Assembly (NCBI GenBank): GCA_964639385.1
Contig: CAZXCW010000005.1
Coordinates: forward strand, 1-38,121
Length of the DNA: 38,121 nucleotides
Origin: an uncultured Nitrospiraceae bacterium
GTDB lineage: Bacteria > Nitrospirota > Thermodesulfovibrionia > Thermodesulfovibrionales > SM23-35
Reading direction: 5' to 3'
Under the pieces are notes generated by a model, which saw only the letters and a program-made list of their open reading frames with translations, ran no database searches and was not told where the DNA came from. The position numbers and the translations under genes were made by a program. Positions 1 to 38,121 of this stretch are shown one piece after another; position 1 is the stretch's first letter; each line of letters opens with the position of its first letter.

Positions 1-79
1 TAAGTGCCCTGAGTGCGAGTTCCACATCAGCTAGGTTATCCTCTACCAAAAGTATCTCAACTTCTTTTAAATTATTCAT
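1..79 (-). CDS. Response regulator receiver protein, 5' part only (runs off the window)
   Basis: Read manually: ATG at 79-77 gives MNNLKEVEILLVEDNLADVELALRAL, a typical receiver N-terminus (ILLVEDN). An AGGAG RBS lies upstream and the gene directly follows the kinase. Confidence 0.85.
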   Translation of the reverse strand, partial: MNNLKEVEILLVEDNLADVELALRAL

Positions 80-112
80 GTCTCTCCTGCCTTATTGTTG
101 TATCAGTTAGCT

Positions 113-3100
113 TTAAGCTTTCGTTAAAATACAGACTCCTGCTGTTGGTAATGTAAAATAAAAAGTTGCTCCTTCATTTACCTTTCCTTCAGCCCATAAT
201 CTTCCATAGTGCCTGCTAATTATACGTTGTACAATAGCAAGCCCTATACCCGTCCCCTCAAATGTTTCTCCATCGTGCAGTCTCTGAAAAGCACCGAACA
301 ATTTATCTTTATAACGCATATCAAAACCGACTCCGTTGTCTTTGACATAGTACACATTTTCTGAATCCTCAACGTACCCACCGACTTCAATAATTGGAGT
401 CTCTTCAAGTCTCGTGAACTTTATGGCGTTGGTCAAAAGATTAATAAAGACCTGACGGATCATTCCCGCATCACCGGAGGCAGATGGAAGTAGTTTAACA
501 TTAAACTGGATCTTCCTTTCAGGGGTGGTAGCTTTGATTTCATCGAACACTGTCCTTACTAGTTTATCCATCTCTATATCTGCATGGCCAATATCCTTAC
601 GCCCTATTCTTGAGAGAGCAAGAAGGTCATCAATAAGGGTTGACATCTTCTTCGTATTGCCTCGAATGATATTTACAAGGCGTTTCCCTTCGTCATCGAA
701 TTTCTCAACATAATCTTCAGATAAAATTCTTGAGAAACCATCAATTGCCCTTAAAGGTGCCCGCAGGTCATGCGAGACAGAGTAGCTGAACGACTCAAGT
801 TCTTTGTTGGCTGCTTCAAGTTGGGCAGTGCGTTGAATAACACGCTCTTCGAGTTCTTCGTTTAATTTACGAATTTCTTTTTCCGCTCGCTTTCGTTGCA
901 GGGCCTCTGCGAAGGCTGTGCCCAGAGCTTCTACCATCTGCTGATCTGTCACGTCATAGCCTAATTCTTTGTTAGCTAAACAGATCATACCTACGGCCCC
1001 CTCTCCGTACTCAAATGGAACACCTAAGAAGGAACTTATTGGCGGATGCCCATCGGGAGTACCAACGGAGTCAGGATGGGAAGCGGGATCATTACAAATT
1101 AGGGACTTCTTGTCCTTCAGTGCCCTGCCCCAGATGCCACGGATTTCCATGTCTTTGACCATCAACACCGCATTTGATTCCGGGATTCTACAGGCCTCCC
1201 AGCCTGGATTACTCATTGCAACAGTATCAAAACGGCCAGCCTGATTCACTTCACCGATAAAACCGAACTTACTACCTGTCAACTCCTCAGCCACGGCAAG
1301 ACACTTGCCTGCAATGTCTGCTTCTGTTTCACATAACAACGCTTCTCTAAAAAGATCATTAATTCCCTCCAGGAGGGCTCTTTGCCATAGAATCTGCTCC
1401 TCTGTATGCTTGCGCTCTGTAATATCTCTCCATGTTCCAATGATCTCCTTAGGATCTCCTTGCTCATCTCTTAAAAGGACCGCTTGGTTAATGAACCAAT
1501 GGTACGAACTATCGGCACACTGCCAGAGGTATTCGATGACGACCGAGCCTTTCTGATAAATCATTTCATATTTTTTTAGTACTTGGTCACGGAAGTCAGG
1601 ATGGATTCTTGATGTCCAGAAAGATTGGTCTTCGATAAATTTACTGGCTGGAAATCCTGTGATACGGTCTATCTGTTCGCTGACCCATAATCGAGTGCTG
1701 TCGCTAAAGAATTGCATATTATAGAATGCCATTGGCAGAGAGCGGAGGATAAGGTTTTCTCTCGCTTCTTTTTCCCGAAGTTCTTCTTCTGCCCTTTTGC
1801 GCTCGCTAATGTCACGGGTCACATGTATAACTCTTGTCACTTCTCCTTTTTCATTCATTATGGGAGAAGATAATATAGAAAGCCAAATGTCCAAATGTGG
1901 TTCAAATATCTCAACAATTTCTTTCTTGCATGTTAATTCCACTCCTTTTAGGGGGCATTCAGAGATAGGACCATCTTGGGCATGAAATATTTGATAACAC
2001 TTTTTGCCTATTAATTCTTCTTTTTGCTTGCCTAACATTCTACATAAAGTCTCATTCAGGTTTTGAATCTCAAAATCCATACCGTGTATAGACACCCCAT
2101 CCGCCATTGAATCGAATGTTTCTGACCATTCCTTAGCAGCGCTTAATATTTTTTCTTCTGCCTGTTTACGCTCTGTTATGTCAGTATCTACACCTCGATA
2201 TCCTATAAGATTTCCTTCTCCATCTAAAATTGGCATCCCATTTGTTTCAAGGATGACAATGTTACCATTTTTATGAATATTTGAATTAATAAAATCTCTA
2301 AAGGCTTCTTTTCTATGAAAAGTATCAAAGGCCTTTTCCTTAAGTGCCGCCTTTTCATCTGGCGTAAAAAATTCATAAAAGTACTTTTTTCCAACAACTT
2401 CTGCAGGTGTAAAGCCAAGTATTTTTTCCACAACAGGGCTTGAATAAGTATACAAGCCATTAGCATCAACCTCCCAGATCCATTCACCTGCACTTTCAGC
2501 CACCTGCTTAAAACGTTCCTCGCTTTCCCTCAGCCCTTCCTCTGCCTTTTTACGCTCGTTGATTTCCGTGGCTACGCTCTCTATCATCTCGTTAGTTACT
2601 CTGCCTAAGGCCTTCAAAAGTTCGTCTTGAGAAGCCTCAGAGATTCGAGCACTCAGCTCACCCCTTGAAACCCTATTCAATATTTCAAAATGTTCAGCAA
2701 GCCCTATTGCAAACTCATGAGCTTGATCAACAATAGCCCCAATTTCCTTTGCTGTTTTATTAACTATTTGTTTTAGTTTTGTAATCAGCTCAGTTTGAGA
2801 GGCTTCTGGTATACTTACTCGAGGGTCTCCAGAGGCAATTTTATTCAAAGCCTCCAGAACCTCGGATAAGCCCAGTGCCAACTCCATGCTAACGTCTTCC
2901 AGCTCTTGGTCACGGCTCTCAACAATTGCCCTGAATTGCTTCAATTGTTTATTTACCATCCCGATGGTTTCTCTCATTGCGGGGACATCCATATTCGCTT
3001 CAAAGACTTCACATTCAAGGCACATCTCCATTTTCTCAAGGAACTTTCCTTGTATCTTATCATGGCAATGTGTTCCTGAGATCAACCAGCACTCCAGTTT

Positions 3101-3172
3101 CTTCGATTTATAAACTGGACAATTTTTCTTGTTGCATTTAAAGACTTCCCAACATTTAACCTTTTTTCTCAT
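113..3172 (-). CDS. Cytoplasmic multi-sensor histidine kinase (Cys-rich two-CW-like N-terminus, HAMP-like segments, 3 PAS, GAF, HisKA, HATPase)
   Basis: H-box [14 protein letters not shown]-box [10 protein letters not shown]-boxes DNGVGF and GTGIGL; PAS C-termini DITERK/DISERK; N-terminal CWEVFKC...CWLISGTHC...CLECEVF; no TM segment. ATG 3172 with a GGAG RBS is preferred over TTG 3199. Confidence 0.9.
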
Positions 3173-3195
3173 TTTTTCTCCAAAGCGGGTTAAAA

Positions 3196-3420
3196 TCAAA
3201 ATTGTATTTGAATCCTTTTCTTGTCTGCTCCCTCATCCTTTATAGCAAGCAATACCTTCCCAAGCCGTTCACACCAGACCCTTACATCCCTCTCAAAGGT
3301 CGGACAATCACCTAATACCTCCAGGATATCTCCTGATTTCATGTCTGCAGCCTTTACTGCAATCTTAAGAACAGGCTGAGGACACTTAAGACCAAAGGTG
3401 TCCAATACTTCCGTTGCCAT
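3196..3420 (-). CDS. tusA: TusA/SirA family sulfurtransferase
   Basis: [13 protein letters not shown] (CPxP motif), 74 aa from ATG 3420 with a GGAGG RBS. Confidence 0.88.
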
Positions 3421-3469
3421 ACAGCTCCTCCTTTGTTTTAGTGCTATATAAATACACGTCAAAAAATTA

Positions 3470-3485
3470 TACAGATTTTGTGCCA
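3470..3485 (-). promoter_or_regulatory. Possible sigma-54 (-24/-12) promoter upstream of tusA
   Basis: TGGCAC-AAAAT-CTGTA on the minus strand: perfect -24, degenerate -12. A palindrome TGAC-N7-GTCA at 3568-3582 could be an activator site. Confidence 0.35.
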
Positions 3486-3612
3486 GGTTTGTTCATTTCA
3501 ATATTGTTGATTTTTAAAGAAAATTTTAATAGAAAAATAGATTTTAATTCGATAGCAGGATAAATGATGACAAATTTCGTCAATACAAACAAGCCAGCAA
3601 CATAATTAATAG

Positions 3613-5022
3613 TCAACCTTTAGATGTCCTTGAAATGATATGGGTCGCGCAGGCAAGGCAGGGGTCATAGGCCCTGAATGCCATTTCTACCATATTAAGT
3701 AAACTATCAGAGACATTACCACTTTTTATAATCGCCTGGGCAGCTTTTTCAACTGACATATTTATAGCCGCAGCATTATGTTGTGTAGCAACTAGAAGGT
3801 TTGCACTTTGTAATATTCCCTTCTTATCTGCTTCATAATGATGAAGAAGCATCCCCCTCGGCGCCTCACAGACATCTATACCTTCTTTCTGTATATCATC
3901 AGGAATATTTCTTACATGAGGGTTAGTAAGATCAGGATCATTGGTAAGCTCATTCATCCTCTCTGCTGCATATAAGACCTCAATGAGTCTTGCCCAATGA
4001 TAGGCTAATGTATTATGAACAGGTTTGTCCCCAAAAGTACTGAACATTTTTTTATACTCAGCCTCTGCAAGAGGGGTAGCCATTCCATCAGAGACATTTA
4101 AGCGGGCGAGTGGGCCTACTCTATAAATTCCACTATCTACTCCATCGACAAATCTCTTCCATCCGATATTTTTTAAATAGAGAACCTTCACATAGCTCCA
4201 GGGTTCGACTCTTTCCTGGAGATATTTCAGATAATCCTTTGGCTCAAGTTTTACAAACTCTTTTCCATCTGGGCTAACAACCCTAATCTTCCCATCATAG
4301 AAGTTTACTTTGTTCTTTTCATCAACTATACCCATGTAATAAGTCTTGTGATAGTAAACCTCACTGACCATTAAATCAAAAATTTGTTTATTTTTAAGGA
4401 AAACATAATCAAATATTTTTAATGTAGACTCCGCAAATTCTATGAAATCCTTTATTAAATCTTTTATCACGGCCCTATCTTCCTCTGTCAATGCCTTTGA
4501 AATACCTCCGGGAAGTCCACAGACAGGGTAAAGAGAGCTACCGCTAATCATGCCATTCAATTCCCTTGCTTTCTTCCTTATATTAATAGCTTTTTTAACA
4601 ATTTCTGTTCCTAATTTATCTCTGACGCCGAAGATGTTTCTCTTTTCCTTAGGCACATCTGTACCAGCGATCAAATCTGGGCCACCCAAAAAATAAAAAT
4701 GAAGGAGATGGTCTTCAAATATGAAGGCGTTGTACATAAGCTCTCTAACCCTTTTTGCTGCTCTTGGTGGCTCTACATTGAAGAGGTTGTCCAGTGCTTT
4801 AGTTGACGCTGTGTGGTGAGCAGTAGGGCAGACACCACAGATCTTTTGTGTAAGTGCAGGCATTTCTTCCACTGCCCTACCCTCACAAAACTTTTCAAAC
4901 CCTCTAAAATCAGGCACCTGAAAATACGCTCGCTCCACATTGCCCGTGTCATCGAGAAAAATAGATATCTTCCCATGTCCTTCTAACCTCGTTATTGGAT
5001 CAATCGTGATTTTCTTGGTCAT
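3613..5022 (-). CDS. mvhA: [NiFe] hydrogenase large subunit, group 3c type (MvhA)
   Basis: IDPITRLEGHG N-terminus, L1 KICGVCPTAH, L2 DPCLACATH plus an 8-aa C-terminal extension; adjacent to mvhG, mvhD and hdrA. Confidence 0.92.
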   Translation of the reverse strand: MTKKITIDPITRLEGHGKISIFLDDTGNVERAYFQVPDFRGFEKFCEGRAVEEMPALTQKICGVCPTAHHTASTKALDNLFNVEPPRAAKRVRELMYNAFIFEDHLLHFYFLGGPDLIAGTDVPKEKRNIFGVRDKLGTEIVKKAINIRKKARELNGMISGSSLYPVCGLPGGISKALTEEDRAVIKDLIKDFIEFAESTLKIFDYVFLKNKQIFDLMVSEVYYHKTYYMGIVDEKNKVNFYDGKIRVVSPDGKEFVKLEPKDYLKYLQERVEPWSYVKVLYLKNIGWKRFVDGVDSGIYRVGPLARLNVSDGMATPLAEAEYKKMFSTFGDKPVHNTLAYHWARLIEVLYAAERMNELTNDPDLTNPHVRNIPDDIQKEGIDVCEAPRGMLLHHYEADKKGILQSANLLVATQHNAAAINMSVEKAAQAIIKSGNVSDSLLNMVEMAFRAYDPCLACATHIISRTSKG

Positions 5023-5087
5023 TTTCCTTTATGGAATATTTATCGTTAACAAGATAGAGTTCTAATAATCATAAAAATTCAAAGTAT

Positions 5088-5238
5088 AGACATGAAAGGC
5101 TGTTGGAGAATTTTTATACGACACCTTATAGTAAAACCTTTTGAGGTCAACGAATGAACCTTCTATGTGTAACATACTCACGACTGACATATAATAATCT
5201 TGTCGCTTATAAAAATTTTGAGACAGCCTTTCATGTCT
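5088..5238. mobile_element. MITE-like element (~150 bp) with long terminal inverted repeats
   Basis: Perfect 16-bp IR AGACATGAAAGGCTGT (5088-5103) / ACAGCCTTTCATGTCT (5223-5238), continuing imperfectly inward (AATTTTTATA..CGACA). No transposase is encoded. Confidence 0.55.
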
Positions 5239-6202
5239 TATTTTGTGTTTTCCCTTTTAGTATTGATGAGGCCAGGCTATACCTATAAAACAGACCTGCA
5301 GGATCAGGTATTGAATCTGAAATTTTCTCTAATTCTTTTTCATCTCTTGAGTCTATTAAGGATGCAAGGGAAGATAAAAATTTTGCACCCTGGTCTATTA
5401 CGTTATCGGTAGGCCCAAAACAACCCCGACAGGGCATGTTCGCCTTTATACACCTCTCACCGCATCCTCCCCTTGTAGCAGGACCGAGACAAATAAGCCC
5501 TTGATCCAGAAAACACCTTTTTGGATCCCATTCTATTTCATAAAGTCTTTTAAACCTTTTTATCCTGACTTTATCAGGTTTGCTATCACTCCGGGAACAT
5601 GTGTAACAAAGCGCCTTCTTTTCTGCTAAAATACTTCCCTTCGGTGGCAGATCATTCTGAAGAATTGCCTTTATAGCAATTTTTATAAGTTTAGGGGGCG
5701 GTGGACATCCAGGAATATAATAGTCAACCTCAATAATTTGATTCAGGGCCTTAACTGTATCATGGAAGCTCGGAAGTCTAAGTTCTCTGTCAGATTCTTT
5801 TGCTTCAACCATCGGTAATATGCCTTGTAGATTTTCTACAGTGGGGACCTCTTTATATGCCTTGTTTAAAACATCTCTGCCCTCATAAAAATTGGCTAAT
5901 CCGACAACTCCTCCAAGATGTGCACAACTTCCATGGGCAATTATAAGTCTGGATTTTCTCCTTAATATCTTTGCCATATGTTCCTGATTGTCCATCCTAA
6001 TTGCACCATTGATAAGAGTTGCTGTAATCTCACCATCAGGAATCATTTCAATTTCCCTATATTTGAAATCCATTGCGACAGGCCAGAATACAACATCCAC
6101 TGCCTCTGCGATGTCCAAAACATCTTCAGCTAAATCAATAACTGATTCCTCACATCCACCACAACTCGAACACCAGTATAGTGCAATCTTTGGTTTTATC
6201 AT
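5231..6202 (-). CDS. mvhG: [NiFe] hydrogenase small subunit (MvhG)
   Basis: WCSSCGGCEES, GSCAHLGG, IPGCPP, CYTC, CFLDQGLICLGPATRGGC...CRGCFGP Fe-S motifs. Confidence 0.92.
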   Translation of the reverse strand: MIKPKIALYWCSSCGGCEESVIDLAEDVLDIAEAVDVVFWPVAMDFKYREIEMIPDGEITATLINGAIRMDNQEHMAKILRRKSRLIIAHGSCAHLGGVVGLANFYEGRDVLNKAYKEVPTVENLQGILPMVEAKESDRELRLPSFHDTVKALNQIIEVDYYIPGCPPPPKLIKIAIKAILQNDLPPKGSILAEKKALCYTCSRSDSKPDKVRIKRFKRLYEIEWDPKRCFLDQGLICLGPATRGGCGERCIKANMPCRGCFGPTDNVIDQGAKFLSSLASLIDSRDEKELEKISDSIPDPAGLFYRYSLASSILKGKTQNKT

Positions 6203-6210
6203 CTATTTAT

Positions 6211-6663
6211 CTACATGCCCTCCTTTCCCCCTTTTACTAAAGGGGGGTGAAGGGGGATTATTGGTCCTATCTGCCTAACTTTCTCAACCATTTCGGAGAC
6301 AACCTTAATAAATTTATCTGTCTCTTTAGCCGAGACCCAGTCAAGCCTGAACCTATCTTTGTCTATGCCAAATTGCGAAAGTACCTCCTTTAAAAGGGTA
6401 TATTTCTTCATTGCTTGATAATTGCCTTCTTTATAATGGCAGTCCCCGGGATGACAGCCTAAAATTAACACCCCTGCTGCACCTCTTCTAAATGCCTCGA
6501 TGATAAATTGAGGGTCAATTCTTCCACTACACATTACTCGAACAATCCTGAGGATTGAGGGATACTCTTTTTGTGCCCTGCCAACAGAATCTGCACATTC
6601 ATAAGAACACCAGTTACAGAGAAAGGCTATGATTTTTGGTTCAAAATGATTCATCCTTTCCAT
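6211..6663 (-). CDS. mvhD: Hydrogenase/Hdr-associated [2Fe-2S] subunit (MvhD/FlpD family)
   Basis: FEPKIIAFLCNWCSY, RVMCSGRIDP, GCHPGDCHY. Confidence 0.93.
   Translation of the reverse strand: MERMNHFEPKIIAFLCNWCSYECADSVGRAQKEYPSILRIVRVMCSGRIDPQFIIEAFRRGAAGVLILGCHPGDCHYKEGNYQAMKKYTLLKEVLSQFGIDKDRFRLDWVSAKETDKFIKVVSEMVEKVRQIGPIIPLHPPLVKGGKEGM
6218..6260. repeat. REP-like palindromic element inside the mvhD 3' end
   Basis: Minus strand TAATCCCCCTTCACCCCCCTTTAGTAAAAGGGGGAAAGGAGGG forms a C-run/G-run hairpin and encodes the atypical tail IIPLHPPLVKGGKEGM. Confidence 0.6.
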
Positions 6664-6666
6664 TTT

Positions 6667-8634
6667 TTATTTCTCTTGTAACAAACCATCTATCTCAGCT
6701 ACTATTTGCTCATCAGTAAAATTTTTTGCCTTTATTGTTGCGCTTGGGCAGACAGCTACACAAATACCACAACCTCTACATAAAATCTCATTAACGGAAA
6801 CAACTTTTTTCTCTTGATCATAGGTTATAGCCTTGTAAGGACACAGGCCTATACACGTCTTGCATCCAGAACAGAGAGCCTCATCAACCTCGGCGGTTAT
6901 CGGCTCAAGGGAGAACTTCTCTCCTGGTATAAGTTGAGAGAGTATTTTGCCTGCTGCTGCTTGACCTTCTGCTACCGCACTCTGGATATCTTTTGGTCCA
7001 TGTGCACACCCTGCAATAAGTATTCCCCCAACGGAAGTCGATACAGGAGAAATATTTATATGTTCCTCAAGAAAAAACCCGTCTTTATCCTGTGATATAC
7101 CGAATATCATTGCAACTTCTCTGGCATCTCTTGTCGACTCAAGAGCAACTGATAAAACAACTAAATCGAAGGCGGAACCCTTAGTCTTCCCATTACTATC
7201 TTCATATTTAACTAAAATCTTACCTTCCTTTTGAGTCAGTTCTATGGAATCAATATTCTTCACCTGAACAAAATCTACTTCTTTTTTATCTGAAAGGGCG
7301 TTAAAGAAACTCTGAGCTGTTCTACCAGGAAGGCAAAGATCAGAGTGAAACTCAGTGATTAAAATATCGGGTAATTGTTCTTTGATAATATGGGCAAACT
7401 TCAATGAATACATACAGCACACCCCGGAACAGTATTCATTATATTTCTTGGTTCTGGAACCTACACAGTGAATGAGGGCTATCCTTTTGGGAGGTTGACC
7501 GCTTTTTAGTAGAATCTTTCCTCCTGTTGGACCAGTTGAGCTCAATAACCTCTCGAATTCAAGGCTGGTAAACACATTTTCGATCTCACCATGTCCATAT
7601 TGGAATACCTTTTCAGGATTAAATACATCAAATCCTGTAGCTAAAATTATTGCACCAACGTTTAATTCCTGGATTTGATCTTCTTCATAATGAATAGAAT
7701 TAAAGGGACAGGTATTCTGGCAGACATTACACTTTTCACCATGGAACTGCAAACAACTTTTCCTATCTATGGTTGCTACATTGGGAAGGGCACCGGCATA
7801 AGGAATATAAATGGCCTTGCGATCATCAAGACCCTCATTGTACTCATTTCTTACTTTAATCGGGCAAACCTCAAAACATGCGCCACAGCCAATACAGGTT
7901 TTGCTGTCAACAAATCGGGCTTTCTTTTTAACCTTAACGATAAAATTACCATAAAATCCAAGTGCCTCTACTACTTCACTGAGCGTTAGAAGTTCTATAT
8001 GCTCATTATGTAAAACCTCATCTAATATCGGATCAAGTACACAAGAGGCACATTCTAAACTTGGGAAAATTTTTTCATATCTGGCTACCTTGCCCCCGAT
8101 GCATGGGAGTTTCTCAACAAGATAAACCTTCCTGCTTTTCTGTGCAAGGGTCAGAGCGGCACTTATTCCAGCTACACCCGCACCTACCACAAGAACATCT
8201 GACTGATATTGTACTTCCTTGATTTCTAAAGGCTCATGAAACGCAACCCTCTTAACAGCTGCAGCAATCATTGCCTTAGCCTTCTTGGTTGCTGAGGCCT
8301 TATCCTTAATTACCCACGCACATTGTTCTCTAATATTGGCAATCTGGGAAAGAAATGGATTTAGACCTGCGTTGCTTAGAACTTTTCGGAAAGTAATTTC
8401 ATGTTCTTTGGGTGAACAAGTGGCAAGTACTACATTCGTTAAGTTATGTTGTTTAATATCATCTTCAATTAATTTTTTGCCTTCTTCCGAACATAAGAGA
8501 TTAAATGACTTGGTCAAAACTACATTCTCAAGACCTTGGGCACATTTAACTACCTCCTCGATATCTATTGCTTCTTTTATATTAGGACCACACTCGCATA
8601 TATAAACACCTATCCTTATTTCTTTATCCTTCAT
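6667..8634 (-). CDS. hdrA: Heterodisulfide reductase subunit A family flavoprotein (HdrA)
   Basis: RIGVYICECG, NIREQCAW, FAD motif VVGAGVAG, ferredoxin CxxCxxCxxxCP motifs, HCVGSR...YCSGVCCMYSLK, GPKDI. Confidence 0.93.
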   Translation of the reverse strand: MKDKEIRIGVYICECGPNIKEAIDIEEVVKCAQGLENVVLTKSFNLLCSEEGKKLIEDDIKQHNLTNVVLATCSPKEHEITFRKVLSNAGLNPFLSQIANIREQCAWVIKDKASATKKAKAMIAAAVKRVAFHEPLEIKEVQYQSDVLVVGAGVAGISAALTLAQKSRKVYLVEKLPCIGGKVARYEKIFPSLECASCVLDPILDEVLHNEHIELLTLSEVVEALGFYGNFIVKVKKKARFVDSKTCIGCGACFEVCPIKVRNEYNEGLDDRKAIYIPYAGALPNVATIDRKSCLQFHGEKCNVCQNTCPFNSIHYEEDQIQELNVGAIILATGFDVFNPEKVFQYGHGEIENVFTSLEFERLLSSTGPTGGKILLKSGQPPKRIALIHCVGSRTKKYNEYCSGVCCMYSLKFAHIIKEQLPDILITEFHSDLCLPGRTAQSFFNALSDKKEVDFVQVKNIDSIELTQKEGKILVKYEDSNGKTKGSAFDLVVLSVALESTRDAREVAMIFGISQDKDGFFLEEHINISPVSTSVGGILIAGCAHGPKDIQSAVAEGQAAAGKILSQLIPGEKFSLEPITAEVDEALCSGCKTCIGLCPYKAITYDQEKKVVSVNEILCRGCGICVAVCPSATIKAKNFTDEQIVAEIDGLLQEK

Positions 8635-8767
8635 ATTGATATCTTAAATTATTAATCTACAACCTATTTTACCAATTGTCAAAACATTTCATGAGAGCAA
8701 GGGCTAATGTAACTTGGGTTAAAATATACTTATCCTCATTCTCCTTGCATGCATAGAATTGATAAAT

Positions 8768-9112
8768 TCAATGGGTTGGTTTGTGACGAACTGGCTCTTT
8801 CCTGAAGCCATCAATGAAATGAAATAGTGCTAAAAGAGGATGACGATAAGTCATTCGGGGACCGGAATATAGCATCACAGTCTTGATTTTTTCTCTCATT
8901 GTAGGTTTATAGCAATGTATCTTGCAATTTGCACAGGTTGTTTTATTCCCTTGAAATGGGCATCTGTCGAGACGTCTTTTTGAATAAACCAGAAGTTTGC
9001 TGCACTCAGGGCAAAGTTCGCCCTGAGTTTTATGTTGGTTATGACAATAGATGTTTATCATTGTTTCAACAGTTTTTTCTTCCCTTATTACCCTGCGCCT
9101 TTTGCTGAACAT
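8768..9112 (-). CDS. YgbA-like (nitrous oxide-stimulated promoter family) Cys-rich protein
   Basis: REEKTVETMINIYCHNQH...LCPEC...RLDRCPF...TTCANCKIHCY...YSGPRM. Confidence 0.8.
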   Translation of the reverse strand: MFSKRRRVIREEKTVETMINIYCHNQHKTQGELCPECSKLLVYSKRRLDRCPFQGNKTTCANCKIHCYKPTMREKIKTVMLYSGPRMTYRHPLLALFHFIDGFRKEPVRHKPTH

Positions 9113-9166
9113 GATGAATACTATAACCTTTAATTTAGCAACACAAATTATTTCTCTTTGTGGAAG

Positions 9167-10198
9167 TTAGTAACTGTTAATTGCGTCTATGAGTCTTCGC
9201 AATCTTCCAAAGTCTTTACGATTGAAATCTACTATAAGGCGTGTTAGGTTGGCAATTTCTGGCTCATCCGCTTCTGCAGGTAGCGGCTTAGAAAGGTATA
9301 TGTTTCCCTGGGGAATCAAAATGTCAGAAAATTGGTTTTTGAGGTCGAAAATTGATTGAGTACCAATCTCTGAAGCAAGCCGAATTACTAATTGCTTTTC
9401 AACATATCGCAGGCTGTGGTAGCGATGGTAGAAATGATTGATCTTCTCCACTGCGGCATCTACAGAATCGACGCGCTCAAACAGGTAAAAATCAGGAGCA
9501 GTGATATAACCCTGATCCAAAAGTTCCTCTTCAAAAAACTGAATCCATCTTGACCAGTAGGTTCCCCCAGGCTCGTCCACGAGGACAAGGGGCATAGGAT
9601 CACGTTTACCAGTTTGTAATAGGGTAAGGGTTTCCATTGCCTCGTCAAGAGTACCAAACCCTCCTGGAAAAAGCGCAATTGCATTGGCTTCCTTTAGAAA
9701 AGCCACTTTCCGGTTGAAAAAGTACTTGTATACAATTTGGCGCGGGTTTCCCTCCATGGCAGGATTTAGTTTTTGCTCAAAGGGAAGTCTGATGTTAATA
9801 CCGAAAGAGCATGTTGGCCCGGCACCCTCATTGATCGCCTGCATAATGCCAGAGCCTCCCCCTGTTATTACCATATAACCTGCCTCAGCGAGCTTTTTAC
9901 CGAAGAGCCGTGCCATCTTGTAAACCGGTTCGTCCGGCTGTGTCCTAGCCGAGCCGAAAACACTAACTTTTCGGACCTTGCGATAAGGGCTGAATATTTT
10001 AGAAGTAAACCGCATTTCCTTCAATGTACTATTTATCAGTTTGAGGTCTGCCTTCTCGTTTTCTTCTTGGCCAACCTTTAGGGCAGCCAAAATCATCTCG
10101 CGTATAATTTCCGGGTAATGGATATTATCAATGAGTCCTATCAATTGATCTACCGTCTCGTCTACGGGGCCGTTAGTCCTCGTGAAGTGAACTTCCAT
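9167..10198 (-). CDS. LOG family nucleotide phosphoribohydrolase (long form)
   Basis: VSVFGSAR, ITGGGSGIM, YFFNRKVAF, PGGFGTLDE. Confidence 0.9.
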   Translation of the reverse strand: MEVHFTRTNGPVDETVDQLIGLIDNIHYPEIIREMILAALKVGQEENEKADLKLINSTLKEMRFTSKIFSPYRKVRKVSVFGSARTQPDEPVYKMARLFGKKLAEAGYMVITGGGSGIMQAINEGAGPTCSFGINIRLPFEQKLNPAMEGNPRQIVYKYFFNRKVAFLKEANAIALFPGGFGTLDEAMETLTLLQTGKRDPMPLVLVDEPGGTYWSRWIQFFEEELLDQGYITAPDFYLFERVDSVDAAVEKINHFYHRYHSLRYVEKQLVIRLASEIGTQSIFDLKNQFSDILIPQGNIYLSKPLPAEADEPEIANLTRLIVDFNRKDFGRLRRLIDAINSY

Positions 10199-10440
10199 AT
10201 CGCTCCTTTAAATACTTCTCAAACAACCTTTGCACGGTTATTTTTTAGGATTCTTTTTTTTCTTATAGCCCTCTTGATTTTTTAAAGCTAAAGGTTTTAT
10301 ATACACAGGTACTTCCACCTGCTCATATGTTTTTCTGATTGTCTACATTATTATAATCTAAATAATCTAATAAACTTACAAGGAAACATCCCATTTCATG
10401 GAAAGGAGAAATTAATAGAATCGATTGGGAGAAAAACATT

Positions 10441-10800
10441 AGAACTCTCGAACATGCAAAAACCCACGATGATTTATGGAATTCAGCACAGGTGGAAATG
10501 ATAAAGAGAGGGAAGATGCATGTATACATGAGGATGTACTGGGCAAAAAAGATCTTAGAGTGGACAGAATCTCCTGAACAGGCTTTAGAGATCGCCATTT
10601 ATCTGAACGATAAGTATGAACTTGACAGGAGAGACAGAGACTCAAATGGACATTTTGAGATTGCTTGGAGCATCGGAGGTGTGCATGATAGAGCATGGAA
10701 TGAGCGCCCCGTTTCTGGGAAGATACGATATATGAGCTATAGTGGCTGTAAGGCGAAGTTTGATGTTAAGAAATACATTGAATATATTCAGTCAATGTGA
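10441..10800 (+). pseudogene. phrB: Class II CPD photolyase C-terminal remnant
   Basis: In-frame [36 protein letters not shown]...YLNDKYELD...[13 protein letters not shown]...IRYM. The N-terminal majority is absent and the DGRDPNG motif is disrupted by a 6-bp duplication (10630-10641). Confidence 0.8.
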
Positions 10801-10940
10801 GATCTATAATGAAAAAATAATACCAACCAAGTAAATAAAGGAAAAGAAATAGCTCTTGTATTAGTAAAGATAACCAAATGCATACATGTCACAAGGTTTC
10901 AAAGTGCTTCAGAATGCCATGTAAGATAACCCCCACATCT

Positions 10941-11888
10941 TTATGCATGGTTTCTGAGCATAAGTTCCAGAGGATGAGGATTTAAATAATACTGTCTTTT
11001 CAGATATGCTTCATCGAACTTCCGGACATAATGTTTAATCAGGGCTACTGGAACAATGAGAGGAATGTACCCCCTATGATAATTCTCAATGACTTCAAGC
11101 AATTCTTTTTTGTCATCCGCTGAGAGCTGCTTCTTAAAGTAACCTGTTATATGTAGTAAAACATTTGTATTCTTTTTGACTGTTGCAATCAGATGCAACC
11201 CTTCCATTAATAACTTTATGTATCCAGAGTGAAGGTCTTCAGATTTATATCTTTTTGCATTTGCAGTTAATTGTCCGAGAAGACTGAAATGTTTGGGGCT
11301 GTGAGAAAAGATCAGAAGCTTGTGTTCTGTATGGAAGATTATCAAATCTTTAATGAGACCTCCTTTCTTTATGAACTCCTGCCATCTCTGATACACAAAG
11401 ACCCTCTCTATAAAGTTTTCTCTTAAGCTTGGATCATGGAGCCTGCCATCATCTATGACAGGTATGAGAGAGAAATATTTCATGAATGCTCCCCCGAATA
11501 TGCCGACTCCTCTTTTACTCGGTAATCCAGATGCAGTATAGACTTTTACTCCCCCGATACCCGAACTGGGAGATTTGCTCTTGAAGATGAAGCCGCAAAG
11601 CTCTTCTTTTACAAGCTCTTTTAGTTTTTTCTCTGCCCATTTCAGCATACCTTCGGTGTGATCAATTCCGGTACGAACAGTAACGAGGCGTGGAGAATCT
11701 GGGTTTCCTGCCAAACGCATCGCCTCCCTTGGAACAGGAAGACCATATTCTACTTCTGGACAAACAGACACCCACTCGAAATACTGCCCCAGTGTATCAG
11801 CTATATATCGATCAAGCTTATGCCCGGCATCATAACGAACATTTTCACCGAGAAGGCAGGAACTTATTCCGATTTTGATTTTTTCCAT
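10941..11888 (-). CDS. DUF523 + DUF1722 protein (YbgA / 2-thiouracil desulfurase-like)
   Basis: IGISSCLLGENVRYD, VCPEVEYGLPVPRE, KSKSPS, and C-terminal HITGYFKK...YLNPHP. Confidence 0.88.
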   Translation of the reverse strand: MEKIKIGISSCLLGENVRYDAGHKLDRYIADTLGQYFEWVSVCPEVEYGLPVPREAMRLAGNPDSPRLVTVRTGIDHTEGMLKWAEKKLKELVKEELCGFIFKSKSPSSGIGGVKVYTASGLPSKRGVGIFGGAFMKYFSLIPVIDDGRLHDPSLRENFIERVFVYQRWQEFIKKGGLIKDLIIFHTEHKLLIFSHSPKHFSLLGQLTANAKRYKSEDLHSGYIKLLMEGLHLIATVKKNTNVLLHITGYFKKQLSADDKKELLEVIENYHRGYIPLIVPVALIKHYVRKFDEAYLKRQYYLNPHPLELMLRNHA

Positions 11889-12167
11889 ATGTTTATCCTC
11901 TCCTCGTTATCCTATCACATTCCTTTTATTAACGAGTATTATTTACAAAATCAAGGCGGATATAGTATTTGAGCGGCTTCTTTTGCTGATAGTTATATAG
12001 AATAACAAAGATCAAGGGGCAAAAACCTCGGAGTTCCGACAAAGTCTGAACGAGAATGAGCGAGAATACTGTATCCGCCATTCTTCCTTGCCATCCAGAA
12101 CCAAAATATATAATAATTGCTTATAATTTTGCCTGAGTGAAAGGCTAAAGAATCAGTATATAAAAAT

Positions 12168-12593
12168 ATGGTAATTGAAGAGTCTGTAGTCATTCATGCA
12201 AAGATGGATAAGGTATGGGAGACCCTTACTGACCTCACCTCCTGGAAAGACTGGAATACCGTCATGAGGGATGTCTGTTCAGTAGAAAAATGCCTTTCTC
12301 ATGGAGGCAAGATTTTGTGTTCTTTCCGTCCATTCTTATTGCCTATTAAAGCTATAATAAGGGTAGAGGAGGTAAAAACTCATAAGCGCATTGTATGGTC
12401 TGCTAAGAAAAAGAGGCTCTCTGCGCGAAACAAATTCTCTTTTCAGAGCAACGAAAAAGGTGTAATAGTTACAAGCAGGGAAACTTTCAGTGGCCCCCTC
12501 GTCAAGTCTCTCAGTTTTCTATTCCCTAAAAGGAAAATGCGGACTCTTATAAAAACTTTTCTGAAAGACCTTAAGACAGCGTCAGAAAGTTAA
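12168..12593 (+). CDS. SRPBCC/START family protein
   Basis: IEESVVIHAKMDKVWETLTDLTSWKDWN; 141 aa with a C-terminal helix LKDLKTASE. Confidence 0.75.
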   Translation: MVIEESVVIHAKMDKVWETLTDLTSWKDWNTVMRDVCSVEKCLSHGGKILCSFRPFLLPIKAIIRVEEVKTHKRIVWSAKKKRLSARNKFSFQSNEKGVIVTSRETFSGPLVKSLSFLFPKRKMRTLIKTFLKDLKTASES

Positions 12594-12736
12594 ATAAATT
12601 TTTGAACAATGCCTGCATTATTAGGGCTGATGATAATATAAACCGTTTTTTTTCAGACGCCCAAGCTCGATATTTTTGAGTAGCGCAACTAACCATTTAC
12701 CCCACTCTATAAGGGATTTCCTCTCGATAGAGATAT

Positions 12737-13537
12737 TTACATCTTTTCAAGGGGCTTCTTCGCTCTGATATAAGCTGAAAAGACCATCTTTTCGACACCC
12801 TCTCCGAAGTTCCAGCTTTTGATTATCTCATCACTCTTTTCTTTCTCCTCTATGGTGACATCAGTAAAGCCAGATTTCTCAAGAATCCCTTTCAGTTCCT
12901 TCACGGGAACAGACCCGGTTATTCAGCCGCTAAATGCATCTTCATTCTGCTTAATGGCCTCAGAGAATTCGCCTTTTTTCAGAATATCTGAGACCGCAAG
13001 TCTGCCTCCTGGTCTGAGCACACGGAAGGCTTCATTGAAAACTGCCTGTTTATCCGGTGAAAGGTTGATAACGCAGTTCGATATAATGACATCGACTGAA
13101 GAGTCTTCAAGAGGAAGTTTTTCTATTTCACTGAGCTTGAACTCAACATTCTTAACACCCAGTTTCCCTGCATTTTCCTTCGCCTTCTCCACCATCTCGG
13201 GTGTCATGTCGACTCCTATTACCAATCCTTTTCCCCCGACTTTCATTGATGAAAGGAATGCATCAAACCCTGCCCCACATCCGAGGTCGAGGACTGTTTC
13301 GTCCTCTTTGAAATCGGCAATCGCATTTGGATTCCCGCATCCGAGTCCTAAGTTTGCTTCTCCAAGCCCTATCTTCAATTCCTCATCAGAGTAACCAAGC
13401 CTCCTGCCTGTTTCGAGAAGGCTTTGGGTAGAGGTGCCCGGTGAACAACAAGCATTCGTCGGACAACAGGAAGACCCACCAGTAAGAATCTCTGAGTACC
13501 TCTTGACCACTATCTGTTTTATCTTTCTCTGGCTCAT
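12737..13537 (-). CDS. arsM: Arsenite S-adenosylmethionine methyltransferase, probable selenoprotein (Sec at TGA 12925-12923; 266 aa with readthrough)
   Basis: N-terminal CC pairs, LGLGCGNP, VLDLGCGAGFD, IISNCVINL. The frame continues past TGA as FSG-U-ITGSVPVKELKGILEKSGF...FSAYIRAKKPLEKM to TAA 12739-12737, matching the ArsM C-terminus (GCIAGA...SAxIxAxKP). Confidence 0.85.
12895..12922 (-). promoter_or_regulatory. Candidate bacterial SECIS element
   Basis: 12 nt after UGA there is a stem GUUCC/GGAAC with a G-containing loop CGUGAA (12910-12895). Confidence 0.55.
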
Positions 13538-13707
13538 TAATACTTTCTGAAAGAAATGTACTTCGCGTTCATTTTAAGTATATTAAAAAGCAGAGGCATT
13601 ACTCAAGTTTAGTAGAACCATCACATGATAACTGATTTTGAATTGATCCTTAAGGTAAAATTTCGTTTGAGTTTAAAAAGTTAAATAGTATAATTCATAA
13701 ATCACCC

Positions 13708-14817
13708 ATGATTCATAGGTTTATTATTTTTATAGTTATTGTTCAGTCAATACTCTTTTTAGGGCATTGGTTTTTGTACAAGACTCTATTTTTTTTCTTT
13801 AATCTTTCCAGGCCAGCGGTTATCCTGTCTTTGAAAATTATTTTATTTCTATTATCTATTAGTCTTGTTTTAACTTCTTTCTTGGTTTTTCGTTATTCCA
13901 ATGTTTTGGTTCGAGTAGTTTACGTATTAGCTGCTTCATGGTTAGGATTTTTAAATTTCTTTATCTTAGCGTCATTTTCTTCTTGGATAATTTATATCGT
14001 AGTTCAAAAATTTCCTTTTTCTCTAAATCAAAAATTATTAGCCGGCATACTGTTTGCCTTGGCAATTGTAGTTGGCATATACGGAATTATTAATGCCAGT
14101 AGCATGCGCATCACAAATATTTCTGCTAAGCTACTTAATTTGCCAGAATATTGGCACGGCAAAATTGCAGTATGGGTAAGCGATATTCATCTGGGCCCGG
14201 TAAGAAGATACGGTTTTGCCAAAGATGTTGCTAATAAAATACAACAATTGCAGCCTGATTTAGTCTTTATTGGCGGAGATTTATTTGATGGTGGAACGTT
14301 TGATTTGAATGGTTTTACCGAACCGTTTTCGAAAATCTCTGCTCCAGACGGTATTTATTTTATTACCGGAAACCATGAAGAATTTTTTGATCCTGCTCAA
14401 TACTTAAAGGCAGTAAGGCTGACCGGTATTAAGGTGTTAAATAACGAAATGCTGAATTTAAAAGGACTCCAGATAATCGGAGTTGATTATAGGGATTCGG
14501 AAAACAGGCAAAAATATGAGATGATTCTCAATGGTATTAAAATTAATCCAAACGTACCTACCATTCTATTGAAACATTCTCCAGACAATTTAGATATAGC
14601 TAATAAGAAAGGGGTTACGTTGCAACTTTCCGGCCATACTCACAAAGGACAAATTTTCCCAATCAATTTAATCACCGCACTTGTATACCATGGTTATGAT
14701 TACGGGCTTAAAAAATTCGGAGGTTTGCAAATTTATAGTTCAAGTGGAATTGGTACCTGGGGTCCACCCATGCGCGTGGGCAACATCCCGGAAATCGTGG
14801 CTATAAGATTTGAATAA
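13708..14817 (+). CDS. Membrane-anchored metallophosphoesterase (YkuE/YaeI-like)
   Basis: Hydrophobic N-terminal helices; SDIH, GGDLFD, GNHE, LSGHTHKGQ, GIGTWGPPMR motifs. Confidence 0.9.
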   Translation: MIHRFIIFIVIVQSILFLGHWFLYKTLFFFFNLSRPAVILSLKIILFLLSISLVLTSFLVFRYSNVLVRVVYVLAASWLGFLNFFILASFSSWIIYIVVQKFPFSLNQKLLAGILFALAIVVGIYGIINASSMRITNISAKLLNLPEYWHGKIAVWVSDIHLGPVRRYGFAKDVANKIQQLQPDLVFIGGDLFDGGTFDLNGFTEPFSKISAPDGIYFITGNHEEFFDPAQYLKAVRLTGIKVLNNEMLNLKGLQIIGVDYRDSENRQKYEMILNGIKINPNVPTILLKHSPDNLDIANKKGVTLQLSGHTHKGQIFPINLITALVYHGYDYGLKKFGGLQIYSSSGIGTWGPPMRVGNIPEIVAIRFE

Positions 14818-14837
14818 GTAAAACCTGAAACAGACAT

Positions 14838-15680
14838 TTACATGAAGTCAGACACAAAGCCGAATCGCCTGTAGATCTCTTGCGCCTGGTAGGTCTTCAT
14901 AAAACTAAGAAATTTTTCAGCACTACCGGGATGAGGGGCATTTTTGAGCCTCGCTATATAGTAATTCACCTTATCCCGCTGATCTAAGCCTTCGCCAGGC
15001 TCTATAGCCTCAACCCTTAGACCCATACTCTGGGCATTCTTGACCTCTGTTGCCCACACAGGTCCGACATCCACTGTGCCTTTTCTTATCCTCAATGGAG
15101 TCTCTCTATGGTGAACAATTGTAAGGATCGTGGTTCCTTCAGCCCTTTTATCATCCATAATCCTCCTTACCAGTGCATCACCCCCGGCACTTTTATACAT
15201 ATCAATAATATATCGAGTAATATCCTCCATCTCCCCTGGCTGGGAAATCCTCACATCATCACGACCAAGGTCTTTAAGCGTTTTTATGCCTGCTGGATTC
15301 CCTTTAGGAACCATTAAAACTATTCTATTGTGAAGATAAACAAAGTAGTCATTAATATAACCTCTATACAACAGTTCCTTCATTGCATCTTCTGTTACAG
15401 CAGTATAGACATCGGGTGTTATTCTTATTTCTTTTTCACCAAATTTAGCACCACCTGCGAGAATCTGTTTTAGTTCTAAGCCAGGAGGAAGCGTCTCATA
15501 AAAAATCTTTTTGATTTCGGGGTATATCCGCTGAAATAAATTGAGAAGTTCATCCATAACCATAAACTGGTTACCAGCCATGAAGAGTATAAGGTCAGCG
15601 CTATCCATGTATTCAAGACCGTGAAGGTCATCTCCACGGCTGAGCGGTATTTCTGGCAAAGGGGTATATCCGTTAGTCAC
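14838..15680 (-). CDS. ModA-like oxyanion/solute-binding fold protein without an evident signal peptide
   Basis: LFMAGNQF, FYETLPPG, NRIVLMVPKGNPAGIKTLKDL, HHRETP, AQEIYRRFGF resemble molybdate-binding proteins; GTG start. Confidence 0.65.
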   Translation of the reverse strand: MTNGYTPLPEIPLSRGDDLHGLEYMDSADLILFMAGNQFMVMDELLNLFQRIYPEIKKIFYETLPPGLELKQILAGGAKFGEKEIRITPDVYTAVTEDAMKELLYRGYINDYFVYLHNRIVLMVPKGNPAGIKTLKDLGRDDVRISQPGEMEDITRYIIDMYKSAGGDALVRRIMDDKRAEGTTILTIVHHRETPLRIRKGTVDVGPVWATEVKNAQSMGLRVEAIEPGEGLDQRDKVNYYIARLKNAPHPGSAEKFLSFMKTYQAQEIYRRFGFVSDFM

Positions 15681-15833
15681 ATTTGATTCCTTCTATAATA
15701 ACCATTCATATGGTAAATTAAAACTCAAAATAATTACAAAGCATAGAATTTTCCTTTCATTTCTCCTCACAAAGTGATCTTTATTTTCTCCTGTAGTATG
15801 AGAATTGGCCGAAAAGTCTGACACAGGCATAAA

Positions 15834-17324
15834 TCATTTCTTTTCCTCAACCACAATCCACGTACCTTTTCCCGGTTCAGACTCTATACGCAGGTGCCAA
15901 CCTATCGCTGTAGCCCGTTCTTCCATCGTCATTAGCCCCCACCCTCTCTGTTCCCTCATTCGAATACTTGAGTAATCAAACCCCTTACCATTGTCGGCAA
16001 TGGTGAGTTGCATCATCCCTGCTTTTCCCTCCAGCGTTACGGTCACTTGGTTGGCTTGGGCGTGCTTGACTACGTTGGTCAGAGCCTCTTGGCCAATGCG
16101 AAATAAGGCTGTTTCTGTGGCCAGCGGCAATCGAGGCATCATTTCTTCTCCTTGTACCTTTACATCCATACCTGTGCGATTCAGAAACCGCCTCCCACAC
16201 CAGCGCAATGCTGCCAGTAATCCTAAGTCATCCAGGACAGATGGGCGTAGCTCAGCCATCGCATCCCGGAGGTAATTGTTAGTTTGCTCTAACAAGCATA
16301 GTGAATCATCAATGTGTAAACCAAGGTCTTTTATCTCCTTGGGCAACTCTGACTGCACAGCTTTCAGGCTTATAGCGATAGCTGCTAAATTCTGTGATAC
16401 CTCGTCATGTATTATCTGCGTTACCCGTTTCCTTTCGGCTTCTTCTCGCTCTGCGAGACGTGCGGAAAGGGAGCGCAACTGTTCTCGCGAATTTATTAGT
16501 TTTTTCTCCGCCTCCTTGAGCTCGATAACCATATAATTAAAGGCAAGCGCAAGTCTTCCTATCTCATCTCTTGTTCCGACTGGTACCTTTTCAACAGGAC
16601 CTCCTATACCAAGTGCTTTCACACTCTCAGTCAATTTATTGAGCGGTCTTATAATTCCTTTCACTATAGGAAATGCAAGCATAGAGCCAATAATCAAAAA
16701 GATAATTCCAATCATAATGCCTTTAAATAAAATAACCTTGAGTTGTTTATTCAGTATATCTTTGTCGAGTGTTAACCCAACAAACCCCATGATAAGCTCT
16801 TTCGTGCGGAATGAATTTTTATCAAAAAACGGAGTCGCCTCAACAAAATATTTTGAGCCTGAGGTCACGGGTGTCCAAAACTCAACCGTACCGGCAGTGC
16901 TCTCAAGGTAGCAAGCAGAGCCAGACTCTTTAATTTTCTCAAGTATATGTTTCAGTTTATCCTGATCTACTTCCATACTTTTTCCCTGTGCCTTACCGTC
17001 CCCTCTTTCTTGTCTTATCAATAATTTCCCATCCACCGTAAAAATCGATAAAGACTTAACTTCATCTTGTTGCAAAAATCCCTTGGTAGAGTTTACAAGC
17101 AGGTCTTTATTCTCCGTAAAAACACCGAGCTTCGAGTTATCAGCAAGAAGTCTCGCAATCAGTTCCCCTTTCTTTATGAGGTTATTTGTTAGTGTTCTTC
17201 TCTCTTGTAGAATAAAAAAGACAGTAAATGAAGAAGAAATAATTAATATGAAAAGTATAAATTTGATGAATACTTTAACACCAAAGTTTTCATTATAAAT
17301 CTTCAGAAGATTTAAAGATTTCAT
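15834..17324 (-). CDS. Membrane sensor histidine kinase (2 TM, HAMP, HisKA_3, HATPase)
   Basis: Two TM helices, HAMP DEIGRLALAFN, EAERKRVTQIIHDEVSQ, ELRPSVLDDLGL, QEALTNVVKHA, DNGKGF. Confidence 0.9.
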   Translation of the reverse strand: MKSLNLLKIYNENFGVKVFIKFILFILIISSSFTVFFILQERRTLTNNLIKKGELIARLLADNSKLGVFTENKDLLVNSTKGFLQQDEVKSLSIFTVDGKLLIRQERGDGKAQGKSMEVDQDKLKHILEKIKESGSACYLESTAGTVEFWTPVTSGSKYFVEATPFFDKNSFRTKELIMGFVGLTLDKDILNKQLKVILFKGIMIGIIFLIIGSMLAFPIVKGIIRPLNKLTESVKALGIGGPVEKVPVGTRDEIGRLALAFNYMVIELKEAEKKLINSREQLRSLSARLAEREEAERKRVTQIIHDEVSQNLAAIAISLKAVQSELPKEIKDLGLHIDDSLCLLEQTNNYLRDAMAELRPSVLDDLGLLAALRWCGRRFLNRTGMDVKVQGEEMMPRLPLATETALFRIGQEALTNVVKHAQANQVTVTLEGKAGMMQLTIADNGKGFDYSSIRMREQRGWGLMTMEERATAIGWHLRIESEPGKGTWIVVEEKK

Positions 17325-17332
17325 TATCCTTC

Positions 17333-18235
17333 TCAGTTTATTATTTTGGCCTTACTCATAATCTTATTGTTAAGAGTTACTCCCATTTTCTTTGCCGTTT
17401 TGAGATTTATTGTTAAGACGGCCTTACGTGCATCAAATCTGGGGAGATTCTTTATATTCGTCCCTGACAGAATCTTTTTGGCCATCTCTCCTGCCTGTCT
17501 CCCTATATCAAAGGCATCTATGCTCACTGACATCACAGCTCCCAACTCCAGATACTTATCTGAAAAGGTAAAGACAGGGATTTTATTTTCTATGGAGAAG
17601 AGAAACAAAAATTCTACTGTCTCTGGGGTAATCACTGTTGTATCGGGTAACATCCAGAAGACATCTATTCCATACTTCATATTATTTATTATCGAAGGTA
17701 CCTCTTTTGGGCTGTGAACTTCCCTGGCTATCAGTTTGATTCCCAATTTCTTTGAGTAATATCGAGCTCTTTCGATAAGATAGCCTGTCTTTGCCGGATC
17801 ATATAAAAGGCCTACTCTCTTAGCATCGTGGAAACCCTCATGCAACAAAACTAACTGCTTTTCGGGAGGTATATTCATGCTGACGCCAGTTATATTTTCT
17901 TCTTTCGAGATTACAGATTGAGGATTCAGGACCATAAGATAAATAATGGGTATATCTTTAATCTTTTTGACTTTTAAAAGGGCATCTATTCCCACTGTTA
18001 CAATTATATCAGGTTTGATTTTAGAAACCTCTTTTACGACATCTACCCCTCCCATTTCCGAGACTATTAACCTTTCAATTTCACAATCACAAACACTTTT
18101 AAAACCACTAAGTGCCTCTTCATACGGCTTAACCATGAGACTCTCAATAACAATAACCTTTGAATTGGCCTCAACTATACAAGGGCTGAGTATTAATAGT
18201 TTGACCAGCAGTATTACAAAAAGCTTCCTTATCAT
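17333..18235 (-). CDS. Periplasmic ABC-type substrate-binding protein (ABC_sub_bind-like), stand-alone
   Basis: Signal peptide from MIRKLFVILL, ITGVSMNIPP, RVGLLYDP, FWMLPDTTV, TINLKTAKKMGV; 8 bp from the kinase; no permease or ATPase nearby. Confidence 0.82.
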   Translation of the reverse strand: MIRKLFVILLVKLLILSPCIVEANSKVIVIESLMVKPYEEALSGFKSVCDCEIERLIVSEMGGVDVVKEVSKIKPDIIVTVGIDALLKVKKIKDIPIIYLMVLNPQSVISKEENITGVSMNIPPEKQLVLLHEGFHDAKRVGLLYDPAKTGYLIERARYYSKKLGIKLIAREVHSPKEVPSIINNMKYGIDVFWMLPDTTVITPETVEFLFLFSIENKIPVFTFSDKYLELGAVMSVSIDAFDIGRQAGEMAKKILSGTNIKNLPRFDARKAVLTINLKTAKKMGVTLNNKIMSKAKIIN

Positions 18236-18335
18236 AGCTTGATAAAAGTTAAGCAATATTTGCCTTGAATATAAATCATAAACAAATATTTTCTGCTTGA
18301 AGAAGATTTTAAAATTTTATAATATTGACCTACTT

Positions 18336-20213
18336 ATGTGTAACTCTTTTCTTAAAAGAGGAATCTATTATATATATTTATCGTTGATTATCTTCTGTTT
18401 TTGCCATTTAGCCTATGCCCAGACAGAGGAAGAAATGAAGATTCTCCAGATGTTTTATAAGGAAAAGGAACTTGTTGTAACGCCCACAAGACACCCAAAA
18501 CCCATCTCTCTGGTTGCAGAGAATATCACTGTCATAACCTCTAAAGAGATAGAGGATATAAATGCCCATACACTGACAGATGTCCTGAATACTATTCCCG
18601 GTGTTCAGATGGATATACGAGGGGGCCCTGGCAGTGTAACAAGTGCTCGTATTCAAGGTTCTGAATTCAGGCATGTCCTTGTAGTAATAGATGGCGTTAG
18701 CCTGAATAACCTTTCAGATAATTTTGCTGACATCAGTGCGATCCCTGTCCAGAATATTGAGAGGATAGAGATAATTAAGGGTCCTGCCTCATCCTCATGG
18801 GGTTCATCACTCGGAGGAATAATAAATATCATTACAAAATCTCCTGTTGATTCAACCAAGATAGAAGGGACACTCTCGACATCTTATGGAGAACGGAATA
18901 CAGGGGACTACAGAGCGGAAGTTACTGGCAAAGTAGGCAACTTCGGCTATTATGTTTATGGCGGAAATCTCCTTTCTGATGGCCTCAGGCCTAACACTCA
19001 TTTTTATGAGAATAATGTTTATGCAAAGTTACAATGGGATATTACTGATAAGGCAAACCTACTCTTCACCTTTGGATATAACAAGGGAAACAGGGGGATG
19101 GGTGAGTATCTCGACTTTTCATTCAAGAATAATTTTGAGTATCTCTTTTCTACACTCTCCCTGAACTACTCAATTACTGACGAGGCTGATTTCAACCTTT
19201 CATTAAGGACATCGAGACAGAATGCAGAACATTTTCTGAATCAGCTAAGCACAGGTGCAGAATTGACAATGAATACCTTCTATGATAAGGGAAATGGTGG
19301 AAGCGCAAAACTTACCTGGGGTTATGGAGTGCACAGTTTTGTCTTAGGTGCTGATTTTGATCACGGAGAACTCAAATCAAATAGTATCACAGGTGGTAGG
19401 CAAGATCTGGAGAAATGGGCGGTATTTATAAATGACACAATAGAAGTTGATAAGTTTTCCCTCACCCCTGGTATCAGATATGACCATACAAACACAAATG
19501 GTGAGTTCCTGAGCCCGAGCCTTGGAGTCACTTATAAACTAACTGAAAAGACTATCTTAAGGGCATATATTGCGAGGGGTTTCAGTATCCCTCCTCTTTC
19601 TTCAACGTTCGGTACCGGATTCTTCTATGTGCCTAACCCCGACCTTGAGGTTGAGAAGGTCTGGTCCTATCAGGCAGGAATAGAGTCTATGGACCTAAAA
19701 TACTTATGGGTTAAAACTACCCTGTTCAGAAATGATATATGGGATGCCATTTTTAATGAACAGCTGCCTGATGGTTCATTTAAAGCAGTCAACAAGGGAA
19801 AGCAGAGGAGGCAGGGGTTTGAGATTGAATTAAAGACTGCTCCTGTTTATAACACATCTCTCTTCGCAGGCTTTGCCTATGTAGACGCAAGGGACAGGGA
19901 TACGGGGGAGAAAATATCGGATATTCCAGGATACACCTATGACATTGGCATACAATATAACACCAATAAATCCTTCAGGGCGTCCGTCAGGGGCCATTAC
20001 ATATGGTGGAATGCCCAATCATCCTTTAACGGGAAATATAATTCTTTTATCTGGGACCTCAGCCTCATGAAAAAGATTTACAGGAGCAATAAAAGGGCTG
20101 TTGAACTCTTCCTTACAGCCCATAATATCTTCAATGGCTCACAGTACCTTCAGGATCCCTTTAAGAATCCGAGGAGATGGATTGAGGGAGGGCTTAGGAT
20201 AAAATTTCTGTAG
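18336..20213 (+). CDS. TonB-dependent outer membrane receptor
   Basis: Plug motifs VLVVIDGV and IERIEIIKGPASSSWG..GGIINIITK; beta-barrel C-terminus NIFN...RWIEGGLRIKFL. Start is ATG 18336 or TTG 18297. Confidence 0.92.
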   Translation: MCNSFLKRGIYYIYLSLIIFCFCHLAYAQTEEEMKILQMFYKEKELVVTPTRHPKPISLVAENITVITSKEIEDINAHTLTDVLNTIPGVQMDIRGGPGSVTSARIQGSEFRHVLVVIDGVSLNNLSDNFADISAIPVQNIERIEIIKGPASSSWGSSLGGIINIITKSPVDSTKIEGTLSTSYGERNTGDYRAEVTGKVGNFGYYVYGGNLLSDGLRPNTHFYENNVYAKLQWDITDKANLLFTFGYNKGNRGMGEYLDFSFKNNFEYLFSTLSLNYSITDEADFNLSLRTSRQNAEHFLNQLSTGAELTMNTFYDKGNGGSAKLTWGYGVHSFVLGADFDHGELKSNSITGGRQDLEKWAVFINDTIEVDKFSLTPGIRYDHTNTNGEFLSPSLGVTYKLTEKTILRAYIARGFSIPPLSSTFGTGFFYVPNPDLEVEKVWSYQAGIESMDLKYLWVKTTLFRNDIWDAIFNEQLPDGSFKAVNKGKQRRQGFEIELKTAPVYNTSLFAGFAYVDARDRDTGEKISDIPGYTYDIGIQYNTNKSFRASVRGHYIWWNAQSSFNGKYNSFIWDLSLMKKIYRSNKRAVELFLTAHNIFNGSQYLQDPFKNPRRWIEGGLRIKFL

Positions 20214-20292
20214 ACAGATAAGGCATTTTATGGTATAAATCATTAAATTCCTCCCTGGGAGGTAATTATAATTTTTTCTAAGGAGGCCTGAG

Positions 20293-20394
20293 ATGGAGAA
20301 AAAGGGAATAATAATCCTGGACAAAGGCTTAAAAGATTCAGTCGGACCCACTGGTGTTTGCTGCTATGGATCTTTTTTGCCACTCAGAAATTAA
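20293..20394 (+). CDS. RiPP precursor peptide, 33 aa (geopeptide-like): MEKKGIIILDKGLKDSVGPTGVCCYGSFLPLRN
   Basis: Not in the ORF track. AGGAGG RBS at 20281-20286, ATG 20293, TAA 20392-20394; IIILDKG leader plus a CC-containing core, directly upstream of the rSAM/SPASM gene. Confidence 0.85.
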   Translation: MEKKGIIILDKGLKDSVGPTGVCCYGSFLPLRN

Positions 20395-20410
20395 TGGTAC
20401 ATCGTCTTTA

Positions 20411-20443
20411 AAAATAAGGGGAGAGTTTTCTCCCCTTTATTTT
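20411..20443 (+). terminator. Stem-loop between precursor and maturase (partial terminator or stabiliser)
   Basis: AAAATAAGGGGAGA-GTTT-TCTCCCCTTTATTTT. Confidence 0.65.
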
Positions 20444-20451
20444 GTTAATAC

Positions 20452-21756
20452 ATGCATCTTTCCAAATATCTCAAGATATACCCTCATAAAGAAAAACCTG
20501 ATTATCATCTCTTCTATTCCACGAAAAAGGCATCCATCATTCTCTTACATGAATCCACGTTGGAATCCATGGGCGAAGGGTCTCTTTCTCCATCTGATGA
20601 AGACACTCTTGCAGAACTCGGCTTTTTAGTGCCTGATTTAGATAAAGAGAGGGATGAGATGCTCAGCCTCATTGATGAGGCCAATAAGAGAAGAAAAAGA
20701 TTTAATGCCGTCGTTGTCATGAACCTCGACTGTAATCTGCGCTGTAGATACTGTTATGAAGAAGGAATGAAGGGAAGGTTCTACATGTCTTCAGAGACAG
20801 CAGACCTCCTGATTGATTTTATAGAAAGGCATTATCTTGCCGATGGAAAGACTGTTCATCTTGATTTCTATGGAGGAGAACCACTTCTCAGCATTGAGCT
20901 CATAAAGTATATCTCTAAAAGACTGAGGTCTGCTGTAGAGGAAAGAGGTCTTACATATACTTTTAACCTCGTGACAAATGGAACTTTTCTGAAAAGAAAG
21001 ATCGCAGAGGAGCTGGCATTACTTGGTCTAAAGAGTGCAAAAATAACCATAGATGGCCCAAGGGAAAACCATGATATTTTCAGGCCCTTCAAGACGGGCT
21101 CAGGCACCTTTGATGTAATCATCAGGAATATCAAAGATAATAGTGGGGTTATCAAGATTCAGATTGGTGGCAATTACACCCGTGAAAATTACAGGGATTT
21201 CCCTCGCCTCTTTGATTATCTGCTTGAAGAGGATCTTACTCCTGATAAAATCTCTACTGTAAAGTTTGACCCCATCACAAAGGCAGGTGGTGATTTTGCC
21301 CTCTCTGACTTCAGGAAGGGATGTGAATCAATCAACGAACCCTGGCTCTTTGAGGCAAGCCTGTTCCTGAGGGAAGAGATTTTGAAGAGAGGCTTCAACA
21401 CTCCAAAGATACGCCCATCCCCCTGTATGATAGAAATACAGGACGATATCGTTGTTAACTTTGATGGAACCATTTATAAATGCCCTGGCTTGATAGGCTG
21501 GAAGGGCTTTGAGGTTGGAGATTTAAGGACAGGTATAAAGGACTACAGAGAATCACACAACCTTGACGTATGGAAAAGACAGGAATGCCTTGACTGCGAA
21601 TACCTGCCCCTCTGCTTCGGTGGATGCAGATATATGAAGCTACTGAGAGATGGAAGGATTGATGATGTGGACTGCAGAAAACCTTATCTCGATGCCACAC
21701 TGGAGGCATTTATTAAACAGGACATAAAATATAGACTGAAGGCCGATTCACATTGA
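20452..21756 (+). CDS. Radical SAM/SPASM peptide maturase (geopeptide-maturase-like)
   Basis: CNLRCRYC, FYGGEPLL, TNG; SPASM C...DGTIYKC...CLDCEYLPLCFGGC...C; ~80-aa N-terminal extension likely an RRE. Confidence 0.9.
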   Translation: MHLSKYLKIYPHKEKPDYHLFYSTKKASIILLHESTLESMGEGSLSPSDEDTLAELGFLVPDLDKERDEMLSLIDEANKRRKRFNAVVVMNLDCNLRCRYCYEEGMKGRFYMSSETADLLIDFIERHYLADGKTVHLDFYGGEPLLSIELIKYISKRLRSAVEERGLTYTFNLVTNGTFLKRKIAEELALLGLKSAKITIDGPRENHDIFRPFKTGSGTFDVIIRNIKDNSGVIKIQIGGNYTRENYRDFPRLFDYLLEEDLTPDKISTVKFDPITKAGGDFALSDFRKGCESINEPWLFEASLFLREEILKRGFNTPKIRPSPCMIEIQDDIVVNFDGTIYKCPGLIGWKGFEVGDLRTGIKDYRESHNLDVWKRQECLDCEYLPLCFGGCRYMKLLRDGRIDDVDCRKPYLDATLEAFIKQDIKYRLKADSH

Positions 21757-22316
21757 GCCCATCGAGCGCCAGAAATCTCTTCATCTTTACCGCTGTCAGT
21801 TCTATATGGGCGATTGTATTGGGATTTATAGGTCCCTTTTATGTACTTCAGGTTGAGAAGCTAAGTGGCGGAATGGAGAAACTCGGGATAGCCTTCAGTA
21901 TCATGGTACTTCTCCAATCCCTTACCACATATTTTGCAGGTCGTTTTTCTGATAAATTAGGGAGGAAGCCCTTTCTCTTTCTGACAGCATACACAGATGC
22001 AACAACTCTCTTTCTTTACACGGTTATCAAAGAAACCTATCAATTATATCTCCTCCAGGCAATGCTTGGTATCACAAATGGTATAGCAGGGACAATCGGG
22101 ACGTCCTTCCTCGGAGACCTGACCATAAAGGAAAAGAGGGGAAGGGCTGTAGGTAAGTTCAATGCGATTGTCAGCCTTTGTGCGGCAACAGGTCTTGCTC
22201 TCGGTGGTTATCTGGTTAAACTATATGGCTTGAAATCCTTATTTTATGTCGCCTCAGTAGTTGTGGCATTTTCGACTGTACTATTATTCTTCATAAAAGA
22301 AGATAATCACAAATAG
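21753..22316 (+). CDS. Half-size (about 6 TM) MFS-type membrane protein
   Basis: MFS motif A GRFSDKLGRK, EKRGRAVG; 187 aa; start overlaps the rSAM stop. Confidence 0.75.
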   Translation: MSPSSARNLFIFTAVSSIWAIVLGFIGPFYVLQVEKLSGGMEKLGIAFSIMVLLQSLTTYFAGRFSDKLGRKPFLFLTAYTDATTLFLYTVIKETYQLYLLQAMLGITNGIAGTIGTSFLGDLTIKEKRGRAVGKFNAIVSLCAATGLALGGYLVKLYGLKSLFYVASVVVAFSTVLLFFIKEDNHK

Positions 22317-22478
22317 TCAGGGGTGCAGACAGGTTTGCAAAGTACCCTCACTATATCCTGCATATGCCAGCAGCTTGAAATAATCGTTGGGTTCGTGTTC
22401 CAAAATTTTCGTCAAGTTTGAACTTCATTAATATTAATCATCAAGTTGTTTCGGCTGGGACTTAAACATCAGGCTTTT

Positions 22479-22713
22479 TTACAAGTATATTCCGCCTTCC
22501 CGCTTGTTCATATCTCTTGCAGTTATAATCAAGGCTTTGTTATCAATTATCAAGTTTCCTTATAAAAAATACCGAAAGATAACGTTCCCCTTTTGTTCTG
22601 CCAAGGGCATTATAGAAATCCTCTCCTTCAATCTTGCTACTTTCCCATTTAAATACTTTGCATTTGCCTGTTAATATTTCTTCAACCCCTTGCGGAAGGA
22701 CACCATGTCTCCA
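22479..22713 (-). pseudogene. BrnT-family toxin remnant
   Basis: WRHGVLPQGVEEIL...EGEDFYNALGRTKGERYLSVFFIRKLDN, then a frameshift from a 7-bp duplication (22540-22553), then KALIITARDMNKRE; no start codon. Confidence 0.7.
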
Positions 22714-22750
22714 CCCTATAAGAGATACTCTGATTGATTATATTCTTATC

Positions 22751-23077
22751 TTATTCACTATAAACAATAATACCAGTTTCGAGTATCTCTCTTACAAATC
22801 CTTTTTTATCTCTAAGCTGCTTAGGGGTAAGTCCTATTGGTTCGATAGGCTCTCCGAATTTATGATGGGCTTTACTCAATATTAATTGACGCTCAAAGAT
22901 ATCTAATTTTTGAAATGTTGGGGAGACAACTGCAATGTCTATGTCGCTATATTCTCTCTGCCTCCCTTTTGCATAAGAGCCATATAGGATGACTTGCGAA
23001 ACCTTCACTCCAAGCTTTTTAAGCTCATTGATATATCTTATTATGATATTTTCAATCTCTTGTCTTTTTTTAACCAT
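22751..23077 (-). CDS. Minimal nucleotidyltransferase (MNT; antitoxin-type)
   Basis: VILYGSYAKG...SDIDIAVVS motif; overlaps the HEPN gene. Confidence 0.88.
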   Translation of the reverse strand: MVKKRQEIENIIIRYINELKKLGVKVSQVILYGSYAKGRQREYSDIDIAVVSPTFQKLDIFERQLILSKAHHKFGEPIEPIGLTPKQLRDKKGFVREILETGIIVYSE

Positions 23078-23436
23078 TTTATTAATGCCCTTGTTCTTCT
23101 CAGATAATTCTCAACTTTATCTCTCTTAAAAGCTTTAATCATAGCATCAATATCTTCAGGATATCTTGTAACAATACTCAGGTCATTGAGAGATTCCAGT
23201 GTTTCAAGATAGTTTTCCGGCAGTTTAAGTTCAATTGTTTTTGATAGGTAAATCAGGTTATGTGTTTTAGGTGGAATTTTTCCTAACACAGCTTCGTATA
23301 ATCCTTTAAGTAACTTTTCCACTGACAGGTGGCACATAAAGAGGACATAGATATACCTGCTTGTTTTGAACATATGTTCCGCGGTCTTTAAATCATAATT
23401 TGAAGACTTAATCCAGTTTGTTATGTGTTTATGCAT
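23041..23436 (-). CDS. HEPN domain protein (partner of MNT)
   Basis: WIKSSNYDLKTA, CHLSVEKLLKG, PKTHNL, TRYP. Confidence 0.88.
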   Translation of the reverse strand: MHKHITNWIKSSNYDLKTAEHMFKTSRYIYVLFMCHLSVEKLLKGLYEAVLGKIPPKTHNLIYLSKTIELKLPENYLETLESLNDLSIVTRYPEDIDAMIKAFKRDKVENYLRRTRALIKWLKKDKRLKIS

Positions 23437-23439
23437 ACC

Positions 23440-24975
23440 CTAAAATACCCCCCTATCCAGTGTCCTATATTGAATGGCTTCTGAGACATGGTGGGGATGA
23501 ATCTCCTCAGATGCCTCAAGGTCAGCAATGGTGCGGGATAACTTCAATATCCTCGTATATGCCCTCGCTGAAAGACCGAGTTTCTGCATTGCCGTGTCAA
23601 GCAGTATTTGGGCATCTGAATGCAGTTTGCAATATTTCTTCATATGCCTTGTCTTCATCTGGCCATTTGAATAAATCTTCTTATCATCTTTAAATCGTTC
23701 AAGCTGAACAGCCCTTGCAGCAATCATCCTTTTTCGTATTTCTTCAGATTTCTCACCCGAGTATTCGGTTGAAAGCTCCTTGTAAGGTACTGCTGGTACC
23801 TCAATATGTATATCAATTCGATCGAGAAGAGGACCTGAAACTCTGTGTCTATATCGATGTATCTGTGAAGGAGTGCATGTACATTGATGCCGGTTATCTC
23901 CCAGATATCCGCAGGGACAGGGATTCATGGCAGCAACAAGCATAAATGATGCTGGATAAGTTATTGATGCTACTGCCCTTGATACGGTCACCTCCCCATT
24001 TTCAAGAGGTTGTCTGAGTACCTCAAGCACGTTCCTTTTGAACTCTGGTAGCTCATCCAAGAATAGAATCCCATTGTGCGCGAGGCTAACCTCACCTGGT
24101 TTTGGGATCTGCCCCCCTCCTACTAATGCAACATCCGATATCGTGTGATGGGGAGAGCGGAAAGGCCTTGTTGCAAGAAGGGACTGCCCATCTCTGAGAA
24201 GGCCTATAACACTATGTATCCTCGTTGTTTCCAATGCCTCATCAAAGGTCATACCAGGAAGTATTGTCGGAAGTCTCTTTGAAAGCATCGTTTTACCCGA
24301 ACCAGGAGGCCCAATCATCAGCACATTGTGTCCACCAGAGGCAGCAACCTCGAGTGCCCTTTTTGCGTGCTCCTGGCCTTTAACCTCAAAAAAGTCATCC
24401 TCGTAGATTGAGTTTTCTTCAATAGCCTTTTCGACATCCACAACATAAGGTCTCTTAGGGTCATTATTGCTCAGAAAATCAACTACTTCAGGAAGACTCT
24501 TTATTCCAAATACGGGAACACCTTTGACAACAGCTGCCTCTGGAGCATTCTCCTCAGGAAGAATCACTCCTCTTAACCCTATTTCTCTTGCCCTCAGGGC
24601 CATTGATAAAGCGCCCTTTACAGGTTTGATCCTTCCATCGAGGGAAAGTTCACCTGTTAGGAGATAACCATCAATCGGGTCCGGTCCGATTATACCCTCT
24701 GCAGCAATAATTCCTATCGCAATTGGAAGGTCAAAAGATGAGCCTTCTTTTTTTAAATCGGCAGGTGCAAGATTGACTGTTATCTGCTTGAGGGGAAAAT
24801 TAAACCCTATATTTTTGAGTGCTGCCCTTACCCTGTCCTTTGATTCCTTTACAGCAGCATCTGGCAACCCAACCATTGAGAAATGAGGAAGACCCTTAGA
24901 TGTGATGTCTACCTCAACTTCAACAGTATGGGCATCGATCCCAATGATACTTGCACTCAGGACTCTAGAGAGCAT
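23440..24975 (-). CDS. comM: ComM/YifB Mg-chelatase-like AAA+ ATPase
   Basis: [57 protein letters not shown]. Confidence 0.95.
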
Positions 24976-25058
24976 TGGATAGATTATATTTTCTGAGGTG
25001 TCAGAAATTCAATACGTATGTTAAAATAACCAAATTATTTCATTTCTGGGGTTATCAA

Positions 25059-27467
25059 ATGGCACAAGTACAGGTAAGCATAGAAGAGGAGATGAAGGTT
25101 TCCTATCTTGATTATGCCATGAGCGTAATCATAGGCAGGGCACTTCCTGAAGTTAGAGATGGGTTGAAACCCGTACAGAGAAGAATACTCTATGCGATGT
25201 TCAGAGAGGGTCTCCTCCCCGGAAAGAAATACTCAAAATCTGCAGGCGTAGTAGGCGAGGTCTTAAAGAAATACCATCCACATGGAGACACAGCTGTTTA
25301 CGATGCCCTCGTTAGACTTGCACAAGACTTTAACATGCGATATCCTCTCATCGATGGACAAGGAAACTTTGGCTCTGTTGATGGAGACCCACCAGCTGCC
25401 TACAGGTACACAGAGGCAAGGCTTGCTGCCCTTGCAGAAGAACTCCTTACAGACATAGATAAAGAGACGGTTGACTTTATTCCAAATTTTGATGAGACAA
25501 CGGTAGAGCCTGTCGTATTGCCATCAAGGATTCCGAATTTAATCATAAACGGCTCCTCAGGCATTGCCGTTGGCATGGCTACAAACGTCCCCCCCCACAA
25601 CGACGGAGAGGGAATAGATGGCGTTGTTATGGCGCTCGAAGATCCAGAGACGAATATAAAAGACCTGATGGGTATCATAAAGGGCCCTGATTTTCCAACG
25701 GGCGGAATAATTCACGGAACCGAAGGGATCCTTCAGGCTTACAATGATGGAAAAGGGCTTATAAAAATAAGAGCAAGAGCGAGAATTGAGCGGGAGTACA
25801 GGGGCGGAGAGAACATCATCATTACAGAAATACCTTATCAAGTCAATAAAGCAAGGTTAATCGAGAAAATTGCTGAACTTGTTAGAGAAAAAAAGATTAC
25901 CGGAATATCCGAAATAAGAGACGAGTCCGATAGGGATGGTATTAGGGTTGTACTCGAACTGAAAAGAGGAGAGGTGGCAGAGGTTATCCTGAATAATCTT
26001 TATAAGCATACACAGATGGAGACCACCTTCGGTATCATTATGCTTACCCTTGTTAATGGCCAGCCCCGAATATTAGGCCTACAGAAACTACTCAATCATT
26101 TCTTGCAACACAGAAGGGATGTGGTTCTCAGGAGAACCCGTTTTGAATTAAGGAAGGCTGAAGAGAGGGCACATATTTTAGAGGGTTTAAAGATAGCTCT
26201 CGACCACCTCGATGAGATAATAGCCCTCATAAGGAGATCAAAGACACCAGAAGAAGCAAAGACTGCTTTAACTAAAAATTATCCACTCTCTGAGATACAG
26301 GCTCAAGCCATCCTTGATATGAGACTCGTGAGACTTACTGGCCTTGAGAGGGAAAAGATAATAAAAGAATTTGTAGATACATTGAAAGATATAGAAAGAT
26401 TGAAAGCGATACTTGGAAGCAATGCCCTTGTTTCAAATATCATTAAGGAGGAACTCCTTGAGATCAAGAATAAATACGCTGATGAAAGAAGGACTGAGAT
26501 CACTTCAGAGACAAAGGAGATCACCATAGAGGACCTCATAACTGATGAGGAGACGGTCATTACCCTTTCTCATCAAGGTTACATAAAAAGAAACCCTTTA
26601 AGTGCATACAGAAGTCAGCGGCGTGGAGGAAAGGGCCTTATCGGCATGGAGACGAAGGAAGAGGACTTTGTTGAAGAGCTTTTCATAGGAGCAACACATG
26701 ACTATATGCTTTTCTTTTCCAATCTTGGTCGCCTTTATTGGCTAAAGGCCTTCCAGATACCAGAGGCAGGCAGGGCTACAAGAGGTAAGGCTCTTGTGAA
26801 TCTGCTTACCCTCTCAGAGGGAGAGCGAATTACGACAGCCCTTCCTGTCCGTGACTTCAAAGAAGGTTTTCTTGTGATGTTCACAAAGAATGGGATAGTA
26901 AAAAAGACGGCCCTCGAGAAATACAGTAATCCCCGTGGAAAAGGGATTATCGCTATAGCCCTTGATGAAGGGGACGAGCTCATTGCCGTCAGAAAGACGG
27001 ATGGCAAAAGCGATCTCATTATAGGAACGAGAAACGGCCTTTCAATAAGATTCAATGAGGAAGATGTGCGTGACATGGGACGAACTGCTAAGGGGGTAAA
27101 AGGCATTAGACTCATGAAGGGAGATGAGGTTGTCTCAGCAGAAGTGGCAGAGGAAAAGACAGCCATCCTTACGGTGACAGAGAAGGGACAGGGGAAACGC
27201 TCTGCCATAGAAGATTATCCTGTTCAAGGACGTGGCGGTAAGGGCGTAATCTCAATCAAAACCACAGAAAAAGGTGGTAAAGCAGTTGGCCTGATGCAGG
27301 TGAGAGATGAAGATGAGCTCGTGATGATAACCAGTTCAGGGAAACTCATAAGAACCCTCGCGAGAGACATATCTCTCCATGGAAGGAACACACAGGGCGT
27401 AAGGTTGATGGATGTTGAAGGAGAAGACAAGATTGTTAGTATTGCAAAAGTTGTTGAAAGGGATTAA
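25059..27467 (+). CDS. gyrA: DNA gyrase subunit A
   Basis: [21 protein letters not shown], catalytic RYTEARL, GyrA box QRRGGKG, C-terminal pinwheel repeats; likely start ATG 25059. Confidence 0.97.
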
Positions 27468-27542
27468 GTTCTATAAATAGGCGCTGACTGCCATGCTTTG
27501 GCTCTTGTTTGGAGGCGGGAGGCTGTGGCAAATTTAGAGCAC

Positions 27543-27996
27543 TTATAAATAATTTGCCAGAACCAAAACCTTCATTTCTTCAATCTGCTTTAGTTTCTTG
27601 TCGTTAGTAAGGAAAGCATCTGTTCCAACATCAAGCGCAGCAGAAATTTGTATAGCATCAGTAGTTCTCAAAAACGGATATTTTCCCCTCAATCTGCCTG
27701 CTGCCTCAGCTATGCCTACTGAAATCTCGATCATATCAAGGTTTTTTCCATGCTTAAGAAATTCAGCAAATTTCCTGGCGAGTTTTTCATCTCCTTGTTC
27801 AACTGGTTTTGATAGAACTTCAGTAATGGTTATAACAGAAGAAAAGGCATTTAACGTTCCTGACTGAAAGGCTGTTACCGCTTTCTGTTACCGCTTTCTT
27901 GACAAGAGGTCCGAACTGTGGGTGAGCTTCTATGTAGTAGATAATCGGTGCTGTATCTATGAAAAGAGAATTTATTTGGGCGAGCTTATAGCTCAT
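27543..27996 (-). pseudogene. PIN-domain (VapC) toxin, frameshifted
   Basis: MSYKLAQINSLFIDTAPIIYYIE...; the 13-bp tandem duplication CTGTTACCGCTTT (27872-27897) shifts the frame. Removing it gives a 146-aa ORF with TITEVL, DAIQISAA and FLTNDKKL. Confidence 0.85.
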
Positions 27997-28217
27997 GCCC
28001 TGTCCTCCCTCAAGCGGTTGACGTATTCCTGTGCATCTTCACCTTTCCATAGCCCTTTTCCGAGACCGTAAAGTCCTTTCCAGTCAAGCTCTTTTTTCAT
28101 GGCAAGACGAGTTTTTCTTAACTGGTGGGCAAGACATTCCAATAATTTCAGTTGGTCTTTAGGTGTAAGTTTCTCAACTTCTTTTTCGATTTTTCCTAAT
28201 GTTGTTTCCTTTGGCAT
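27993..28217 (-). CDS. Putative antitoxin of the PIN toxin
   Basis: 74 aa, GGAGG RBS, LYGLGKGLWKGEDAQEYVNRLR tail; ATGA overlap with the PIN gene. Confidence 0.75.
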   Translation of the reverse strand: MPKETTLGKIEKEVEKLTPKDQLKLLECLAHQLRKTRLAMKKELDWKGLYGLGKGLWKGEDAQEYVNRLREDRA

Positions 28218-28644
28218 TTTAAGCCTCCTGGGCTTTTTATATCATTAGCATAACACATATGAATTTATCAATTAATATACGTTTGTCTTTTCCATCTCTG
28301 AAACTGGAAGGTAGGGAACTCCTTTAGTTTAGGAGTGCAGAAGTGCAAAAGCCAGACGTCAGAAGAAAGAAGTTTCCCTTTTGCATTTTTGCTCTTATTA
28401 AGAGGCGAGTGAGGGCGGGGGAAAATATAGATAATGTGTTAACAAAGTAGAATAAAAAACTGATATTGCAAGACTCGACCCTTAGGGGTGTTCAATCAAC
28501 GGAGGACATCTTTATTCTTTTCGCTATTTCCCCAGGGTTTTTATAAACCTCTTTTATGAGGGAATCAGGTATCCGTCCTGCAAGAAGAAACGATTCATCT
28601 CTATCATAATCCAGGACATCCACTAAATTACTCGCAAAATTTAC

Positions 28645-28682
28645 TTGACTTTTTTAATACACTATTATACACTTTGTATTAA
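28645..28682 (+). promoter_or_regulatory. Sigma-70 promoter of the lexA-like gene overlapped by a palindromic operator
   Basis: TTGACT (28645-28650)-17 bp-TACACT (28668-28673); IR TTAATACA (28654-28661)-N13-TGTATTAA (28675-28682); ATG at 28685 has no SD. Confidence 0.65.
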
Positions 28683-28684
28683 TT

Positions 28685-29311
28685 ATGAAGATACAGCTCA
28701 GTCAAAAACAAGCAGATGCACTTCGTTATGTACGAAACTGGCTTATGCATAAGGGCAAAACCCCATCTGTGCGTGAGCTGATGACAGCACTTGGATACAA
28801 ATCCCCTAGATCGGCTGCTTTAATTATTGAGGAATTAATCCAGAAAGGTATTTTGAGAAAGCGTTCAAATGGAGAGTTGCAGTTAATTAAAGATATTGAC
28901 GCAGATTCAGTTCATGCCCGCACAGTCGATATTCCTTTAGTTGGCATGGTAACCTGTGGAGTACCTATTTTAGCTCAGGAAAATATTGAGGGATATATTC
29001 CTGTATCTGTTTCCCTTGCAAAGCCCGGGTTTAAATACTTCTTGCTTAGGGCTAAAGGCGATTCCATGAACAAAGCCGGCATCAATGATGGAGATTTAAT
29101 ACTTGTTCGCCAGCAGTCAACCGCGCAAAATGGCGATATAGTTGTAGCACTGATTGACGATGAGGCGACTATAAAAGAGTTTCAACGTAGTAAAAATTGT
29201 GTTGTACTAATGCCAAGATCAAGTAATAAAAAATATAAGCCGATTATCCTGACTGAAAATTTTCAGGTTCAAGGAGTGGCTGTAACTACAATTCCAAAGT
29301 TGGAGGTTTGA
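28685..29311 (+). CDS. lexA: LexA-family repressor (winged HTH + S24 autopeptidase)
   Basis: TPSVRELMTALGYKSP HTH, IPLVGMVTCGVP cleavage region (Cys-Gly), catalytic GDSM and ATIK. Confidence 0.9.
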   Translation: MKIQLSQKQADALRYVRNWLMHKGKTPSVRELMTALGYKSPRSAALIIEELIQKGILRKRSNGELQLIKDIDADSVHARTVDIPLVGMVTCGVPILAQENIEGYIPVSVSLAKPGFKYFLLRAKGDSMNKAGINDGDLILVRQQSTAQNGDIVVALIDDEATIKEFQRSKNCVVLMPRSSNKKYKPIILTENFQVQGVAVTTIPKLEV

Positions 29312-29313
29312 AC

Positions 29314-29598
29314 ATGGCTAAAAAGACAGTGGATTTTAACAAGAAAGGAATAGGGAAGCTGCCAAACAACAAACCGGTCGTTTATAAGATACTTACAGAA
29401 GGCGGACAAAATAATTATACAGGTATAGCTCAAAAAGGTCGAGTTAAAGAAAGAATATCAGAACATTTATCAGGTGGCAAAGATTATGTTCCAGGCTCGA
29501 AAGTTCAAATTGAGCAAATAAAAAGCATCGAAGAGGCAAGGAAAAAAGAAACAGGTATTATTTCAAGAAGTGACCCAAAGTATAATAAACAGGAGTAA
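29314..29598 (+). CDS. Small GIY-YIG-like nuclease-domain protein
   Basis: PVVYKIL...NNYTGIAQKGRVKERISEH...EARKKE...PKYN; GGAGG RBS in the lexA 3' end. Confidence 0.7.
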   Translation: MAKKTVDFNKKGIGKLPNNKPVVYKILTEGGQNNYTGIAQKGRVKERISEHLSGGKDYVPGSKVQIEQIKSIEEARKKETGIISRSDPKYNKQE

Positions 29599-29772
29599 TA
29601 GTCTTGACCGCAAAGCAGACAAGGAGCCGTTTAAAAGGGGTAAGGAAGGAGAAGTAAAAGAGCCAATAATGTTTGAATTTGGTGGGGATAGAAGAAGGAA
29701 TTAAGAGAGCAAGATGAATAAGGTATGTGTTTCTAAATATCTAAGTCTAAATACCAAACTACTTTAAATATA

Positions 29773-31155
29773 ATGAGAAAAACACTTTTCATAAGCCACG
29801 CCACACCAGAAGATAATGATTTAGTGATTTGGTTGACCGCACGTTTGCAACTCTTAGGCTATGATGTTTGGATCGATAAAAATGCCTTACTTGGTGGTGA
29901 AAAATTCTGGGAGGAAATAGATCAAGTAATAAGAAATAAGGCTATTAAGTTTCTACTGGTTTATTCCAGAAACATTTGTATTAACAAAACCCCTGGCCGG
30001 TTAAAGGATGGCATTTATAAAGAATTTAGTCTGGCCGAAAGTGTGAGTAAGCAGGAGTCGTTAAAAGACTTCATTACAGAGTTGAATATAGATAATGCGC
30101 CACATAATCTCTTCATCGGCGCCGATAGACTTACGCAGATTCCTTTTTATGAAAACTGGGCAGAAGGGCTGAAAGCATTACTCAAAAAGTTAGAAAAGGA
30201 TGAAGTTTTTAAATCGGGAGAGAGAACTGTTGCAGGATTTTCTCAGTGGTATGAAAATGAGTACACAACCAAAAAGGGAATCATTCCAAAAAGAGAACTT
30301 TATTACTCAAATTGGTGGCCTATTCCAAAATTGCCGAATCATTTTTATCTATACCGCTTTGAAACAGAAAAGCAAGCTCAGGATGTTTATGAACGCAATC
30401 AAGAATTTCCTATTATCAAGTCAGGCAATATTCTAACCACATTTGATCCTGATCTATCATTGATTCTAAATTATGACGGACAAGAATTTACGATTAAGCC
30501 CAAAGATGTTCATAAAATCAAAATAAGAGATGTTCCTTTGGGTTATGAAAGCTCTGACTTCCCCTCGCATAAGGAGGCTGAAAACTATCTGAAAAGAATT
30601 TTGCATCGAGTCTTCCATCTAATAATGAAAAACAGCGGACTTTTCTGGTATGAGTTAGCGAACAAGAGACAGGCATATTTTTATCCACAAAAGAAGAAAA
30701 TATCTTTCGAATATCCTTTAAGAGAGGAAAGACGAAGGAAGAAACTAAAAGATTTAGTAGGTAGGTATTTGACTCTTGGTAAGTGGCATTTTGCTATATC
30801 ATCTAGGGCGATTACAACACATATTCTTGGATACAGTCTCAAATCACATATTATATTTACTTCCGATGGTTTTAGAGTTTGGGAAGACAAAGATCATCTC
30901 CATACTCACAGGAGAAAAAAAGGCAAGCGTCTTTATAACGATGAGTGGCGTGATATGCTTTTTGCCTTTCTGCATGGATTAAAGAAAAATGGAAAAATTC
31001 AAATACCTTTAAATAAAGAGTTTGTCTTAGAAATGCCCTTGCAAACCGAATTGCTCTGGTCAGATTTTGGATATTTTGATCCAAATGATAAATCTCGCCA
31101 AGAGGTTCTTAATCCATATGAAGAACTGTATGAAGAAGGCTATGAACAAGAATGA
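29773..31155 (+). CDS. TIR-APAZ effector of a SPARTA system
   Basis: TIR LFISHATPEDND...GYDVWID...FWEEI...GIYKEF (candidate catalytic Glu); APAZ YYSNWWPI, WHFAIS, SHIIFTSDG, HRRKKGKRLYNDEWRD; ATGA overlap with the pAgo gene. Confidence 0.92.
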   Translation: MRKTLFISHATPEDNDLVIWLTARLQLLGYDVWIDKNALLGGEKFWEEIDQVIRNKAIKFLLVYSRNICINKTPGRLKDGIYKEFSLAESVSKQESLKDFITELNIDNAPHNLFIGADRLTQIPFYENWAEGLKALLKKLEKDEVFKSGERTVAGFSQWYENEYTTKKGIIPKRELYYSNWWPIPKLPNHFYLYRFETEKQAQDVYERNQEFPIIKSGNILTTFDPDLSLILNYDGQEFTIKPKDVHKIKIRDVPLGYESSDFPSHKEAENYLKRILHRVFHLIMKNSGLFWYELANKRQAYFYPQKKKISFEYPLREERRRKKLKDLVGRYLTLGKWHFAISSRAITTHILGYSLKSHIIFTSDGFRVWEDKDHLHTHRRKKGKRLYNDEWRDMLFAFLHGLKKNGKIQIPLNKEFVLEMPLQTELLWSDFGYFDPNDKSRQEVLNPYEELYEEGYEQE

Positions 31156-32666
31156 GCATCGGTAAGTTGATTCATATCAATGAACCTATTCTTACCTTCG
31201 GGTTTAATCAGAAAGCGATTGACCCAAGAGATGGCATTACATTATTTGGCCCATTTACGAGGGAGAAACAGATAGGACAAGTAAATATTGGGATTATAGG
31301 TTCTCAAAAATTAAGACAACGATTAATAGAATACTTTGGCGAAATACAGAAACCAGTGTTCGGGCCAGAGTCTGAGCTTGCCCGCCCCTATTTCCCAGGT
31401 CTTGAGGCATCATTTAATATCTTTATCAACTTTAATAACATTGTAGAAATTGAAGTCCCACAAAATGAAATTGACCAGTTCTTGCACTATACTGATAGCT
31501 ACCAGAGGGTGCATAATTTAGTAAACTTATACTCTGACAGGTTAATAAAATATGTCCGTGAGGAAGAAGTTCCGATACTTGTGTGGTTTGTCATTATACC
31601 TGATACAATCTATCTTTACGGACGTCCTAAATCAAGAATTCCAAAGTCAAATGAAAACATAAAAGTCGGGTTGAAAAAGAAAGAACAAAGATCAAAGCAG
31701 GACTTCTTATTCTATGAGCTTAATCAACTGCGAGAGGCTTATCAATATGAAGTGAACTTTCACAATCAGCTTAAGGCAAAGCTTCTTAAATACAAAATTG
31801 TTACTCAAATTATTCGTGAAAGTACTATTGCATACAAAGATATTTGGAAAAATAAAAGGTTTGCGCAGGAAGAAGAAAAATTCGACACTGCTAAAGCATG
31901 GAATATCACAACAACATTGTATTACAAAACTGGGGGATTGCCATGGATATTAGGGGATGCGAGGGAAAAAGTATGTTATTTAGGGCTCGTTTTTAAGAAG
32001 CTTGAATCGAGTGAAATAAGTAGAAATACCTGTTGCGCCGCACAAATGTTTCTGAACTCTGGAGATGGAATGGTTTTTCGGGGGAACGTTGGGAAATATT
32101 ACAACCCTAAAACCAAAGAATTCCATTTGTCTGCTGAAGATGCATTCAAGCTCTTATCTAAGTTATTAGAAACTTTTAAAGAAAAAAGTGAAGATAACGA
32201 TTATCCTGACGAGGTATTTATACATGCTAAAACATATTTTGACGGTAAAGAATGGTCAGGCTTTACCAAGGCAGCGGAAGGGAAATCAAATATTTTTGGA
32301 GTGAGAATTAGAGACGATCAAACATTTAAATTATACAGAGACTTTACATTTCCAATTCCACGAGGCTCAACTTTAATTTTGAATGCCAAAAAAGCCTTCC
32401 TCTGGACAAAAGGCTTTATTCCGAGAATTCAGACTGTTATGGGATTAGAAACTCCGAACCCGTTGAGCATAGAAATCAATCGAGGAGAAGCAAGCATAGA
32501 AACAATATGCAAGGATATTTTGGCACTAACAAAATTGAATTATAATGCATGTAACTATGGCGATGGGCTGCCAGTGACATTAAGATTTGCAGATTCTATC
32601 GGAGAAGTTTTGACAGCAGGCCCTGAACCAGAAACAGAAGTTTTACCTTTTAAGCATTATGTTTAG
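31152..32666 (+). CDS. Short prokaryotic Argonaute (MID-PIWI, catalytically inactive), SPARTA
   Basis: 504 aa; DPRDGITLFGP, FHNQLKAKLL..TQIIREST, YYKTGGLPW, CYLGLVFKK, FIHAK (no DEDX tetrad), LALTKLNYN, PVTLRFAD. Confidence 0.93.
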   Translation: MSIGKLIHINEPILTFGFNQKAIDPRDGITLFGPFTREKQIGQVNIGIIGSQKLRQRLIEYFGEIQKPVFGPESELARPYFPGLEASFNIFINFNNIVEIEVPQNEIDQFLHYTDSYQRVHNLVNLYSDRLIKYVREEEVPILVWFVIIPDTIYLYGRPKSRIPKSNENIKVGLKKKEQRSKQDFLFYELNQLREAYQYEVNFHNQLKAKLLKYKIVTQIIRESTIAYKDIWKNKRFAQEEEKFDTAKAWNITTTLYYKTGGLPWILGDAREKVCYLGLVFKKLESSEISRNTCCAAQMFLNSGDGMVFRGNVGKYYNPKTKEFHLSAEDAFKLLSKLLETFKEKSEDNDYPDEVFIHAKTYFDGKEWSGFTKAAEGKSNIFGVRIRDDQTFKLYRDFTFPIPRGSTLILNAKKAFLWTKGFIPRIQTVMGLETPNPLSIEINRGEASIETICKDILALTKLNYNACNYGDGLPVTLRFADSIGEVLTAGPEPETEVLPFKHYV

Positions 32667-32774
32667 GTGATGAGAGTTATTTTTAATTTTTATTTAATAT
32701 GATGGTTCTATTAAATGAGTATCGAAATATCTAATATCACCCTAATTATCGGCGATAGTCGAATGGAGGTCTAA

Positions 32775-34223
32775 ATGAGCAAGGAGGAATATGATATGCG
32801 TGCTACATCGACTGAATATTATCCTATATCAATTGATGAAATAAAACAAAAAATTTCCAAAAGAAATGGGAATGGGAAAAAAAATAATCAACAGAATCAG
32901 CCATTCTTATTTAATGGACATGAAGAATTAGAAAACGTTAAAGAGATAATCAATGACTTCAGAGAGAAAATAACTCGTGTTGATGGCGATATCCCCATAG
33001 AGTTGCCAATAGGAAATGGTGATAGATTTTTATTTATCAGTTACGATCAAAGTATTTATACACATGGCTTCCATAAATATCCTGCAAAATTTTTCCCTGA
33101 ACTTCCAAGATGGCTCATTAGGCGTTACTCAAATGAAGGCAACACAATACTTGACCCATTTTCTGGAAGTGGTACAACAAATGTTGAAGCATTACTGTTA
33201 AGAAGACATTCTGTCGGGATTGATGTTGACCCATTTTCCCGTTTTCTTTCCAAGGTGAAAACAACTCCGTTAGATGAAGATGAACTTAAATATTCACAGA
33301 AAACACTCCTGCGTTCAGTCATCAAATATCATCCAACTAAAATAAAAGAGGCTGATATTCCTGATTTTCCATATAGGGATAATTGGTTTAATAAGGAAAT
33401 TATTTTCGAGTTGGCATATCTTAAGAAAATAATTAATTTTTTAGATGTAAATGACGATGTTAAAGATTTTTTGAAAATTTGTTTTTCGTCAATTATCAGG
33501 TCAGTTTCTAATGCTGATGACAATTGCACAAGGACTGTGATAAGAAAAAAATTAAATAAAAAAGTCTACCCTGCTGATGCACTTAAGAAATTTGTCGAGC
33601 GTTTATTGATTAATGTACCCAAAATGAGTGACTTTTCATCCGTTTGTCCTAATAATGACATAGAAATAGCTTTTCCAACAGATAACGATGCAAGACATAT
33701 TAAATATCCTGATCGGTTTTTTGACTTATGTGTAACTTCTCCTCCCTATGCAAATGCAGTGGATTATCCCAGAACACACCAGCTTGAAGTATACTGGTTA
33801 GAACTTGCAAACGGCTCCCTAACTCCCTTAAAGAAGAAACATGTAGGGACAGAAAGTGTATCCTCTGTAGAATATAAAAATCTTTGTTTGACTGGTGTAA
33901 ACAGTGCAGATAGAATAATTACTAAAATTTTCAAAAAGGATCAAAGAAGAGCCTACATAGCATACAAATATTTAAAAGATATGGAATCTAATCTAAAAGA
34001 GGTCTATCGGGTGCTTAAAAAAGGTGGCCGATATATAGTAGTAGTTGGAAACAACAAAATTAGAAATGAATTATTTGAGACATGGAAATATCTGATGGAG
34101 ATGTCAGAAAATATCGGCTATCGCATAGAAAATTATTTTGGTTCAGAAATTATTAGGCATTTTATAAAAGTTCCTCGTGAAGAAAGAATAAATACTGACT
34201 GGATAATTATATTTAGAAAATGA
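32775..34223 (+). CDS. DNA amino-methyltransferase (SPPY type, probably m4C)
   Basis: THGFHKYPAKF, motif I DPFSGSGTT, motif IV VTSPPY, VYRVLKKGG. Confidence 0.9.
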   Translation: MSKEEYDMRATSTEYYPISIDEIKQKISKRNGNGKKNNQQNQPFLFNGHEELENVKEIINDFREKITRVDGDIPIELPIGNGDRFLFISYDQSIYTHGFHKYPAKFFPELPRWLIRRYSNEGNTILDPFSGSGTTNVEALLLRRHSVGIDVDPFSRFLSKVKTTPLDEDELKYSQKTLLRSVIKYHPTKIKEADIPDFPYRDNWFNKEIIFELAYLKKIINFLDVNDDVKDFLKICFSSIIRSVSNADDNCTRTVIRKKLNKKVYPADALKKFVERLLINVPKMSDFSSVCPNNDIEIAFPTDNDARHIKYPDRFFDLCVTSPPYANAVDYPRTHQLEVYWLELANGSLTPLKKKHVGTESVSSVEYKNLCLTGVNSADRIITKIFKKDQRRAYIAYKYLKDMESNLKEVYRVLKKGGRYIVVVGNNKIRNELFETWKYLMEMSENIGYRIENYFGSEIIRHFIKVPREERINTDWIIIFRK

Positions 34224-34241
34224 CAACAGGGGAATACAACA

Positions 34242-34736
34242 ATGGATAATCGTGAAGATTTAGGGAGGCAGGCATCTGTTGAAGGTTTTGCAAATGAACA
34301 TATAGTTGTTGGCATTTTAATGAAAAAATATCAAAATGTTTCTCTAGTTGATCTTCCGTTATCTCCTTACGACATTGTTATTGTTTTTAAAGAACGGAAC
34401 GGAACAGAAAATATTATTCGCGCCCAAGTTAAAACTGCTACTAAAAGTATTAAGTTTACGGGTGGAACGAGAGGCGGCGTAGATAGATACTATAAGTCTG
34501 GTGTTAAGGAATATACGCAATCACCAAAAACCTCAGATGTAATTATTGGTCTACATTCCATAGGCAAAGACTCTTTTGAACTGTTTTTTGTTCCCACAAT
34601 TGTAGTCGAGCGCTTATCACAGAAAAGTATTTCTCTAAACAGAATAAAAGCTTTAAAGAATAACTACGACATCTTAGAAAATTGTAAAAACGAGAATTAC
34701 GTAATTACTAAATGTAAAGAATATGGAATTATCTAA
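34242..34736 (+). CDS. PD-(D/E)XK nuclease, putative cognate restriction endonuclease
   Basis: GFANE...SPYDIVI...RAQVKTA; 18 bp downstream of the methyltransferase. Confidence 0.7.
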   Translation: MDNREDLGRQASVEGFANEHIVVGILMKKYQNVSLVDLPLSPYDIVIVFKERNGTENIIRAQVKTATKSIKFTGGTRGGVDRYYKSGVKEYTQSPKTSDVIIGLHSIGKDSFELFFVPTIVVERLSQKSISLNRIKALKNNYDILENCKNENYVITKCKEYGII

Positions 34737-34782
34737 TTTGAGGAACGGGAATAAGGGGACGTTCTTGATTAAATGAACTAAA

Positions 34783-34806
34783 AGGTTGCCAAAGAGGTTG
34801 CCAAAG
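34783..34806. repeat. 12-bp tandem duplication
   Basis: AGGTTGCCAAAG occurs twice at the right edge of the defence island. Confidence 0.8.
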
Positions 34807-34925
34807 GGACACTTCCCATATATTTACCACTTTCTTTTGTGAATAGAAACGTTGAAAATGCAGAGGCTTAAGCACAAAAATCCAAAAGCGAAGAAATCAG
34901 AAGACAAATAAAAAATAGTAGTATA

Positions 34926-36878
34926 TTAACGCTTGCCCCGGATAATCGGCTTTTGCGAGAGCGAATCCAGTATTTCGATAAGCCGCGGTCTTCTCCGGTT
35001 CCCTTCCTTCAGCCTTTGTAGATACGTGTCCCATTCGCTTGTTCTGCCATGTTCTGTAAGTGTCTTCTGAGCCTTCCGTAGATACTTAGCCCCTTCACTA
35101 TAAGCAGTCACATTGGCCACAGAAATACGGTTTTCGGATAATTCTTTCCAAATCATTACAGCCTTATCAGGATATTTGTGCGCAATCGCTGTAGCTATCC
35201 TGTCTTTCAGATTTTCTCCCATCCAGTTTTTTCCCTTTTGTTTATGAACATTGAACCAGTCCAGCACGTCATCAACTCTTTTTTCATGGATAGCAATATC
35301 TATCAAAACATCGGTAAGTGGTGGCTTCCTAAACCGAGTACTATCAGCCCTCTCAATTCCTGTATCAGGCAGAGGCCATTCATTGCTACCTTTCCTGGGA
35401 TGCTTCCCGGTCTTGAGAAAATGCAGAATCGCTTCTCTTACCTGAGGCCAGACCTTTGCCCTTTCAGAGGCTTTTTGGAGTTCCTCGAATGTTTTCAGAC
35501 AAGGGTTTTCGAAGAACCCATCTGCACAAAGCGCTGCAACAAACGGCAAATCCCTTTTGAGATTTCGGATAGTCAGCAACTCTTTCTTCAGAAAGCCGGC
35601 AATGCCGGGCCACTTATTATTCGTTGCCGATATTCCCCTGCGAATCCATTCCTCTGCCTCTGCAGTACGTCCGGCCATTCGAAGCCTTTTTACCAAACGC
35701 TCATAGCTGTAAGTCTTTTCTGCTTCCTTTAAACACAAAGGAATAACTTCTTCCTCCCGGCCCGCATTCTCCAAAGCCCAGATGATTTTGTCCGTTAATC
35801 GGTCACGCCGGTAATTGCGTGAAAAAGAATCCTCATGCTCTTCGCTCTTTATATCGTTCAACCTGCTTAGGAGACGATCTGCAAGAGAATCCCAGTCTTT
35901 TCTGCTGAACCTCCGTTTCCAAAACTCCTCCAGACCGTAACCGAGATCGTATTCATCACGCAGCTCTAAGTCCACAGCCCATTGCATCTTATCGACATCA
36001 GACAGTGAGCATACCCCCAAGGCTTTAAAGACGATCGTCATCGATTGAGCCACTTCATCGGCAGTTTCCCCTTCATCATGCGATTGCTCAACTTGTGTCA
36101 TCCCGGCGGAGAAGAGCTTCTCACCCACCTGGACTACCTCATCGGCATGCCCTTCATCAAACAGCTTTTGAAGACCGCTCCGTACGCGCGAATAGTCGGG
36201 GATATAGCCTCTGTAGTCCCAGTGATTTCGCCAGCCCGGCTCTCTGCTTACCCTTTCGATTTCCCTTTCGACTGTTTTTACTATGACTGATGGCTTGCAA
36301 CTCTTTATCCGTGCTTTGCAGTCCAATTCCCCGTTGATCTCAGGATGCCGCAAAAGAATAGCCGTAATCAAATCAATTAGTTCATTTTTGGTTTGGCGTT
36401 GAAGGTAGTTGCCAAGCTTGGTATCGGCTGATGCTCTTTCAGATTCCGCGAAGGATTCGTCATTACCTTCGGTTTCATCATCAAGCATATCATTATTATC
36501 TTCTTCATCAGGGTATGCGGTTCTTCCTTGTCTGATCAAAACCAGGCGATTATCGTTCTCGTCTATTATGGGCGCGTTCCTGCCGTTTTCAAGACAATCG
36601 AGATGTTCAAGAATAACTGCTACCGCATGCTTGCATGCTGAATGGTATGGACAAGTGCAGATTGAAGAAAGCACTCCTTCATCAAGTGAGACTTTGGTCG
36701 CATAGGTGGTCGATCCCTCGACCCATGCAACAAGCTCTCCCGACCTGGTAATCGCCAACTCTCTGACGGATTTGCTTCGTTGATACGACTTTCCTCTTGA
36801 CACGATTTTCAAACCTGCCCAAGACTCCAGGTCGAACCATGAAAGGTTCTCAAAATCCTTCTTTGCTTGTCTTCTCAT
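34926..36878 (-). CDS. SWIM zinc-finger domain protein
   Basis: RGKSYQR, VEGSTTY, CTCPYHSACKHAVAV, helical C-terminus ending RRRPRLIEIL. Confidence 0.85.
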   Translation of the reverse strand: MRRQAKKDFENLSWFDLESWAGLKIVSRGKSYQRSKSVRELAITRSGELVAWVEGSTTYATKVSLDEGVLSSICTCPYHSACKHAVAVILEHLDCLENGRNAPIIDENDNRLVLIRQGRTAYPDEEDNNDMLDDETEGNDESFAESERASADTKLGNYLQRQTKNELIDLITAILLRHPEINGELDCKARIKSCKPSVIVKTVEREIERVSREPGWRNHWDYRGYIPDYSRVRSGLQKLFDEGHADEVVQVGEKLFSAGMTQVEQSHDEGETADEVAQSMTIVFKALGVCSLSDVDKMQWAVDLELRDEYDLGYGLEEFWKRRFSRKDWDSLADRLLSRLNDIKSEEHEDSFSRNYRRDRLTDKIIWALENAGREEEVIPLCLKEAEKTYSYERLVKRLRMAGRTAEAEEWIRRGISATNNKWPGIAGFLKKELLTIRNLKRDLPFVAALCADGFFENPCLKTFEELQKASERAKVWPQVREAILHFLKTGKHPRKGSNEWPLPDTGIERADSTRFRKPPLTDVLIDIAIHEKRVDDVLDWFNVHKQKGKNWMGENLKDRIATAIAHKYPDKAVMIWKELSENRISVANVTAYSEGAKYLRKAQKTLTEHGRTSEWDTYLQRLKEGNRRRPRLIEILDSLSQKPIIRGKR

Positions 36879-36952
36879 TTCCTATGCAGCCTCTTATGAC
36901 ATGATATAATCCATCAGAACAGTTTTGTGCGTATATCAGTCTGTCCCTACTT

Positions 36953-37945
36953 TCAGATGTGGAACTCAACGATATCTCTATCTTTTAAAACATAGTTTTT
37001 TTCTACCCTTTGACCATCAAATTTAGCAGAACCCCATATCCTTGCATATTTCAGATTAGGTATGAAATCTTTGTGTATAGATTCCGCAAGATCCAGCACC
37101 GTAGAGCCTGATGGTATCGTAAACGGCGTCGAAAGATCTGGCTCTTTTCCAGGAGGCTTGGAGTAAACCCTTATGATGCCTGAAACATCAAATATCGCCC
37201 TTTTCAGTTCCTCAAGATTTTCTTTTTTGAGAGCAGATATGGAAATACAAGGGCAAAGATGCCCATACTGTTCCTTGAGTCTGAAAAAGTTATTTTCTGT
37301 TGCAGGACAATCATTTTTATTTGAAACAAGAAGGGCTTTTTTGAATACACCGATAGAAGACCCTGATTCCAAAAATTGAGACTTAACAATATATATCCTC
37401 CATCGTCCCAGTTGTTCAATAAAAAGCTCTGCCTGGGTCTCAAGGTCTTCGGTACTATCCAAGACAAGAAGAAGGGCATCAGCTATCCTGAGAATGCCTG
37501 ATACCCATCCATCTGTTGATTCGTTCCCAACAGGTGGTAGATCCACAAGCTGAATCTGAATATCCTCAAAAGGCATCATACCTGGCAGTGGCGTTACCGT
37601 GGATATAGGATATTCAGCCACGACAGGTATAGCATTTGTCAGACTTGCAAGCAGTGAAGACTTCCCTGAATTTGGAAATCCCACAAGCGCAATCTGGGCA
37701 GCCCCTTCTTTCTGAATTACATAAAGATCCCCTCTGCCACCCTTCTTTGACCTTCTAAATGCCTCTGCCTCTTTTTTTAGCTGAGAGAGCTTCCTCCTTA
37801 GATCACCTCTTAGCCTATCCGTCCCTTTGTGTTTGGGAACTGTGGCTATTAATTCTTCAAGGGCAAAAATTTTCTCTGCAGGGGTTGAAGCCTGTCTAAA
37901 TCTCCTATCAGCTTCAAAATACTCTGGTGGAAGATTGGCTGGCAT
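36953..37945 (-). CDS. DRG/Obg-like GTPase with TGS domain
   Basis: MPANLPPEY, PKHKGT, G1 GFPNSGKS, DLPP, NKND, TGS GSTVLDLAESIH...ARIWG...DIVEFH. Confidence 0.88.
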   Translation of the reverse strand: MPANLPPEYFEADRRFRQASTPAEKIFALEELIATVPKHKGTDRLRGDLRRKLSQLKKEAEAFRRSKKGGRGDLYVIQKEGAAQIALVGFPNSGKSSLLASLTNAIPVVAEYPISTVTPLPGMMPFEDIQIQLVDLPPVGNESTDGWVSGILRIADALLLVLDSTEDLETQAELFIEQLGRWRIYIVKSQFLESGSSIGVFKKALLVSNKNDCPATENNFFRLKEQYGHLCPCISISALKKENLEELKRAIFDVSGIIRVYSKPPGKEPDLSTPFTIPSGSTVLDLAESIHKDFIPNLKYARIWGSAKFDGQRVEKNYVLKDRDIVEFHI

Positions 37946-37985
37946 AATAAAATTTTAACATAACTGGAAGCCCCTCAAAGAAATG

Positions 37986-38088
37986 ATAATAACCAATAAC
38001 CAAATCCCAAACATCAAATAAATTCCAATCACCAAACAGTTTGAGGTTTGGAATTTGGTCATTGGTTATTATTTGGTTATTGGAATTT
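37986..38088. repeat. Interleaved inverted repeats built from degenerate 7-mers
   Basis: 33-bp arms 37986-38018 / 38040-38072 (3 mismatches) and 17-bp arms 38020-38036 / 38072-38088 (1 mismatch). Confidence 0.75.
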
Positions 38089-38121
38089 GATAAATGGTTA
38101 TTGACTTAACCCAGATAATGC

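Follow-up and report, generated by a model that had tools for sequence, protein, structure and literature searches.

What do six adjacent genes at positions 15834 to 22316 of the window (the whole stretch of 38,121 nucleotides analysed, from an uncultured Nitrospiraceae bacterium) do together? The first-pass annotation had described a sensor kinase, a binding protein, a TonB receptor, a small CC peptide, a radical SAM/SPASM enzyme and a half-size MFS protein, and all six open reading frames were found there as described. We see an even chance that they form one functional cassette of an uncharacterised geopeptide RiPP system, in which a peptide is made, released, recaptured and sensed. Many anaerobic bacteria carry the same set of genes, so the cell probably produces a peptide of its own, takes it up again and responds to it. 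We infer from gene order that the peptide is modified and exported, then re-imported, captured and sensed. The core would be cross-linked in the cytoplasm by the maturase, whose closest relatives among solved structures and named families make Cys thioethers, and the product would exit the cell, in the window via the co-translated half-MFS protein. The dedicated TonB receptor would re-admit it to the periplasm, where the binding protein would capture it, and the loaded binding protein would switch the kinase. Such a loop would report peptide outside the cell, for example via cell density, diffusion or neighbours.

Genes of the cassette

Two of the genes lie on the minus strand, with 8 nt between the binding-protein stop and the kinase start. 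The binding protein is an orphan periplasmic solute-binding protein of family PF04392 (ABC_sub_bind; 129.6 bits against a cut-off of 25.9, E 1.8e-37). It probably starts at the ATG at 18235, which gives 300 amino acids (17333..18235, within ORF 17333-18256) and a signal-peptide-like N-terminus. As had been noted, it has no ABC permease or ATPase among the 26 window ORFs scanned with Pfam (a set that leaves out ORFs 6211-6663, 8768-9112, 34242-34736 and 36953-37945). It was not assigned to TrpX, whose equivalog model it matches with 101 bits against a cut-off of 390. According to the accessible part of PMC10443332, the ligands of solved PF04392 proteins are single aromatic amino acids (L-Trp, L-Tyr or L-Phe) and not peptides; the window protein is no more than a distant relative of these proteins (best match 76 bits).

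The kinase is a membrane sensor histidine kinase of 496 amino acids (15834..17324), in which two transmembrane segments flank a periplasmic sCache_4 domain, followed by HAMP, HisKA_3 and HATPase_c (Pfam). In ten proteins scanned, the sCache_4/HAMP sensor part is constant beside the binding protein while the transmitter is swapped (HisKA_3 with a NarL-type regulator, HisKA with a sigma-54 regulator, or a hybrid kinase-REC), which points to the periplasmic sensor and the binding protein as the conserved unit. The window kinase is of the HisKA_3 type, and no response regulator adjoins it or was found elsewhere among the 26 ORFs scanned. The genome carries three NarL-type regulators at other places, each with its own HisKA_3 kinase.

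The binding-protein and receptor start codons diverge across an AT-rich region of 100 bp (18236..18335), the distance that the first-pass annotation had given. This region holds a perfect 8-nt inverted repeat, AATATTTG-N20-CAAATATT (18255-18290), which may be a chance product of AT-rich DNA. The TonB-dependent receptor (ORF 18297-20213, plus strand) probably starts at the in-frame ATG at 18336, giving 625 amino acids (18336..20213). It has a signal peptide ending in AYA, directly before QT, a TonB-box-like ELVVTP, a Plug at 73-174 and a barrel of the 22-strand type at 214-590 (Pfam; numbering of the long ORF), and no N-terminal signalling extension. No named subfamily fits: the best equivalog, of the BtuB type, scores 149 bits, short of its cut-off of about 600.

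Downstream on the same strand are the precursor peptide (20293..20394), the maturase (20452..21756, 434 amino acids) and the half-size MFS protein (21753..22316, 187 amino acids, 6 TM), whose ORF overlaps that of the maturase by 4 nt and which aligns to positions 11-176 of the 347-position MFS_1 profile (Pfam). Orthologues of 185-194 amino acids stand directly 3' of the maturase in 6/50 and 6/76 of the loci surveyed below, that is, in 11 loci besides the window, and clusters of MFS proteins of about 190 amino acids are found in several phyla. This half-MFS protein is a candidate inner-membrane exporter; 114/126 loci have no exporter gene directly downstream of the maturase.

Three marsh metagenome runs contain contigs, at least 85% alike, that span the whole cassette stretch. 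Their similarity to the window breaks off at 15845 and 22314, at the ends of the kinase and MFS genes, which speaks for the cassette as a unit. The absence of the maturase from 13/13 genomes of the same family was counted toward the same view.

The maturase and its precursor peptide

The first-pass annotation had likened both the enzyme and the peptide to the geopeptide families. This stood for the enzyme, a clear member of TIGR04280 ("geopeptide radical SAM maturase"; 650 bits against a cut-off of 400, model positions 1-428). It did not stand for the peptide, which matches no NCBIfam model; TIGR04229 is silent even at E 10. TIGR04229 is a narrow model: it picked out the peptide adjoining the maturase in 5/5 Geobacteraceae genomes, but only 1/5 of these matches scored above its 30-bit cut-off.

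The maturase combines an N-terminal RRE-like domain, a radical SAM core with CX3CX2C and a 7-Cys SPASM domain, and the CX3CX2C motif and the seven further cysteines are invariant in 22/22 relatives. Its AF2 model (pLDDT 90.1), in which the N-terminal domain has three strands and three to four helices, is closest in fold to 5why/5wgg (TM 0.68-0.70, E 1.9e-21, full-length alignment), a thioether-forming sactipeptide enzyme according to the entry title and one that we take to be CteB. The best PDB sequence match reaches 79.9 bits. Assignment to other families was rejected: TIGR04463 (161.6 bits against a cut-off of 525), CefB (149.8 against 600) and PapB (142 against 340).

The peptide (33 amino acids, MEKKGIIILDKGLKDSVGPTGVCCYGSFLPLRN) has its own Shine-Dalgarno sequence, AAGGAGG, and consists of a leader, KKGIIILDKGLK, and a core, ..GVCCYGSFLPLRN. 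It shares leader and CC core with the peptides upstream of 101/126 related maturase genes, a count of non-duplicate loci passing a peptide filter that itself required CC. Where only one Cys was required, in the phylum sample, CC peptides were found upstream of the maturase in 43/50 loci. Among relatives the conserved leader reads (K/R)-I-I/V-V-L-x-K/D-G, G stands at +2 in 54/101 peptides, and the short core is CC followed by a tail of 7-14 residues. Between the peptide and maturase genes lies a terminator-like hairpin (20416..20446, plus strand; AAGGGGAGA-GTTT-TCTCCCCTT, then TATTTTGTT) with a folding energy of -16.6 kcal/mol (z -3.16), and a comparable hairpin stands 3' of the peptide gene in 36/42 loci. 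It is probably an attenuator that leaves more peptide transcript than enzyme transcript.

Recurrence across genomes

The suggestion that synteny be examined was borne out, as receptor, binding protein and kinase travel with the peptide and radical SAM genes across genomes. Two sets of loci were used, a phylum sample (n=50) and named genomes (n=76), with flanks called full where at least 4.5 kb was present on both sides. The phylum sample had the receptor in 44 loci, the binding protein in 42, the kinase in 39 and all three in 34 (31, 27, 27 and 26 of the 32 full-flank loci); for the named genomes the counts were 63, 46, 34 and 30 (37, 30, 23 and 23 of the 38 full-flank loci). Over all 70 full-flank loci, this amounts to 68 with a receptor, 57 with a binding protein and at least 50 with a kinase, the last being under-counted by tblastn: in 3/3 "missing" loci scanned (L135, L160, L169) a HAMP kinase follows the binding protein. 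As the binding protein is absent from 13/70 full-flank loci, the system does not require sensing.

The common order is receptor, peptide and radical SAM gene, and binding protein on one strand (phylum sample: receptor upstream on the same strand in 43/50, binding protein downstream on the same strand in 35/50). Two arrangements occur, either all co-linear or with the binding protein and kinase, and sometimes the receptor, divergent from the peptide and radical SAM genes. The cassette spans records titled Nitrospirota, Geobacteraceae, Desulfobacterales, Desulfobulbales and others, at 40-60% protein identity. Its flanks are not conserved: 751 proteins fall into 481 clusters, only the five cassette families recur, and outside these no cluster is present in more than 6/50 loci. 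As it recurs across about 120 loci, the arrangement is not due to chance. Genomes with two cassettes (for example L043/L063, L040/L052, L044/L049 and L047/L073) encode two distinct peptides, and each cassette has a receptor of its own and, except at L047, a binding protein of its own.

The circuit had been said to fail if homologues of its receiving genes occurred mostly without the peptide and radical SAM enzyme. Close binding-protein homologues (at least 180 bits) do not: 39/56 have a maturase above the cut-off within 5 kb, and 5/56 lie beside a sub-cut-off or fragmentary one. Distant PF04392 paralogues do, with a match in 162/401 genomes against 55/401 for the radical SAM enzyme. Another 8/56 close homologues are in genomes without a maturase match, and these eight are read as receiver-only modules. 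At L088, L092 and L095, in genomes without a maturase match at E 1e-60, receptor, binding protein and kinase occur with no peptide or radical SAM gene. A fourth set of this kind, more distant (L098), shares its genome, G354, with a full cassette (L039), and pairs of binding protein and kinase stand alone at L087, L090, L091 and L099. At L104 two TGA codons interrupt the maturase, but the peptide, receptor, binding-protein and kinase genes are intact. The receiver-only sets and this broken maturase would fit a molecule that is available outside its producer.

Alternative readings and known systems

The standalone modules also imply that receptor, binding protein and kinase can work without the peptide, and so favour a reading that we consider rather unlikely: that these three sense an unrelated outside compound, and that peptide and maturase are an induced response and not the ligand. 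The product would then have its effect elsewhere; an antimicrobial, a factor inside the cell and a PQQ-like cofactor precursor are examples. Over 28 independent cassette pairs, with radical SAM divergence removed, binding-protein divergence has a partial r of 0.00 with that of the core peptide, which may fit an unrelated ligand. Receptor divergence correlates with the core (r 0.51, p 0.006) and about as well with the leader (r 0.47), so the receptor-core correlation is not ligand-specific. Known PF04392 ligands are amino acids, and the exporter missing directly after the maturase in most loci points the same way. An unrelated compound makes it hard to explain the strict one-to-one pairing, with a separate receptor set for each cassette even within one genome; against it also stand the proximity of most close binding-protein homologues to a full-scoring maturase and the usual sandwiching of peptide and radical SAM gene between receptor and binding protein on one strand. 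That the genes are mere neighbours, ordered by descent or chance without shared function, is very improbable: many loci come from related lineages, so that locus counts are not independent, but the set persists in two arrangements, across several lineages at the identities given above and within flanks that are not conserved.

The same gene logic as in the peptide-sensing loop would also serve a methanobactin-like peptide metallophore, which we think rather unlikely. The modified CC peptide would bind a thiophilic metal outside and the receptor would import the loaded form; binding protein and kinase would report it and so tie synthesis and uptake to the supply of metal; the quantity sensed would be metal and not cell density. 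The architecture parallels methanobactin operons as laid out in the accessible part of PMC3621798, the CC pair is present in every peptide passing the filter that required it and, where only one Cys was required, in 43/50 loci, and the receiver-only genomes are reminiscent of siderophore piracy. In the phylum sample, the binding proteins of 25/27 cassettes have a CxC or single-Cys motif, absent from distant paralogues, but it is not general: in the wider set C51 is present in 39/69 and C49 in 43/69, and the motif is absent in Geomonas. The nearest enzymes, judged by a PDB entry title and NCBIfam names, turn Cys thiols into thioethers, which would remove metal ligands. No inner-membrane importer, reductase or metal-dependent regulator recurs near the cassette in 50 loci, and the MbnB/MbnC-type enzymes that define methanobactin are absent from the window ORFs scanned.

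Among described systems, the geopeptide system of NCBIfam/TIGRFAMs comprises TIGR04229 and TIGR04280, of which TIGR04280 is a hypothetical equivalog with a purely bioinformatic definition, and we found no paper under the name of either model. It shares with the window a small Cys-containing peptide encoded directly upstream of a TIGR04280 maturase; the models' names are silent on receptor, binding protein and kinase. The thioether-forming families PapB, CefB and TIGR04463 are the next-best NCBIfam matches of the maturase after TIGR04280, and thioether-forming radical SAM/SPASM maturases have the same three parts as the window enzyme (peptide-binding N-terminal domain, radical SAM and SPASM). 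Methanobactin operons, in the accessible part of PMC3621798, encode a short Cys-containing precursor, an exporter, a dedicated TonB-dependent transporter, a regulator that reports uptake and, in some, a periplasmic binding protein. Methanobactin is a RiPP chalkophore with an MbnM exporter, an MbnT TonB-dependent transporter and MbnI/MbnR regulation. It depends on MbnB/MbnC where the window has a radical SAM/SPASM enzyme, and the partner of its binding protein is an ABC importer, against a histidine kinase in the window; the window receptor lacks an N-terminal signalling extension, and an ECF sigma/anti-sigma pair is absent too.

To our knowledge, there is no known case in which a TonB receptor, a binding protein and a kinase are combined with a RiPP that the same operon produces. 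The sensing half has parallels, from which the window differs in its PF04392 binding protein and sCache_4 sensor. Sensor kinases that depend on a binding protein include LuxP-LuxQ (AI-2), TorT-TorS and ChvE-VirA, and the likeness lies in a transporter-less periplasmic binding protein encoded beside a membrane kinase. In receptor-plus-two-component siderophore sensing, as by PfeA with PfeS/PfeR, the likeness is to a molecule that is admitted by a TonB receptor and then sensed in the periplasm by a two-component system.

Gene content, maturase and precursor peptide

ORF inspection and Pfam recovered the six genes that a first-pass annotation had listed at 15834–22316. On the minus strand, a 496-aa sensor kinase (15834–17324; sCache_4, HAMP, HisKA_3 and HATPase_c in Pfam) is separated by 8 nt from the upstream gene for a PF04392 (ABC_sub_bind) binding protein (17333–18235), whose start at ATG 18235 yields a signal-peptide-like N-terminus. 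On the plus strand are a TonB-dependent receptor (Plug and barrel in Pfam; ORF from 18297, in-frame ATG at 18336), a 33-codon precursor peptide gene preceded by AAGGAGG (20293–20394, encoding MEKKGIIILDKGLKDSVGPTGVCCYGSFLPLRN), a radical SAM enzyme (20452–21756; TIGR04280 in NCBIfam) and half of a major facilitator superfamily (MFS) protein (187 aa, 21753–22316), the start of which overlaps the radical SAM stop by 4 nt. As described earlier, the divergent start codons of the binding protein and the receptor lie 100 bp apart, and no ABC permease, ABC ATPase or response regulator is encoded among the 26 window ORFs scanned with Pfam. The genome that holds the cassette is 95% complete, in 287 contigs. 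An Rfam scan of 18100–20600 returned nothing near gathering scores. Using the sigma-54 consensus TGGCAC-N5-TTGCW, we found no perfect site upstream of the receptor or the peptide in the window; among 48 loci, perfect sites at these places were seen in two (L040 and L084; L-numbers denote related loci taken from other genomes).

The maturase matched TIGR04280 ("geopeptide radical SAM maturase") over positions 1–428 of 428 with 650 bits (cut-off 400; 649.7 bits in a six-frame search of the genome), which bears out the resemblance to geopeptide maturases proposed in the first-pass annotation. The next-best NCBIfam families are all maturases of thioether or Cys-rich peptides (TIGR04463, CefB, PapB), far under their cut-offs. 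C94, C98 and C101 (CX3CX2C) are invariant across 22/22 relatives, as are the C-terminal C325, C344, C379, C382, C388, C392 and C408, with G339 standing four residues ahead of C344. The seven-cysteine SPASM pattern is CX9-15GX4C ... CX2CX5CX3C ... C; the C-terminal cysteines keep its order, with a C325–C344 spacing of 18 that falls outside the 9–15 of the pattern, and the Pfam SPASM model matches just 3 of the 22 relatives (E 0.14 or worse). An AlphaFold2 model built on the alignment of relatives (pLDDT 90.1) begins with strands at 7–11, 18–23 and 28–33 and helices at 34–42, 47–55, 63–71 and 73–80, all with pLDDT above 90. RiPP recognition elements (RREs) are N-terminal PqqD-like domains of three strands and three helices that bind the leader, and the modelled N-terminal domain has an RRE-like topology ahead of the radical SAM barrel; none of the PqqD/RRE profiles matched in the profile scan. 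The top fold matches to the model, 5why and 5wgg (TM 0.68–0.70, full-length alignment), carry titles that name a thioether-forming sactipeptide enzyme, and the best PDB match by sequence is the same entry as the best match by fold.

The geopeptide resemblance did not extend to the precursor model: the window peptide matches no NCBIfam model even at E 10, and TIGR04229 ("geopeptide", 22 positions, cut-off 30 bits) finds neither it nor anything else across the whole genome at E up to 10. TIGR04229 is a narrow model, since its best match adjoins a maturase in 5/5 Geobacteraceae genomes and passes the cut-off in only one of them. We defined geopeptide-type precursors as small ORFs 40–260 nt upstream of a maturase, with a hydrophobic-strand leader (the part N-terminal to the core) followed by G, and with CC 7–14 residues from the C-terminus, and the window peptide has all of these features. 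A small CC-bearing ORF lies upstream of the maturase in 43/50 loci from the window's phylum (the phylum sample), and 101 of 126 non-duplicate loci passed the precursor filter, which demanded CC and so makes it invariant among the 101 by definition. In these 101, the leader motif is present in 85, the tail after CC runs to 7–14 residues (median 9), and G at +2 (54/101) and P at +6 (36/101) recur in the core (CC plus tail). Leaders consist either of (K/R)I(I/V)VL(K/D)KG alone or of this motif plus long Lys/Ala-rich repeats; the latter, of AKKKATKKK type and up to ~70 residues, occur at 15 loci and retain the short motif either N-terminally or adjoining the core. At two loci (L039 and L052), a pair of tandem precursor genes, their leaders nearly identical and their cores slightly different, lies upstream of a single maturase. 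Among the differences listed between the window and related contigs (three marsh runs and one sediment run), the sole change in the peptide gene is a C>T at 20322, which we read as synonymous; 657 more differences fall outside that listing. Among the listed sequencing runs that contain this DNA, none is recorded as RNA.

Between the peptide and radical SAM genes lies a hairpin with a T run (20416–20446; −16.6 kcal/mol, z −3.16). Comparable hairpins are present in 36/42 loci, with purine-rich stems of GGGAGAG/CTCTCCC type that are conserved in sequence besides structure. In the window hairpin (20416–20437), the left arm of the stem resembles a Shine-Dalgarno sequence and the right arm its complement, and no further Shine-Dalgarno sequence precedes the radical SAM start, so the hairpin may additionally gate translation of the maturase.

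Linkage of the cassette across genomes

We searched 401 genomes of the window's phylum with TIGR04280, of which 44 exceeded the cut-off, and fetched up to 20 kb around 49 hits. The same search found no maturase in 13/13 genomes of the window's own family. In species-representative genomes, at least 600 maturase stretches matched, at least 580 of them confirmed; from the matches listed, 80 named-genome loci were taken, and 76 were left after four duplicates of earlier loci were dropped. By record title, the carriers include members of Geobacteraceae, Desulfobacterales, Desulfobulbales and Thermodesulfovibrionales/Nitrospirota, and the matches listed include cultured strains of Geomonas, Geotalea and Geomesophilobacter. 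Among them, it is an uncultured Nitrospirales MAG that encodes the closest named maturase (62% identity).

Linkage was counted by tblastn of the window proteins against the loci. Across all 50 loci of the phylum sample, the receptor was found at 44, the binding protein at 42, the kinase at 39 and all three at 34; for the 32 loci with at least 4.5 kb on both sides, the counts were 31, 27, 27 and 26. The 76 named-genome loci gave 63, 46, 34 and 30, and the 38 of these with at least 4.5 kb on both sides gave 37, 30, 23 and 23. The kinase counts are too low, as a HAMP kinase follows the binding protein in three loci scored as kinase-less. The proposed association of receptor, binding protein and kinase with the peptide and radical SAM genes thus holds across the sampled loci, and all-against-all clustering of 751 neighbourhood proteins showed only the four cassette families and the half-MFS protein to be recurrent. 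Two arrangements occur: the co-linear order of receptor, peptide, radical SAM, binding protein, kinase and regulator, which is the norm in the phylum sample, and the divergent arrangement of the window, with the binding protein upstream on the opposite strand (7/50 and 37/76 loci). These comparisons support the view that the six genes constitute one system.

The binding-protein family is far wider than the cassette, with homologues at E 1e-25 or better in 162/401 genomes. For the 56 nearest homologues (180 bits or more), an over-cut-off maturase is found within 5 kb in 39 cases and a sub-cut-off or fragmentary maturase alongside in 5; in 4 cases the genome is fragmented and has its maturase on another contig, and in 8 the genome gives no maturase match at E 1e-60. 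A further 20 binding-protein loci were fetched, the majority of which do not adjoin a full-scoring maturase. Three of the fetched loci (L088, L092, L095) encode receptor, binding protein and kinase without peptide and radical SAM, as does the more distantly paralogous L098; the receptors of L088 and the window share 61% identity. Another four (L087, L090, L091, L099) carry only the pair of binding protein and kinase. At L104, two TGA codons split the maturase, with peptide, receptor, binding protein and kinase intact. The kinase of the receiver-only locus L088 (9973–12381, plus strand) is a hybrid with HAMP, HisKA, HATPase and receiver domains and a C-terminal RadC-like JAB domain, an unusual output domain.

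Some genomes hold two cassettes with differing peptides and their own receptor sets (L043/L063, L040/L052, L044/L049 and L047/L073, of which the L047 cassette is without binding protein and kinase). Marsh contigs at least 85% alike, from three metagenome runs, span all 30 bins of the cassette stretch. Where the kinase and MFS genes end, at 15845 and 22314 respectively, these contigs part from the window; their sequence past the break points is absent elsewhere in the window, with compared flanks of only 45 and 86 nt. As the maturase is missing from all 13 family relatives and the marsh contigs depart at the cassette ends, there are signs that the cassette was acquired as a unit, the contig ends being a weak hint.

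Receptor module, half-MFS protein and neighbouring genes

The receptor scored 84.2 bits for the Plug and 146.3 bits for the barrel (Pfam), and translation from ATG 18336 gives a signal peptide ending AYA/QT followed by ELVVTP, which we take to resemble a TonB box. It reaches no NCBIfam equivalog cut-off (BtuB-type, 149 versus about 600 bits). The binding protein carries a PF04392 domain (129.6 bits) and is not a TrpX equivalog (101 versus 390 bits), with no permease or ATPase among the 26 window ORFs scanned. It is only remotely similar to solved PF04392 proteins (best 76 bits), which bind L-Trp, L-Tyr or L-Phe (PMC10443332). Co-folding of the binding protein (24–300) with the kinase sensor (38–200) using paired 27-row alignments scored 0.02, a value that carries no weight for or against their binding.

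A two-component system with a HisKA_3 kinase and a NarL-type regulator comprises a kinase bearing a conserved His box and an ATPase, together with its cognate response regulator. In the kinase, H306 is invariant in 27/27 sequences. Across ten proteins (eight cassette kinases and two neighbouring regulators), sCache_4 and HAMP are kept while the transmitter takes three forms: HisKA_3 with a NarL-type regulator after it, HisKA with a sigma-54 regulator after it, or a hybrid kinase that includes a receiver domain. The window kinase is of the HisKA_3 version and is an orphan, with no regulator in the window; its relatives have a response regulator adjacent, and the three NarL-type regulators of the genome each adjoin another HisKA_3 kinase.

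The half-MFS gene is a rarer feature (6/50 phylum-sample and 6/76 named-genome loci), and at 114 of 126 loci the maturase is not directly followed by an exporter gene. We rejected the reading of it as a truncated pseudogene, given orthologues of 185–194 aa after the maturase in 11 other loci, contigs of related strains that part from the window only at the MFS stop, and the commonness of clusters of about 190-aa MFS proteins. The orthologues in the phylum sample are 56–71% identical and have six helices, so a 12-helix transporter would need self-pairing. The ESM Atlas holds several clusters of MFS proteins of about 180–200 aa, from bacteria and archaea. One half-MFS locus, L079, has an over-cut-off maturase and no receptor, binding protein or kinase; upstream of its maturase is a 28-aa ORF devoid of Cys (MKENVFLTKYIHDLYHPLKVNSGNTYIL), and a neighbouring 622-aa gene is matched by no cassette protein of the window.

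A second transporter-less binding protein, SBP_bac_11 (280 aa; 14838–15680, minus strand), lies 150 bp downstream of the kinase. It was rejected as a cassette member, having no homologue in 49 related loci, and probably lies outside the cassette. Farther out, 3613–8634 (minus strand) encodes the large (469 aa) and small (323 aa) subunits of a NiFe hydrogenase, a 150-aa ORF and an HdrA-like FAD/Fe-S protein (655 aa), a set that resembles an Mvh/Hdr-type electron-bifurcating module and is consistent with an anaerobe. Given these genes and the Nitrospirales origin of the nearest listed named maturase, the description of the host as a diderm anaerobe is reasonable. Beyond the right end of the cassette, after 430 bp without an ORF of 100 aa or more, overlapping genes at 22751–23436 (minus strand) for a nucleotidyltransferase (108 aa, Polbeta/NTP_transf_2) and a HEPN protein (131 aa) look like an MNT-HEPN toxin-antitoxin pair. 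At 28685–34736 (plus strand), the gene for a LexA-like repressor (208 aa) precedes DNA of low GC content (0.33–0.36) that encodes a TIR-domain protein (460 aa), a Pfam-less protein (504 aa), an N6/N4 DNA methylase (482 aa) and a 164-aa ORF; the arrangement looks like a defence island.

Possible functions and comparison with known systems

Across loci, a binding protein that lacks a transporter is conserved alongside a periplasmic sensor kinase, a pairing that favours signalling over uptake. The most economical reading, on which we are evenly divided, is a loop in which the peptide would be made and cross-linked in the cytoplasm, released from the cell, re-admitted through the receptor and bound in the periplasm, where the kinase would be switched. 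Receiver-only modules and the decayed producer are consistent with a molecule that is accessible outside the cell that makes it. In peptide quorum sensing, a secreted signal accumulates with density and drives a receptor-mediated response that usually auto-induces the signal genes. A doubtful but possible extension of the loop is that the cassette serves diderm anaerobes as a TonB-gated system for peptide signalling, with different cassettes acting as private channels, as suggested by the varied cores, the multiple cassettes per genome with their own receptor sets and the receiver-only genomes. The diffusible signal would then be a radical-SAM cross-linked peptide of about 10–13 residues which, unable to cross the outer membrane unaided, would be let in by a dedicated energised receptor and read in the periplasm by the binding protein with the kinase; receiver-only genomes would be eavesdroppers.

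Covariation across 28 disjoint cassette pairs, most of them saturated, gave a partial r of 0.00 for core against binding protein, and an r of 0.51 for receptor against core, which is not ligand-specific, as the link of receptor to leader is about as strong (0.47). We consider it rather unlikely that the receptor module senses something else and only controls the peptide genes. That the modified peptide is a metallophore seems to us improbable: a CxC or single-Cys motif in the binding protein, absent from distant paralogues, adds a little to this possibility, being present in 25/27 phylum-sample cassettes, but it occurs in only 39/69 of the wider set, and we rejected it as a general ligand or metal site.

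If the peptide is a signal, the cassette would be a novel communication route for diderm bacteria; if a metallophore, it would represent a novel class of metal-scavenging peptide in anaerobes. Both are testable because cultured Geomonas, Geotalea and Geomesophilobacter carry the cassette. With at least 580 confirmed maturase stretches in species-representative genomes, the cassette is widespread, and its carriers belong, by record titles, to groups behind the cycling of metals, sulfur and carbon in anoxic sediments and aquifers.

The combination of a RiPP peptide with an importer and a periplasmic sensor of its own is nearly unexplored. We found no paper on "geopeptide" or "TIGR04280" in literature coverage that left out the supplementary tables of RiPP surveys, and no match for an orphan binding protein with a kinase and a TonB receptor. 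Among items on ranthipeptides and TonB, none concerns the geopeptide system by title, and one concerns a Bacteroides cluster. For radical SAM/SPASM RiPPs with a TonB receptor or binding protein, the only architectural parallel found was methanobactin, a well-studied system, through a genome-mining paper (PMC3621798), with which the operon content was compared. Methanobactin operons place an MbnB/MbnC biosynthetic pair beside MbnA; the window cassette has no such genes by Pfam and, unlike these operons, relies on a radical SAM protein as its only enzyme.

What the first reader, a model, noticed from the sequence alone, without database searches (positions are those of the whole stretch)
28645..34736. 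LexA-headed defence island: LexA, GIY-YIG, TIR-APAZ, short pAgo (SPARTA), methyltransferase and nuclease
Seen: six co-oriented genes with short gaps or overlaps, no obvious intervening terminator, and a LexA-type repressor with intact Ser/Lys catalytic residues at the head. Established: SPARTA is an RNA-guided, ssDNA-activated NAD(P)+-depleting abortive system, and LexA is cleaved on RecA-ssDNA filaments. Inference: a dedicated repressor may make SPARTA and its partners inducible by DNA damage or ssDNA, so the same signal would control both expression and activation. This parallels CapH/CapP or BrxR/CapW control of other defence systems. I do not know of this arrangement being described for SPARTA.
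Basis: partly seen in the sequence, partly recalled or inferred. Interest (0 to 1): 0.85.

Follow-up and report, generated by a model that had tools for sequence, protein, structure and literature searches.

The report
Portable LexA switch heading swappable defence genes
A self-cleaving DNA-damage repressor gene (LexA type) with its own promoter travels as a small module between related groundwater bacteria and always sits in front of interchangeable anti-virus genes, here a SPARTA system plus a restriction system, which suggests but does not prove that DNA damage switches these defences on.

Summary
The six co-oriented genes are real. They are LexA, a probable small GIY-YIG protein, TIR-APAZ, short pAgo (a full SPARTA), a DNA methyltransferase and a probable PD-(D/E)xK nuclease.

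This lexA is the only S24 gene in the assembly, but it is not the lineage's vertical lexA. It belongs to a tight clade nested among LexAs of other phyla, and two sister genomes carry it alongside their ordinary lexA.

The promoter, operator and lexA form a roughly 0.7-1 kb head module.
- It is 87-93% identical in DNA, against 75-81% for gyrA.
- Its homology starts exactly at the -35 box.
- It lies at different chromosomal sites in each locus.
- In 14 of 14 loci with downstream sequence, it precedes co-oriented defence cargo: R-M in 13, CBASS in 1, and SPARTA only here.

The operator palindrome occurs once per island. It is absent upstream of recA and dinB. No promoter or terminator is predicted between lexA and SPARTA.

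SPARTA itself is not normally LexA-linked: 0 of 35 other SPARTA loci have a LexA nearby.

The general idea of a dedicated damage-sensing repressor on defence cargo is therefore supported by comparison, but a specific LexA-SPARTA system is not. Expression is untested. This scan has noted similar LexA-headed cargo slots on other DNA. My literature searches found no description.

The parts
28645..28673 (+). Promoter of the head module: -35 TTGACT (28645-28650), 17-nt spacer, -10 TACACT (28668-28673). The ATG lies 11 nt after the -10 with no Shine-Dalgarno, so the lexA mRNA is probably leaderless or nearly so.
   Evidence: Promoter scan. DNA homology to 15 other heads begins exactly here, at 28640-28644. 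Contigs of run X4 diverge from the window before 28644.
28657..28679 (+). Candidate LexA operator: ATACAC-N4-ATACAC-TT-TGTAT. It is a direct repeat plus the palindrome ATACA-N3-TGTAT (28667-28679) and overlaps the -10.
   Evidence: The half-sites are kept while the spacer bases vary in 16 heads. The palindrome occurs once per head-bearing source in 15 of 16 (L045 has a variant), only at the lexA promoter, in 270,695 nt. The full architecture is unique in the 2.78-Mb genome. TGTAT/ATACA repeats sit upstream of 50-64% identical LexAs of other phyla.
28685..29311 (+). lexA (208 aa): winged-helix LexA DNA-binding domain plus S24 autopeptidase. Cleavage site Cys91-Gly92, Ser127, Lys164.
   Evidence: Xenologous clade.
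29314..29598 (+). Small probable GIY-YIG protein (94 aa from the ATG; the ORF lister starts it at TTG 29308). GGAGG at 29301-29305 inside the lexA 3' end suggests translational coupling. It is an optional second gene of the head.
   Evidence: Pfam 22.2 bits, just under the cut-off. Fold hits to UvrC GIY-YIG domains at prob 0.72-0.75. 76-85% identical copies follow lexA in L034, L036 and L042. No match in the PDB by sequence or by profile.
29605..29656 (+). About 50-nt 'tail' element. It is the 3' end of the 57-aa ORF that follows lexA in heads lacking the GIY-YIG gene, kept here out of frame. It marks the end of head homology.
   Evidence: nhmmer finds 15 copies in 12 of 17 sources. It bounds cassettes in L041 (3 copies), L044 (2 copies) and L038.
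29773..31155 (+). TIR-APAZ subunit of SPARTA (460 aa). Glu84 aligns with Glu77 of a solved TIR-APAZ chain.
31152..32666 (+). Short prokaryotic Argonaute (MID-PIWI, 504 aa), overlapping TIR-APAZ by 4 nt.
32775..34223 (+). Type II N6/N4 DNA methyltransferase (482 aa).
34242..34736 (+). 164-aa candidate PD-(D/E)xK restriction endonuclease, partner of the methyltransferase (D44, Q62-V-K64).
   Evidence: No Pfam, NCBIfam, PADLOC or PDB sequence match. The single-sequence model was unusable, pLDDT 33.5.
27469..36951 (.). Variable interval between conserved gyrA (24975-27467) and a GTPase gene (36953-37945). It holds a decayed toxin-antitoxin pair, the LexA-headed island (about 28640-34736, 33-39% GC against 42-46% in the flanks) and a 650-aa SWIM-finger gene on the - strand.
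   Evidence: Homology to sister genomes stops at the gyrA stop codon and resumes at the GTPase gene. The interval differs in G021 and G013. GC profile.

Best explanation
The locus is a horizontally mobile 'head' module followed by swappable defence cargo.

The head consists of a sigma-70-type promoter, an overlapping operator, a near-leaderless lexA, and an optional small second gene (GIY-YIG here).

The cargo here is two independent known systems: SPARTA (TIR-APAZ + short pAgo) and a Type II restriction-modification pair.

Proposed mechanism:
1. LexA dimers bind the ATACA/TGTAT operator over the -10 and hold transcription from this single promoter at a low, self-limited level.
2. The cargo has no predicted promoter or terminator of its own, so it is read through from the same promoter.
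3. RecA bound to single-stranded DNA arises from DNA damage, phage replication or processing of restricted DNA. It stimulates LexA self-cleavage at Cys91-Gly92 by the Ser127/Lys164 dyad, and the whole cassette is induced.

Shown here:
- The gene identities.
- The xenologous origin of this lexA.
- The sharp module borders.
- Recurrence of the head before different defence cargo at different chromosomal sites.
- One operator per island.
- No such operator at recA or dinB.

Inferred: operator binding, co-transcription, RecA-dependent cleavage, and induction.
For: Recurrence of the head:
- The same LexA (88-95% aa) occurs in 5 sister genera, plus a 51-residue match cut off by a contig end in a sixth (G014), and in 9 further Nitrospirota records.
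- DNA homology begins at the -35 box and ends at the lexA stop or after the second gene.
- Head DNA identity is 86.6-93.4%, against 75.3-80.8% for gyrA in the same genome pairs.
- The upstream neighbours all differ: gyrA, inositol monophosphatase, glycogen phosphorylase, ThyX, PAP2, KsgA, a ThiI-like gene, a GH57 enzyme and a Mu-type transposase.

Phylogeny:
- The 15 island-type LexAs form one clade (SH-aLRT 100).
- That clade sits inside a 98-supported clade with LexAs of other phyla.
- The 24 ordinary LexAs of the order lie apart.
- G003 and G021 carry both types.

Cargo:
- It is co-oriented in 14 of 14 loci with downstream sequence.
- 13 of 14 include a DNA methyltransferase, with recognisable nuclease partners: MvaI/BcnI, TdeIII in two loci, GIY-YIG in two, HNH in three, and fused type IIG in two.
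- One locus is a patatin + CD-NTase CBASS.

Operator:
- The palindrome occurs once per island and nowhere else in 270,695 nt.
- The full architecture is unique in the genome.
- None lies upstream of recA or dinB.

Operon structure and LexA residues:
- No + strand promoter-like site in 29599-29772 and no terminator-like site in 28685-34736.
- The spacer RNA is unstructured, z = +0.55, and there is no Rfam hit.
- The catalytic Ser and Lys are intact.

Wider clade (LexAs at 50-64% identity): 47 of 62 loci have co-oriented ORFs within 300 nt. Of 124 such proteins, 10 match SMODS and up to 12 match PADLOC CBASS cyclases.

The assembly of the junction is confirmed.
Against: - There are no expression data of any kind.
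- The promoter scan finds no more sites than chance in this AT-rich DNA (27 found, 24.5 expected), so its silence in the 174-nt and 108-nt gaps is weak evidence. R-M and SPARTA cassettes usually work from their own promoters.
- All 35 other SPARTA loci examined lack a LexA.
- This is the only LexA found in the assembly (95% complete, 287 contigs), so it could also serve the cell. My operator search used strict patterns and would miss degenerate sites. One lone palindrome lies upstream of a GGDEF gene on contig C165.
- GyrA is 86-88% identical among the sister genera, so LexA protein identity alone does not prove transfer.
- Relatives of this LexA clade in other phyla head recA (5 loci) or Y-family polymerase genes (6 loci). 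The family therefore includes ordinary SOS regulators.
- Cys-Gly is the UmuD-type cleavage site (recalled), not the usual LexA Ala-Gly.
- A preprint reports that defence-gene expression in E. coli correlates negatively with recA transcription (10.64898/2025.12.14.694197, passages seen).
Confidence: 0.55

Rival explanations
1. Immunity repressor of a decayed mobile element, with 'moron'-like cargo. The LexA-type protein is what is left of the maintenance switch of a phage- or island-like element. The defence genes are passengers co-transcribed with the repressor, as rexAB are with lambda cI. Their expression serves the element, and damage induction of defence is a by-product, not the selected function.
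For: - The head is mobile, AT-rich and near-leaderless, as the lambda cI transcript from PRM is (recalled).
- Cargo is swappable.
- Toxin-antitoxin cassettes accompany heads.
- Earlier notes of this scan describe LexA-type repressors of small phage-derived elements in CPR bacteria with cargo slots (unchecked here).
Against: - No integrase, excisionase, replication or structural genes were found next to 13 of the 14 Nitrospirota heads annotated. One has a Mu-type transposase upstream.
- No relative above 60% identity (best listed 42%) exists in 50,697 phage or 72,556 plasmid records.
- Nothing other than the defence cargo is present for the repressor to control.
Confidence: 0.2
2. Ordinary cellular SOS LexA sitting next to an integration hot spot. 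The cargo genes are independent insertions with their own promoters, and LexA regulates only itself and unknown chromosomal genes.
For: - It is the only S24 gene in the assembly, and also the only match in the 100%-complete G022.
- The gyrA-GTPase interval is a variable region in sister genomes.
- Relatives of the clade head recA or translesion polymerase genes.
Against: - The tree places it away from the order's own LexAs, and two genomes hold both types.
- The gene sits at a different chromosomal site in each genome, with homology starting at its -35 box.
- Head DNA is about 10 points more similar than gyrA DNA.
- One MAG carries two heads (L042 and L106), and G017 carries a head plus a fragment.
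- There is no operator at recA or dinB.
- Cargo is co-oriented in 14 of 14 loci.
Confidence: 0.12
3. Establishment and homeostasis controller, analogous to a C-protein. Negative autoregulation gives a burst of methylase and nuclease on entry into a naive cell, then clamps toxic cargo at a low level. The protease domain plays little part.
For: - R-M is the cargo in 13 of 14 loci.
- The repressor is the first gene of the unit, behind a strong -35 box.
Against: - The S24 domain, the Ser/Lys dyad and a Cys-Gly site are kept, and the heads are 88-95% identical in protein. This argues that self-cleavage matters.
- C-proteins time the nuclease relative to the methylase (recalled). A single upstream repressor does not do that.
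- CBASS and SPARTA cargo need no establishment delay.
Confidence: 0.08

Closest known systems
Canonical LexA/SOS autoregulation (E. coli LexA; lexA-headed operons with translesion polymerase genes)
   Same: Same protein family and domain order, with the Ser-Lys dyad. The operator overlaps the gene's own promoter. lexA is the first gene of an operon. Direct-repeat LexA motifs are known: the Balneolaeota motif TTACACATATTTTWTACATA is given in PMC7739468 (passages read).
   Different: No operator at recA or dinB in this genome. The gene is xenologous and mobile. The cargo is immune genes, not repair genes. The cleavage site is Cys-Gly.
CapW/BrxR (WYL), CapH+CapP and CapK+CapS regulator modules of immune operons (PMC9122588, PMC9122589, PMC9122601, PMC11662680, 10.1101/2022.04.27.489752, PMC13373217; abstracts in search listings, term look-ups)
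   Same: A repressor gene at the head of varied defence operons. The proposed trigger is DNA damage or single-stranded DNA. The same regulator type is found with different systems.
   Different: Unrelated proteins: there is no WYL domain, no metallopeptidase and no kinase (Pfam). Sensing here would go through host RecA and self-cleavage. Neither the CapH/CapP preprint nor the CapK/CapS paper contains the words LexA, S24 or Argonaute.
Phage lambda immunity operon cI-rexA-rexB
   Same: An S24 self-cleaving repressor on a leaderless transcript, co-transcribed with abortive-infection genes.
   Different: There is no prophage here. The DNA-binding domain is LexA-type, not cI-type. The promoter is presumably only repressed, not activated, by its product.
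SPARTA (short pAgo + TIR-APAZ; PMC9097488, abstract seen)
   Same: Both subunits are full-length, overlap by 4 nt, and match solved SPARTA complexes at 1e-49 and 4e-144. The TIR Glu is conserved.
   Different: It sits behind a LexA head. None of the 35 other SPARTA loci examined do. The closest TIR-APAZ relatives found are 51-64% identical.
Integron platform (Pc promoter, LexA-controlled integrase, attC-bounded cassettes; the SOS link is named in the abstract of PMC3323433)
   Same: One conserved promoter-bearing platform, co-oriented promoterless-looking cassettes, a short repeat at cassette ends, and toxin-antitoxin cassettes in the arrays.
   Different: No integrase was found among the genes annotated in 14 islands. 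The 50-nt repeat is not an attC-like imperfect palindrome. Arrays hold one to three cassettes.

Membership tests
LexA repressor (TIGR00498 / Peptidase S24) | N-terminal LexA winged-helix DNA-binding domain plus C-terminal S24 domain | tested here: met
   TIGR00498 168 bits (cut-off 111); PF01726 2e-10; PF00717 3e-33. Full-length alignment to E. coli LexA structures, 4.5e-31.
LexA repressor (TIGR00498 / Peptidase S24) | Ser-Lys catalytic dyad and a scissile Ala-Gly (or Cys-Gly) bond | tested here: met
   Ser127 and Lys164 align with the E. coli GMSM and TVK positions. The scissile pair is Cys91-Gly92 where E. coli has Ala-Gly. That Cys-Gly is the UmuD site is recalled.
LexA repressor (TIGR00498 / Peptidase S24) | Control of an SOS regulon (recA, translesion polymerases) through a shared operator | tested here: not met
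   The full operator is unique to its own promoter in 2.78 Mb. None lies upstream of recA (C23) or dinB (C247). Strict patterns only.
LexA repressor (TIGR00498 / Peptidase S24) | RecA-ssDNA-stimulated self-cleavage | not testable with these tools
   Needs biochemistry. recA is present in the genome.
SPARTA | Adjacent TIR-APAZ and short (MID-PIWI) pAgo genes | tested here: met
   PADLOC Aga_TIR-PNTD 4.8e-134 and pAgo_I 3.7e-196. Solved SPARTA chains match at 1e-49 and 4e-144. 4-nt overlap.
SPARTA | Catalytic glutamate of the TIR NADase | tested here: met
   Glu84 aligns with Glu77 of chain 8u7b_B. That this is the catalytic residue is recalled.
SPARTA | Guide-RNA/target-ssDNA-triggered NAD(P)+ hydrolysis | not testable with these tools
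   Needs an assay.
Type II restriction-modification | Methyltransferase with a cognate endonuclease next to it | tested here: inconclusive
   The methyltransferase is clear. The endonuclease candidate rests on a sequence motif and an Atlas feature score of 0.98. There are no profile or PDB matches, and the model was unusable.
GIY-YIG nuclease superfamily | GIY-YIG domain with its conserved Tyr, Arg and Glu positions | tested here: inconclusive
   Pfam 22.2 bits against a cut-off of 22.6. VVYKI and YTGIA motifs are invariant in 4 copies. Foldseek: UvrC GIY-YIG domains at prob 0.72-0.75, TM 0.49-0.53, E 0.4. No PDB sequence or profile match.
CapW/BrxR or CapH/CapP regulators | WYL domain, or an HTH repressor plus a metallopeptidase partner | tested here: not met
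   No such domains in any of the six genes.
Integron | IntI tyrosine recombinase and attC sites | tested here: not met
   No recombinase among the genes scanned in 14 islands and their upstream neighbours, except one Mu-type transposase. The junction repeat is not attC-like.

The most novel reading that the evidence does not exclude
The LexA-controlled promoter and the ~50-nt junction repeat together form an integrase-less, integron-like platform. The platform captures promoterless defence and toxin-antitoxin cassettes and spreads among Nitrospirota. One RecA-sensed signal, acting on one repressor pool, would then switch on a whole swappable immune repertoire, including several islands in one genome.
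Probability: 0.15. Interest if true: 0.85.

Novelty: new variant of a known kind. Interest (0 to 1): 0.6.

Why it matters
Abortive systems such as SPARTA and CBASS kill their host, so how they are kept quiet is an open question. The known answers are the CapW/BrxR, CapH/CapP and CapK/CapS regulators.

A portable LexA head would add the oldest bacterial damage sensor, RecA/LexA, to that list. It would link restriction, which makes DNA ends and single strands, to induction of second-line suicide systems within one transcription unit.

It would also give a simple rule for finding new defence genes: look behind such heads. The module is small, with a defined promoter, operator and cleavage site. 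The idea can therefore be tested directly in E. coli, including with the SPARTA cargo.

Tried and rejected
- RNA evidence: no RNA holder was listed for 28600-32700. Only DNA contigs could be laid.
- Rfam: no match in 27000-36000.
- Spacer structure: none beyond chance.
- Repeats of the intergenic spacers elsewhere in the genome: none.
- orf164: no Pfam, NCBIfam, PADLOC or PDB sequence hit. The single-sequence AlphaFold model had pLDDT 33.5, so no fold search was run on it.
- GIY-YIG protein: no PDB match by sequence or by 4-sequence profile, only chance-level cytochrome c hits.
- Phage and plasmid collections: no LexA relative above 60% identity, best listed 42%.
- Iterative phmmer from one CD-NTase found only 2 of the cyclases that Pfam and PADLOC count, so I rely on the family tallies and on clustering.
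- The idea that lexA + GIY-YIG is the conserved pair was rejected. The GIY-YIG gene replaces the middle of a 57-aa ORF in 4 of 14 heads.
- The idea that the junction repeat is confined to LexA islands was rejected. Two of the five strict-pattern copies found in 41 genomes lie elsewhere, next to small toxin-antitoxin-like gene pairs.
- Candidate extra operators at C183, C15, C25, C40, C45 and C141 lie inside ORFs or at a contig end and were set aside as chance.
- One call failed on wrong coordinates and was repeated correctly.
- Literature: no paper describing island-borne LexA heads of defence operons was found in searches.


Full report
**The genes are as described.**
The + strand between 28685 and 34736 carries six ORFs.
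- LexA is unambiguous. It scores 168 bits on TIGR00498 against a cut-off of 111, has both the LexA DNA-binding and S24 domains, and aligns over its full length to E. coli LexA structures.
- In that alignment Ser127 and Lys164 are in place. The scissile pair is Cys91-Gly92 where E. coli has Ala-Gly.
- TIR-APAZ and short pAgo overlap by 4 nt and match PADLOC models at 4.8e-134 and 3.7e-196. They match solved SPARTA chains at 1e-49 and 4e-144, and the TIR glutamate is conserved.
- The 482-aa protein is an N6/N4 DNA methyltransferase.
- The two small proteins are less certain.
  - The 94-96 aa protein falls 0.4 bits short of the Pfam GIY-YIG cut-off. A mid-confidence model (pLDDT 63.6) gives UvrC GIY-YIG domains as its most probable fold matches, though none reaches E<=0.001.
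  - The 164-aa protein has a D...QxK motif and an Atlas score of 0.98 to a cluster auto-named PD(D/E)XK endonuclease, but no profile match.
- A contig of run X1 spans 27387-31558 without a difference, so the lexA-SPARTA join is not an assembly artefact.

**This lexA is the only one found, but it is not the lineage's own.**
- A Pfam S24 search of the 2.78-Mb assembly (95% complete, 287 contigs) finds this gene alone. Ordinary LexAs of relatives used as queries also hit only it.
- Among 40 relatives, most have a LexA that is 27-36% identical to this one. Five sister genera have one that is 88-95% identical, and a sixth (G014) has a 51-residue match cut off by a contig end.
- Of the five, G003, G013 and G021 also have a second match of the 32-33% kind. 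G017's second match is a fragment of the island type, and G022 has no second match.
- A tree of 101 LexAs puts the 15 island-type proteins in one clade (support 100). That clade sits inside a clade (support 98) with LexAs of Patescibacteria, Omnitrophota, Planctomycetota, Bacteroidota and Proteobacteria. The 24 ordinary LexAs of the order lie elsewhere. G003 and G021 have one of each.
- The other-phyla rows were chosen by similarity to the query, so their clustering with it is expected. The informative points are the separation from the order's own LexAs and the co-occurrence of both types in one genome.
- GyrA is 86-88% identical among these genera, so protein identity alone would not prove transfer.
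- At the DNA level the head is 86.6-93.4% identical, against 75.3-80.8% for gyrA in the same pairs.

**The conserved unit is a head module with sharp borders.**
- DNA homology to all other copies starts at 28640-28644, at the -35 hexamer TTGACT. It ends at the lexA stop or just after the second gene. Contigs from a different study (X4) also diverge from the window before 28644.
- The upstream neighbours differ in every locus and are mostly housekeeping genes.
- In the window the island lies in a gyrA-GTPase interval whose content differs in sister genomes. It is 33-39% GC against 42-46% in the flanks.
- The promoter is TTGACT, 17 nt, TACACT, with the ATG 11 nt further on and no Shine-Dalgarno. 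The lexA message is therefore probably leaderless.
- Over the -10 lies ATACAC-N4-ATACAC-TT-TGTAT. The half-sites are kept while the spacers vary in 16 copies. Similar TGTAT/ATACA repeats precede the 50-64% identical LexAs of other phyla.
- Direct-repeat LexA motifs are known, for example in the Balneolaeota (PMC7739468, passages read).
- The palindrome occurs once per island and nowhere else in 270,695 nt of related loci. The full architecture is unique in the genome. There is none upstream of recA or dinB.

**The genes behind the head vary, and in this clade they are always defence genes.**
I had 14 distinct loci with downstream sequence: the window, five from sister genomes, and eight from named records. 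L039 duplicates L034. L037 and L106 end inside lexA. L038 is a lexA fragment. All 14 have co-oriented cargo.
- 13 of 14 include a DNA methyltransferase. The recognisable nuclease partners are MvaI/BcnI, TdeIII (two loci), GIY-YIG (two), HNH (three) and fused type IIG enzymes (two).
- Extras include a Schlafen/AlbA_2 protein, an AAA_15-DUF4435 ATPase and a DUF5677 protein.
- The 14th locus is a patatin + CD-NTase CBASS.
- SPARTA appears only in the window.
- Conversely, none of 7 other SPARTA loci found in 401 genomes of the phylum has a LexA match nearby (within 1.5 kb upstream). None of 28 metagenome loci with TIR-APAZ at 51-64% identity has one within the DNA held (up to 5 kb on each side); 20 of these have at least 1 kb upstream.
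- SPARTA is therefore one captured cassette, not a partner of LexA.
- In the wider clade, 47 of 62 loci have co-oriented ORFs within 300 nt. Among 124 such proteins Pfam finds SMODS in 10, Y-family polymerase in 6, RecA in 5 and DUF2188 in 6. PADLOC finds CBASS cyclase models in up to 12.
- Nine of the SMODS proteins cluster into 6 loci. The family thus includes both ordinary SOS regulators and heads of immune operons.

**The second gene and the junction repeat.**
- In heads without the GIY-YIG gene, lexA is followed by a 57-aa ORF (for example L046:10630-10803) with no family match. It is intact in 6 loci and frameshifted in one.
- The GIY-YIG gene, present in 4 of 14 heads, replaces the middle of that ORF. 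Its 3' 50 nt persist out of frame at 29605-29656.
- The same 50 nt recur in the same orientation behind cassettes:
  - three copies in L041 (after the small ORF, after an R-M pair, after a toxin-antitoxin pair);
  - two copies in L044;
  - one copy after MazE-PIN in L038.
- Two of the five strict-pattern copies found in 41 genomes lie away from any head, beside small toxin-antitoxin-like gene pairs.
- I cannot say whether it is a recombination site, a scar or a portable ribosome-binding site. It ends in a strong Shine-Dalgarno-like run, and in L032 and L044 the next ORF starts 1-3 nt after it.

**How it most likely works.**
- There is one operator per island, placed over the only recognisable promoter.
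- Cargo is co-oriented in every case, and the second gene is translationally coupled.
- No promoter-like or terminator-like site is predicted between lexA and the end of the cargo. The 174-nt spacer is unstructured.
- The simplest reading is therefore a single autoregulated transcription unit that LexA self-cleavage would induce.
- This is inference. The promoter scan performs at chance level in this AT-rich DNA, the gaps are long enough for unseen promoters, and no RNA data exist.
- I put 0.55 on the regulatory reading. I put about 0.9 on the structural statement that this is a mobile LexA head with swappable defence cargo.

**Comparison and novelty.**
- Functionally it resembles the CapW/BrxR, CapH/CapP and CapK/CapS modules, with recalled parallels in lambda cI-rexAB and C-protein-controlled R-M. 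It shares no protein family with the Cap regulators.
- My searches found no paper describing island-borne LexA heads of defence operons.
  - The 15 SPARTA papers listed first contain no mention of LexA.
  - The CapH/CapP preprint and the CapK/CapS paper contain neither LexA nor S24.
- This scan has noted the same pattern before on other DNA. One note is on a close Nitrospirota relative whose cargo matches what I found in L040 (Schlafen, HNH, two methyltransferases). Several others concern Patescibacteria. These are unchecked AI notes and not independent evidence.
- This window adds four things:
  1. SPARTA as cargo.
  2. A set of near-identical heads with exact borders.
  3. The xenology test.
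  4. The genome-wide operator test.
- I rate it a new variant of a known kind. The LexA-SPARTA pairing itself is incidental.

Noticed in passing
window 27543-28217 (- strand): A decayed VapBC-like toxin-antitoxin pair. A 74-aa antitoxin-like ORF (27993-28217) is intact. The PIN-like toxin downstream of it is split between two frames by a 13-nt tandem duplication at about 27871-27896.
   Followed up: partly
window 29605-29656; L041 10752, 13814, 14603; L044 4659, 7329; L038 6076; L169; L170: About 50-nt repeat found in one orientation at the ends of defence and toxin-antitoxin cassettes. It also occurs in a genome (G009) with no LexA match. Its function is unknown.
   Followed up: partly
L046:10630-10803 and equivalents in L032, L035, L041, L043, L044: A conserved, lysine- and arginine-rich 57-aa ORF translationally coupled to lexA, with no family match. 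It could be a small partner or modulator of the repressor.
   Followed up: partly
window 29681 (run X2): One low-depth contig joins the SPARTA side to a different upstream sequence. This may be a strain in which the cassette sits behind another head variant.
   Followed up: no
window 34926-36878 (- strand): A 650-aa protein whose only match is a SWIM zinc finger. It lies in the variable gyrA-GTPase interval, at higher GC than the island, and is absent from that interval in the four sister genomes checked.
   Followed up: no
L042 and L106 (one MAG); L035 and L038 (G017): Two heads, or a head plus a lexA fragment, occur in one genome. A single repressor pool could then govern several islands.
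   Followed up: no
G000 contig C165, about 2285: A lone ATACA-N3-TGTAT palindrome between a tRNA gene and a PAS-GGDEF gene. It is the only intergenic extra match to the operator core in the genome.
   Followed up: partly
L064, L068, L072, L074, L075 (Bacteroidota records): Canonical-type LexA homologues (56-60% identical) head Y-family polymerase genes, with DnaE2-like genes following in L064 and L068. Bacteroidota are a phylum reported to lack canonical LexA (PMC8565304, abstract).
   Followed up: no
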